DNA of 64,000 bases from Obrimoposthia wandeli (taxonomy: Eukaryota): contig CDROCS010003758.1 of the NCBI GenBank assembly GCA_977020255.1, forward strand, positions 1 through 64,000, written 5' to 3'. Below are positions 1 to 64,000 of the stretch, one piece after another. Below the pieces are notes generated by a model. That model saw nothing but the letters and a program-made list of their open reading frames with translations. It had not been told where the DNA came from and did not search any database. Numbering within the stretch: the first letter of the stretch is position 1; every line of letters starts with the position of its first letter. The translations under genes were made by a program, and so were the position numbers.

Positions 1-2199
1 TCAAATTATTTATGTTCTGTTGATCTTCTCTTTTGAAAAAAATATTTTTTAAAATTTCAAATCAGGTGAAAATAATTTAAAATAATAAAATATTTTTACA
101 AAATTTTAATTACATATTTTTTCTAATAAAACCAAGTGCTTCAGATACGGTAAAATAAAGGCCAATATTGGCAGGACTTAATGATGATATCAAATGTTTT
201 ATCATGAAAAAGTTTTAAAATATTGTTTGACACACATTATAATTTTTTGAAGAGTCTGATTTGGCAATTTATGTCTCCGACTGAAATCTTAAATAGGCGA
301 CGATATAATGACTTTTGTGAAAATGTTTTAATCAGAAGAATGTAAAACCAAAACAGATGTTGTGCGTGCCATTGATCAATGCCGCCTGGAGATTGGAAGA
401 GACAGATGAATTCTTGGTGATTCTAGCAAAGATCTTTGTCGAAAGAAAAAGATTATATTTCTCAATCAATATAGAAGTCAAGTTGATCTCAAACCGCAAG
501 ATCTGAAGACATTCGACTAATTGAAATATAAAAATGAAACGTTATAATATTATGAAAGAGGTAAAACATAGGAAAATTTGTAGCTGTCGCAAATAACTTC
601 CGATAATCCCAGGCGGGGCTGCAAAGCTGCAGATTACACAAAGTAAAAACTATGAAGCAAACTCCGGGTACGTGAAGAATTTTCAAGAGACTTCTTATTC
701 TCAAAATGTGCCAAATATATTTGATAAAAGAAAATCAGATAAAAAACGTCATAGACGAGTTTGGTGGACTTCACCCTTCTGCTACTTAATAATCAATGGT
801 AAATTTAAGGATGAAAGCGAGGGACAGGTTTCGTATGATCTAATAACAGGTTTGCTTGAATTAAATGTGCTAGTGTTTTATCATATGCAGAGTTGAAATA
901 TTCGATTTATAGCATAAACAACTGAAATTTATATATTGATAAAATATATTACAATGATATAGTTTAGAGAATATTGTTCATGAAATAATGAGTGCAAATG
1001 TAAATCGGAATTTATTCATCATTAACAGAATACAGCCGAGACAATGTCAAAGCAAATAGTCGTATCCACTTACATCAAGATATCAAGTGGTGTCAGGATT
1101 TAGATAAATCTGTCAATCTCAACAAGATTAATAAAATCATCCTCACGACTCCGGTTAAATTATTCAGTTCTACATGTTTGTATTTGTGTAAACAACATCT
1201 ACCATAAAAATATTTTTGTCTTGTTGATTTTATCACTATGAAATCAAAAAAATAAACCGGTAAGCCAGATAGTTGAACATTGTCGAAGTGTTAAAATCCA
1301 TTTAATATTCAAATTTTACTACAAAAATACCACATTCTGTAGTTGTATGTCTTTAAACCATGATCTTTAAAAATAACAGTATTGATAGAACCCCAAATAA
1401 ACTTTGAACTGAGGAGAGGCTTATCCTTGGGATTAATAAGTGAAATCTGCAAAAGTTGTTACAGCATTTCCGTTATTTGATATGGAATCATATTCACACG
1501 ATTAAAATGAGATTTTGATTTTGATAAAACAGATATTGTCTCTAAAACTATATTCCCAACCTCGTATAGTTCTTGCAGATAAAGTATTATTTTTATCTTC
1601 TTCTTTAAACAGTCGTCGAGCTTTCTCAAAATCATATGCAATGGAGTATCCAACTATCATTGTCATTTCTTTTGTTAGTAAAGCTTGGATAATTTTCGAG
1701 ATAAAATTCATGCTGCTTCAATTCGTTAAAAGTTTAGGGGACAATTCAATGAATGTGACTGTATATTTTACAGAACTTATATAATTTCAAAATCATCTCA
1801 AACCAGGAACAATGTCAGGTATCTGGTGAAATGAGGGCTGTCGTAATTTATCATAACGTCTGGATAAATATCAGAGCATTTTTATTTGAATTTTTAAAAC
1901 CATTATTGTTGGGTTTCGTGATCCCAGATTTAAGACAGTCGGCACTACTCACCGGGGTCTTGGGACATGACACAAGCCGGAATCTCCTGAGTACATAAAC
2001 CAGGGCCAATTTTGCCTCCATCTGCGCAAACCGCATCCCCACACAGACTCGTGGTCCCATTCCGAATGGCATGAAGGCAAACTGACTCTGTTTCTGCCTT
2101 TTCTCGGGGTCGAATCTGAAATATACGAGCTCAGATACGCGATAATGACCAGGGCTGAGGGTTCAGATTTGTAATGTTAGGCTCAGGAGAAAATAAGTT

Positions 2200-2248
2200 A
2201 TCACGACCGGGAATTGAACCACACATTCTGCCACTGGACAACTGTGGC
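2200..2248 (-). other. Degenerate tRNA-derived (SINE-head-like) fragment
   Basis: A-box-like TTGTCCAGTGG and B-box GGTTCAATTCC, too closely spaced for a complete cloverleaf. Confidence 0.35.
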
Positions 2249-4849
2249 TCGTAATCTCTTCTGATAACCTAACGAAGAATTTGTGAATGGGGATTATGAA
2301 AATGATCATTTGTAAGTATTTGAATTTTATTTGATACTTATCTCAGCAGTATTATGAAAAATTGTGAGTTAAAACTATAGGCATTTATTGTTTTTTAATA
2401 TATAATAATCAAGAAAGAGGTGAGTTTTAAAGTTTTGGATAAATATTTTCTCTTTTTTTATTGAACTGTTTCTTCTTTAGGTGTCATAAAAATTAGAAGT
2501 TCACAATTTGCATAAAAAATATGAAATGAATTCTACATATAAAAGTAATTTCATTATCTGCTAGTTATCAGTATATAAAAAGTTATCGAAAGAAATATTT
2601 ATGTGATAAATTTATAAATGTGTTTAAATATATTAAATTATAGAAACACTAACGTGATTATATGAATAAATACCAAATAAAAATTAATTACCTAAAATAT
2701 TAAATTGTTATTGGTTTAAAATAAACCTTACCAAATTCCTAATGGATTTTAAAATTCACAACACTATTTCAACTAGTGCGCTTAAATTTTTGGATTTAAA
2801 TTATTTCAAGTAAACCAAATCATAAAATTTATTTTATAAAAATTTAATACATATAACTTTTTATTATAAATAAATAGCAGCTAAAACTACATTTTTAATA
2901 TTGCAATATATTATGTTTATCATATACTAAAATTTCACTGAGTTCTTTTATGTCCGTGCGAAACGATTCCTTGTCAGTCAATTTGTTGTTTTATCTTCTT
3001 TTAATTTGTTATCGTAAACTTCAAGTGATTTATGATTCATTTCGGCATGCCGACGCTATTTGCACAGTTTGGAACTGATATTTGATATTTGTAATTTTTT
3101 CGCCCAATACACCGAAACCTAAATTTGTTATAAAATAATTCTCAGAAATGTAGATACCATTTTTGTGCTTTCTTTAAACGCCGCTGACAATCCTTGTAGC
3201 CAATAATGCCTCGAAACTACCTCAATAGCAAACTTTGCACATAATTTTGCAAATTTTAACATTGATAAAAAAGGTTTAAATTGATACTAAATTTGTCGAA
3301 TCAAAAGTGTCATAGTTTAGGAATGTTAAAATACAATTCTAAGCAACGAAAAAGCTCCGGACTTTTGAACCAACGTAATACGTGTAGGTTTATTTATATT
3401 TTATTCTAAAATAAGTTTATTGGTTCAAGTTGGACTCTACTTCGTTTTCTGTTTGGGAGTTTACTATTGTCACCTTTAAGTAGTTAATGTAATTCTATTG
3501 ATTATCGAGGCAGTACCTGTGGATGTCGAAGGTATCGGGATTGGGCCAGAGATCGGGGTCGTGGTGGATGGAGTATACCGGCACCATGACTGATTGGCCA
3601 GGAGTGAACCTCATAGCCCGGCCGGAACTTGTAGTAACCACCGCTTCTGCGGTACAGAGGCGGGCAAACCTCGATGCTGGTGGACAAATTCGCAGTGTCT
3701 CCTGGACTTTCTAGAGATTCTCCAGGTCTTCGTATGTCACCTCTTTCTGGGATGAAGATGAAATTCAGCTTTCGTTAACTCAATGAAACTAATCTACATT
3801 ACTGGACAATTACTATGTAACTCGGGAATTTGCAGTGGAGGTCATCGTAGAGGGTCCTCACACTGACCTGGCGGGATATAACATTATAAGTGATATAACT
3901 ATTGAAAGGAATGACATAAATAAACGAAATTTACACAAAAACAATCGGAAATGTTAAAGCTACGGCTCAAGATCAAAACTCTTAACAAAACAGTTGAGTT
4001 TTCAATTATAGAACATGTATTAAATAAATTAGTCCACATCCCTCCACTACAGAAAACAAAAAGAAATGAGCAAACAAAAATGCAAAAAGATATACAAAGG
4101 GTAACCAACAAAAACAAATTACCCGGGTTTTGGTGCGTCAACGTTGCTGCAGGACCTTAAAAATATCAAAGTTATAGGCTTTAACACAAGAAATACACAA
4201 ATTAGATCAACTGGACCGGTCCTCTTCGGATACAAAAGATAACGGAATTGGCGTAGTACAGTTAGCTTAGTTTAAACATTGTCTTCTTCATCACCTATAT
4301 ACTTTTGTGAACTCTCGAAATTTTTGCAACAATAAACTCTACTAGAAACCAATACGAGCAGGTCATGTTTTAGTTGCTTGATCGTACCTTATAAAACACA
4401 TTTTATAACTTTATATGCAGTCTCATCTATATGTCACATCATTATTTTGTGAATAATTTTTTTACGGAATTTTAAATTTGAGGGTGACTGTGACTCAGAA
4501 AAATCTAAATAAATTGCTAATTTAAACAATCTTTTAACATCAAATAAAGCTAATCAAAAGCAAGATTGCTAGGCCAAAATTAGTCTTATTTACTGAGAAA
4601 CCTTCAACAAATTGATGATCATAGAAAACCTATTATTTTTTCGAACAAATGACAATCATTTACATTCCAGAATATCACTTGGCAGTATTGCAGTGGAAAG
4701 CCCAAATGACCGCCATCGTGGGGAGACATGGCCAGTGCCTGCTCAATAGGAATTTTGGGTGTGTCGATGAAAAACTAGAGCCAGTTTATCTGATTGTTTT
4801 AGTAAAAAGAAAACCAAAATCTTAAAATCGAAATTATTTTCAGGCTTGT

Positions 4850-5340
4850 AGACGCGCAAATCCTAATCTCAGATCATCAGTATTGACTTATCCTGCTTCC
4901 TCACTTTGAATTGATATAATTGCTAAACCAATCAATCTATCTTGGCTCATCGCTGACCTTAAATACGATTTCATAAGTTTTAATTTAGAAACAATTCTTT
5001 CACCACTCGCAACAGTCACATGCATTTTGAAAAAGATTCTTAAAGCAATACAGATGTTAGGAAATAATTCCATCAAGTTAGTTTCACAAATGTATTACAA
5101 GGTTTCTAGTGGCCCAAATGTTTCTTGAACTCCGTATGTTAAAGATTTCCTTTCGTAGAATAGCTCGTTTCCATTTATGTCCCTGGATTCTCCTCTGTCA
5201 GATATTTTCCCAATTCATCACAATGCGATTTCGACCAATCTTTATCAACTTTTGAAATTGTGAAAAATAATTCAAATGGCTCCAATGTTTCCTTAACTGA
5301 AAAAAATCATTCATATATCGTTTCAATGCAAGTTGCAGCA
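4850..5340 (-). mobile_element. hAT transposase C-terminal relic in a CYP intron (copy 2 about 42570-43065)
   Basis: DINGNELFYE...PLETL*YICETNLMELFPNICIALRIF...VTVASGERIVSKLKLMKSYLRSAMSQDRL.GLAIISI. Confidence 0.88.
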
Positions 5341-8300
5341 GATTATGTTATCTTTGATTTTTCATCTTGTACTACATTTTTGTTTTATCGATTAAAAGTA
5401 TTGACTTTAAAAGTTACAATTTTTTCTTAAATAAATAAATCTTACATAAATTAATTTAAATTTCAAAATAATTCCAAATCATTAATTTTATTAACTTTAG
5501 TTTTATTTATTACAAAAGGTGTATGACGTATTTATTAATATAACCTACACATCATCAAAGAAAATAATTCTTTCAAATCCAGTATTTTTTGAAATTTTGA
5601 CTATTTAAGAGCATTCAAATAAAATTAATTTGATCTTTTATTTCAAAATTTCTCAGTTTTTGCAGTTATTTAGCAGATTTGAATGTTACAAATGATGGGT
5701 TTTATATATTTACCTTTTTAATATATTATTTTAATATTTAGAGGTGCTCATTTGAGACTATTTCCTTGGTAATCTTTCAGTAAATATTTTATAAAATTCA
5801 TTGGATATATTTAGTTTGCCTTATCATAAATAATTTACATGCTCAACTTCAGGAAATCTATGATAAAAATCTGTGACTCCATATCAATACATGCTTCATA
5901 GTGGTTTAGAATGATTTTTATCCCATTGATTTTGACGTTGTTGGTACTTACCTGAAATTGAAGTTTGTGTCTTTGTGTTCTGATATTTTAATACCGATTC
6001 TAACACTAAATTCCTCAACAACAAAAATAAACATATGAAAGAATTTGCTAATCTTCAAAATATCTCTGATGATCTGAGTTTCCAAAATAAGCAGAAGAGA
6101 ATGATTCTCTATTTAGGTATCGTTTTTGTTTCATTTGAAAAAGTAATTTGAAATTTTGAGTATTATATGAAGATGGATTAAATAAGTAATAGTAACAAGA
6201 CAACAAATTATAAGTAAAAGTCGACAAATGTAACACTCAACAAGTAGAAGAATTTGCCTAATGAAATGAACAATTTATTTAACAATTAAAATTCAATAAA
6301 AATATTATGTTAATGCTAACTGATAAAAACACTTAAAATATTAGAAAAAAAGTCACGATTACCGCTCTCTGCGGAAGATTGGAGATAGTTTTATGCGTGT
6401 TGTGCAGAAAAGACACCGAAGAATTCAGGAGTTCCCAATGGAAGTTAGGGGAAACATAATCTGACATTAACGGTTTTACATCTCGACTTTGCAAAGATTA
6501 AATACGGCTTGTTGAGATGTTTGTGATGATCATTTAATGATTTTTTTTTAAGATGAGCCTATCCAAAATTATTCGACTTCGAAAGGCAAATAATTAGTGA
6601 TTTTAATGAAGAAAATCAATAATTAACTTTTTTTATTAAACTATGTGATATATGTATTGATCCACTATTTTATTTAGCAGTAACAAATGTATTATTTAAC
6701 ATTACTTTAATGTTATTTAAAAAATTGTATATGCAGATAAAAATGAATTAATCACTTATATTAATTAACTTTATTCCAATATTGTTATTTTAAGAATATT
6801 GAATATTTTATATATAGTTAATTATATTTTATTACATTTTATTTATAAATTTAGTTTATGTATTTTTTTTTATTTGGCTTCAAGACATTTTTAATTTTTA
6901 TATATTTATTGTTAATTAGTTTGTAAGAAAGTTATTGCTCAAAAGATTTAACTTATTTCAAAACCCAAAAGTATTCTGCTAAAAACATATTGCATTCGAA
7001 GAAGGGTTGATACAACACAGTTGTATATGTGTTTTCTACAATTTTTCCTGAGATGGTAGTATAGGCAAAATTATTTCCATTTTTTGTTTGAAGACTTGCG
7101 ATAGTCCACTAAACATCTGAACGTGAATGAAAGTCCTTCAGATTGAACATGTAGGTTTGTCAAACTGACATTCGTTAAATTATAGTATGGAAGTGTTGTT
7201 TAGAAAAGTGTAGAGCAGTATACACACATTTTACCACTACATCACAACTATCATGATAATTATGATTCCCAATACCAGTAGCTAGCTAAGTTGTGCTGAC
7301 CTTGTTGCCGACAATGGAGACAATCTCTCTGTAGACCTCCTCCTGGGTGGCTGGGTTCATGGCCAAGTAGTAGGAACAGAACGTCAGTGCCGATGCAGTT
7401 GTCTCAAATCCTGCTAAAAGGAACACAATAGACTGGGCCATCATTTCCTCCTCAGTGAGACCTTTGTACTGTTCCCCAGAGCTTTTGTCCGCTTCTGTCG
7501 TGCTTTGTTTCGAATCGACGAGTTCCTTGTTGGCCTTCAGCATGATTGCTAAAAAGTCGTGGTGATCCTGCATGTTACATTGTATACTGGCCACTATACA
7601 GTCTTGTTTCATAAATGCGCAACCTTTCCCCGTATAGAACAGTAGGATTTTCCAAGGCTCTTCCTATTGGATGGATGAATATTTGTTTAGATTTATATCC
7701 TTAGCTGATATATAGCCTTCTGAGAAATTTTTTCTTCTTGAAAATTTTAATTGACTTATAAACCTCTACTGCAGGGTATGAAATGTAAGTAAACCTTAAT
7801 TTATTAAAATAGATTATGAAAAAATATACAGAAAATAGAACAATTGAAAATGAATTGAATTTAAAACTAATAAAAATTGTTTACTCAAAGCGTATAACTT
7901 GAAAAATAAAATGATTTAACTATGTATCTATGTAAAAATGACCTATTACAGCATTAGTAAAAATATTTTGTTATTTGGAATTAATCATCACATTTCAATA
8001 GTTTTGATTCTAATATTTTAAAATCTGATTAATTTGCAACAAAATATATTTATTATATTCTATACAGCGAGGGCTAATTTAATAAACATCGATAATTGTT
8101 GACCAAATAAATTACATCTGAGGTTTGTTTTCGCATATCAATGGCTTTAATCAGAGACTTTTCGAAAAATTTCATCGATTCAGCAGAGATCAAGCCATAC
8201 GGGAAAAATTTCTCCATTACTGTTCCCATAAAAGGAAACATATCTGAAATTAGAGTGATACATTTTTAAAGGGTATTAAATATACTTACTGATGAAAAAT

Positions 8301-8689
8301 AGAAAAACATTCGATATACTAAAGTTGAAGAGTTTGTTGGCGTTTGTTATGAATGGATGGGTTTTATTTTTAAACACATCGAGATCAATTCCAAACATGG
8401 TCTTGGCAATCACGTCCATTGTCAGAGACTGATAGATTCTACAATGAGCGGTTCAACATTTACATTAAGATTTATAAGAAAATATCTTATTCCATAATTG
8501 TTCATTATTTATGAGGCCGTTAAATTAAACTGCGACATCTTTAGAAAATGTTCAAAGGATTTTTTTAAAAACGAAATAAAACCATATTGTAATCTACTAC
8601 ATTTATTTTTTCTATTTTTAATATTTAAACGACTCTTTTAAAATATGAATTATTCGATAGAAGAATTAAAGTCGTGTTGTGTGGTTATC

Positions 8690-9020
8690 AATACATGGAT
8701 GTTTCAAAAGAACTGGACATGGACGCACAAATTAACAGGAAACATTATGTGGACTATTTAAAAACGGGCACAGTAAAAGCTCGCTATAAAAGTGGAAAAC
8801 CAAAACTAATTGATTAAACATTTGAGAGAAGGATAATTCTTACTATTTAGTAAAAGAAACCATTTCGAGCCAGTGTGAGATGGAGAATAAATATTTATGC
8901 ATCAGCAACATCTATTAATTAGATTCAAGACAACTTTCTTCAACTCTCCCAATGGCATCCTCTGAAATCTAATATAAACATGGTAGAAAATATGTGGAGG
9001 TGGCTGAAGGTAAATGTTCT
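8690..9020 (+). mobile_element. Short Tc1-like relic (copy 2 about 46414-46744)
   Basis: QWHPLKSNINMVENMWRWLK resembles WPxxSPDLNPIENxW. Confidence 0.55.
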
Positions 9021-10039
9021 AAGTGAGATGAACTTGGGATAGTAATTAAAATATAATGGTACAAAATTTCACAAGTTATTATTTTAGTACTAAATATTAA
9101 AACATATTATTTTAAATATGTTTGTAATTTGAATACTAAAAAATGTGTACAATCTTCGAAAAAAGATAACTTTTGTCCGAAGCAAAGATTTGACTACATG
9201 GATTGTAAAATAAACGAATAAACATTACTTAAATAAAATTATTTGATTAATGGATTGTCAGTTTATAGTATGTTTTCAACCAAACATTTATCAATATAAT
9301 CATGTTTAGTTCATTTTCAGAAAGAAGTCCAAAGGTTTGGCCATTAACTGCATTCTGAAATTTAGTTTTATTAATGTTAAAAATTAAAAAAAACTTATTT
9401 ATTAATATAACCTATATACATAATATAGATTTTTTTTTCAAAAATTAGTTTTGTTTAAAATTTTGATTAAAAATATTTTTTATCAACATTTCTCAGCTTT
9501 TACAGGTAGTACCAGATATAAATGATAAAAATGATGTATTATAAGCTTTGTTTAAAATTGAATATTTTATTATTATCCACAATTTTGAGCACAGTTCATT
9601 TTGTAGTCATTTTGTATATTTGTAAATACCTAGCATTACTTATTCGTATTGTTTAATTAAATTTTTTAATCTAAATATAGTTTCTTGAATTTGTTAAAAA
9701 GTTAGTTTAGCGGTTCGGTTACTTTTAGGTCACTCTATATTATGCACATGTTTGTTTTATCTTAGTTTTTATTTTGTAAACAATGCAAAGTCCAAATGAT
9801 ACGTTACAACAAAATCATTTCTTCTAATTATATTAAGAAAATTGTCTTTAAAATATGAAAACACACAAGGGAGCCAATATTTAATGAGTTTATTTTAATA
9901 ATAACATCTTACAACTAAAAAAGTGAACCCATTTATAAATGTACTAAACAAAAAATGATTTTGTTTTATATAATGTTCGTTTATTATTTGTAAAGTGTGC
10001 AAATTAAGGTGTAATTTGATTTAATATTTAACCATTTTG

Positions 10040-10900
10040 ATGTAGGTATTATTTTTTTATTTGAGATTTTTGAAATTAATACCAAAAAATAAAGATATGG
10101 GAAAAATATGTACTGTAAAACCTTTTATGATGGAAAATATACCAATATCTCGGAAAATAGCAGAATATGGTGGTTCAATGGAAAGAAAGTTAAGAAGTGG
10201 GAAACCAATACGTATCGCCACGAAAGGAACTGTACGTAGAGTATCAATATTGCTAAATAACACCAGTGGTGTCTCATAAAAATCTGTGGCTACAAACGTA
10301 ATTGCACCCAACAACGTGTTTCTAGAATAATAAAGAAACCTAGTAATATTAAATGTCTAAGAAAGAAAATTAAACCAAAACGAACGTCTAAGCAAATGAA
10401 AGCATTGCGACTAAAGTACAGAAGGCTGTACAACAAATACAAAAAGTGTACATTATCTGGGAAAAGTATATATTACTACAGACGAACCAAATAATTCTCC
10501 ATATTTTTTAAAATTTAGTTTTGCATCAAAATATGAACGTGAAGTTTTAGTTTGGATTGCTATTTCAAAACTTGGTATGCTAGACCATATTTTGCAACTA
10601 AATGTTAAAATATTAATCAGTATATATATTTGGGAAAATTTATTAAAGATATATTAATTCCTTTTATTAATCAGCGCCAAGAATATTCTGGTCAGATCTG
10701 GCAAGCTCCCATTATGCCGAAAAATGTAGTTGAATACCTAAATAAAAATTGTATTCAATTTGTCTCGAAATCTGAAAATCCCGCTAACACCCCCGAAAGT
10801 GGTCCAATAAAGAATTTCTGTGTTGATTTGAAGTGCATTATATGAATTCATTATAGTACTAAAACTATAACTTTTAGTTTTGTCCATTTTTTTAACTTTC
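10040..10900 (+). mobile_element. IS630-Tc1-mariner transposase relic in a CYP intron (copy 2 about 47763-48623)
   Basis: RKLRSGKPIRIAT (HTH linker-like) and ENPANTPESGPIKNFCVDLK (degenerate PxxxPxxxPIE motif); multiple stops. Confidence 0.65.
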
Positions 10901-13419
10901 AAAAGTTATGTAAAAAAGTTACAGCAATTTATTTATAATATCAACATTAAGAAAAGTTTGGATTGAAATTATGTTCCAAAGCAGTTTTATAAAAATTATT
11001 ATGAATTTTAGCGAAACTTGAGATGATCTTACTCTTTGACATTCGTGTCCTGGTTGATGAATTCCGCAAACCGCTTCTCCATATTATCGATACTTGCCAA
11101 AAGCATAGGAGACATCTGAACAGGGTCAACGTCAATGTTTTTAAGATCTGCACACAAGTTTGTGCAACACGCGTGTTTTAGTATGATTGTATGTAACAAT
11201 TAAAATATCGAATTCCAATATGTACGAAATTATTTAAAAATATACTATAAGTAGAAAGCATACAAATTTAAAAGCCACTTTTCATTTTTTTATGATGACA
11301 ATAATTTATCGATTTAGGAATTTCTATTTTGTGGCATTGTTACATTCATTGTTTAAACATAGACGAAATTCCCTAGCATATCGCTTCTCTGTTAATGCTA
11401 TTTACGGGTAAAACATTTCACCATGCGCATCACTTAAATCACCTAAAGTTTCTGGAATAAAATCTGAATGAGAATAAAAGAAAACGAGATTTTAATGACA
11501 TTCATCAACCGAGATTATCTCTACAAATTGCTTCATCAATGTCAGAAAAAACTTTAAAAAATTATTCAACTTAAAATCTATTCGTGGGGAAGAATTTCAG
11601 GGGTGTGTTTGAAAGCAGAGAAAAAATTGAATTCAGATTCTTTTATTATCATTAATTAACATGAAAAGTAAAATTTTGTTATAAAAACGTTTTCATCAAT
11701 ATATTGTGGAAATAGAGACGCTACCAAGTGCGATAGATATCCAGTATGTCGACCGATTATTTCTGGAGTTTAAAACAAGATCTTTGCTAACCAACTACAA
11801 CAACTATTAACAAAATTATTCATTAAAATGTGTGTATATTTGACGAGAGAAGTAGGTGTAATGCAGATTTAATAGTGGTTTTATTCGAATCAGCACAACG
11901 ATAGGTTTGTTTTGTCCAGTGAAAATATAATAAATATGAATTTATAGTTAAGGGGAAAACGAACTTTGTAAAAATCATGGCAGATAAATATTGAACAAAT
12001 TTCAGTTACTTACAAATTGCAAATTCATAATCCCTATTCAAAAATGCTAGTTGGTTCATCGGGATGAATGACGAGCCATTGTTTTTAGGTCATGGAACGA
12101 GTAACAAATTGGAACCAAAAAGACAGACGTCAAACTCTATTCGGAATTTAATTTGTTCCGTTTATAGACCCATTTATCCAGGATGTCGTGTCTAATTCCA
12201 ATTTTTGAAGAAATTGTTTGTCTAAGAAAACAGGTTAAGCCTTAAAAGTAAGATAATTTTTTTCACAAATGGCTTTTTGGACGACTTATTTTCAGGTTTA
12301 ACTTCAAGGACTTCAGAATTCCTTTGGGTAGGAGATCAAGCTAGACTCTGATTCTACTGGTTCTGGCATATCCTCACCACAAATCCTAAACAAAGTCCCT
12401 CGTAAATCCCTGTTGTACACATCCCATTCTGGTATACTCGTGCTCCTAACGAGCTCCCTCGGCTACAACTATTTATTTCCCAACGGGAAGACCTCTAAAA
12501 AAATATAAAAGTAAACATTTTAAAATTTTATATAAAAGCAAAACAGAATTACAATTATACAAAGAAGATAATTTAATATTATTTCTAATACCTTTTTAAG
12601 TTTTCCAGATGTAAATGTGGGAGTCACGAGAGTTCTGACTCTTTGCCAGTCCTTTCCCTTTAGTCTCAACAGATTCTTCTTGCCAAGTTTTGAGTTTGCT
12701 GGTAAATTCTGCAAGAAAATTATAAGCAGTTCTGTTTATAAGATTATATTATTATATATATTTTACTGAAAACCAATGATATCAATAGATCTTGGAAAAA
12801 TTATTCAGTTTATTTTATAGAAGAATTTATTTTAAAATATACAAAATGATTTTGTTTAACGGTTTATTATTTTCTCTATTTAAGTCTAAATGTTGTATTG
12901 AAAAAAAAATTATAAAAAATTATAAAAACAAATAAAGTTATTGTGGATTTAAAAACTTAAATTTCGGCGAATTTTTACAAGATGAATTTAAAACTCACTA
13001 ATTAAACATTTTACATTATTTAATAAATCTTATTTATAATTTTTTTGTATCACCGTTGATTTTCCTTATCACACTTCATTTTGAAGTTAATGTGCGGATT
13101 CCTATAGTAAGTATTATTTATTTTACTTAAAATTGCATTAATTTATTATAGGTAATTCAAAACTCTGACGGTTATCACTAGGTGTAGTAATTCTGGGTTA
13201 ATTGATTTTTGAAGGATTGTTTCAAAAGAAAATTAGTTTCTGATTCAATAAAGTATCTTATTTTGCCAAGAAAAAAGCGAAAGAAAGACAATAATAGAAA
13301 TTTCTAAAAAGTTCCAACTAAGTATACTCCAAATATATAAAATTAAATCAAAACTGAAAGACAAAGTTTCAGGTCGGAAAAAAACAAAATAATACCAAAA
13401 ATCTTTTTAATTTGAAAGA

Positions 13420-13830
13420 TTGATGACACCATGAATGGTAAGAAAAATTTACTTATGATCGACTTAGAAATTTTTACCACGTCTTAGCGATACGTTAGGC
13501 CCAACTTACACATACCAGCTGGATAGTGCAAGGCCTCACCTAGTCAAAGAGGTTGTTGATGTCTTTCAAAGGCACCATATTTGTTTACTGAAAAAGGCTT
13601 TCAAATCTCCTGATTTAAATGTCATGGAATATATGTGGAAAATACTTAAAGATCGCGTTTATGATGGACCTGAGTATGTCACAAAAGAAGAACTGTGGAA
13701 TAAAAAGAAAAAAAAGTCAAAATCTTGATCAATGAAAAACCTGATATTTTATCTAATTTAATTCAAAATTTTGACGAAAAGTACTCAAATGTATCTAATT
13801 ATTATTAAATTAGGTTTCAATAAAATTATA
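13420..13830 (+). mobile_element. Tc1-like DDE transposase relic (copy 2 about 51155-51565)
   Basis: QLDSARPH...KSPDLNVMEYMWKILKDRVY...TKEELW. Confidence 0.8.
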
Positions 13831-16800
13831 TTTTGAGTAGTCGTTTTTCCAGCTTTTAAAAATGCGTAAAATGTTTAATTCGCTTGTTTATTTATTAGTA
13901 TTATTACGTATTTTAATCATTAAATTAATTGTTTTTTATAACTATTTAAATAAGTAAAATTAACAAAACAGTGAAACTTAAAAGCCAGTTCTATTATTTA
14001 CATAATCATTTTCAAATATTCATTACTAATTTCAAGGATAACCTCATTTATTTTACAAATGTAAAATGTTTTATTCGTTAATTATCTATTACGATTACCC
14101 TTTAAATGTAAAAAAATTATCATCACGAGATGCCTTTCTTACAACTGCCGGCGCACGAAAGTGATTAATTCAAATTTTAACATGAGTAACACGATCTCTA
14201 TACACTGATTAATGTCCACTTAAATCTCACGCAAAACCGATAATATCACATGTTAGTTTAGACAATTTTTAAAAATATATATATTTTTGATAAATAAAAG
14301 AGTTTCAGTTTCTCTTACATATTTTCGGTGAAATTTTAGTTTCAAAACCTTTACTGATTTTATTTAAGCAGTGTGTTTCATTCCATTAATTTCCTTTTCT
14401 GATTTTTAATACGCTGAAATGAAATGTGCTTCAATCATAAATGACATACTCTGCAATGATTGAAAAAAGATCTGCAGCTATGACAAACAGCAACAAGTCC
14501 CTACTGTGAAGGATTTAAGTAGCGTTTGGACCATTTTCTCAACACGAAGAAGAAAAGTGCAACTGCTTGCTGGATATTGTACTCAATGATCATTTTTTTT
14601 TCGAAGGAAATAATCCCAGACGGTAATCATCAATCTTAATCATTCTAATTTTTTACTTAAGAGAAAATAAGTAATAAAAGATGATAAAATAAAGTCTTGT
14701 TTTAAGTTTCTAATATTTCACATTATATGCTTATTTAAGTTATTTTAAAAAACCGTGACTTTAAATAGGTTAAATACGATGTTGAGTTTGAGCATATAAT
14801 TAATTATTTTGAAAGTTGTTTAATAAATAATTGGTTATTTATCTATATAATCAATACATAAAGGTAAAAATTAGCTCTTTCAAAACAAATTTCGTTCCAA
14901 ATTTTGACTTTTTACAGCATATAAAAAAATTAATTTCACAAATTGGGTCAAATTTTCTCAATTTTTTATATGCATTTAGCAGATACGAATGGTAAATTGT
15001 TATCTTAAAAATATTATAGATTATTTTGTTTTTTCATATTAATGGATTAATGGATTTTTTTAATTTAAAATATACCAAATTATTAAGGTATATTTTTGAC
15101 ACAATGAAATGAAAAGATAAATTTATTATAAGATACATTTAAACATTGCAAAAATTTGCTAAAAATCACAAAAATATCATTTACCATATCATTCTACAAT
15201 GTTTTTAAAATAATTTTATGTTCTTGTTTATACGATACAAAGAATAAATTATCGAGAAACATTTATGTTCAGTTATAAATAAGTTTTTTCCATTATGTAA
15301 TAGTAAAATCCTTCATAATAATTGTCTGATCATCCCACATTCCACAGGTTATAGTCACTTCAAGTTAACTAAAAATAGAAATAGGGACAAAAATAGGCCT
15401 GTTTCCCAATCATCACAAACCTTTTACAATAAAATATCTTATCTCTGATGTCACCATCTCCAAACCAGAGTTAAGGAACATGATCAGATTTGTAGAAAGT
15501 CTCTGATCACTGTTTTGCTGTGTAATTATGATTTAACCGGTTTCTATCGATGTGTTTGTGGTCCCTCATAAATATTTTAAGAATTATTTAGAAAGAGTGT
15601 GTGAGGCTCTGTGTATAAAAATGGCAGTCCTTCATTAAACATGCAAAAAGATTGCCTAAGCTGATTAAATTATTTTACCGTGATTGCAAAATCTCACTAT
15701 TTTGTTTATATTTAGTACTGACGATGGATTTTCAAGCCCTTGCATTCAATTATTTATTATGATTTAACAAAATGGAATAAATTTCTGAAATGAATTGGGT
15801 TATGAGAATTAAAATGACTCTGTTAAATTAGTTGTTAAATCTTCCTAATTTACAAAATTAACAATGAAAACATTTTACTCAGTTCTATGGTAGATAATTT
15901 AGACAGTGTTAGTAATAAATTAATCTTACATTTAAACTTGTCATGTAACTTATTATAATTTCAATTGTGCAGTATGTCGATTATTTAGTCGATAAAGATG
16001 AATCATGTGTATTCTTCCAAGAATCCATTACGGAATTTCACATTAAACGACGATCTTATATTTATCAATTTTCGGATATAAATAGCTTTCTTGTAAATAA
16101 GACTTTCTATTGTCGTTTAAAATAATTGCCTTATGCAAATAAAAAGTTAACAAAACACATTCAAGCACTACTAGGTTCGATATTAAAAATATAATAAATT
16201 AAGTAAAAATCCCATTATCTGTACAAATACAAATACGGTTTTAATTTTAATTTTATCAATTGTTTGTATTAAAATCGAAAATAGCTAACCGGTCTATCGA
16301 TGAATGACTTGGCATCTTTCACCAAAATCTGACGAAGCATAACTTCATCTGATACGACTAACGACCCGTTTGTTCCAATGTAAATGCTGGAAAAATTAAT
16401 ACATTTAATACATTAAATACAGAAATCATACTACAATTCCTTAAATTTTAAAAAGTTCAATAAATCAATAATAATTATGCGATTACATCGTTCGTTGTAA
16501 AAACTATTGCTTTAGATATTTAGTCTTTCATTCTATAATTTGGACATATTCTCTATTATTTTAATATTGTAGGCTGTTGACAATTTTATTTTACTAAAAA
16601 TCAAATTTACGGATAGATGTGGCCGTATTTTTTATGATTTTCCACATCAATAACGTGAAATCCCTTCTTCAGAAAAGAAAGCATATTCCCAAACAACGGA
16701 AGGGGTTTGGGTCCTGAAAGCCAAATTTTTCTTCCAAATTGAACTTCCATGTTAACAGCCTGTAATAAATAAATGTTAAGAATGGTGAGAATAATTTTCC

Positions 16801-17225
16801 AAACTTGTGAATCAAAAATAGAATGACGATGGTAAAGAATCCATTCCAACTTACAAGGGAAGCAAGACAGTTCCACATTTTTTTGAAATTCAATAAAACA
16901 GATCTGTTACGTAATTTCGTGCCAAGTTATTTATTGAAGCTAGATAAATTTTGATTGGTTGTGAATGCAACCACTTAAGAAATACGGTTTTAAATCGATA
17001 CATTATGATAATTAAAACAAAATGTATATTCTGTAACAACTGATTTAACCAAGAAACCTTTTAGCGATTTAACCATACTGTGATACCTATGATAGCTAAA
17101 ATGTTAACTACGGTATTGGAAAAATTAATGGATTTCGGTATACAGTGAAATTTACTTAATTGGCGCACAGTTGTCAATGCATTTTACCCCAATTAAGAGA
17201 ACAGTATTTTTAAATATATACATAT

Positions 17226-17675
17226 ATGAGAATAAAAAAGATCATAAGCACTACGCCACACGTACAAAAAACATGTAAAAGTTGGAGACATCCTGAAGTA
17301 ACAGTTATATTTATCACTCAAAATCTTTTTCACCAAGGAGGTCACCATAGAACTAGAAATCTTAATGTACATTACTTAGTTTTATTTAAAAATCTTAGAG
17401 ATCAAACAGTTGTTGATTTTGTGGCCAGACAGGCATTTTCCCAAAATAAGAACTTTCTAGTTGATTCATTCCACGATGCTGCTAAACAAGCACATGGGTA
17501 TATATTTATTGACTTTACACAAGCTTGCCCAGATGATTTACGTGTTTTAACAGACATATTTAATTCTAAGGGAGTAACTGTTTATAAACCAATAGAGAAC
17601 AATTATAAAAAAAATAAATTTGCAATGCCTTTTAAGAAGTTGATAGTGAAACGTAAAGCAAAGCTTAAGAAATAA
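17226..17675 (+). pseudogene. C-terminal half of Polinton packaging (A32/FtsK-like) ATPase
   Basis: VIFITQNLF...LNVHYLVLFKNLRD...GYIFIDF...PDDLR...DIF matches the Polinton ATPase C-terminal pattern; Walker A/B are absent. Confidence 0.8.
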
Positions 17676-18208
17676 AAAAAGAATCATTAAGAAAAAATAA
17701 GTGAATAAATTAATCAAATCTGTAGTTAGAAATAAAATAAAACTTGGCTTCAAATATAAACAATATTCAAATTGAACCTTTTTTATTAAAATGAAGAAAA
17801 TACAAAGAAGCATACCCTATTTTAAAGCTTTGGTCAAAGCCTCTTCTCATAAGAGAATGATTATTCTTAAAGCATTTCCATCTTTTGTTGTAGATGATTT
17901 ATTGGAAGTTTTGTATAATATAGTTTTGGGTCGAGTAAAAAATTTGGAAAACGGAAAAATGTAGTAAAGAAATATAGAAAAACTCTTTTAGATATTGCTA
18001 ATGTAAAAAGTAAAAAAAGGAAACGAAATATTATTCTTAAACATAACGGTGGTTTCATAGGGGCTGTTATTCCAGTTGTTGCTTCAATTATCAGTAGTAT
18101 TATAGCTGCAACACGTACATAAACAATTATTTCAAAAATCAGCTAAATATATAAGTGCTAACCCTTCTTTACCTAAATTTAAATTTTATATATATTCAAT
18201 TTGTTGTA

Positions 18209-19200
18209 ATGGAGAAGATATGGTTCAATCCAAAAGATCCAATTGGCTACACAGGAGTTTCAAAATTAGCAAAAAGAACAAAACAGAATTACAAGAAAAC
18301 GCAAAAATGGGTGAGGGACCAGTTAGCCTACAGTCTGAACAAGCCGATAAGATAAAGGTTTGTAACTAAAATTTACAAAACCAGCGGTCCTAATAATTTA
18401 TGGCAAATGGATTTGACGGAGATGATTCCATATTCTTCCATTAATAAGGGATACCGATATTTTTTAACATGTATTGATGTATTTAGCAGATTTGTTCGTG
18501 CTTGAAGCCATTAAAGAAATATTAAAATAGGATATTCCACAAAATGTGCAAACTGATTTAGGAAAAGAATTTTATAATAAGCAAGTTCAATCATTATTTA
18601 AACAAACTAATATAAATCACTACTCGATGTTTTCGCAGTACAAAGTAGCAGTAATAGAAAGATTTAATCTTACTTTAAGAGATCAAATAAAAAAGTATTT
18701 CACAAAAGAAAGAAATAAAAAATGGGTCCAAGTTTTACACAAAATAATACATGCATATAATCACTCTGAACATAGAAGTCTCAAGGGAATGAGACCTGTT
18801 GATGTCACTAATAAAAACTCTATGGATATTTGGATAGACAAGAATAAAAAAATATTAAAAAAGCTAAATATAAGAAAAACGAATATGTTCGAATTTCTAA
18901 AATTAGCTCTACTCCATTTATTAAAACTTTGAACAGAATTGGAGCAATGAAATATTTAGTATAAGTAAAATTGATCAAAAGAGTAATCCAATAATGTATA
19001 TTATTAAAGATGCTGACAATAATATCGTTCACGGTAAATTTTACGAGCAAGAACTACAAGTAATATCAAATAAACCGAACGTTTTCCGTTTTCAAAAAAT
19101 ATTAAAATCTAAGGGTACCGGTAAATATAAACAATACTATGTTAACTGGCATGGTTATTCAGATCCAACTTGGATATCAGCAACTAATGTAATAGGAAGT
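18209..19200 (+). pseudogene. Polinton retroviral-type integrase (DDE) with C-terminal chromodomain, degraded (copy 2 about 55947-56940)
   Basis: MEKIWFNPKDPIGY..., WQMDL, CIDVFSRF, QTDLGKEF, IERFNLTL, HAYNHSEH, GKFYEQELQ, YYVNWHGYSDPTWI. Several stops, frameshifts and an internal deletion. Confidence 0.92.
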
Positions 19201-19202
19201 CT

Positions 19203-19895
19203 ATGTATATGGTTTTACCTAGTAACGGATGCCCGAAGACTCAGCCGGATAATGACGCTAGTAGCTTTATTATCGATTAGGACAATCCGATAAATTTCCA
19301 AGAAGGGGAAACGGCTTTAACAGAATTTTATTTTTATTATTCACCAATTGCTATAAGAAAAAATTCATATATTTCGTTTATAAAAGAAAATAATATTGAA
19401 AAAACAAATGAAATTGTGATTGGGTTTGATAGTAAAGGAAAATTCTTTTACAATTGTATAGATAAAGAAGTGAAAGTAATATATGAAAATAACAAAGTCA
19501 TATTTAAAAATCGATTAAAATTTATTAAAGTTATTCAAATTACATATGAATCTGAAAAAGAAGCTTTTCAATTCCGTTTTGATAGTGAACAAACAGTATC
19601 TCGTAATAGACGGGATATAGTCTCATCTAAATCGGTTAGAAAGGTTCATAGTAGTATAGCAAGAGTGTTGTTACTTAAAACGAGAGTAAATGATATAGTG
19701 AAACTTAAAAAGTTTTTAAAAGAATATAAAATAGATAATGAAGTGAATTTATGTAAATTAATACAGAAGAAATTTAGTGAATATTTGGATAAATGTGTAA
19801 CACAAAAAAACGGTAAATTGACGTTTATAGTAAAGAGCAAGATAAATAAAAAAACCATGTTAAAGTTAACCTTTCATACACACTCATGCAATTAA
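19203..19895 (+). pseudogene. Putative Polinton minor capsid (penton-like) protein, one internal TAG, 3'-truncated
   Basis: Begins MYMVLPSNGCPKTQPDNDASSFIID*DNPINFQEGETALTEFYF, resembling the LPSN...N...F...ALxE N-terminus of Polinton minor capsid ORFs. TAG at 19278-19280; same frame as the ORF at 19416-19895. Confidence 0.55.
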
Positions 19896-20445
19896 ATAAT
19901 TAAAATGTCTTATCTCGTTTAATAACATTCCTTAATTGTAATATTTTAAAATAATTAGATAAATTTAAATTCTTTATTTTTAAATAACTTGATTATAAAA
20001 TTATATTGGTAAATATAATTGAAATTATCATTATTCGTTTCTCTTTTTAACTATTCGAAAATATATTTATATATATATATACAAATTTAGTAAATTAACT
20101 CAACAAACAATATTATTTTTTAATTACTTGATATTTTTGCCATTGTTTTATCAATATAATATGAATATTCAATTTATTTCTTCAAAAATTCATTTTATAT
20201 ATTAAATAATATTTCATTATCACATTATTGTGGTATTTTATCAAGTGCTTTTAATTTTAAACTATAAAAATATTTTAATTATAAAGTTAGTAGCTGTATT
20301 GGCCCACTGCATATGATATAAATTTCAAATATAAAGTACTATTAAATGTATTCTTTCAAATAGTAAAAGTTCTTTCGAGTTATTTAATTTTGTTTACTAG
20401 ACATACGAAAATTGACTTGTAAATATAATATATTTTTGCATATAT
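19895..20445 (+). repeat. About 550-bp dispersed repeat shared with 30983-31530 (interior of the mini-Polinton)
   Basis: Both begin aataattaaaatgtcttatctcgttt and run collinearly to gaaaattgacttgtaaa, with scattered substitutions and indels. Confidence 0.9.
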
Positions 20446-20649
20446 TCAGTTTAATATGTTGTAAGTTATTACTTTAATATAATTTAATATATTTTTTGCA
20501 TATATATCAGCTCCACGTTGTCTTCGTCATAATCCAGCATCTAATCTTCATTTCATCAATCCTTCATCGCAATCATCTATCTTGTCTTCATCTTAATCCT
20601 TCATCTTCTTCAACATCCTCATGTAAAATATTTATTTACAAAATAATTA

Positions 20650-20947
20650 CAGTCAGACCTCTACATAACGAACACTCTACATAACGAACACTTTTTTTTA
20701 ACGAACGGTAAACCAAAATTACACGTTTGGAAGTTTCATATTATATTAAAAAAACAGAGCAATATATGCTTAAAAACTGTTTTGAAGGCGTTATTGCTAC
20801 CCAAGAATGGTTAGGAAAAAATAAATACATGTCTTATTGTAGTTTATTTTGTTTTATAAATAAAAGTTTATTAAATTGTTCGTTCCTTTTTTTAACGAAC
20901 ATGGAATTTTTTGAAAAGTTGGTGTTCGTTATGTAGAGGTCTGACTG
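20650..20947. mobile_element. 298-bp Tc1/mariner-pogo-type MITE with TA TSD
   Basis: Perfect 26-bp TIR CAGTCAGACCTCTACATAACGAACAC, flanked by TA on both sides. Confidence 0.92.
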
Positions 20948-21619
20948 TATCACAATCTTACCTGGAAATCTGACATCAGTTCCTCTTACCATCTTCATCT
21001 CATTAATATAATCCATCATCGCAATCCATCATCTTTCATCGCAATCATTCATCTTGTCTTCATCATAATCTTCATAACATCATTGCAATTCTTTATTGTC
21101 TTCATCTTGTCTTCATCGCATTCCTAAATATAATCTTCTTCTTCTTCATCTTCATCATCTAAAAATAATTATTTACAAGATAATTAATAAAAACTTACCT
21201 ACAATTGGAAATCAATTCATTATTAATCACCATATTGCATTTTCAAATTTTATTGTTGATTATTTTCAAAATTAATTATTTAAAAAAAATTAATTATGTT
21301 TTAACTTACTAATATAAATAATTGGAAATATTTATTAAGTTAAAATAGTTAATATATTTTATTAGTTACTTAAATTACTAATAATATAATTTTAAATATT
21401 TATAAATTATAATAATCAATACATTTTAAAATAAACATTTAAAATATGCAAAGAATTATATATATAATGTATTTATTAATACATGTTCAAAGAGGGAAAT
21501 TAACAAGGTGTTTACAGAGGAGAATTCCCCGAGAAGGGTTATTTAGTGATATTATTCAATTGTTTATCCTTTGAAGCTTGATTCTAATTGGCTGATAATG
21601 TTGTTTATGTAAATGACAT

Positions 21620-22440
21620 AGAAGACAAGTTGATGGATCAGATGAGATATTATACAGATGGTTCTAGAAGATAAATTTTATGATATTTAGGTGGTTAAGA
21701 AGTAATTTCAGAAAATGTATGATATTTAGAGGATATGGGAAACGTAAATTTATGATAATTAGAAGATTTAACGAGAGTATTGCTTTCAGAAGAGAGAAAA
21801 TGTAGGCTTAAATTGGGTTTACATGGGATTTATCAAGGGTGTTGGTTACAGAATAGAAAATATAACCTGTAAAAGGGTTCAGAGGGTGATTCAATATGTT
21901 TAGTAGGTTTTAGAAGAAAATTAGATATTAACAAATTAGAAGGATTTTAGAAGGGAAAATGAAGTAGAAGACAAATTGATGGTTCAGAGGTGATATTACC
22001 TAGATGGCTCTAGAAGATAAATTTATGATATTTAGATGGTTGAGAAGCAATTTCAGGAAATTATTTAATAAAGATAAGAAAATAAATGAACAAGGAAATT
22101 GGGGTATGTAGGTGATTAAGAAGAGAAAATATAGAAAGAGGACTCAGAGAGGGAATTAATGGTAGATTAAATGGTTTTAGAAGATAATTTATAGTTTTTT
22201 AAGGAGGGTTCAGATTTTTACCCAGATGGTTCTAGAAGAGATAATTACGGGTTTTAGAAGTAAATTTAAGCATAGATATGAACAACTTAACAAGAGTTTA
22301 GAAGGGAAAATAACATAGAAAACAAATCACTGGTCAAAAGGAGATATTACCAAAATGCTTCTAGAATAGAAATTGATGATATGTAGGTGATTAAAAAGTA
22401 AATTCAAGAAATGTATGATATTTAGAAGATATCGGTAACA
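21620..22440 (+). repeat. Diverged repeat with about 350-bp period in a purine-rich block
   Basis: agaagacaa.ttgatgg.tcaga...gatatta...gatgg.tctagaaga.aaatt.atgatatttag recurs at 21620, 21966 and 22317. Confidence 0.75.
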
Positions 22441-24464
22441 TTGTTAATTAACAAGGGGTTAAGGAAATTTATGATATTTAGGTTTAAGCATAGATGATTA
22501 GTTAATTTTCTTCTACTTAATCTCCTCAACCATCACGAAATTAACCTCTTCTTAACCTCCATATTATTTTTCTCTTCTTAGAGCAGAAATTATGTGTTAT
22601 TTTATATTATTCTAAGATGAGATCACCCAAATACCTATCTTTATCGGTATTTCTATCATAAAGATGGGATACATGATTCGAATCAATAATTTAGCTGTAA
22701 GACCCTCTGATATAATTCCTCTATTAAGTCGCAGTAATTTAGGTAAAGATAATCAAAGTATGTTTCGGTTAAAGTATTAGCAGTCAACCTGTTAGGGTAA
22801 TTCGAAATATCATTTCCGCATACTTGATAATTGATTTATAGTATAACTCTGAAATTGATCCAAGACAGTTGAAGTATCAGTTATATCTAAATATCCTATC
22901 TTTATTTGATAATTTCTATATAAATGCATTCCCACTGAAGCCGATAAGTTATATCTAATGTCTGCTAAATAACAAGTCTCTAAAATTTATGAATTATAGG
23001 AAAATGACTAAACCGTCGCTAAAGGGATTTATTGATAGGTTTATATCGATATTTGATGGAAAATTGTAATATTTGGATGCTTTTAGAGGATAAATTAATG
23101 ATATATTTAGTAAATTAACAACATTTAGCTAGTTCCGGACATTATTGATATGTTCAAGACATTTATGATATCTAATCGCTCTCAAATGATTTATTGATAG
23201 GTTTATATCTATCTATTTAGGAAATTAATATTATTTAGATGATTCCAAAGGGGAAATTCATGATATATTGGGAAATGTATGATATTTTCGGGAAATCTAT
23301 GTTATCCTTATCGCTTTCGAATGGTTTATTGATAGGATTATATCAATATTTGGGGGAAATCAATGATATTTAGGCGGATCTAAGGTTTAAATTAACGACA
23401 TGCTCAGAGATTTATGATATTTATGTGGTTCTAAAGACGAAATTAATGATATATTTAAGAAATTAAAGATTTCCCTAGGAAATTCACAATATTTAGGTGC
23501 TTCTAGAAGAGAAATTTAGGGAACAGCATACATTGATGGAGTGTGTATTTGATTCAGTTTAATAGTCTTATTGAAATTTAACCCATATGATGATATTAGT
23601 GACTGTTCTCCAATCAATAACTTCTAGCAAAATGCGAACAATATGATGGTGAAAGTATGAGTCTCTTAGATTGATTTATTGGATGTACGTGCAGATGACT
23701 TTACAACAAGAATATCACCGATGATAGAATCTATTTATATCATACCTATTCCAAGTAATATATTATCATAGACTGCTTGAAGAAGATATTCACAGAGGAA
23801 GGACATTTATCGACCAACATTTCTAACTCTGAGGGTAAATATATCTTGATAACTCCATTTTTCACCGGACGGAGATTTACCCAGATCAATTAGATGGAAT
23901 TAGATGAAAGTATCCCGAATGAATTACATGATATACTTGTAAATCTTAGAAAATAATATAGGAAGACTTTATTATACAAGGAATACTGCTTTGATCATTT
24001 TGCTTGCAAGAAGCTATAGAAGAGAAATTAGAGATATTTAGGTATTTCTAAAAGAAACATTAATGATATATCTAGGAAATTCATGATATTTAAGTGATTC
24101 TATAATATAAATGTATTTTAACTTTATGAAATCTATGGTATTTAAGTGATTCTAGAAGAGAAATGTATGATATCCTAGGGAAATCATCGATATTTAGGAC
24201 ATTCTAGAGGGGGAATGTATGATATCTTCGGGAAATCAATTATATTTAAGTACTTCTAAAGGGGAAATTAATGATATGTTCATCTGAATTTGTTATATTT
24301 AGAAGGTTCTAGGGCGATCCCATTGGCCTTTTAACTCATCATCCAAAGAAGCACCCTCGGATTGCTGCAGATGTAGGCTAGATTTCATACATAGAAGATA
24401 CCCCCACATAAAGGGGGAACTAAGGATTTTAATTATTATAAGTCATTTAAGATGATTAGAGGTT

Positions 24465-24800
24465 AATCTCATGGAAGTTAGGGTAATCCCATGATAGTTA
24501 GGGAAATCTAGTGGACGTTTAGTGGTTTAAGGAGGAAAATAACGTGGAAGTTAGAATAATCCCATGGAAGTTAGGAAAATCTAGTGGTAGTTAGGGAAAT
24601 CTCATGGAAGTTAGGGTAATCTCATGGTAGTTAGAAAAATCTCGTGGAAGTTGAGTGGTTTCAGGAGGAAAATAACGTGGAAGTTAGGATAATCTCATCG
24701 TAGTTAGGAAAATCTAATGCTAGTTAGGGAAATCTTGTGGTAGTTAGGATAATCTCATGGATGTTAGGAAAATCTCGTGGATGTTAAGAGATTTAAGAGG
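24465..24800 (+). repeat. 20-21-bp minisatellite (copy 2 about 62200-62535)
   Basis: Recurrent AATCTCATGGAAGTTAGGGT / AATCTCGTGGAAGTTAGGAA variants. Confidence 0.85.
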
Positions 24801-25605
24801 AATAAATATAATCAATGAAATCATACCAATATCAAACCTACCTCTTTCATTAAAGCAATCATAGATGGATGTTTTTAAATAACATACCTAATTTGATATT
24901 ACTTATACATCAATGTTGATTGATTGAAATATTCTACGTTGTAGTTGTTTAACTTTAAACATTTTGTTGTAAAAACTAAGATATTAAGACTTTTGAATTA
25001 GATAATCAGGTTAGGCTGTAAAGGAAAACATTGGAAATTTTTATAAGAATGAATCTAATAATCAATAAATCGAGATATATCTATCCATATCTTCTAACAT
25101 CTCTATCATGAATCTTCTATCAAAAACCTTCATCCCTAACTTTCAGAGAAATTACCAAATACCATAGATTCATATATTTCCATACATATTGATTATTGAA
25201 AAACTGAAATTATCAATATTATCAACATCTAATCTCACTATCATCAACCATCATAAAGTGGCTGATAATAGGAATAATGATTTTTCTAATGTGTCATTGG
25301 GATTTAGAGTATAAAAAGGGTTAAATACAATTTTTTATTTACAAGTAACAAATATTTGAAAGTTTTTAAATTTAAACAAAAATCGTTTTTCAAAACATAT
25401 TTTGAAAATCTGCTTAAAATAATTTTTGAATATCCGCCATACTCACATAATCATTAATCTTGAACTTTGCTTAGGCTTTCTTTTATCGATTTCTACTAAC
25501 AAAATATGTATTTTATTTTTATTCGAAATATTAACAATATTTGATTCAAGTTCATTAAAACCACCTTTAAAACAAATTTGGTGATGCATGCAAAGTTTTA
25601 TTTAA

Positions 25606-26500
25606 CCCATTATAACCCAGGTTCACAATTTTTTGATTTTTTAAATGATTTTTCCAACAATATAGTTTAAAAGGCGTAGAAACATTTTATACTAGTCAGA
25701 ATTAATTTACCTAAAAAAATAACCGAGAGATGGGGTGATTTCATATGAGATCACTGGGATATAAGGTACTAAATGTATAGTTAATTCAAACAAAAACACC
25801 AATTTTTAAAAAATATATTGTCGAGCTATTACATTCTGTGGTACGGTAAAAAACAATCGACACATAAGGCGATATTGCATTTTAAGCAATATGTTCTTGG
25901 TTGTGAAGAATTTTGACATCTTCTTTGATGATCCCGTTTTCTTATAATGTGACCTTTGGAGTCGAATCGAATACTTGGTTCATTTTCTGATGGTCTGGGT
26001 ACTGATTTTTTTCGACCTACTGACATCTAGGACTTGCCAATTTTAAATATGACATGGTAATAGCTCTTCTAAAAGACAACAAATCCATAGATTCTTTTGG
26101 ATCATCATGTAAAAATTTGTAAATTATCCATGAATTTACCACTGCCATATCAATAATACGAGTAAAAAGAGGCCAATACCATTTTTACCTCGAATTGATG
26201 TTGAGAATTTATTTGCTAACCAATCATGTTTGTCAACTTTCCCATGTAAGCATTATAGTTTTTCAATGTATTTGGTTGAGAAACATACTCTCTTATCTTT
26301 ATGTCTTTTTGCCAACGTTTCTTGAAAACCAAGGTTGCGAAGGTGTACTAACAATTCATATCCAGTGAAGTTTTTTTTAAAGTTTTTCAAATCCAAGTTG
26401 ATAAACAAAATTAGTTTTGGATTTTTTTATATTACTGATAATTGTAAGTAGCATGTCAAATGAACTACTTGTGTCTGCATTTTTATTGAAACTGATAAAA
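25606..26500 (-). mobile_element. piggyBac transposase relic, C-terminal part (copy 2: 63341-64000)
   Basis: YNAYMGKVDKHDW...KKWYWPLFTRIIDMAVVNSWIIY followed by the Cys-rich RRC...YCLKCNIALCVDCFLPYH. A TTAA|CCCATTATAACCCAG end-like motif lies at 25602-25620. Confidence 0.85.
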
Positions 26501-26689
26501 CATTAATTACAAGTTTTTTCTTGTTTTCTTGTCGTTTCGTGTATCCCAAAAAAACACGAATAACTATTAAACTGACTAAAGTATTTATTTTAAAAAATGA
26601 TAACAAAAAGTTTGTAAATTTGTCAGTTTTTTATGATTCAAATATTTTCCACGTTCATATAACTCATAAATAAATCATTAAAATATATT

Positions 26690-27350
26690 TGTGTGACACA
26701 GCTAAATCCTGTCATTTATTTCTGTGTCATTGTACTCCTAGATCAGATTTATAATCTTCACAACAAACTGAATGTTCTTTCTGCATTGGCAACATAAGCT
26801 GGTAGAGCTGATAGAGTATACTGCTGTAAATTCTAAACTGCTCAAGGTTGATTTTCAAAGCAAAGTCATTGCCTTATAAAAATATGCATTTCCATTTTCA
26901 TATGTTTTGCCAAGTCTGTAAGGAAGACTAGTTGAACAGTTAAATATCACACAGCACAGTCTTTTCAAGTTCATTTGGACAGGTCTTTTCTTTAGAGCAA
27001 CACAATTACTTCTTCAATTGTTGCAGATCTTCTCATTGCCTATTTATCAAGTCAATCAGCTACTCTATACGAAAAAATCTTTGTACTGATGTTCTGTGTA
27101 TGAGTTGTCATCAATTCGGCAGGAATCATTTTTAAATTTGGGTATTTTTTAGGATATCTATGATCCCTTCTTTGAATATCTTATGCTAGCTTGAACATTT
27201 GATTTTTTAAAATTCCTGACTCAGTTCAGTTATATGCTGAGAAAGTAATGTAATTGTTTGAAATGAACTGCCAATAGATGTCTGATCGAATTCTGAAGTC
27301 CCAACTTATTGCGAGAGTGAACCATTTGTTTTATTGAACCCCACCTACTT
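26690..27350 (-). mobile_element. Decayed hAT transposase fragment
   Basis: LPAYVANAERTFSLL...RSTMTQ resembles the hAT C-terminal dimerisation motif. Confidence 0.65.
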
Positions 27351-29099
27351 TACCATCCTTAACTTGCTAATTTTATTTATTGATTTGTATTGATTTAATT
27401 AAATATTTTGAGTATAAAAACAATAATTTTATTGCAATAGTAGGTTTTACTGTTATTTGCAATTTTATTAACTATTCATTTAATTGAACTTTATTAGATA
27501 ATCGTGAGGCTATGCAACGGTGTACATTAAATTCTTCTCACAAATCCTCGAATGTTTCTAAATTGGCCCATCTTTAATCTTGATGTATCGCATTATCATT
27601 TGTATCCTTTCATTTTAAGATACGCTTGAATTATAAATAATTGTACTGTTTTATTTAATCGTAGTTCTGTAAATTTTCAATTCTTAAGAAATTTCTGTCT
27701 TAATCTAGTCAAAATAATATTTAGTTTAATTAAAAGGGTACAATTTAGTTTGAATAATTTACGAAAAGTTCAGGGTGCATAAGTAAAAAACTAAGTATTA
27801 CGATTTATAGTTACATAAATAGCAATATATTTGAAACATATAAATATCTAATCCCAGAACACATCTTCAAAAGTTATTTTGTAGAATATCATATCTAAAT
27901 ATGATAAACATAACTATAGAAATCAAATACTTTTATTTATCAATAGATATTTTCGTTTTTTGTTGTTGCAATTTACCGTATTTCAATCTAATTTTCTGCT
28001 GGGACTAAAATTTTAAACCTGGTTATATAATAATGTTTTAAATGTTTTTGAATAATATCTAATAACATTAATCTACTTTCTAAATAGAAGTAATTTTAAT
28101 AAAACAACCTAAAATCATTATTTCTCTGATATCAACTATAAAATTCTAAATATATTTAAATATATCAGTAATAATTATAAATGGGAGTTACCTTTTTCTG
28201 ATAAAAGTTTCTTTGAAATAATTGATATACTTCTTCAATACCAAGCAATAAACAATTGTAGAAACCAATCTCAAAACTCAATTTTGATGAAATCTATTCT
28301 TTGATTTGGTATGTAATTTCTGATGAAGAACATGAGATTGAACCTTTATCAAACTCAGTATCAAGTTTCAGATGGCAGATGAAGAAGACATGAATATTGT
28401 TAACAATGATGTTTTGGATAAAAATGTAGCTTTTATTCACAATTGTGAGGAATTACAACATGAAAATAGTATGGAAGAACCTGTAGTGATAATGAGAAAA
28501 GGATAAAATGAAGTAACTGGAGTAAATCAGAACTTTCATTGAAAGAAACAGACTACACATTTAGGTTATTTGCACGAAACTCTCAGATATAAATAATTTT
28601 AATCTCATCAAACTATTTATTAGTATCATTGGAATAAGTTTGTGGATTTCACAAATCATCACGAATTATTTGTCTCTCAAAATTGAGATAATTTTACTAA
28701 CCCTTCGCGTGTGTGTGGTTTGTCTTGAAAATTAACTATAATATTTGACCAAAAAGCGAATGGTTTTCATGATTTATTGAAAGGTTTTGTGTACATTGTA
28801 GAATTAGCCATTTTTAGAAATTTGCTTACAATCTTCGCATGGTGTATCAACATCTACAATAGACGATGAATTGTAAAATATCACTACTTGGAGCACATTT
28901 TCCAGTAAATTATTTGCGGTTTGTAGATTATTCAAAAAATATAAAAGTGAATTATAAAGACCCAGCAAAAGTTTGATTCATTATTTTAGGATAAAAAGTG
29001 ATTTGAGTAAAGAGGTAAGAATTGAGAACAAATATATTTTCAATATATATATATCAGTTTAATTTTGTTTTATTTTCGATATACTTTTGCCTGTTAAAT

Positions 29100-29800
29100 T
29101 TCGTATGGATCCATACAAAATTTAAAGGTACCTAATATGTAATCTAATAGGGATGACATATTTGCTAAGGATTATTGTTTAAATCAACTCAACCACCATT
29201 GATTCTTTTGTTTAGTCTCGTTTCATAGCTCGCCCAAATATTACATCACTGGTTAGTATTTCAATATTGAAGTTACCATGGATATTTTATCTTATCTTTA
29301 TTTTTGGCTGTAGTGCTTCGATTTTTAACCATTGCATCATTCTTACAAAATGCTGCATACACCAAATTCTGATTAACTAAATGATACTTGTGTGATATTC
29401 TCCACATATCGGTAATGTATTTGCATAATGTATCTTTATTCTAAATAGCGAACGAAATTCAATGAAAACAAGTATTTTCACAAATTCAAATCGATAATTT
29501 TTGACCGTTTTTATCCTTCGTACAGTTAATTAAAAATTAATTTGTATTGAAATAAATTTATTCCAGTCTCCTTCTGGTGTATTTTTGTGTGACTCGAGTA
29601 TTTCTTGGCAATCCAAAAACACTGTTTAACTTCAATTTTGGTTTGCAGATTTTTACAACTGTGAACTTCATCCTCAACTGTGACGTCTTCTGTTGGTTTG
29701 CGGATGATTGAAGTAAAATCAATATCTTTAAGCCATTTTATCTTCCTTAATGAAATTGTGTGGACTCGTTCGATTCGTTATCTCAACGACATCAGCAATC
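29100..29800 (-). mobile_element. Possible highly decayed N-terminal part of the piggyBac transposase
   Basis: Weak fragments NDAMVKNR and KESMV...PIR in the expected order and strand. Confidence 0.3.
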
Positions 29801-30171
29801 CTGTTTGAAAAAAAGGAATATATATATACGTACAGACTCTTATTTGATTATTGAAGAAATGTCAAAGTCTTCTAGGCCACAGTGTTTTCAATTATTGTTG
29901 GATTTAGTTCTTGCCAAGCACTTCTGATGAAACACAGCATATTTTATTGATATTATAGGCTTTTCATAAAGTCAAACAAATTGTTTTCAGTTTCTGAGAT
30001 TTCAGCATAACACGGTTAGGTTTTCGTAATAGTATTTTGTATTTTAAATCTATCTAAAAGGAAAAAAGCTTCATATTAGTGAACAACCATCACCATGTTA
30101 TCAGTTCTTAACCAAATTGTTCCAAATAAACAATCCCAAAAAATGTAAATAGTTTTTAATCTTTTGAACTA

Positions 30172-31601
30172 AGTAGGTAGAAGGATGGAGTCTAGACCAC
30201 TTGACCCCCCCTAAAGGATGTCACACCATAAGGATGTCTTGCCACACCATAAGGGCATATGTTGCCTCACCTCTGGCTACAAGTAAATTAAAATAGAGTT
30301 TTCGTTGAATAAATTATAGTTAGATTGAATGCAAGTATGAATGCAAGTGAATGCTAGTATGAATTTCAATACAAGTAAGTGTCTTAGCAAGTGAATGTAA
30401 TTTTAAAAAATAAAATAAGAGTGCCGAGAGTTTGATTGAATGCAAGTGTAATTTAGACTATATGTAAATTAAAATAGAGTTTTCGTTGAATAAATTATAG
30501 TTAGATTGAATGTAAATGAATACGAGTAAGAGTTTCAGCAAGTAAATATAAAACTATGAATGAGTGACAGTGAAAATAAGAGTGTCGATAGTTTGATTGA
30601 ATGAGAGTGTAATTTAGACTAGAAATAAATTAAAATAGAGTTTTAGTATGAATAAAGTTATGTTAAGTTACAGTTAGATTAATAACAAGTAAGCAACTAT
30701 AGGAAGCAGTGATATTGAAGTATGTTAAAAATTAGAACGACTAAGTTATGACAAGATTAATAGAAAACAACACCAAATTTGACAGTATGAATGAAAATTA
30801 GTAAAATATTAATGTATTTGAATGTATTTGAAAGATAGTTTGAATAAATTACAGTTAGATTGAATGCAAATGAATGCAATTATGATTGAATGCAGGGTCA
30901 AGTACAAGTAAGAAAGAATACGCAATATGCAAGTACGAATGCCAATTATGAATGAAAATTAGTAAATATATTAATGAATTTGAATAATTAAAATGTCTTA
31001 TCTCGTTTGATAAAATTCATTAATTAAAATATTTTAAAATAATTAGTTTAATTTAAATTCTTTATTTTTTTAAATAACTTGATTATACAATTATATTCGT
31101 AAATATAATTAAATTATCATTATTCGTTTCTCTTTTTAACTATTCGAAACTGTTTTTATATATACAAATTTAGTAAATTAACTCAACAACAATTTTTTTT
31201 TTAATTACTTGATATTTTTGCCATTGTCTTATTAATATAATATGAATATTCAATTTATTTCTTCAAAAATTCATTTTATATGTTAAATAATATTCTTTAT
31301 CACATTATTGTGGTTTTTATCAAGTGATTTTAACCTTAAACTATAAAAATATTTTAATTATAAAGTTAGTAGCTGTACCCCGCCCACTGCATATAACATA
31401 AATTTCAAATATAAAGTACTATTAAGTTTATTATTTCGAATAGTAAATGTTTTTCGAGTTATTTAATTTTGTTTACTAGACATTCGAAAATTGACTTGTA
31501 AACATAATTTTTTTTTTGTTTGTTGCATATTTAATACTTAAAATCAATGACATCCTTTAGGGGGGGGGTCAAGTGGTCTAGACTCCATCCTTCTACCTAC
31601 T
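30172..31601. mobile_element. 1430-bp non-autonomous Polinton-type element with about 52-bp TIRs and 6-bp TSD
   Basis: Left end AGTAGGTAGAAGGATGGAGTCTAGACCACTTGAC(C)nTAAAGGATGTCA (30172-30223) has an exact inverted copy at 31548-31601 apart from C-run length. GAACTA flanks both ends (30166-30171, 31602-31607). No ORF; internal repeats of about 180 bp. Confidence 0.85.
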
Positions 31602-32629
31602 GAACTATTAATTAATGAACTATATATTTAATTTATTCAGAATAAAATTATTTGTCATGTGTATTTAACAATAAATACTAATTGTTTTCTAAAACTAAAC
31701 ACATTGCATATTATTAACTAAGGGTTTCCAAATATGGTGTTGTTGGAAAAGAAGACTACTTGTAGGTAGGTGATTTCTTTATTCAAACTTCTGACAACCT
31801 ATAGAACGTATATATGCACAAATTAAAATGAATTTTTTTGTTGTTGAAATAACAAGTATTTTTATCAGAACAAAATTGTTTTCACATAGCATAGTGTGTA
31901 TTATTACGTAATACATTCCTTAACTGATAAAATTAAAGTGTGTCCTAAATTTTCACATAGCGTAATTTATTGATTACTATAGATGTGTTTGGTACTTTAA
32001 TATTTTATTTAAAAACCTGATATAATAAAATTTGTTTAACTTTAACTAAAGTCTCACAAATTAAATTGGCAAACATTTAAATTTCAATTAAAAAATATAT
32101 ATTATTTTCTTAAAAAAAAATTACAAGTATTTTTATTTTCCACCAAGATCTTTTTAATTACATTAATAACATTTTTAAAAATTTGCGTAAATTTAAATAT
32201 TTATGAAAAAAAATAATACAGTTAGTAAAGTAATTTGAGTTTTATTAACAATTTCAGAAGGAAGATGTGATGACTTCGACTCAAAGGAAAAGGTACTAAA
32301 AGGTTATAAAAAATGCAGTTTGACAATTTATTAAACTTGTTCTACTCTCAAATAAAAGTAGTTGAAATTTCTTTAAATAAGTTTTTCAAAATTTTAGGTT
32401 TTTCGAAAATTTTAGGTTTTTGAAAATTTAAAATAAAACATTTTTAAAATCCGCCAAAAATAAATTTTGAAATTCTGCACTTGAAAATTTAAATTTGGCG
32501 CGTGCAAATATTGATGCGTTTAAACAAAAGAATGACTTTTAAATGACCTGCAAATGACCTTGACGTACTCGGACGAATTAGTTGTAATGGGAATACACAC
32601 ACATGGAACACCGACGTAAACGGGATAAT

Positions 32630-32990
32630 TTCTCCTTGATTTATGGACGACCATACCTTTATGGATGAATTCACCTTCTAAAGATGATTCCAACCATTAA
32701 CTAAAACCTTGATATTTTAAACTTGATTTTGTTTTTAGCCCGACCCCTTGATTTATGGACGACTACAACCCTTTAGATGTGATGGCCAACCATAGTAGAC
32801 CTCAATTATACCTTCAAACCTTCAAGTCAATACTGAGCCCAACCCCTTCATCTATGAATGACCATAACCTTTTAGATGTGATGGCCAATCATAGTTGACT
32901 TCAATTATACCTTCAAACCTTCATGTCAAAATTGAGACCAACCCTTGGATTTAGGGACGATTACAACCCTTGTGTATGTTGGTCAACCAT
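32630..32990 (+). repeat. 99-bp tandem repeat (about 3 diverged units)
   Basis: Units start at 32738, 32837 and 32936 (...tttagatgtgatggccaa.catagt.gac.tcaattataccttcaaaccttca...), with a partial unit upstream. Confidence 0.85.
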
Positions 32991-33100
32991 TAGAAGGATG
33001 AAGTCTAGATCACATGACCTTTATGGTGAGACAACTCAAAAGTGAGTTCGACCCATTTCAGGAGGAGGTAAGTGATCTAGACTCCATCCTTCTACCTACT
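32991..33100. mobile_element. 110-bp hairpin remnant made of the same Polinton-type TIR
   Basis: 33076-33100 is identical to the last 25 bp of the right TIR (...ctacctact); 32991-33019 matches the left TIR at 26/29 and lacks the first 6 nt. No TSD found. Confidence 0.7.
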
Positions 33101-33609
33101 CAGAATAATAGTTTATTTAAGTGATTTAATCTTTCTTCAATAATGCACTAACATGTTTATTATAAAATTATTTTCACTATCAGTTTGAAAATTTATGTTT
33201 TATTTTTCTAATCAATTGTTTCGCAGCTTTTATATCGAATTTTTACATAAAACATTTACTCGCAATTAGAGTTTTATTTGTTGTCAAAATAAGTTTTTAA
33301 AAACTTTAACAATGCCATTTTTTACTCCTTATCTCAAGTTAATATCATCCTCAACAATTTCGACTCAAGAGCTCAGTTTAAAAGCATCGAACCTTAGATT
33401 TATCAAAAACATAGTTCTCCCGAGTAGATCATGAGTATTAATCATCTAATAGTAAAGATAAGACAAGGTAAGGCCCTCCCAATCTTTGACCCCACAAATT
33501 ATTCATGTACTATAAGCGAAAAAGCTAGACTTCTCATTTATAGCATGTGCCTCATAGGAGAGTCTGAGAGTCCATGGGCGAGAAATGACACTTTACACTA
33601 CTGACAACG

Positions 33610-34196
33610 ATGAGTGACAATAAAATTCTGGTAAGTGTGGATAACAGAGTTTCACTGTTCTTTGCCATTGTTTATGTTGTCCGTGTTCAAAGTCAGCTAT
33701 ATTTTGTTTACTGTTTTCCATTTATTTATATATCCTTCTTTGGTTGCACTATTGACTTATATCTCTTAATTATTGACTAAAGCCGTTTCAATTAATTATG
33801 TAGATTCCTGATTTAGACTTAACCTATTTATGTACATATTTTCTTCTGTGGGGACGTCAGCATAACAATTGAATCACATTTCAGCCACTTCCGTATCAAA
33901 TATAAGTTATGCAACGAATTCATATTTGCATCCAGATGAAGATATCTCGACAAAGATGTTGATGATTTAATTCCTGTATACGTCTTTCTTTGTATATTAG
34001 CGACAATTTACAACATAAGCACTCAATAGTTACTCAACAATTAGAAAATTGGAAAACCCTTTGCCATTCTGACGCCTCTAATAAGTTGGGAAATGATTTA
34101 GAACAGATTATATATAAAAGACTAAATTCTATGGCATTGTGTATTAAACTACAAACTGAACCATTGATAATCTTTGATCTTTTGTCCACAGAATGA
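33610..34196 (+). CDS. Putative small 4-exon gene (about 105 aa), product unrecognised
   Basis: ATG at 33610 with a GTAAGT donor at 33631. Exons 33610-33630, 33804-33831, 33885-33957 and 34001-34196 are phase-compatible and open (MSDNKILIPDLDLTYLSTSVSNISY...DLLSTE). No homology recognised. Confidence 0.35.
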
Positions 34197-34319
34197 GCAG
34201 TTGTTGGCCATCAAGACACACAGCCTACACATCGTATGACCACAGGGCATCAGAGCAAAGTTGATTGGTTCGTCCTCGCATATTTCACAGATAGATATTT
34301 CATCCACCCGGCTCCCACC
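34149..34319 (-). CDS. Terminal exon encoding a C3HC4 RING finger (IAP/Mind-bomb-like spacing)
   Basis: After acceptor attctgaag the frame reads GGSRVDEISI-CEIC-EDEPINFALMP-CGH-TM-CRLC-VLMANN-CSFC-GQKIKDYQWFSL-stop, i.e. eight Zn ligands in RING order followed by a short hydrophobic C-terminus. Confidence 0.85.
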   Translation of the reverse strand, partial: GGSRVDEISICEICEDEPINFALMPCGHTMCRLCVLMANNCSFCGQKIKDYQWFSL

Positions 34320-34963
34320 CTTCAGAATATGATTTAGTAAATGTCATTTCTAATGTTGGCTTATAATACTTTAGTAGAAATTGTTTTCTTAATTAAATTT
34401 AAATGTAAATGAAATGACTAAAAATGATTATTTTTTTAAGGAGCAAATTATAAATAGCGCTGACTTTGATTTTGAATAAATTCAGTAAATAATTATCGAA
34501 ATAATCTTAAATTGCAACAGGAGAAATATAGAACCCCAGGAGAAGCCATCAGCATCTTCTGGCAAGAGTACTTTTAAAATATCTTCTTTTGGATTGAATA
34601 AAATCTCAATGTACAGAAATATATTTAGCTAAAATCCAAAAATAATTAATCTTAACGTTTCTTGAGATGTAAAATCTATTTCTAATATTCGATGCTCGAT
34701 TTTAAACATTGGGGAAAATAAATGATCGCTTCAAATAATTCCTGTAACAATAACAAAATATTTGGGCGTGTTTGTTGAAAATTTCAGAATACTATTTAGA
34801 ATGCCAAGTTTTATCTCAAGATATTCAAATAATTGTCTATATTTTCTAAGTGGAATGATTGAAAAACTTGGGTGAAAGTGTGTTATGATAATTGGCTGAT
34901 GAACCATACTCAATTATGATACATTTAATTGACTGCTGAAAACCACATTCTCTATAAACTCAC

Positions 34964-37599
34964 ATGTTTCTGTATTGTCGCTTCGATAAGTATTTGTCTA
35001 CATCGTCCACCCTCAGATGCAAATTCTAACGCTTTATTCTCATACTAAATTCTGATTTTAATAGTTTTGATAAACATCTACATACATTATCAATTGCATC
35101 GATATCGGCTCCGTTTTCCAATAAACACAAAACTGCATTAGTATTATCCTTATGTACAGCAATATGAAGTGATGTATGACCGAGCTAAGAGATCTAATAA
35201 TTAAAAACCTCAAATAAGCTTACTTTGTCAGTTGCTTCGATATTAGCTCCATTTTTCAATAAACATGTAATTGTACTAGTAAAATCGTTCTGTACAGCAA
35301 TATGAAGTGATGTTTGACCGAACTAAAGAGATCAAATAATTAAAAACCTCAAATAAGCTTACTATGTTAGTTGCTTCAATATTAGCTCCGTTTTCCAATA
35401 AACATGTAATTGTACTAGTAATATCGTTACGTACAGCAATATGAAGTGATGTTTGACCGTTCTAAGAGATCAAATAATTAAAAACCTCGAATAAGCTTAC
35501 TTTGTCAGTTGCTTCGATATTAGCTCCGTTTTCCAATAAACATGTAATTGTACTAGTAATATCGTTCTGTACAGCAACATGAAGTGATGTTTGACCGTTC
35601 TAAGAGATCTAATAATTAAAAACCTCAAATAAGCTTACTTTGTCAGTTGCTTCGATATTAGCTCCGTTTTTCAATAAACATGTAATTGTACTAGTAATAT
35701 CGTTACGTACAGCAATATGAAGTGATGTTTGACCGAACTAAAGAGATCAAATAATTAAAAACCTCGAATAAGCTTACTTTGTCAGTTGCTTCGATATTAG
35801 CTCCGTTTTTCAATAAACATGTAATTGTACTAGTAAAATCGTTCTGTACAGCAATATGAAGTGATGTTTGACCGAACTAAAGAGATCAAATAATTAAAAA
35901 CCTCAAATAAGCTTACTATGTTAGTTGCTTCAATATTAGCTCCGTTTTCCAATAAACATGTAATTGTACTAGTAATATCGTTACGTACAGCAATATGAAG
36001 TGATGTTTGACCGTTCTAAGAGATCTAATAATTAAAAACCTCAAATAAGCTTACTATGTTAGTTGCTTCAACATTAGCTCCGTTTTTCAATAAACATGTA
36101 ATTGTACTAGTAATATCGTACTGTACAGCAACATGAAGTGATGTTTGACCGTTCTAAGAGATCTAATAATTAAAAACCTCAAATAAGCTTACTTTGTCAG
36201 TTGCTTCGATATTAGCTCCGTTTTTCAATAAACATGTAATTGTACTAGTAATATCGTTACGTACAGCAATATGAAGTGATGTTTGACCGAACTAAAGAGA
36301 TCAAATAATTAAAAACCTCGAATAAGCTTACTTTGTCAGTTGCTTCGATATTAGCTCCGTTTTCCAATAAACATGAAATTGCACCAGTAATATCCCTCTG
36401 TACAGCAATATGGAGTGATGTTTGACCGAACTAAAGAGATCAAATAATTAAAAACCTCGAATAAGCTTACTTTGTCAGTTGCTTCGATATTAGCTCCGTT
36501 TTCCAATAAACATGTAATTGTACTAGTAATATCGTTCTGTACAGCAATATGAAGTGATGTTTGACCGTTCTAAGAGATCTAATAATTAAAAACCTCAAAT
36601 AAGCTTACTATGTTAGTTGCTTCAATATTAGCTCCGTTTTTCAATAAACATGTAATTGTACTAGTAATATCGTTACGTACAGCAATATGAAGTGATGTTT
36701 GACCGAACTAAAGAGATCAAATAATTAAAAACCTCGAATAAGCTTACTTTGTCAGTTGCTTCGATATTAGCTCCGTTTTCCAATAAACATGTAATTGCAT
36801 TAGTATTAGCTGTCCTTGCAGCATAATGAAGCGATGTTTGGCCGAACTAAAGAGATCAAATAATTAAAAACCTCAAATAAGCTTACGTTGTCAATTGCAT
36901 CGATATCGGCTCCGTTTTCCAATAAACACAAAACTGCATTAGTATTATCCTTATGTACAGCAATATGAAGTGATGTATGACCGAGCTAAGAGATCTAATA
37001 ATTAAAAACCTCGAATAAGCTTACTTTGTCAGTTGCTTCGATATTAGCTCCTTTTTTTATCAAATATTCTAAAAATATTACAGACTTAGCACTTTTCAAA
37101 ACATGCATGAGTGGTGTCCATCCGCTCTAAAAATAAACTAAACAATTTAAACTAATTTATTTCTCACGTCATCTTTCGACTCGATATCAATTCCGAGATC
37201 AATGAAATACTCAAATATTTCCTTAGATGTTCTTTGAGCAGCACGATGCAAATATGTCTCCCCATTCTGAATGTACTTTGAATAAATATTTCATCATCAA
37301 TAACTTACCCTATCTGTTTCAAAGACATTGAGCCCGTTTTCCACGAATATTTTAATCATTGATAAGTTTTTTCTATCCAAAATTAAACGCATTAATGTGG
37401 ATTTCTTTAGAATTTCTTTAATATATAATAATTAATATGAATTACAATATTCAGATTTTCTATCAAATCTGGCCTACAGAATCTCTGCACAGCGTCCACA
37501 TCTTCGTTTTTGATAAACTCTTGTAGTTCCCGGTAGCTAAATAACATAAAATCCGTCTAAATTTTATCTCACTCACGATTCATTTCTAGAATTGTGCAT
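34964..37599 (-). CDS. Multi-exon ankyrin-repeat protein (about 17 ANK repeats); probably continues to the RING exon at 34319-34149
   Basis: ATG at 37599. Exons 37599-37577, 37536-37446, 37404-37309, 37266-37168 (NGETYLHRAA...), 37126-37025 (SGWTPLMH...), then fourteen 99-nt phase-0 exons from 36985-36887 down to 35184-35086 (e.g. FGQTSLHIAVQNDITSTITCLLENGANIEATDK), then 35044-34964. All introns are GT-AG and 39-42 nt; no stop or frameshift in any exon. Confidence 0.93.
35086..37024 (-). repeat. Tandem array of 14 exon+intron units, 138-139 bp each
   Basis: Each unit is a 99-nt ANK exon plus an intron GTAAGCTTATT(T/C)GAGGTTTTTAATTAT...CTCTT(T)AG of 39 or 40 nt; boundaries were checked unit by unit. 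Confidence 0.97.
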
Positions 37600-39071
37600 T
37601 TACTAATTTTTATAAAACAAATAATTAATTTTTAAACAAACTTTGATTAGTCTATCAAAAATCTGTTTTGCTCTTTTCAATTATTTATGTTCTATTGATC
37701 TTCTCTTTTGAAAAATTATTTTTTAAAATTTCAAATCAGGTGAAAATAATTTAAAATAATAAAATATTTTACAAAATTTTAATTACATATTTTTCTAATA
37801 AAAGCCAAGTGCTTCAGATACGGTAAAATAAAGAATAAATATATTGGTGTAGAGCCAGGACTTAATGATGATGCATTATCGAATGTTTTATCTTCTGAAA
37901 AGGTTTTAAAATATTGTTTGACACACATTATATTTTGAAGAGTCTGATTTTGGCAATTTATGTCTCCGACTGGGAAATCTTAAATAGGCGACGATATAAT
38001 GACTTTTGCTGAAGAAGTAGAAATATTTTTTAATCCAGAGAATATAGCTCAAAACCTGAGATAATTGTGTCACCACATTCATGACGATCAATGCCGCCTG
38101 GAGATTTGAAGAGACAGATGAATTCTGAGATTCTAGCAAAGATCTTTGTCGAAAGAAAAAAAAGATTATATTTCTCAATCAATATAGAAGTCAAGTTGAT
38201 CTCAAACCGCAAGATCTGAAGACATTCGACTAATTGAAATACATAAAAATGAAACGTTATAATATTATGAAAGAGGTAAAACATAGGAAAAATTTGTAGC
38301 TGTCGCAAATAACTTCCGATAATCCCAGGCGGGGCTGCAAAGCTGCAGATTACACAAAGTAAAAACTATGAAGCAAACTCCGGGTACGTGAAGAATTTTC
38401 AAGAGACTTCTTATTCTCAAAATGTGCCAAATATATTTGATAAAAGAAAATCAGATAAAAAACGTCATAGACGAGTTTGGTGGACTTCACCCTTCTGCTA
38501 CTTAATAATCAATGGTAAATTTAAGGATGAAAGCGAGGGACAGGTTTCGTATGATCTAATAACAGGTTTGCTTGAATTAAATGTGCTAGTGTTTTATCAT
38601 ATGCAGAGTTGAAATATTCGATTTATAGCATAAACAACTGAAATTTATATATTGATAAAATATATTACAATGATATAGTTTAGAGAATATTGTTCATGAA
38701 ATAATGAGTGCAAATGTAGCCAATCGGAATTTATTCATCATTAACAGAATACAGCCGAGACAATGTCAAAGCAAATAGTCGTATCCACTTACATCAAGAT
38801 ATCAAGTGGTGTCAGGATTTAGATAAATCTGTCAATCTCAACAAGATTAATAAAATCATCCTCACGACTCCGGTTAAATTATTCAGTTCTACATGTTTGT
38901 ATTTGTGTAAACAACATCTACCATAAAAATATTTTTGTCTTGTTGATTTTATCACTATGAAATAAAAAAATAAACCGGTAAGCCAGATAGTTGAACATTG
39001 TCGAAGTGTTAAAATCCATTTAATATTCAAATTTTACTACAAAAAATACCACATTCTGTAGTTGTATGTCT

Positions 39072-42000
39072 TTAAACCATGATCTTTAAAAATAACAGTA
39101 TTGATAGAACCCAAATAAACTTTGAACTGAGGAGAGGCTTATCCTTGGGATTAATAAGTGAAATCTGCAAAAGTTGTTACAGCATTTCCGTTATTTGATA
39201 TGGAATCATATTCACACGATTAAAATGAGATTTTGATTTTGATAAAACAGATATTGTCTCTAAAACTATATTCCCAACCTCGTATAGTTCTTGCAGATAA
39301 AGTATTATTTTTATCTTCTTCTTTAAACAGTCGTCGAGCTTTCTCAAAATCATATGCAATGGAGTATCCAACTATCATTGTCATTTCTTTTGTTAGTAAA
39401 GCTTGGATAATTTTCGAGATAAAATTCATGCTGCTTCAATTCGTTAAAAGTTTAGGGGACAATTCAATGAATGTGACTGTATATTTTACAGAACTTATAT
39501 AATTTCAAAATCATCTCAAACCAGGAACAATGTCAGGTATCTGGTGAAATGAGGGCTGTCGTAATTTATCATAACGTCTGGATAAATATCAGAGCATTTT
39601 TATTTGAATTTTTAAAACCATTATTGTTGGGTTTCGTGATCCCAGATTTAAGACAGTCGGCACTACTCACCGGGGTCTTGGGACATGACACAAGCCGGAA
39701 TCTCCTGAGTACATAAACCAGGGCCAATTTTGCCTCCATCTGCGCAAACCGCATCCCCACACAGACTCGTGGTCCCATTCCGAATGGCATGAAGGCAAAC
39801 TGACTCTGTTTCTGCCTTTTCTCGGGGTCGAATCTGAAATATACGAGCTCAGATACGCGATAATGACCAGGGCTGAGGGTTCAGATTTGTAATGTTAGGC
39901 TCAGGAGAAAATAAGTTATCACGACCGGGAATTGAACCACACATTCTGCCACTGGACAACTGTGGCTCGTAATCTCTTCTGATAACCTAACGAAGAATTT
40001 GTGAATGGGGATTATGAAAATGATCATTTGTAAGTATTTGAATTTTATTTGATACTTATCTCAGCAGTATTATGAAAAATTGTGAGTTAAAACTATAGGC
40101 ATTTATTGTTTTTTAATATATAATAATCAAGAAAGAGGTGAGTTTTAAAGTTTTGGATAAATATTTTTCTCTTTTTTATTGAACTGTTTCTTCTTTAGGT
40201 GTCATAAAAATTAGAAGTTCACAATTTGCATAAAAAATATGAAATGAATTCTACATATAAAAGTAATTTCATTATCTGCTAGTTATCAGTATATAAAAAG
40301 TTATCGAAAGAAATATTTATGTGATAAATTTATAAATGTGTTTAAATATATTAAATTATAGAAACACTAACGTGATTATATGAATAAATACCAAATAAAA
40401 ATTAATTACCTAAAATATTAAATTGTTATTGGTTTAAAATAAACCTTACCAAATTCCTAATGGATTTTAAAATTCACAACACTATTTCAACTAGTGCGCT
40501 TAAATTTTTGGATTTAAATTATTTCAAGTAAACCAAATCATAAAATTTATTTTATAAAAATTTAATACATATAACTTTTTTATTATAAATAAATAGCAGC
40601 TAAAACTACATTTTTAATATTGCAATATATTATGTTTATCATATACTAAAATTTCACTGAGTTCTTTTATGTCCGTGCGAAACGATTCCTTGTCAGTCAA
40701 TTTGTTGTTTTATCTTCTTTTAATTTGTTATCGTAAACTTCAAGTGATTTATGATTCATTTCGGCATGCCGACGCTATTTGCACAGTTTGGAACTGATAT
40801 TTGATATTTGTAATTTTTTCGCCCAATACACCGAAACCTAAATTTGTTATAAAATAATTCTCAGAAATGTAGATACCATTTTTGTGCTTTCTTTAAACGC
40901 CGCTGACAATCCTTGTAGCCAATAATGCCTCGAAACTACCTCAATAGCAAACTTTGCACATAATTTTGCAAATTTTAACATTGATAAAAAAAGGTTTAAA
41001 TTGATACTAAATTTGTCGAATCAAAAGTGTCATAGTTTAGGAATGTTAAAATACAATTCTAAGCAACGAAAAAGCTCCGGACTTTTGAACCAACGTAATA
41101 CGTGTAGGTTTATTTATATTTTATTCTAAAATAAGTTTATTGGTTCAAGTTGGACTCTACTTCGTTTTCTGTTTGGGAGTTTACTATTGTCACCTTTAAG
41201 TAGTTAATGTAATTCTATTGATTATCGAGGCAGTACCTGTGGATGTCGAAGGTATCGGGATTGGGCCAGAGATCGGGGTCGTGGTGGATGGAGTATACCG
41301 GCACCATGACTGATTGGCCAGGAGTGAACCTCATAGCCCGGCCGGAACTTGTAGTAACCACCGCTTCTGCGGTACAGAGGCGGGCAAACCTCGATGCTGG
41401 TGGACAAATTCGCAGTGTCTCCTGGACTTTCTAGAGATTCTCCAGGTCTTCGTATGTCACCTCTTTCTGGGATGAAGATGAAATTCAGCTTTCGTTAACT
41501 CAATGAAACTAATCTACATTACTGGACAATTACTATGTAACTCGGGAATTTGCAGTGGAGGTCATCGTAGAGGGTCCTCACACTGACCTGGCGGGATATA
41601 ACATTATAAGTGATATAACTATTGAAAGGAATGACATAAATAAACGAAATTTACACAAAAACAATCGGAAATGTTAAAGCTACGGCTCAAGATCAAAACT
41701 CTTTTAACAAAACAGTTGAGTTTTCAATTATAGAACATGTATTAAATAAATTAGTCCACATCCCCTCCACTACAGAAAACAAAAAGAAATGAGCAAACAA
41801 AAATGCAAAAAGATATACAAAGGGTAACCAACAAAAACAAATTACCCGGGTTTTGGTGCGTCAACGTTGCTGCAGGACCTTAAAAATATCAAAGTTATAG
41901 GCTTTAACACAAGAAATACACAAATTAGATCAACTGGACCGGTCCTCTTCGGATACAAAAGATAACGGAATTGGCGTAGTACAGTTAGCTTAGTTTAAAC

Positions 42001-45000
42001 ATTGTCTTCTTCATCACCTATATACTTTTGTGAACTCTCGAAATTTTTGCAACAATAAACTCTACTAGAAACCAATACGAGCAGGTCATGTTTTAGTTGC
42101 TGATCGTACCTTATAAAACACATTTTATAACTTTATATGCAGTCTCATCTATATGTCACATCATTATTTTGTGAATAATTTTTTTACGGAATTTTAAATT
42201 TGAGGGTGACTGTGACTCAGAAAAATCTAAATAAATTGCTAATTTAAACAATCTTTTTAACATCAAATAAAGCTAATCAAAAGCAAGATTGCTAGGCCAA
42301 AATTAGTCTTATTTACTGAGAAACCTTCAACAAATTGATGATCATAGAAAACCTATTATTTTTTCGAACAAATGACAATCATTTACATTCCAGAATATCA
42401 CTTGGCAGTATTGCAGTGGAAAGCCCAAATGACCGCCATCGTGGGGAGACATGGCCAGTGCCTGCTCAATAGGAATTTTGGGTGTGTCGATGAAAAACTA
42501 GAGCCAGTTTATCTGATTGTTTTAGTAAAAAGAAAACCAAAATCTTAAAATCGAAATTATTTTCAGGCTTGTAGACGCGCAAATCCTAATCTCAGATCAT
42601 CAGTATTGACTTATCCTGCTTCCTCACTTTGAATTGATATAATTGCTAAACCAATCAATCTATCTTGGCTCATCGCTGACCTTAAATACGATTTCATAAG
42701 TTTTAATTTAGAAACAATTCTTTCACCACTCGCAACAGTCACATGCATTTTGAAAAAGATTCTTAAAGCAATACAGATGTTAGGAAATAATTCCATCAAG
42801 TTAGTTTCACAAATGTATTACAAGGTTTCTAGTGGCCCAAATGTTTCTTGAACTCCGTATGTTAAAGATTTCCTTTCGTAGAATAGCTCGTTTCCATTTA
42901 TGTCCCTGGATTCTCCTCTGTCAGATATTTTCCCAATTCATCACAATGCGATTTCGACCAATCTTTATCAACTTTTGAAATTGTGAAAAATAATTCAAAT
43001 GGCTCCAATGTTTCCTTAACTGAAAAAAATCATTCATATATCGTTTCAATGCAAGTTGCAGCAGATTATGTTATCTTTGATTTTTCATCTTGTACTACAT
43101 TTTTTGTTTTATCGATTAAAAGTATTGACTTTAAAAGTTACAATTTTTTCTTAAATAAATAAATCTTACATAAATTAATTTAAATTTCAAAATAATTCCA
43201 AATCATTAATTTTATTAACTTTAGTTTTATTTATTACAAAAGGTGTATGACGTATTTATTAATATAACCTACACATCATCAAAGAAAATAATTCTTTCAA
43301 ATCCAGTATTTTTTGAAATTTTGACTATTTAAGAGCATTCAAATAAAATTAATTTGATCTTTTATTTCAAAATTTCTCAGTTTTTGCAGTTATTTAGCAG
43401 ATTTGAATGTTACAAATGATGGGTTTTATATATTTACCTTTTTTAATATATTATTTTAATATTTAGAGGTGCTCATTTGAGACTATTTCCTTGGTAATCT
43501 TTCAGTAAATATTTTATAAAATTCATTGGATATATTTAGTTTGCCTTATCATAAATAATTTACATGCTCAACTTCAGGAAATCTATGATAAAAATCTGTG
43601 ACTCCATATCAATACATGCTTCATAGTGGTTTAGAATGATTTTTATCCCATTGATTTTGACGTTGTTGGTACTTACCTGAAATTGAAGTTTGTGTCTTTG
43701 TGTTCTGATATTTTAATACCGATTCTAACACTAAATTCCTCAACAACAAAAATAAACATATGAAAGAATTTGCTAATCTTCAAAATATCTCTGATGATCT
43801 GAGTTTCCAAAATAAGCAGAAGAGAATGATTCTCTATTTAGGTATCGTTTTTGTTTCATTTGAAAAAGTAATTTGAAATTTTGAGTATTATATGAAGATG
43901 GATTAAATAAGTAATAGTAACAAGACAACAAATTATAAGTAAAAGTCGACAAATGTAACACTCAACAAGTAGAAGAATTTGCCTAATGAAATGAACAATT
44001 TATTTAACAATTAAAATTCAATAAAAATATTATGTTAATGCTAACTGATAAAAACACTTAAAATATTAGAAAAAAAGTCACGATTACCGCTCTCTGCGGA
44101 AGATTGGAGATAGTTTTATGCGTGTTGTGCAGAAAAGACACCGAAGAATTCAGGAGTTCCCAATGGAAGTTAGGGGAAACATAATCTGACATTAACGGTT
44201 TTACATCTCGACTTTGCAAAGATTAAATACGGCTTGTTGAGATGTTTGTGATGATCATTTAATGATTTTTTTTTAAGATGAGCCTATCCAAAATTATTCG
44301 ACTTCGAAAGGCAAATAATTAGTGATTTTAATGAAGAAAATCAATAATTAACTTTTTTTATTAAACTATGTGATATATGTATTGATCCACTATTTTATTT
44401 AGCAGTAACAAATGTATTATTTAACATTACTTTAATGTTATTTAAAAAATTGTATATGCAGATAAAAATGAATTAATCACTTATATTAATTAACTTTATT
44501 CCAATATTGTTATTTTAAGAATATTGAATATTTTATATATAGTTAATTATATTTTATTACATTTTATTTATAAATTTAGTTTATGTATTTTTTTTTATTT
44601 GGCTTCAAGACATTTTTAATTTTTATATATTTATTGTTAATTAGTTTGTAAGAAAGTTATTGCTCAAAAGATTTAACTTATTTCAAAACCCAAAAGTATT
44701 CTGCTAAAAACATATTGCATTCGAAGAAGGGTTGATACAACACAGTTGTATATGTGTTTTCTACAATTTTTCCTGAGATGGTAGTATAGGCAAAATTATT
44801 TCCATTTTTGTTTGAAGACTTGCGATAGTCCACTAAACATCTGAACGTGAATGAAAGTCCTTCAGATTGAACATGTAGGTTTGTCAAACTGACATTCGTT
44901 AAATTATAGTATGGAAGTGTTGTTTAGAAAAGTGTAGAGCAGTATACACACATTTTACCACTACATCACAACTATCATGATAATTATGATTCCCAATACC

Positions 45001-48000
45001 AGTAGCTAGCTAAGTTGTGCTGACCTTGTTGCCGACAATGGAGACAATCTCTCTGTAGACCTCCTCCTGGGTGGCTGGGTTCATGGCCAAGTAGTAGGAA
45101 CAGAACGTCAGTGCCGATGCAGTTGTCTCAAATCCTGCTAAAAGGAACACAATAGACTGGGCCATCATTTCCTCCTCAGTGAGACCTTTGTACTGTTCCC
45201 CAGAGCTTTTGTCCGCTTCTGTCGTGCTTTGTTTCGAATCGACGAGTTCCTTGTTGGCCTTCAGCATGATTGCTAAAAAGTCGTGGTGATCCTGCATGTT
45301 ACATTGTATACTGGCCACTATACAGTCTTGTTTCATAAATGCGCAACCTTTCCCCGTATAGAACAGTAGGATTTTCCAAGGCTCTTCCTATTGGATGGAT
45401 GAATATTTGTTTAGATTTATATCCTTAGCTGATATATAGCCTTCTGAGAAATTTTTTCTTCTTGAAAATTTTAATTGACTTATAAACCTCTACTGCAGGG
45501 TATGAAATGTAAGTAAACCTTAATTTATTAAAATAGATTATGAAAAAATATACAGAAAATAGAACAATTGAAAATGAATTGAATTTAAAACTAATAAAAA
45601 TTGTTTACTCAAAGCGTATAACTTGAAAAATAAAATGATTTAACTATGTATCTATGTAAAAATGACCTATTACAGCATTAGTAAAAATATTTTGTTATTT
45701 GGAATTAATCATCACATTTCAATAGTTTTGATTCTAATATTTTAAAATCTGATTAATTTGCAACAAAATATATTTATTATATTCTATACAGCGAGGGCTA
45801 ATTTAATAAACATCGATAATTGTTGACCAAATAAATTACATCTGAGGTTTGTTTTCGCATATCAATGGCTTTAATCAGAGACTTTTCGAAAAATTTCATC
45901 GATTCAGCAGAGATCAAGCCATACGGGAAAAATTTCTCCATTACTGTTCCCATAAAAGGAAACATATCTGAAATTAGAGTGATACATTTTTAAAGGGTAT
46001 TAAATATACTTACTGATGAAAAATAGAAAAACATTCGATATACTAAAGTTGAAGAGTTTGTTGGCGTTTGTTATGAATGGATGGGTTTTATTTTTAAACA
46101 CATCGAGATCAATTCCAAACATGGTCTTGGCAATCACGTCCATTGTCAGAGACTGATAGATTCTACAATGAGCGGTTCAACATTTACATTAAGATTTATA
46201 AGAAAATATCTTATTCCATAATTGTTCATTATTTATGAGGCCGTTAAATTAAACTGCGACATCTTTAGAAAATGTTCAAAGGATTTTTTTAAAAACGAAA
46301 TAAAACCATATTGTAATCTACTACATTTATTTTTTCTATTTTTAATATTTAAACGACTCTTTTAAAATATGAATTATTCGATAGAAGAATTAAAGTCGTG
46401 TTGTGTGGTTATCAATACATGGATGTTTCAAAAGAACTGGACATGGACGCACAAATTAACAGGAAACATTATGTGGACTATTTAAAAACGGGCACAGTAA
46501 AAGCTCGCTATAAAAGTGGAAAACCAAAACTAATTGATTAAACATTTGAGAGAAGGATAATTCTTACTATTTAGTAAAAGAAACCATTTCGAGCCAGTGT
46601 GAGATGGAGAATAAATATTTATGCATCAGCAACATCTATTAATTAGATTCAAGACAACTTTCTTCAACTCTCCCAATGGCATCCTCTGAAATCTAATATA
46701 AACATGGTAGAAAATATGTGGAGGTGGCTGAAGGTAAATGTTCTAAGTGAGATGAACTTGGGATAGTAATTAAAATATAATGGTACAAAATTTCACAAGT
46801 TATTATTTTAGTACTAAATATTAAAACATATTATTTTAAATATGTTTGTAATTTGAATACTAAAAAATGTGTACAATCTTCGAAAAAGATAACTTTTGTC
46901 CGAAGCAAAGATTTGACTACATGGATTGTAAAATAAACGAATAAACATTACTTAAATAAAATTATTTGATTAATGGATTGTCAGTTTATAGTATGTTTTC
47001 AACCAAACATTTATCAATATAATCATGTTTAGTTCATTTTCAGAAAGAAGTCCAAAGGTTTGGCCATTAACTGCATTCTGAAATTTAGTTTTATTAATGT
47101 TAAAAATTAAAAAAAACTTATTTATTAATATAACCTATATACATAATATAGATTTTTTTTTCAAAAATTAGTTTTGTTTAAAATTTTGATTAAAAATATT
47201 TTTTATCAACATTTCTCAGCTTTTACAGGTAGTACCAGATATAAATGATAAAAATGATGTATTATAAGCTTTGTTTAAAATTGAATATTTTATTATTATC
47301 CACAATTTTGAGCACAGTTCATTTTGTAGTCATTTTGTATATTTGTAAATACCTAGCATTACTTATTCGTATTGTTTAATTAAATTTTTTAATCTAAATA
47401 TAGTTTCTTGAATTTGTTAAAAAGTTAGTTTAGCGGTTCGGTTACTTTTAGGTCACTCTATATTATGCACATGTTTGTTTTATCTTAGTTTTTATTTTGT
47501 AAACAATGCAAAGTCCAAATGATACGTTACAACAAAATCATTTCTTCTAATTATATTAAGAAAATTGTCTTTAAAATATGAAAACACACAAGGGAGCCAA
47601 TATTTAATGAGTTTATTTTAATAATAACATCTTACAACTAAAAAAGTGAACCCATTTATAAATGTACTAAACAAAAAATGATTTTGTTTTATATAATGTT
47701 CGTTTATTATTTGTAAAGTGTGCAAATTAAGGTGTAATTTGATTTAATATTTAACCATTTTGATGTAGGTATTATTTTTTTATTTGAGATTTTTGAAATT
47801 AATACCAAAAAATAAAGATATGGGAAAAATATGTACTGTAAAACCTTTTATGATGGAAAATATACCAATATCTCGGAAAATAGCAGAATATGGTGGTTCA
47901 ATGGAAAGAAAGTTAAGAAGTGGGAAACCAATACGTATCGCCACGAAAGGAACTGTACGTAGAGTATCAATATTGCTAAATAACACCAGTGGTGTCTCAT

Positions 48001-51000
48001 AAAAATCTGTGGCTACAAACGTAATTGCACCCAACAACGTGTTTCTAGAATAATAAAGAAACCTAGTAATATTAAATGTCTAAGAAAGAAAATTAAACCA
48101 AAACGAACGTCTAAGCAAATGAAAGCATTGCGACTAAAGTACAGAAGGCTGTACAACAAATACAAAAAGTGTACATTATCTGGGAAAAGTATATATTACT
48201 ACAGACGAACCAAATAATTCTCCATATTTTTTAAAATTTAGTTTTGCATCAAAATATGAACGTGAAGTTTTAGTTTGGATTGCTATTTCAAAACTTGGTA
48301 TGCTAGACCATATTTTGCAACTAAATGTTAAAATATTAATCAGTATATATATTTGGGAAAATTTATTAAAGATATATTAATTCCTTTTATTAATCAGCGC
48401 CAAGAATATTCTGGTCAGATCTGGCAAGCTCCCATTATGCCGAAAAATGTAGTTGAATACCTAAATAAAAATTGTATTCAATTTGTCTCGAAATCTGAAA
48501 ATCCCGCTAACACCCCCGAAAGTGGTCCAATAAAGAATTTCTGTGTTGATTTGAAGTGCATTATATGAATTCATTATAGTACTAAAACTATAACTTTTAG
48601 TTTTGTCCATTTTTTTAACTTTCAAAAGTTATGTAAAAAAGTTACAGCAATTTATTTATAATATCAACATTAAGAAAAGTTTGGATTGAAATTATGTTCC
48701 AAAGCAGTTTTATAAAAATTATTATGAATTTTAGCGAAACTTGAGATGATCTTACTCTTTGACATTCGTGTCCTGGTTGATGAATTCCGCAAACCGCTTC
48801 TCCATATTATCGATACTTGCCAAAAGCATAGGAGACATCTGAACAGGGTCAACGTCAATGTTTTTAAGATCTGCACACAAGTTTGTGCAACACGCGTGTT
48901 TTAGTATGATTGTATGTAACAATTAAAATATCGAATTCCAATATGTACGAAATTATTTAAAAATATACTATAAGTAGAAAGCATACAAATTTAAAAGCCA
49001 CTTTTCATTTTTTTATGATGACAATAATTTATCGATTTAGGAATTTCTATTTTGTGGCATTGTTACATTCATTGTTTAAACATAGACGAAATTCCCCTAG
49101 CATATCGCTTCTCTGTTAATGCTATTTACGGGTAAAACATTTCACCATGCGCATCACTTAAATCACCTAAAGTTTCTGGAATAAAATCTGAATGAGAATA
49201 AAAGAAAACGAGATTTTAATGACATTCATCAACCGAGATTATCTCTACAAATTGCTTCATCAATGTCAGAAAAAACTTTAAAAAATTATTCAACTTAAAA
49301 TCTATTCGTGGGGAAGAATTTCAGGGGTGTGTTTGAAAGCAGAGAAAAAATTGAATTCAGATTCTTTTATTATCATTAATTAACATGAAAAGTAAAATTT
49401 TGTTATAAAAACGTTTTCATCAATATATTGTGGAAATAGAGACGCTACCAAGTGCGATAGATATCCAGTATGTCGACCGATTATTTCTGGAGTTTAAAAC
49501 AAGATCTTTGCTAACCAACTACAACAACTATTAACAAAATTATTCATTAAAATGTGTGTATATTTGACGAGAGAAGTAGGTGTAATGCAGATTTAATAGT
49601 GGTTTTATTCGAATCAGCACAACGATAGGTTTGTTTTGTCCAGTGAAAATATAATAAATATGAATTTATAGTTAAGGGGAAAACGAACTTTGTAAAAATC
49701 ATGGCAGATAAATATTGAACAAATTTCAGTTACTTACAAATTGCAAATTCATAATCCCTATTCAAAAATGCTAGTTGGTTCATCGGGATGAATGACGAGC
49801 CATTGTTTTTAGGTCATGGAACGAGTAACAAATTGGAACCAAAAAGACAGACGTCAAACTCTATTCGGAATTTAATTTGTTCCGTTTATAGACCCATTTA
49901 TCCAGGATGTCGTGTCTAATTCCAATTTTTGAAGAAATTGTTTGTCTAAGAAAACAGGTTAAGCCTTAAAAGTAAGATAATTTTTTTCACAAATGGCTTT
50001 TTGGACGACTTATTTTCAGGTTTAACTTCAAGGACTTCAGAATTCCTTTGGGTAGGAGATCAAGCTAGACTCTGATTCTACTGGTTCTGGCATATCCTCA
50101 CCACAAATCCTAAACAAAGTCCCTCGTAAATCCCTGTTGTACACATCCCATTCTGGTATACTCGTGCTCCTAACGAGCTCCCTCGGCTACAACTATTTAT
50201 TTCCCAACGGGAAGACCTCTAAAAAAATATCAAAAATATCAAAAAGTAAACATTTTAAAATTTTATATAAAAGCAAAACAGAATTACAATTATACAAAGA
50301 AGATAATTTAATATTATTTCTAATACCTTTTTAAGTTTTCCAGATGTAAATGTGGGAGTCACGAGAGTTCTGACTCTTTGCCAGTCCTTTCCCTTTAGTC
50401 TCAACAGATTCTTCTTGCCAAGTTTTGAGTTTGCTGGTAAATTCTGCAAGAAAATTATAAGCAGTTCTGTTTATAAGATTATATTATTATATATATTTTA
50501 CTGAAAACCAATGATATCAATAGATCTTGGAAAAATTATTCAGTTTATTTTATAGAAGAATTTATTTTAAAATATACAAAATGATTTTGTTTAACGGTTT
50601 ATTATTTTCTCTATTTAAGTCTAAATGTTGTATTGAAAAAAAAATTATAAAAAATTATAAAAACAAATAAAGTTATTGTGGATTTAAAAACTTAAATTTC
50701 GGCGAATTTTTACAAGATGAATTTAAAACTCACTAATTAAACATTTTACATTATTTAATAAATCTTATTTATAATTTTTTTGTATCACCGTTGATTTTCC
50801 TTATCACACTTCATTTTGAAGTTAATGTGCGGATTCCTATAGTAAGTATTATTTATTTTACTTAAAATTGCATTAATTTATTATAGGTAATTCAAAACTC
50901 TGACGGTTATCACTAGGTGTAGTAATTCTGGGTTAATTGATTTTTGAAGGATTGTTTCAAAAGAAAATTAGTTTCTGATTCAATAAAGTATCTTATTTTG

Positions 51001-54000
51001 CCAAGAAAAAAGCGAAAGAAAGACAATAATAGAAATTTCTAAAAAGTTCCAACTAAGTATACTCCAAATATATAAAATTAAATCAAAACTGAAAGACAAA
51101 GTTTCAGGTCGGAAAAAAACAAAATAATACCAAAAATCTTTTTAATTTGAAAGATTGATGACACCATGAATGGTAAGAAAAATTTACTTATGATCGACTT
51201 AGAAATTTTTACCACGTCTTAGCGATACGTTAGGCCCAACTTACACATACCAGCTGGATAGTGCAAGGCCTCACCTAGTCAAAGAGGTTGTTGATGTCTT
51301 TCAAAGGCACCATATTTGTTTACTGAAAAAGGCTTTCAAATCTCCTGATTTAAATGTCATGGAATATATGTGGAAAATACTTAAAGATCGCGTTTATGAT
51401 GGACCTGAGTATGTCACAAAAGAAGAACTGTGGAATAAAAAGAAAAAAAAGTCAAAATCTTGATCAATGAAAAACCTGATATTTTATCTAATTTAATTCA
51501 AAATTTTGACGAAAAGTACTCAAATGTATCTAATTATTATTAAATTAGGTTTCAATAAAATTATATTTTGAGTAGTCGTTTTTCCAGCTTTTAAAAATGC
51601 GTAAAATGTTTAATTCGCTTGTTTATTTATTAGTATTATTACGTATTTTAATCATTAAATTAATTGTTTTTTATAACTATTTAAATAAGTAAAATTAACA
51701 AAACAGTGAAACTTAAAAGCCAGTTCTATTATTTACATAATCATTTTCAAATATTCATTACTAATTTCAAGGATAACCTCATTTATTTTACAAATGTAAA
51801 ATGTTTTATTCGTTAATTATCTATTACGATTACCCTTTAAATGTAAAAAAATTATCATCACGAGATGCCTTTCTTACAACTGCCGGCGCACGAAAGTGAT
51901 TAATTCAAATTTTAACATGAGTAACACGATCTCTATACACTGATTAATGTCCACTTAAATCTCACGCAAAACCGATAATATCACATGTTAGTTTAGACAA
52001 TTTTTAAAAATATATATATTTTTGATAAATAAAAGAGTTTCAGTTTCTCTTACATATTTTCGGTGAAATTTTAGTTTCAAAACCTTTACTGATTTTATTT
52101 AAGCAGTGTGTTTCATTCCATTAATTTCCTTTTCTGATTTTTAATACGCTGAAATGAAATGTGCTTCAATCATAAATGACATACTCTGCAATGATTGAAA
52201 AAAGATCTGCAGCTATGACAAACAGCAACAAGTCCCTACTGTGAAGGATTTAAGTAGCGTTTGGACCATTTTCTCAACACGAAGAAGAAAAGTGCAACTG
52301 CTTGCTGGATATTGTACTCAATGATCATTTTTTTTTCGAAGGAAATAATCCCAGACGGTAATCATCAATCTTAATCATTCTAATTTTTTACTTAAGAGAA
52401 AATAAGTAATAAAAGATGATAAAATAAAGTCTTGTTTTAAGTTTCTAATATTTCACATTATATGCTTATTTAAGTTATTTTAAAAAACCGTGACTTTAAA
52501 TAGGTTAAATACGATGTTGAGTTTGAGCATATAATTAATTATTTTGAAAGTTGTTTAATAAATAATTGGTTATTTATCTATATAATCAATACATAAAGGT
52601 AAAAATTAGCTCTTTCAAAACAAATTTCGTTCCAAATTTTGACTTTTTACAGCATATAAAAAAATTAATTTCACAAATTGGGTCAAATTTTCTCAATTTT
52701 TTATATGCATTTAGCAGATACGAATGGTAAATTGTTATCTTAAAAATATTATAGATTATTTTGTTTTTTCATATTAATGGATTAATGGATTTTTTTAATT
52801 TAAAATATACCAAATTATTAAGGTATATTTTTGACACAATGAAATGAAAAGATAAATTTATTATAAGATACATTTAAACATTGCAAAAATTTGCTAAAAA
52901 TCACAAAAATATCATTTACCATATCATTCTACAATGTTTTTAAAATAATTTTATGTTCTTGTTTATACGATACAAAGAATAAATTATCGAGAAACATTTA
53001 TGTTCAGTTATAAATAAGTTTTTTCCATTATGTAATAGTAAAATCCTTCATAATAATTGTCTGATCATCCCACATTCCACAGGTTATAGTCACTTCAAGT
53101 TAACTAAAAATAGAAATAGGGACAAAAATAGGCCTGTTTCCCAATCATCACAAACCTTTTACAATAAAATATCTTATCTCTGATGTCACCATCTCCAAAC
53201 CAGAGTTAAGGAACATGATCAGATTTGTAGAAAGTCTCTGATCACTGTTTTGCTGTGTAATTATGATTTAACCGGTTTCTATCGATGTGTTTGTGGTCCC
53301 TCATAAATATTTTAAGAATTATTTAGAAAGAGTGTGTGAGGCTCTGTGTATAAAAATGGCAGTCCTTCATTAAACATGCAAAAAGATTGCCTAAGCTGAT
53401 TAAATTATTTTACCGTGATTGCAAAATCTCACTATTTTGTTTATATTTAGTACTGACGATGGATTTTCAAGCCCTTGCATTCAATTATTTATTATGATTT
53501 AACAAAATGGAATAAATTTCTGAAATGAATTGGGTTATGAGAATTAAAATGACTCTGTTAAATTAGTTGTTAAATCTTCCTAATTTACAAAATTAACAAT
53601 GAAAACATTTTACTCAGTTCTATGGTAGATAATTTAGACAGTGTTAGTAATAAATTAATCTTACATTTAAACTTGTCATGTAACTTATTATAATTTCAAT
53701 TGTGCAGTATGTCGATTATTTAGTCGATAAAGATGAATCATGTGTATTCTTCCAAGAATCCATTACGGAATTTCACATTAAACGACGATCTTATATTTAT
53801 CAATTTTCGGATATAAATAGCTTTCTTGTAAATAAGACTTTCTATTGTCGTTTAAAATAATTGCCTTATGCAAATAAAAAGTTAACAAAACACATTCAAG
53901 CACTACTAGGTTCGATATTAAAAATATAATAAATTAAGTAAAAATCCCATTATCTGTACAAATACAAATACGGTTTTAATTTTAATTTTATCAATTGTTT

Positions 54001-54614
54001 GTATTAAAATCGAAAATAGCTAACCGGTCTATCGATGAATGACTTGGCATCTTTCACCAAAATCTGACGAAGCATAACTTCATCTGATACGACTAACGAC
54101 CCGTTTGTTCCAATGTAAATGCTGGAAAAATTAATACATTTAATACATTAAATACAGAAATCATACTACAATTCCTTAAATTTTAAAAAGTTCAATAAAT
54201 CAATAATAATTATGCGATTACATCGTTCGTTGTAAAAACTATTGCTTTAGATATTTAGTCTTTCATTCTATAATTTGGACATATTCTCTATTATTTTAAT
54301 ATTGTAGGCTGTTGACAATTTTATTTTACTAAAAATCAAATTTACGGATAGATGTGGCCGTATTTTTTATGATTTTCCACATCAATAACGTGAAATCCCT
54401 TCTTCAGAAAAGAAAGCATATTCCCAAACAACGGAAGGGGTTTGGGTCCTGGAAAGCCAAATTTTTCTTCCAAATTGAACTTCCATGTTAACAGCCTGTA
54501 AGAAAAAAATGTTAAGAATGGTGAGAATAATTTTCCAAACTTGTGAATCAAAAATAGAATGACGATGGTAAAGAATCCATTCCAACTTACAAGGGAAGCA
54601 AGACAGTTCCACAT
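39072..54614 (-). pseudogene. Cytochrome P450, CYP3 clan, copy 2; about 516 codons, only lesion seen is TAG plus 4-codon deletion in exon 9
   Basis: Exons 54614-54541, 54495-54346, 54121-54025, 50443-50327, 48838-48756, 46162-46014, 45967-45840, 45291-45025, 41466-41237, 39833-39671, and tentative 39164-39072 (ISLINPKDKPLLSSKFIWV..., lower confidence). All junctions are phase-consistent. TAG at 41433-41431. Confidence 0.93.
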
Positions 54615-54960
54615 TTTTTTGAAATTCAATAAAACAGATCTGTTACGTAATTTCGTGCCAAGTTATTTATTGAAGCTAGATAAATTTTGATTGGTTGTGA
54701 ATGCAACCACTTAAGAAATACGGTTTTAAATCGATACATTATGATAATTAAAACAAAATGTATATTCTGTAACAACTGATTTAACCAAGAAACCTTTTAG
54801 CGATTTAACCATACTGTGATACCTATGATAGCTAAAATGTTAACTACGGTATTGGAAAAATTAATGGATTTCGGTATACAGTGAAATTTACTTAATTGGC
54901 GCACAGTTGTCAATGCATTTTACCCCAATTAAGAGAACAGTATTTTTAAATATATACATA

Positions 54961-57630
54961 TATGAGAATAAAAAAAGATCATAAGCACTACGCCACACGT
55001 ACAAAAAACATGTAAAAGTTGGAGACATCGTGAAGTAACAGTTATATTTATCACTCAAAATCTTTTTCACCAAGGAGGTCACCATAGAACTAGAAATCTT
55101 AATGTACATTACTTAGTTTTATTTAAAAATCTTAGAGATCAAACAGTTGTTGATTTTGTGGCCAGACAGGCATTTTCCCAAAATAAGAACTTTCTAGTTG
55201 ATTCATTCCACGATGCTGCTAAACAAGCACATGGGTATATATTTATTGACTTTACACAAGCTTGCCCAGATGATTTACGTGTTTTAACAGACATATTTAA
55301 TTCTAAGGGAGTAACTGTTTATAAACCAATAGAGAACAATTATAAAAAAAATAAATTTGCAATGCCTTTTAAGAAGTTGATAGTGAAACGTAAAGCAAAG
55401 CTTAAGAAATAAAAAAAGAATCATTAAGAAAAAATAAGTGAATAAATTAATCAAATCTGTAGTTAGAAATAAAATAAAACTTGGCTTCAAATATAAACAA
55501 TATTCAAATTGAACCTTTTTTATTAAAATGAAGAAAATACAAAGAAGCATACCCTATTTTAAAGCTTTGGTCAAAGCCTCTTCTCATAAGAGAATGATTA
55601 TTCTTAAAGCATTTCCATCTTTTGTTGTAGATGATTTATTGGAAGTTTTGTATAATATAGTTTTGGGTCGAGTAAAAAATTTGGAAAACGGAAAAAATGT
55701 AGTAAAGAAATATAGAAAAACTCTTTTAGATATTGCTAATGTAAAAAGTAAAAAAAGGAAACGAAATATTATTCTTAAACATAACGGTGGTTTCATAGGG
55801 GCTGTTATTCCAGTTGTTGCTTCAATTATCAGTAGTATTATAGCTGCAACACGTACATAAACAATTATTTCAAAAATCAGCTAAATATATAAGTGCTAAC
55901 CCTTCTTTACCTAAATTTAAATTTTATATATATTCAATTTGTTGTAATGGAGAAGATATGGTTCAATCCAAAAGATCCAATTGGCTACACAGGAGTTTCA
56001 AAATTAGCAAAAAGAACAAAACAGAATTACAAGAAAACGCAAAAATGGGTGAGGGACCAGTTAGCCTACAGTCTGAACAAGCCGATAAGATAAAGGTTTG
56101 TAACTAAAATTTACAAAACCAGCGGTCCTAATAATTTATGGCAAATGGATTTGACGGAGATGATTCCATATTCTTCCATTAATAAGGGATACCGATATTT
56201 TTTAACATGTATTGATGTATTTAGCAGATTTGTTCGTGCTTGAAGCCATTAAAGAAATATTAAAATAGGATATTCCACAAAATGTGCAAACTGATTTAGG
56301 AAAAGAATTTTATAATAAGCAAGTTCAATCATTATTTAAACAAACTAATATAAATCACTACTCGATGTTTTCGCAGTACAAAGTAGCAGTAATAGAAAGA
56401 TTTAATCTTACTTTAAGAGATCAAATAAAAAAGTATTTCACAAAAGAAAGAAATAAAAAATGGGTCCAAGTTTTACACAAAATAATACATGCATATAATC
56501 ACTCTGAACATAGAAGTCTCAAGGGAATGAGACCTGTTGATGTCACTAATAAAAACTCTATGGATATTTGGATAGACAAGAATAAAAAAATATTAAAAAA
56601 GCTAAATATAAGAAAAACGAATATGTTCGAATTTCTAAAATTAGCTCTACTCCATTTATTAAAACTTTGAACAGAATTGGAGCAATGAAATATTTAGTAT
56701 AAGTAAAATTGATCAAAAGAGTAATCCAATAATGTATATTATTAAAGATGCTGACAATAATATCGTTCACGGTAAATTTTACGAGCAAGAACTACAAGTA
56801 ATATCAAATAAACCGAACGTTTTCCGTTTTCAAAAAATATTAAAATCTAAGGGTACCGGTAAATATAAACAATACTATGTTAACTGGCATGGTTATTCAG
56901 ATCCAACTTGGATATCAGCAACTAATGTAATAGGAAGTCTATGTATATGGTTTTACCTAGTAACGGATGCCCGAAGACTCAGCCGGATAATGACGCTAGT
57001 AGCTTTATTATCGATTAGGACAATCCGATAAATTTCCAAGAAGGGGAAACGGCTTTAACAGAATTTTATTTTTATTATTCACCAATTGCTATAAGAAAAA
57101 ATTCATATATTTCGTTTATAAAAGAAAATAATATTGAAAAAACAAATGAAATTGTGATTGGGTTTGATAGTAAAGGAAAATTCTTTTACAATTGTATAGA
57201 TAAAGAAGTGAAAGTAATATATGAAAATAACAAAGTCATATTTAAAAATCGATTAAAATTTATTAAAGTTATTCAAATTACATATGAATCTGAAAAAGAA
57301 GCTTTTCAATTCCGTTTTGATAGTGAACAAACAGTATCTCGTAATAGACGGGATATAGTCTCATCTAAATCGGTTAGAAAGGTTCATAGTAGTATAGCAA
57401 GAGTGTTGTTACTTAAAACGAGAGTAAATGATATAGTGAAACTTAAAAAGTTTTTAAAAGAATATAAAATAGATAATGAAGTGAATTTATGTAAATTAAT
57501 ACAGAAGAAATTTAGTGAATATTTGAATAAATGTGTAACACAAAAAAACGGTAAATTGACGTTTATAGTAAAGAGCAAGATAAAAAAAAACATGTTAAAG
57601 TTAACCTTTCATACACACTCATGCAATTAA
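54961..57630 (+). mobile_element. Polinton/Maverick internal relic, copy 2
   Basis: Duplicate of 17226-19895 at offset about 37737. Confidence 0.9.
55528..55860 (+). CDS. Intact 110-aa basic Polinton ORF with adenovirus pX-like C-terminus (frameshifted in copy 1, 17791-18122)
   Basis: Lys/Arg-rich body ending NGG-FIGAVIPVVASIISSIIAATRT; lies between the ATPase and integrase. Confidence 0.6.
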   Translation: MKKIQRSIPYFKALVKASSHKRMIILKAFPSFVVDDLLEVLYNIVLGRVKNLENGKNVVKKYRKTLLDIANVKSKKRKRNIILKHNGGFIGAVIPVVASIISSIIAATRT

Positions 57631-58384
57631 ATAATTAAAATGTCTTATCTCGTTTAATAACATTCCTTAATTGTAATATTTTAAAATAATTAGATAAATT
57701 TAAATTCTTTATTTTTAAATAACTTGATTATAAAATTATATTGGTAAATATAATTGAAATTATCATTATTCGTTTCTCTTTTTAACTATTCGAAAATATA
57801 TTTATATATATATATACAAATTTAGTAAATTAACTCAACAAACAATATTATTTTTTAATTACTTGATATTTTTGCCATTGTTTTATCAATATAATATGAA
57901 TATTCAATTTATTTCTTCAAAAATTCATTTTATATATTAAATAATATTTCATTATCACATTATTGTGGTATTTTATCAAGTGCTTTTAATTTTAAACTAT
58001 AAAAATATTTTAATTATAAAGTTAGTAGCTGTATTGGCCCACTGCATATGATATAAATTTCAAATATAAAGTACTATTAAATGTATTCTTTCAAATAGTA
58101 AAAGTTCTTTCGAGTTATTTAATTTTGTTTACTAGACATACGAAAATTGACTTGTAAATATAATATATTTTTGCATATATTCAGTTTAATATGTTGTAAG
58201 TTATTACTTTAATATAATTTAATATATTTTTTGCATATATATCAGCTCCACGTTGTCTTCGTCATAATCCAGCATCTAATCTTCATTTCATCAATCCTTC
58301 ATCGCAATCATCTATCTTGTCTTCATCTTAATCCTTCATCTTCTTCAACATCCTCATGTAAAATATTTATTTACAAAATAATTA

Positions 58385-58682
58385 CAGTCAGACCTCTACA
58401 TAACGAACACTCTACATAACGAACACTTTTTTTTAACGAACGGTAAACCAAAATTACACGTTTGGAAGTTTCATATTATATTAAAAAAACAGAGCAATAT
58501 ATGCTTAAAAACTGTTTTGAAGGCGTTATTGCTACCCAAGAATGGTTAGGAAAAAATAAATACATGTCTTATTGTAGTTTATTTTGTTTTATAAATAAAA
58601 GTTTATTAAATTGTTCGTTCCTTTTTTTAACGAACATGGAATTTTTTGAAAAGTTGGTGTTCGTTATGTAGAGGTCTGACTG
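58385..58682. mobile_element. Duplicate of the 298-bp MITE
   Basis: Same TIRs and TA flanks. Confidence 0.92.
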
Positions 58683-61600
58683 TATCACAATCTTACCTGG
58701 AAATCTGACATCAGTTCCTCTTACCATCTTCATCTCATTAATATAATCCATCATCGCAATCCATCATCTTTCATCGCAATCATTCATCTTGTCTTCATCA
58801 TAATCTTCATAACATCATTGCAATTCTTTATTGTCTTCATCTTGTCTTCATCGCATTCCTAAATATAATCTTCTTCTTCTTCATCTTCATCATCTAAAAA
58901 TAATTATTTACAAGATAATTAATAAAAACTTACCTACAATTGGAAATCAATTCATTATTAATCACCATATTGCATTTTCAAATTTTATTGTTGATTATTT
59001 TCAAAATTAATTATTTAAAAAAAATTAATTATGTTTTAACTTACTAATATAAATAATTGGAAATATTTATTAAGTTAAAATAGTTAATATATTTTATTAG
59101 TTACTTAAATTACTAATAATATAATTTTAAATATTTATAAATTATAATAATCAATACATTTTAAAATAAACATTTAAAATATGCAAAGAATTATATATAT
59201 AATGTATTTATTAATACATGTTCAAAGAGGGAAATTAACAAGGTGTTTACAGAGGAGAATTCCCCGAGAAGGGTTATTTAGTGATATTATTCAATTGTTT
59301 ATCCTTTGAAGCTTGATTCTAATTGGCTGATAATGTTGTTTATGTAAATGACATAGAAGACAAGTTGATGGATCAGATGAGATATTATACAGATGGTTCT
59401 AGAAGATAAATTTTATGATATTTAGGTGGTTAAGAAGTAATTTCAGAAAATGTATGATATTTAGAGGATATGGGAAACGTAAATTTATGATAATTAGAAG
59501 ATTTAACGAGAGTATTGCTTTCAGAAGAGAGAAAATGTAGGCTTAAATTGGGTTTACATGGGATTTATCAAGGGTGTTGGTTACAGAATAGAAAATATAA
59601 CCTGTAAAAGGGTTCAGAGGGTGATTCAATATGTTTAGTAGGTTTTAGAAGAAAATTAGATATTAACAAATTAGAAGGATTTTAGAAGGGAAAATGAAGT
59701 AGAAGACAAATTGATGGTTCAGAGGTGATATTACCTAGATGGCTCTAGAAGATAAATTTATGATATTTAGATGGTTGAGAAGCAATTTCAGGAAATTATT
59801 TAATAAAGATAAGAAAATAAATGAACAAGGAAATTGGGGTATGTAGGTGATTAAGAAGAGAAAATATAGAAAGAGGACTCAGAGAGGGAATTAATGGTAG
59901 ATTAAATGGTTTTAGAAGATAATTTATAGTTTTTTAAGGAGGGTTCAGATTTTTACCCAGATGGTTCTAGAAGAGATAATTACGGGTTTTAGAAGTAAAT
60001 TTAAGCATAGATATGAACAACTTAACAAGAGTTTAGAAGGGAAAATAACATAGAAAACAAATCACTGGTCAAAAGGAGATATTACCAAAATGCTTCTAGA
60101 ATAGAAATTGATGATATGTAGGTGATTAAAAAGTAAATTCAAGAAATGTATGATATTTAGAAGATATCGGTAACATTGTTAATTAACAAGGGGTTAAGGA
60201 AATTTATGATATTTAGGTTTAAGCATAGATGATTAGTTAATTTTCTTCTACTTAATCTCCTCAACCATCACGAAATTAACCTCTTCTTAACCTCCATATT
60301 ATTTTTCTCTTCTTAGAGCAGAAATTATGTGTTATTTTATATTATTCTAAGATGAGATCACCCAAATACCTATCTTTATCGGTATTTCTATCATAAAGAT
60401 GGGATACATGATTCGAATCAATAATTTAGCTGTAAGACCCTCTGATATAATTCCTCTATTAAGTCGCAGTAATTTAGGTAAAGATAATCAAAGTATGTTT
60501 CGGTTAAAGTATTAGCAGTCAACCTGTTAGGGTAATTCGAAATATCATTTCCGCATACTTGATAATTGATTTATAGTATAACTCTGAAATTGATCCAAGA
60601 CAGTTGAAGTATCAGTTATATCTAAATATCCTATCTTTATTTGATAATTTCTATATAAATGCATTCCCACTGAAGCCGATAAGTTATATCTAATGTCTGC
60701 TAAATAACAAGTCTCTAAAATTTATGAATTATAGGAAAATGACTAAACCGTCGCTAAAGGGATTTATTGATAGGTTTATATCGATATTTGATGGAAAATT
60801 GTAATATTTGGATGCTTTTAGAGGATAAATTAATGATATATTTAGTAAATTAACAACATTTAGCTAGTTCCGGACATTATTGATATGTTCAAGACATTTA
60901 TGATATCTAATCGCTCTCAAATGATTTATTGATAGGTTTATATCTATCTATTTAGGAAATTAATATTATTTAGATGATTCCAAAGGGTAATTCATGATAT
61001 ATTGGGAAATGTATGATATTTTCGGGAAATCTATGTTATCCTTATCGCTTTCGAATGGTTTATTGATAGGATTATATCAATATTTGGGGGAAATCAATGA
61101 TATTTAGGCGGATCTAAGGTTTAAATTAACGACATGCTCAGAGATTTATGATATTTATGTGGTTCTAAAGACGAAATTAATGATATATTTAAGAAATTAA
61201 AGATTTCCCTAGGAAATTCACAATATTTAGGTGCTTCTAGAAGAGAAATTTAGGGAACAGCATACATTGATGGAGTGTGTATTTGATTCAGTTTAATAGT
61301 CTTATTGAAATTTAACCCATATGATGATATTAGTGACTGTTCTCCAATCAATAACTTCTAGCAAAATGCGAACAATATGATGGTGAAAGTATGAGTCTCT
61401 TAGATTGATTTATTGGATGTACGTGCAGATGACTTTACAACAAGAATATCACCGATGATAGAATCTATTTATATCATACCTATTCCAAGTAATATATTAT
61501 CATAGACTGCTTGAAGAAGATATTCACAGAGGAAGGACATTTATCGACCAACATTTCTAACTCTGAGGGTAAATATATCTTGATAACTCCATTTTTCACC

Positions 61601-64000
61601 GGACGGAGATTTACCCAGATCAATTAGATGGAATTAGATGAAAGTATCCCGAATGAATTACATGATATACTTGTAAATCTTAGAAAATAATATAGGAAGA
61701 CTTTATTATACAAGGAATACTGCTTTGATCATTTTGCTTGCAAGAAGCTATAGAAGAGAAATTAGAGATATTTAGGTATTTCTAAAAGAAACATTAATGA
61801 TATATCTAGGAAATTCATGATATTTAAGTGATTCTATAATATAAATGTATTTTAACTTTATGAAATCTATGGTATTTAAGTGATTCTAGAAGAGAAATGT
61901 ATGATATCCTAGGGAAATCATCGATATTTAGGACATTCTAGAGGGGGAATGTATGATATCTTCGGGAAATCAATTATATTTAAGTACTTCTAAAGGGGAA
62001 ATTAATGATATGTTCATCTGAATTTGTTATATTTAGAAGGTTCTAGGGCGATCCCATTGGCCTTTTAACTCATCATCCAAAGAAGCACCCTCGGATTGCT
62101 GCAGATGTAGGCTAGATTTCATACATAGAAGATACCCCCACATAAAGGGGGAACTAAGGATTTTAATTATTATAAGTCATTTAAGATGATTAGAGGTTAA
62201 TCTCATGGAAGTTAGGGTAATCCCATGATAGTTAGGGAAATCTAGTGGACGTTTAGTGGTTTAAGGAGGAAAATAACGTGGAAGTTAGAATAATCCCATG
62301 GAAGTTAGGAAAATCTAGTGGTAGTTAGGGAAATCTCATGGAAGTTAGGGTAATCTCATGGTAGTTAGAAAAATCTCGTGGAAGTTGAGTGGTTTCAGGA
62401 GGAAAATAACGTGGAAGTTAGGATAATCTCATCGTAGTTAGGAAAATCTAATGCTAGTTAGGGAAATCTTGTGGTAGTTAGGATAATCTCATGGATGTTA
62501 GGAAAATCTCGTGGATGTTAAGAGATTTAAGAGGAATAAATATAATCAATGAAATCATACCAATATCAAACCTACCTCTTTCATTAAAGCAATCATAGAT
62601 GGATGTTTTTTAAATAACATACCTAATTTGATATTACTTATACATCAATGTTGATTGATTGAAATATTCTACGTTGTAGTTGTTTAACTTTAAACATTTT
62701 GTTGTAAAAACTAAGATATTAAGACTTTTGAATTAGATAATCAGGTTAGGCTGTAAAGGAAAACATTGGAAATTTTTATAAGAATGAATCTAATAATCAA
62801 TAAATCGAGATATATCTATCCATATCTTCTAACATCTCTATCATGAATCTTCTATCAAAAACCTTCATCCCTAACTTTCAGAGAAATTACCAAATACCAT
62901 AGATTCATATATTTCCATACATATTGATTATTGAAAAACTGAAATTATCAATATTATCAACATCTAATCTCACTATCATCAACCATCATAAAGTGGCTGA
63001 TAATAGGAATAATGATTTTTCTAATGTGTCATTGGGATTTAGAGTATAAAAAGGGTTAAATACAATTTTTTATTTACAAGTAACAAATATTTGAAAGTTT
63101 TTAAATTTAAACAAAAATCGTTTTTCAAAACATATTTTGAAAATCTGCTTAAAATAATTTTTGAATATCCGCCATACTCACATAATCATTAATCTTGAAC
63201 TTTGCTTAGGCTTTCTTTTATCGATTTCTACTAACAAAATATGTATTTTATTTTTATTCGAAATATTAACAATATTTGATTCAAGTTCATTAAAACCACC
63301 TTTAAAACAAATTTGGTGATGCATGCAAAGTTTTATTTAACCCATTATAACCCAGGTTCACAATTTTTTGATTTTTTAAATGATTTTTCCAACAATATAG
63401 TTTAAAAGGCGTAGAAACATTTTATACTAGTCAGAATTAATTTACCTAAAAAAATAACCGAGAGATGGGGTGATTTCATATGAGATCACTGGGATATAAG
63501 GTACTAAATGTATAGTTAATTCAAACAAAAACACCAATTTTTAAAAAATATATTGTCGAGCTATTACATTCTGTGGTACGGTAAAAAACAATCGACACAT
63601 AAGGCGATATTGCATTTTAAGCAATATGTTCTTGGTTGTGAAGAATTTTGACATCTTCTTTGATGATCCCGTTTTCTTATAATGTGACCTTTGGAGTCGA
63701 ATCGAATACTTGGTTCATTTTCTGATGGTCTGGGTACTGATTTTTTTCGACCTACTGACATCTAGGACTTGCCAATTTTAAATATGACATGGTAATAGCT
63801 CTTCTAAAAGACAACAAATCCATAGATTCTTTTGGATCATCATGTAAAAATTTGTAAATTATCCATGAATTTACCACTGCCATATCAATAATACGAGTAA
63901 AAAGAGGCCAATACCATTTTTACCTCGAATTGATGTTGAGAATTTATTTGCTAACCAATCATGTTTGTCAACTTTCCCATGTAAGCATTATAGTTTTTCA

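Follow-up and report, generated by a model that had tools for sequence, protein, structure and literature searches.

A predicted single-chain ankyrin-RING ligase with variable recognition, from a multicopy flatworm gene family

Ligases that combine ankyrin repeats (ANK) with a RING are known as a few conserved genes, for example Mind bomb and XBAT, and the XBATs carry few repeats and a long linker. A variable ankyrin receptor tied to a constant C-terminal ubiquitination module is found in the expanded families of ASB proteins (ankyrin plus SOCS box) and of poxvirus ANK/PRANC proteins (F-box-like), and the TRIM family, which includes TRIM5-like restriction factors, has expanded with a constant RING and a rapidly evolving recognition domain. 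The poxvirus ANK/PRANC families are covered in a review (PMC8399815), and ankyrin is not mentioned in a survey of RING/U-box genes in S. mediterranea (393 transcripts; PMC8807557); a literature search returned no account of a variable ANK-RING family like the one described here. According to our gene model, the minus strand from 38460 to 33722 of the window, by which we mean the whole 64,000-nt stretch of DNA analysed, free of N, holds one intact copy of such a family. It is best read, we consider, as an E3 ligase particular to this family, with ankyrin repeats and RING in a single chain and with variable recognition, and we would put the probability of this reading at roughly 0.7.

From its ATG at 37599 the gene runs through five N-terminal exons, 14 tandem 99-nt ANK exons and a cap exon to a terminal RING exon (Table 1). 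This copy has an open frame in each of its 21 exons, GT..AG at the ends of every intron and phase 0 from exon 3 onward, and not one of the 14 AT-rich ANK exons of the array contains a stop; by phase arithmetic the 21 exons would give a product of 682 residues. The tandem exons are separated by introns of 39-40 nt (GTAAGC..TAG), for a period of 139 bp, and exon 4 has an alternative in-frame acceptor at 37275, 9 nt upstream. A TATA-like motif lies ~250 nt upstream of the ATG in seven aligned paralogs and is altered in this copy. Pfam, fold and sequence searches were made exon by exon: each repeat exon that was scanned exceeded the PF00023 cut-off (33-residue tandem repeats), open reading frames of the 5' flank contained no Pfam domain, and the interval 33000-39000 gave no Rfam match to a structured RNA. 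An earlier sequence-only reading of this DNA had placed a C3HC4 RING exon, ending in a stop, on the ANK strand 645 bp beyond the last ANK-gene exon. Exon, strand and stop all hold, with ..tactaaatcatattctgaAG just before the exon and TAG at 34151-34149, and the Pfam check proposed there returned PF00023 on the repeats and zf-C3HC4_3 on the last exon; the RING is indeed downstream of the ANK exons, but the distance is 644 nt (34963-34320).

Table 1. Features of the ANK-RING gene, in order of transcription (positions are those of the window)
Feature	Coordinates	Strand	Basis and remarks
Candidate promoter / 5' UTR (conserved 5' flank of gene unit)	37600..38460	-	~78-100% identity at ~50 genomic places co-locating with family members
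Exon 1, start codon ATG 37599-37597	37577..37599	-	ATG and context kept in paralogs; donor GTGAGT
Exon 2, N-terminal, no domain match	37446..37536	-	gene model; conserved in type-A paralogs; no Pfam match
Exon 3, ANK-like N-terminal cap	37309..37404	-	gene model and paralogs; no Pfam match
Exon 4, ankyrin repeat	37168..37266	-	Pfam Ank_4/Ank_3
Exon 5, ankyrin repeat, 34 codons	37025..37126	-	Pfam PF00023, E 2.3e-5
Tandem ankyrin array, 14 exons of 99 nt, phase 0	35086..36985	-	TRF: 14.3 copies, 90% match; PF00023, E 1.7e-7 to 5.4e-7
C-terminal cap exon, 27 codons, ending ..IQKH	34964..35044	-	donor GTGAGT at 34963; exon and donor kept in 24 loci
Putative intron, 644 nt, phase 0/0	34320..34963	-	TACTAA branch-like site 16 nt before AG; no conserved open exon
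Terminal exon, 171 nt: 10-residue linker, C3HC4 RING, tail ..DYQWFSL, stop TAG	34149..34319	-	Pfam PF13920
Candidate 3' UTR (conserved 3' flank)	33722..34148	-	blastn against paralog loci; homology to paralogs stops near 33722

The RING exon matched PF13920 (zf-C3HC4_3) at 40.4 bits (cut-off 27; E 2.5e-10), and its translation includes all eight zinc ligands (C11, C14, C26, H28, C31, C34, C41 and C44) with the spacing C-x2-C-x11-C-x-H-x2-C-x2-C-x6-C-x2-C; among 16 paralogs seven of these are invariant and C31 is nearly so. Sequence matches in the PDB were RNF123, cIAP2, BIRC7, XIAP and MYLIP, and a Foldseek search with an AF2 model of the exon (mean pLDDT 69) returned IDOL, XIAP, cIAP2, BIRC7 and the third RING of MIB1, with TM 0.67-0.73, rmsd 1.5-2.4 A and E-values (1.5e-3 or weaker) that are kept weak by the short length of the domain. 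When the RING exon was run in full by HMMER against 1.84 billion representative proteins, only generic RING relatives came up, namely BIR-RING and MIB2-like proteins, and none above ~53% identity, so that the architecture is not confirmed by any annotated or transcript-derived protein; the ESM Atlas likewise gave only generic zf-C3HC4_3 clusters. Within the family, 25 of the 30 RING exons have stayed intact. The codons for the zinc ligands have changed 5 times, where the intron rate would predict 21 (P = 3e-5), third codon positions of the RING change more than first and second positions (P = 0.035), and the pairwise dN/dS of the exon is 0.39; the substitution rate over the whole RING is 0.875 per site versus 0.877 in the intron.

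It is unlikely, in our view, that the protein is made but carries a weak or inactive ligase, so that the main role of the RING would be dimerisation or E2 sequestration and the family would consist of scaffolds or decoys. In this copy and in most close paralogs Gly stands at the linchpin position that follows the last Cys, where cIAP2 and BIRC7 have Arg, and Ser takes the place of the Pro before that Cys; only two paralogs (L028 and L030) have the Arg, and the C6-C7 loop is hypervariable, at 6-9 changes per codon. Many active RINGs, however, lack an Arg linchpin, and conservation here extends beyond the eight ligands to Ile13, the hydrophobic residue after Cys1, and to an aromatic C-terminal tail. 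This tail ends at a stop 12 residues past Cys8, does not vary at F54, S55 or L56, and aligns with BIR-RING tails of the ..TFLS type.

Both the end of the cap exon and the start of the RING exon are in phase 0, so that a single 644-nt GT..AG intron suffices to join them and no intermediate exon is called for. The ANK exons, cap, long intron and RING follow one another on one strand at 24 of the 30 loci that have a RING exon, and with this recurrence the arrangement is not due to chance; the gap at these 24 loci varies from 493 to 945 nt, and the donor GTGAGTTT and acceptor ..ATCATATTCTGAAG are conserved. At a 25th RING-exon locus the cap lies ~1.7 kb upstream. In nearly all copies the RING reading frame shuts within 10 codons upstream, and ATG is absent before Cys1 and Cys2, which makes the exon untranslatable alone. 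Taken together, phase, order, splice sites and this dependence point to the coupling of the ankyrin array to the RING that the sequence-only reading had put forward, and its call for homologs of the same architecture is answered by paralogs in the genome, with the order kept in 24/30 and the whole unit in all 13 of the extended loci. Its suspicion of a damaged linker or missing exon path in 34963-34320 falls away, as no conserved open exon is present there and none is required. A hidden exon in the gap was considered and rejected: paralogs show frame-breaking indels, stops and large deletions across it, and a 54-codon open frame has no Pfam match. Diversity with a faint three-base periodicity was seen at 34933-34843, and GC content is 26.7% in the 644-nt intron versus 45% in the RING exon. 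The predicted cap-to-RING splice is supported through comparison of paralogs. A word-indexed protein search for short fragments containing the cap-RING junction found none, and contigs of four sequencing runs, which belong to a single study and include no recorded RNA run, span both intron borders, so those runs are genomic DNA.

These observations bear on an account, which we regard as distinctly unlikely, in which the ANK gene is not spliced to the RING exon, the latter being a linked relic, and ANK mRNAs end at the cap through intron retention or internal polyadenylation to give ANK-only proteins. Such a product would be feasible, in that translation continuing past the cap donor would reach a stop three codons later (CAT GTG AGT TTA TAG); the long intron is also 16 times the length of the others in the gene, the pyrimidine tract at its acceptor is weaker, and the overall RING rate is close to that of the intron. 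A relic would nevertheless have to have kept its order, phase compatibility and both splice sites at 24 of 30 loci despite indels in the gap, to show constraint on its zinc ligands and C-terminal tail, and to remain open and complete in 25 of 30 exons that could not be translated alone.

The family comprises ~40 loci in the genome, with 68-100% DNA identity that includes introns and flanks. Extended paralog loci contain the entire unit in 13 of 13 cases, with 4-23 central ANK exons, and of 21 loci found independently by their 5' flank, ~17 are followed by a RING exon at a distance of 2-4.5 kb; entire genes have been copied as a single unit. The family is young, the long intron averaging 86% identity across it, and the conservation of splice sites and synteny may therefore partly reflect recent duplication. 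Some paralogs are broken, by stops in L014, L016, L023 and L026 and by ligand loss in L016 and L021. As a general explanation, cargo of a mobile element was rejected: homology between paralogs is limited to a gene-sized ~4.7 kb, terminal inverted repeats are absent, and the copy number of the 5' flank equals that of the gene. This copy sits in a 37.7-kb tandem duplication adjoining Polinton remains. That the family is decaying and unexpressed multicopy sequence, whether pseudogenes or a repeat spread with neighbouring mobile DNA, is very unlikely, since the many similar copies, the broken members and the Polinton-side duplication that would suit it are set against 21 of 21 open exons with GT..AG at each intron, a stop-free AT-rich array, homology confined to the gene unit with no terminal inverted repeats, and constraint on the ligand codons.

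Near-identical copies differ by 4.2-4.7% in their ANK exons, 0.3-0.5% in the long intron and 0% in cap and RING, and every amino-acid change between them falls at repeat position 1, 3, 8, 11, 12, 23, 32 or 33. Similarly, among 83 unique repeats entropy peaks at positions 1, 3, 8, 11, 12, 13 and 33, within a framework (TxLHxA and LLxxGA) that does not vary. On the model of DARPin design, we take the variable positions to be mostly binding surface. Variable specificity, as the sequence-only reading had it, accords with a repeat number of 4 to 23 and with variation concentrated at these putative binding-surface positions. The ratio of nonsynonymous to synonymous changes between near-identical copies is 26:8, near the neutral expectation, and the variation may stem from repeat shuffling and not from positive selection.

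Under the ANK-RING ligase reading, the product would be a cytosolic protein. In it a short N-terminal module would lead into ~16 ankyrin repeats, of which the array of near-identical 99-nt phase-0 exons supplies 14, and then into a cap helix pair; a 10-residue linker, encoded beyond the 644-nt intron, would connect this cap to the one RING, which is C-terminal and of the IAP/MIB type. The ankyrin solenoid would grip a target through hypervariable positions of the beta-turn and first helix, and the RING, probably dimerising by its conserved aromatic tail as the RINGs of IAPs, IDOL and BIRC7 do, would recruit ubiquitin-charged E2, with ubiquitination of the bound target as the outcome. Unequal exchange among one-repeat exons could rapidly change both repeat number and binding-surface residues and leave cap and RING constant, and with that combination of variable and constant parts the family members are presumably ligases of differing specificity.

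What is new here is a young ANK-RING family of ~40 loci in which each repeat has its own symmetric exon, repeats number 4 to 23 and the RING end is constant. Provided that it is expressed, the family would offer a compact natural model in which to see how a single-chain E3 diversifies its substrate specificity, and it would be a candidate for innate defence or transposon control in flatworms, a group in which little is known of such systems. Its members would also supply natural ankyrin binders that come with a degradation module attached. As a long shot, and by analogy, the family might give the flatworm a recognition system inside the cell that is diversified in the germline, in which many ankyrin paratopes wired to one IAP-type RING would bind and ubiquitinate foreign proteins (for example those of Burro retroelements or Polintons) as a natural 'DARPin-degrader' in the manner of TRIM5. 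Paratopes would then arise by unequal exchange and possibly also by combinatorial exon skipping, which is conceivable because the frame is preserved whichever of the 99-nt exons are included.

Compared with known systems, the gene resembles Mind bomb (MIB1/MIB2) in having an ankyrin block followed by C-terminal RING of the PF13920 type, and an acoel MIB2-like cluster and RING3 of MIB1 are among the sequence or fold neighbours of its RING. Unlike Mind bomb, it has no Pfam match to MIB/HERC2, ZZ or REP in its N-terminal exons or upstream open reading frames, has one RING, not two or three, linked to the ANK cap by only 10 residues, and belongs to a multicopy family of variable repeat number. The closest solved RINGs are those of XIAP, cIAP1/2, BIRC7 and MYLIP/IDOL (sequence E 1.5e-5 to 3e-5; predicted-fold TM 0.67-0.73), and as in the IAPs the RING is at the extreme C-terminus, its tail ..WFSL aligning to ..TFLS. 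However, no BIR was matched by Pfam on any exon scanned, recognition here would be by ankyrin repeats in place of the BIR of IAPs or the FERM of MYLIP/IDOL, and the linchpin Arg of the IAP-type RINGs is replaced in this copy. With plant XB3/XBAT the gene shares N-terminal ankyrin repeats and a C-terminal RING in one chain, but the XB3/XBAT model PF24921 gives only 23 bits against a cut-off of 50. ASB and poxvirus ANK/PRANC proteins use an adaptor box that recruits cullin-RING ligases, whereas the present gene would encode its RING in one chain with the ankyrin repeats. The likeness to the TRIM family is a functional analogy only, with no sequence relationship beyond the RING superfamily, and in contrast to the present gene TRIMs place the RING at the N-terminus with a B-box and coiled coil, and recognise their targets through SPRY.

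Open frames and GT..AG sites were used to trace the exons of the probable minus-strand ANK-RING gene, which lies in a eukaryotic assembly of 1.35 Gb and roughly 30% GC, the window itself being without N. All exons are in phase 0 from the third onward, phase arithmetic gives a coding length of 2049 nt with the stop (682 codons), and the 139-bp 'satellite' called by TRF (14.3 copies) is the tandem ANK exon array. Database searches were run with single exons as queries. On this exon-wise basis both domains proposed by the sequence-only reading are recovered in Pfam: Ank (PF00023) in the repeat exons, with E from 1.7e-7 to 2.3e-5, and zf-C3HC4_3 in the RING exon at 40.4 bits (cut-off 27). That reading was also correct in placing a C3HC4 RING exon, ending in a stop, downstream of the last ANK-gene exon on the same strand; the gap between them is 644 nt with a GC content of 26.7%, which jumps to 45% at the RING exon.

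Exons of the probable ANK-RING gene and Polinton/Maverick-like open reading frames in the window
Feature	Position	Strand	Remarks
Start codon ATG	37599	-	opens ANK-RING gene
N-terminal exon 1	37599-37577	-	open frame + GT..AG
N-terminal exon 2	37536-37446	-	open frame + GT..AG
N-terminal exon 3	37404-37309	-	open frame + GT..AG
N-terminal exon 4	37266-37168	-	open frame + GT..AG
N-terminal exon 5	37126-37025	-	open frame + GT..AG
14 tandem ANK exons, exactly 99 nt each	36985-35086	-	39-40-nt GTAAGC..TAG introns between
Cap exon, 27 codons	35044-34964	-	ends ..IQKH, then GTGAGT; open frame + GT..AG
RING exon, 171 nt	34319-34149	-	GGSRVDEIS, C3HC4 RING, tail ..DYQWFSL, TAG; AG acceptor, TACTAA branch-like site before AG
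ATPase-like ORF	17226-17675	+	by eye
Integrase-like ORF	18546-18932	+	by eye
Chromodomain-like ORF	18994-19293	+	by eye

The difficulty raised earlier, that no open exon path could be followed through 34963-34320 and that the linker might be damaged, falls away: the cap exon ends and the RING exon begins on a complete codon, so a single phase-0/0 intron would join the two in frame and no path is needed. No hidden exon was found in this gap, where the paralog alignment is full of stops, deletions and frame-breaking indels; the only 54-codon open frame there lacks a domain match, and no Rfam family matches. Within it, paralog nucleotide diversity at 34933-34843 (-) has a three-base periodicity, possibly due to chance; no frame is conserved there. 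In nearly all copies the RING frame is shut upstream after fewer than about 10 codons, and the first ATG in the exon comes after the first two cysteines; judged from its frame, the RING exon cannot be translated alone. Were the long intron retained, 34963-34949 (-) would read GTG AGT TTA TAG, adding VSL before a stop, and such read-through of the cap donor could therefore give an ANK-only isoform without the RING.

Contigs from four sequencing runs (one study) are continuous across both splice sites and therefore represent genomic DNA; with no RNA run containing this stretch, the case for ANK-RING coupling rests on comparison within the genome. Among the 30 best RING-exon relatives in the assembly (72-100% identical), 24 are preceded on the same strand, in the order seen here, by ANK exons and a cap-like exon, and a 25th has a cap about 1.7 kb upstream. 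Both splice sites are conserved among paralogs, the cap ending ..I(Q/R)KH followed by GTGAGTTT and the RING exon preceded by ..ATCATATTCTGAAG, with a phase 0/0 junction throughout and a gap of 493-945 nt. Thirteen extended loci hold the complete unit, from a conserved 5' flank and ATG through 4-23 central ANK exons to the RING exon. Paralog homology spans about 38460 to about 33722 and ends there, and this unit carries no terminal inverted repeats. The 5' flank occurs at about 50 genomic places, a number comparable with the roughly 40 loci that carry the 3' module; in an independent ascertainment, a RING exon follows 2-4.5 kb downstream at about 17 of 21 loci found by the flank. With arrangement, splice sites and duplication units shared in this way, the suspected ANK-to-RING link is the best-supported reading.

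Two 5' architectures occur in the family: in type A (the window's copy and L034) N-terminal exons 2-5 come after exon 1, and in type B exon 1 (MYNSEVKATDK) is joined directly to the ANK array (37599-37446 compared with paralogous loci L033, L037, L040, L042 and L043). Seven aligned paralogs share a TATATAAA-like motif some 250 nt before the ATG (about 37853-37843, minus strand); it is altered to CTACACCAATATA in the window's copy, a change that could affect expression.

By sequence, the nearest solved domains to the RING are those of RNF123, cIAP2, BIRC7, XIAP and MYLIP/IDOL (E 3e-6 to 3e-5). An AF2 prediction from 16 paralog RING exons (pLDDT 69) places the modelled fold nearest IDOL, XIAP, cIAP2, BIRC7, cIAP1 and MIB1 RING3 (TM 0.67-0.73). 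In a set of 1.84 billion representative proteins the nearest share only 36-53% identity with it; among them are BIR-RING proteins and an acoel MIB2-like ANK-RING cluster. The RING lies at the extreme C-terminus and has a tail that can be aligned to the ..TFLS-type tails of IAP RINGs; in BIRC7, cIAP and IDOL such tails mediate dimerisation and contact donor ubiquitin. After the last Cys, the linchpin position is occupied by Gly, where cIAP2, BIRC7 and two paralogs (L028 and L030) have Arg, and Ser replaces the usual Pro in front of that Cys; both residues would count against full RING activity.

The long intron differs by only 14% on average among paralogs, for which reason we call the family young. 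The RING exon as a whole changes at the same parsimony rate as the intron (0.875 vs 0.877 changes per site), with its changes very unevenly spread: the eight zinc-ligand codons took 5 changes vs 21 expected (P = 3e-5), seventeen residues, the terminal F-S-L among them, are invariant in 16 paralogs, and changes are more frequent at third codon positions than at the other two (P = 0.035). Pairwise dN/dS is 0.39, and we consider the argument for selection on this exon only moderately strong. The linker is hypervariable, as is the loop that separates zinc ligands six and seven (residues 36-40, about 34214-34200), the fastest-evolving part of the RING, where the paralog tree shows 6-9 changes per codon and one paralog (L027) has a 3-residue insertion. 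RING exons are complete in 25 of 30 loci; the remainder carry stops or have lost one ligand, and the family thus sheds members.

Variation of another kind marks the ankyrin array, in which the number of central repeats varies between 4 and 23. In a comparison of 83 unique repeat exons, framework positions are almost fixed (G2, T4, L6, H7, A9, L21, L22, G25, A26, I28, A30), and entropy peaks at positions 1, 3, 8, 11, 12, 13 and 33. Positions 33, 1, 3, 11 and 12 probably correspond to the randomised paratope positions 2, 3, 5, 13 and 14 in DARPin numbering. That ankyrin surface positions of this kind form the binding site is a stated principle (PMC8683736). Three near-identical copies, on contigs C3758, C4942 and C6815, are 99.5-100% identical over cap, long intron, RING and 1.5 kb of 3' flank, and differ by 4.2-4.7% in ANK exons, 1.3-1.7% in short introns and 0.3-0.5% in the long intron. 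All 26 amino-acid changes between them fall at repeat positions 1, 3, 8, 11, 12, 23, 32 and 33. Since the ratio of nonsynonymous to synonymous changes (26:8) is close to neutral, we read this variation as probable rapid shuffling of pre-existing repeat variants through unequal exchange or conversion, instead of proven positive selection.

A direct tandem duplication (about 37.7 kb, 99.5% identity) pairs 4-26265 with 37679-64000 in the window; each of its units appears to comprise a P450-like gene, Polinton-like ORFs and one ANK-RING gene. ORF pieces at 7286-7612 and 16607-16876 (-) resemble CYP3-type cytochrome P450 exons by eye, with FxxGxETT and PGP..PLxGN motifs, and are repeated at 45010-45336 and 54342-54629; the Polinton/Maverick-like ORFs near them (17226-19895, +) recur at about 55000-57630. 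Just past the window (C3758:71884-72779) there is one more identical 3' module, and the 5' flank of another ANK-RING copy is found at the very start of the contig. Assembly-wide, 3310 candidate exons of this RING type came up in a first-pass search. Many matches of 44-54% identity are 56-60-codon open frames whose identical scores recur on many contigs, which suggests that repeated elements carry them. Clusters at C2644:282878-383468 and C305:36815-705170, 59-67% identical to the window's RING exon, may be a more distant subfamily.

Mind bomb, XBAT and IAP membership was rejected because their defining domains are missing or fall under cut-off, and no account of such an ANK-RING family was found in the literature searched. 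The best-supported interpretation is of a lineage-specific family of putative single-chain ANK-RING proteins, in which a variable ankyrin array is coupled to a constant IAP-type RING. By analogy, it would operate on the same logic as the ASB, poxvirus ANK/PRANC and TRIM families.

Follow-up and report, generated by a model that had tools for sequence, protein, structure and literature searches.

A young array of tandem ankyrin exons with mosaic variation, in a gene that probably ends in a RING finger

The minus strand of the window (the whole 64-kb stretch of DNA that was analysed) carries, between positions 35086 and 36985, an array of 14 tandem ankyrin cassettes that belong to one gene. The units of this array have exchanged segments at the DNA level, four of them were duplicated as a block, and the amino-acid differences among the youngest units are concentrated at groove positions of the ankyrin fold. 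The explanation that we consider reasonably probable is a young germline cassette array under concerted evolution, in a gene that is most likely RING-ended and would encode an ANK-RING E3 ligase with a substrate-binding groove. The first-pass annotation of this DNA had spoken of 14 exons, which is correct for the full array, but the interval that it gave, 35224-36846 on the minus strand, holds 12 of them (units 1-12) and leaves units 0 and 13 outside.

Organization of the array and gene model

Each cassette pairs a 99-nt phase-0 exon, which encodes a complete Pfam Ank repeat, with the 39/40-nt GTAAGC...AG intron after it, and TRF recognized the tandem repeat as 14.3 copies of a 139-nt period with 90% matches. 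None of the 14 exons departs from 99 nt or from phase 0, and all are open; all 14 introns are canonical (GT..AG); and the 1.4 kb of repeat coding sequence has neither frameshifts nor stops. The framework residues G4, T6, H9, L23, G27, A28 and A32 are invariant. Matches to the Pfam Ank profile (PF00023) cover all of its 33 positions and score 25-32 bits, above the cut-off of 21.1; the four array-type exons tested (units -1, 0, 6 and 9) presented 24.9-31.6 bits, from profile position 1 or 2 to 32 or 33. The intron separates ankyrin position 2 from position 3, which places it at the beta-turn tip. The features of the gene, all on the minus strand, are the following.

37446..37547, minus: putative first coding exon (MLFSYRELQEF...ENLNI, 34 aa), N-terminal cap-like helix region, from translation; a GT donor is next to it and the 41-nt intron 37405-37445 ends in AG
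37309..37404, minus: exon 2, degenerate ankyrin-like repeat KSTLMRLILDRKNLSMIKIFVENGLNVFETDR, with weak tblastn similarity to an array unit and no Pfam match
37168..37266, minus: exon 3, 99-nt ankyrin repeat NGETYLHRAAQRTSKEIFEYFIDLGIDIESKDD, which passed Pfam Ank_4 and Ank_3 (Ank, 20.1 bits), with GT..AG introns of 42 and 41 nt on either side
37025..37126, minus: exon 4 ("unit -1"), 34-aa ankyrin repeat, Pfam Ank 24.9 bits
36887..36985, minus: array unit 0, L-type exon LGHTSLHIAVHKDNTNAVLCLLENGADIDAIDN, near-identical to unit 13
35224..36846, minus: array units 1-12, each with an Ank exon of 99 nt and an intron of 39/40 nt; units 2, 3 and 5-12 form the young core, from which units 1 and 4 have diverged
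35086..35184, minus: array unit 13, second L-type exon and closing unit of the array, from sequence comparison with unit 0
34964..35044, minus: tail exon downstream of the array YENKALEFASEGGRCRQILIEATIQKH, with a GTGAGT donor next to it, no Pfam match
34149..34319, minus: terminal RING-finger exon (zf-C3HC4_3), ending in a stop codon, Pfam PF13920 with 40.4 bits against a cut-off of 27

From the array up to the start codon at 37547 there are ankyrin or cap-like exons, with no large ORF nearby. An alternative upstream start exon of 23 nt is possible for the first coding exon. The last 27 nt of exon 4 (GANIEATDK) are identical, in alignment, to the 3' end of the array units. Units 0 and 13 differ at two exon sites, or three when the intron is included. 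No other ankyrin exons were found in the 64-kb window.

The order and number of the units rest on the assembly, since the read contigs, all from one sample, are shorter than two units; the raw-read contigs cover the unique junctions without conflict. The joining of the exons by splicing is predicted from the sequence. The four runs that contain the locus, all of DNA and from one sample, presented no splice joints, and their introns and intergenic DNA were evenly covered. The run searches retrieved no RNA data for the gene.

In the RING exon all eight Cys/His ligands are intact (CEIC...CGH..C..C......C..C), and its Atlas neighbours are all zf-C3HC4_3 (PF13920). Atlas searches with this exon and with P450 exons resolved no further than the family level. 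The exon has no in-frame ATG, is on the same strand as the array and is phase-compatible with the tail exon. The array gene thus probably ends in a C-terminal RING finger, as in proteins of the E3-ligase type. The gap between the tail and RING exons is 644 nt, unlike the other introns of the gene, which have 39-42 nt, so the link between array and RING may be mistaken, or the model may lack small exons. A profile of 15 units, searched against 1.84 billion representatives, resulted in 144,417 matches; the best 150 of these included no ANK-RING homologue and not the protein of this gene itself, and were generic long ankyrin proteins.

Exchange, duplication and conversion among the units

The proposal of recombination or conversion between units, already made in the first-pass annotation, is well supported. 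The four-gamete test failed for 43 of the 78 informative site pairs, Rm had a minimum of 4 per 139-nt unit, and p was about 0.001 in a PHI-like permutation test. Three distinct types of recombinant junction were observed, with breakpoints inside or beside the intron. The turn tip occurs in all four combinations (DK|F, DK|N, NI|N and NI|F); for the major modules only 6 of the 16 possible combinations were seen. The variants quoted earlier (DK/NI at the exon end, F/N at the exon start, I/V/Y, QN/RN/QY/QR/RT and I/F/N) and the reshuffled combinations N-QN-DK, N-RN-NI, F-RN-DK, F-RN-NI and F-QN-DK were all found again, and the two-nucleotide swaps TTC/AAC and CAG/CGT were confirmed, in every case as pairs. 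These two-nucleotide codon swaps, together with a three-site block among the shuffled modules, exclude recurrent mutation as the origin of the mosaic. The mosaic also includes intron SNPs, an intron indel and one synonymous site, which indicates that the shuffling is ordinary concerted evolution at the DNA level. The introns were also considered as a dispersed "introner", which is excluded for the window, where the 39/40-nt sequence was found only inside the array.

A comparison of units at an offset of four revealed a duplicated block and, inside it, a tract of conversion.

35778..36331, minus: block A, made of units 5-8 and the intron upstream of each, either the source or the twin of block B, with 0, 6, 2 and 1 differences per unit
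35224..35777, minus: block B, units 9-12, a copy about 98.4% identical to block A
35472..35566, minus: minimal gene-conversion tract of about 95 nt, from unit 10 and its downstream intron compared with the twin unit 6 and its downstream intron

Units 9-12 arose when units 5-8 were copied as one block. The two blocks present nine differences in 554 nt, and eight of these are inside the single tract, all of them within exon sites 33-97 or at intron sites 11 and 28; the converted version in the tract matches unit 3 plus intron 4.

Location of the variation and selection

The young core comprises ten units (2, 3 and 5-12), of which units 5-12 are contiguous and encode 264 aa. Its units share 88.4% mean amino-acid identity and 95% nucleotide identity. 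HIC (high internal conservation) repeats were defined by Dyrka et al. (2014) as stretches of at least 100 aa in which the repeats are >85% identical to one another; the core units are HIC repeats by this definition, and units 1-12, with 84.2% mean amino-acid identity, are borderline. The helix-2 segment TSTITCLL.NGAN.EAT, earlier described as almost fixed, is indeed fixed in most units and differs in units 1 and 4.

Nine of the 33 codons vary in the ten core units, at DARPin positions 1, 2, 3, 10, 13, 14, 16, 25 and 30, with only 2-4 residue types per variable position. Groove positions 1, 2, 3, 10, 13 and 14, assigned by consensus numbering, hold 70% of the core amino-acid entropy; the groove set in this calculation has 8 of the 33 positions, and groove and other codons differ with p=0.0017. 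Among the non-groove codons 3 of 25 are variable; one site away from the groove, position 25 in helix 2, carries a high-frequency E/K charge swap. When units 0, 1, 4 and 13 are included, helix-2 positions 18-21 vary too, so that the binding-face variation claimed earlier is largely correct for the young core and fits the whole array less well. Enrichment at the six DARPin library positions (2, 3, 5, 13, 14 and 33) is beyond chance but modest (hypergeometric p=0.034 for the ten core units; p=0.19 with the diverged units 1 and 4).

The same positions are variable in ankyrin repeats generally. Eight of the nine variable positions are among the 12 high-entropy positions of natural ankyrin repeats (PMC4308713; p=3e-4), and the same positions (3, 5, 13, 10, 1, 14 and 2) are the variable ones in 22 further ankyrin arrays of high self-similarity from public proteins; they also lead the entropy ranking in ankyrin proteins that are not self-similar.

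The first-pass annotation had suggested a count of synonymous and non-synonymous sites, and the outcome was divided. Overall dN/dS is 1.19-1.33, indistinguishable from 1 and in agreement with neutrality; the unique units are too few for site models. On the other hand, replacement density is 0.39 at the DARPin-6 codons and 0.051 at the other 25 codons, against 0.074 at silent sites, a groove excess of about 5-fold (Fisher p=0.002 by sites) that rests on a small silent reference of 4-5 changes, including mini-introns possibly constrained or homogenised. Conservative event counts for the a-priori DARPin set give p=0.05-0.14 for the same excess.

The introns of the array are less variable than its exons. 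Variable sites amount to 3 of 40 in introns and 37 of 99 in exons (p=3e-4), and third codon positions (13 of 33 variable) are also above the introns. In addition, units 0, 1 and 4 have 33 private exon changes and no private intron changes (p=1e-5). These two contrasts show that the DNA is actively homogenised even though the exons keep their differences. Selection for groove diversity is suggested by these data, and the evidence is mixed.

Interpretation

In the proposed mechanism, unequal crossing-over would duplicate single units and blocks of units, and gene conversion in short tracts would carry segments of 30-100 nt from one unit to another. Such exchanges would bring a small number of old two-state modules into new combinations (F/N at position 3, Q/R at 13, E/K at 25 and DK/NI at 1-2), with the linked intron and synonymous markers travelling with them. 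Because the intron is at the beta-turn tip, an exchange in or near it would pair anew the two halves of a "finger tip". Framework residues are kept constant, and the amino-acid differences that persist are mostly at groove positions. As an ANK-RING E3 ubiquitin ligase, the product would bind its substrate with this groove. We infer that selection favours diversity of the groove instead of just permitting it.

The strongest alternative, less likely but to be taken seriously, is that the pattern is a neutral by-product of recent unequal crossing-over, in which a mosaic of two or three ancestral unit types keeps those changes that the ankyrin fold tolerates, with no selection for diversity and no role in recognition. 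The dN/dS ratio, not separable from 1, agrees with this, as do the generic character of the variable positions, found also in non-self-similar proteins, and the shuffling of intron and synonymous markers alongside the amino-acid modules; with 13 exon hits in 33 codons, some double-hit codons are expected by chance. However, the replacement excess of the groove is above the prediction of relaxed constraint, and introns 5-fold less variable than exons, and below third codon positions, are unlike the neutral decay of whole units. The framework is also clearly constrained, as seen in the few variable non-groove codons, which indicates that the protein is under selection.

A dedicated immune-like receptor, comparable to the lamprey VLRs or the repeats of fungal NLRs, in which cassette shuffling was selected to make new binding surfaces, is improbable. 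The pattern fits the ANK, TPR and WD repeats of fungal NLRs (PMC4986451, PMC12222747), the replacement excess is at groove codons, the beta-turn-tip intron lets intronic exchange recombine finger tips, and loose ends seen in the DNA runs may point to paralogues. Against it, Pfam found only ANK and RING at the gene, with no NACHT, NB-ARC, TIR or death domain; the residue types per position and the module combinations are few; and no family expansion was seen within the window. The earlier step to a diversifying recognition protein, possibly immune, goes beyond the data, and an immune role is speculation. In favour of this step are the groove replacements and the exons more variable than introns; against it are the overall dN/dS, the generic exchange, the generic variable positions and the lack of an immune domain.

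To a similarly low degree we entertain an extended form of the ligase explanation, in which the groove of an ANK-RING E3 ligase is kept diverse by cassette recombination, with the homogenised introns as recombination linkers at the beta-turn tip. The gene would then be an animal counterpart of the fungal HIC receptors with a ubiquitin-ligase effector, following a TRIM5-like logic with an ankyrin sensor.

It is very unlikely that the array is decaying or non-functional, either as a satellite-like exon-intron expansion in a pseudogene or as an assembly artefact of a shorter array. The ratio dN/dS is near 1 and RNA support was not found; the region adjoins a 26-kb duplication, 99.5% identical, which may itself be an assembly or haplotype artefact; and mis-assembly of self-similar repeat arrays is known (PMC12222747). 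But the uniformly open exons of equal length and phase, the canonical introns, the invariant framework residues and the intact RING ligands all argue against decay, and the raw-read contigs agree with the unique junctions. Finally, cargo of a nearby Polinton-like element is unlikely, as no Polinton gene was confirmed in the window (the candidate ATPase ORF at 17226-17675 has no Pfam or PHROGs match) and the gene has typical short spliceosomal introns. The only repeat that possibly marks an element end is at 19886-20437, about 14 kb from the gene.

In fungal NLRs, the fast diversification of receptors through highly self-similar ANK, TPR and WD arrays, hypervariable at their binding positions, is well established. 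If the RING link is true, the gene described here would be the only case joined to a RING rather than to a NOD among the best 150 of the 144,417 ankyrin matches. The locus is built from exon-intron cassettes, while the comparator arrays examined are in one or two exons, and with introns markedly more conserved than exons the balance of homogenisation and amino-acid retention is visible in a single gene. If transcripts and population data agree, it would be a compact natural system for the retuning of E3 ligase specificity by repeat shuffling; otherwise the locus is an ordinary young tandem exon duplication.

Comparison with known systems

PRDM9, KRAB zinc-finger minisatellite arrays and TAL-effector repeats are near-identical coding repeats in which a few ligand-contact residues are reshuffled by unequal recombination and conversion. 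Unlike the array studied here, they have other folds, DNA ligands and single-exon arrays.

Designed ankyrin libraries (DARPin and ANK-N5C) share with the array a fixed framework and diversity at the beta-turn and helix 1. The overlap of positions claimed earlier is partial: the array varies at DARPin positions 2, 3, 13 and 14 and at ANK-N5C positions 2, 3, 10 and 13 (PMC4308713), whereas units 1-12 all have Q at DARPin position 5 and T at position 33, and extra variation occurs at positions 1, 16, 25 and 30. The description "DARPin-library-like" was overstated, for each variable position has 2-4 residue types where DARPin libraries approach full randomisation. In addition, the diversity of the array is between repeats of one gene and that of a library is between molecules.

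Ankyrin E3 ligases with a C-terminal RING, such as plant XB3/XBAT and animal Mind bomb, resemble the gene model in their N-terminal ankyrin repeats and C3HC4-type RING (PF13920). The RING studied here has only 23 bits on the RING_XB3-XBAT31 profile (PF24921), below the cut-off of 50; the gene lacks MIB/HERC2 and ZZ domains; and XB3/XBAT and Mind bomb have few, diverged repeats, unlike the array.

HIC repeats are reported to be rare in animals, where they represent 0.8% of repeats (PMC4986451). The animal HIC arrays compared, from the Aedes aegypti NACHT-ANK protein XP_021695049.1, a Zophobas morio NACHT protein and Bolinopsis microptera XP_063684480.1, have 33-aa repeats with 70-87% mean pairwise identity and the variable positions 3, 5, 13, 10, 1, 14 and 2, as in the array studied. 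The Aedes array is inside one continuous coding exon and the Bolinopsis gene has two exons, whereas here there is an exon per repeat. A RING, linked to the array in the predicted gene, was absent from the best 150 of the 144,417 ankyrin matches.

Precedent for this kind of evolution exists in the ANK, TPR and WD repeats of fungal NLRs (PMC4986451, PMC12222747). The HIC ANK/TPR/WD40 repeats of these STAND proteins (Podospora HNWD/het-e and the ANK locus Pa_3_8560; PMC4986451, PMC12222747) are, like the array, more than 85% identical in tandem and in concerted evolution through unequal crossing-over and repeat shuffling, and their ANK repeats have few variable positions, located on the beta-hairpin and inner helix of the concave face; in the core units of the array, by consensus numbering, most of the variation is at groove positions, with the swap at position 25 elsewhere. 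On the other hand, the gene studied here has no NOD (NACHT/NB-ARC) and has a predicted RING finger after the array; its host, probably an animal, is an AT-rich eukaryote whose introns have 39-42 nt; and each repeat is its own exon with a homogenised mini-intron. Even so, the closest known kind is the HIC repeats of fungal NLRs, in which the pattern is already known.

Predicted organization of the gene

The window is eukaryotic and AT-rich (G+C of ~29%), and TRF detected in it a 139-nt period repeated 14.3 times on the minus strand, at 35083–37056. Fourteen introns were parsed on this strand, each of 39 or 40 nt, all starting with GTAAGCTTATT and ending in AG; the array exons between them are exactly 99 nt long, without a stop codon. 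Every exon tested matched the Pfam Ank profile above its gathering score, from positions 1 or 2 to 32 or 33 of 33, and therefore the exon boundaries are also repeat boundaries. The array exons were numbered 0–13 along the direction of transcription.

Exons of the predicted gene, in the direction of transcription
ATG at 37547, minus strand: putative first exon, upstream of the three small exons
37309–37404, minus strand: small exon 5′ of the array, degenerate repeat
37168–37266, minus strand: small exon 5′ of the array, ankyrin repeat
37025–37126, minus strand: small exon 5′ of the array, ankyrin repeat, last 27 nt identical to the array units
36887–36985, minus strand: array exon, unit 0
35224–36846, minus strand: units 1–12, the stretch delimited by the first-pass annotation
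35086–35184, minus strand: array exon, unit 13
34964–35044, minus strand: tail exon of 27 codons, 3′ of the array, ending at a GTGAGT donor
34149–34319, minus strand: RING-finger exon with a complete C3HC4 (PF13920, 40.4 bits against a cut-off of 27)

The introns between the three small exons have 41–42 nt, and the exon with the ATG at 37547 is probably the first of the gene. The RING exon lies 644 nt beyond the tail exon. Since it is on the same strand as the array, lacks an in-frame ATG and can be joined in phase to the tail exon, the simplest model would be a protein of ~680 amino acids with 17–18 ankyrin repeats and a C-terminal RING. We infer the link between the array and the RING exon, as well as all splicing; no splice joints were seen in the four DNA runs from one sample, the only public runs with DNA of this locus.

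Variable positions of the repeats

In the ankyrin consensus (DARPin) numbering, each exon begins at position 3 and finishes at position 2, and the tip of the beta-turn is therefore interrupted by the intron. The ten young core units (2, 3 and 5–12) have a mean identity of 88% for amino acids and 95% for unit nucleotides, and nine of their codons are variable.

Variable DARPin positions in the core units
Position 1: D/N
Position 2: K/I
Position 3: F/N
Position 10: I/V
Position 13: Q/R
Position 14: N/Y
Position 16: I/F
Position 25: E/K
Position 30: I/V

All residue patterns listed in the first-pass annotation are present in the array exons, and the concentration of variation at ankyrin binding positions, which it had claimed, was confirmed by consensus numbering. 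Positions 1, 2, 3, 10, 13 and 14 hold 70% of the core amino-acid entropy, computed over the eight groove positions (these six plus the invariant 5 and 33), against 24% expected for 8/33 positions, while helix-2 positions 17–26 hold 13%. A frequent E/K charge swap at position 25 nevertheless lies off the groove, as do several helix-2 changes in units 0, 1, 4 and 13. The overlap with the six positions randomized in DARPin libraries is partial: 2, 3, 13 and 14 are variable, but 5 and 33 are not (hypergeometric p=0.034 for the core units; 0.19 with the diverged units 1 and 4 added). The comparison with such a library is fair for the location of the variation, but not for its extent, with two to four residue types per position; the four main modules present 6 of 16 possible combinations.

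Exchange between units

The recombination tests took as haplotype the 139-nt unit, formed by the upstream intron and the exon. All four gametes were found in 43 of 78 informative site pairs, the Hudson-Kaplan minimum was four exchanges per unit, and site incompatibility increased with inter-site distance (PHI-like permutation, p ~0.001). Some sites form tightly linked modules: codon 1 (F/N) with intron sites 28 and 37, the two bases that differ in codon 11 (Q/R), and D/N and K/I with one synonymous site. Since blocks of two bases and of three sites are among these modules, the mosaic cannot credibly be ascribed to recurrent mutation. At the finger tip, all four combinations occur (DK|F, DK|N, NI|N and NI|F), and three distinct types of recombinant junctions have breakpoints at the exon end or within the intron.

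The unit pairs 5/9, 6/10, 7/11 and 8/12 differ at 0, 6, 2 and 1 sites, respectively; units 5–8 and 9–12 are therefore a block duplication, ~98.4% identical. Eight of the nine differences cluster between exon site 33 of unit 10 and site 28 of the next intron, and there the sequence is that of unit 3 and intron 4. This segment is a single conversion tract of ~95 nt by which five residues were altered, compared with one point mutation elsewhere in the block. At the two ends of the array, units 0 and 13 are alike at all but 3 of 139 sites. The recombination or conversion between units that had been proposed is thus supported by the three tests, the block duplication and the mapped tract. The mosaic is real, and its mechanism can be read from the sequence: exchange at the DNA level, with intron and synonymous markers carried along, as described for concertedly evolving tandem arrays (PMC5100051; PMC1553488).

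Selection and neutral drift

Drift at surface positions over a fixed framework would give a similar pattern, because natural ankyrin proteins vary at the same positions. In a survey of natural ankyrin repeats, raised entropy was described for positions 2, 3, 5, 10 and 13, and for 12, 14, 16, 22, 25, 26 and 30 (PMC4308713); eight of the nine variable positions of the array are among these twelve (p=3e-4), and the most variable positions of 86 non-self-similar ankyrin proteins from a profile search are also those of the array. The count of synonymous and non-synonymous changes is divided. Overall Nei-Gojobori dN/dS, 1.33 for the core and 1.19 for units 1–12 with only 2–3 synonymous changes, is indistinguishable from 1, as drift would have it, but replacements are in excess in the groove. 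Their density is 0.39 per site at the six a priori DARPin codons against 0.074 at silent sites, synonymous plus intron (5.3-fold, Fisher p=0.002), and 0.051 at the 25 non-groove codons. With one event counted per codon or silent site, the excess weakens to p=0.05–0.14 for the DARPin set and 0.01–0.03 for the eight-position groove set; against synonymous sites alone, p is ~0.06–0.08.

The introns also stand against simple drift. Across all 14 units, 3 of 40 intron sites are variable against 37 of 99 exon sites (p=3e-4), including 13 of 33 third codon positions, and the private differences of the diverged units 0, 1 and 4, 33 in all, are confined to the exons (p=1e-5). Neutral decay of duplicated units cannot yield introns cleaner than the flanking exons. 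Either homogenization is ongoing with exon differences protected, or sequence from diverged paralogues enters exon interiors; intron-limited homogenization and exon-limited conversion from paralogues are candidate causes of the higher intron conservation of all 14 cassettes (35086–37024). A contig found in three DNA runs tracks array exon 4 to 36393 and then continues into unrelated sequence, which points to a diverged paralogue. Across the four runs (X1–X4), contigs leave exon 4 (36378–36393) or unit 12 (35267) for unrelated sequence, and these loose ends indicate that related ankyrin exons are probably present elsewhere in the genome. Selection for groove diversity is suggested; the adaptive and immune parts of the earlier interpretation are hypotheses.

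Surrounding sequence

A direct repeat of 26.3 kb (4–26265 and 37679–64000; 99.53% identity, period of 37,675 bp) reaches both window edges. It may have arisen by segmental duplication in tandem, very recently, or from two haplotypes that the assembly placed one after the other. The ANK-RING gene directly precedes its second copy, and for this reason a twin of the gene may lie left of the window. Within the duplication, a cytochrome P450 terminal exon (39569–39790, minus strand) has the heme-binding FGxGxRxCxG motif (Pfam p450, E=2.4e-15), with a second copy expected near 1894–2115. A nested tandem repeat, with the 20-nt motif AGGAAAATCTCATGGAAGTT inside 133-nt higher-order units, is found in both copies (24465–24802 and 62199–62536). 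A 555-bp repeat of 90.8% identity (19886–20437, 30974–31516 and 57621–58172) connects the stretch 30166–31607 with sequence next to a 159-aa ORF (19416–19895) that has a twin at 57154–57630. The 149-aa ORF at 17226–17675 (plus strand) may resemble the C-terminal half of a Polinton/Maverick packaging ATPase, but had no match in Pfam or PHROGs.

Comparison with known systems

The ankyrin profile search retrieved neither this protein nor any close relative, and a RING was absent from all of the best 150 matches. Among the closest matches, highly self-similar arrays are nevertheless common: in 22 of 140 proteins the repeats are on average at least 70% identical. Such arrays occur, for example, in an alga, a fungus, a ctenophore protein and NACHT-ankyrin proteins of Aedes aegypti and Zophobas morio, and they vary mainly at positions 3, 5, 13, 10, 1, 14 and 2, the same as here except for position 5. 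These arrays belong to the "high internal conservation" class known from the ANK, TPR and WD repeats of fungal NLRs, which present concerted evolution, variation in repeat number and positively selected concave-face positions (PMC4986451; PMC12222747). The Aedes aegypti protein (CM008043.1, gene 501–9870), in which one coding exon carries 22 contiguous 33-aa repeats that are on average 77% identical, is an animal counterpart of these NLRs. The present locus differs from the fungal class in having no NOD domain and, by the predicted gene model, a probable RING effector.

The cassette structure also sets it apart, since the Aedes array lies within a single uninterrupted coding exon, the gene of Bolinopsis consists of two exons and a bacterial example is intronless. 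Exons of 99 nt with one repeat each are also known from canonical ankyrin genes. The 39/40-nt intron sequence has no occurrence elsewhere in the window, and the unusual part of this locus is its near-identical mini-introns.
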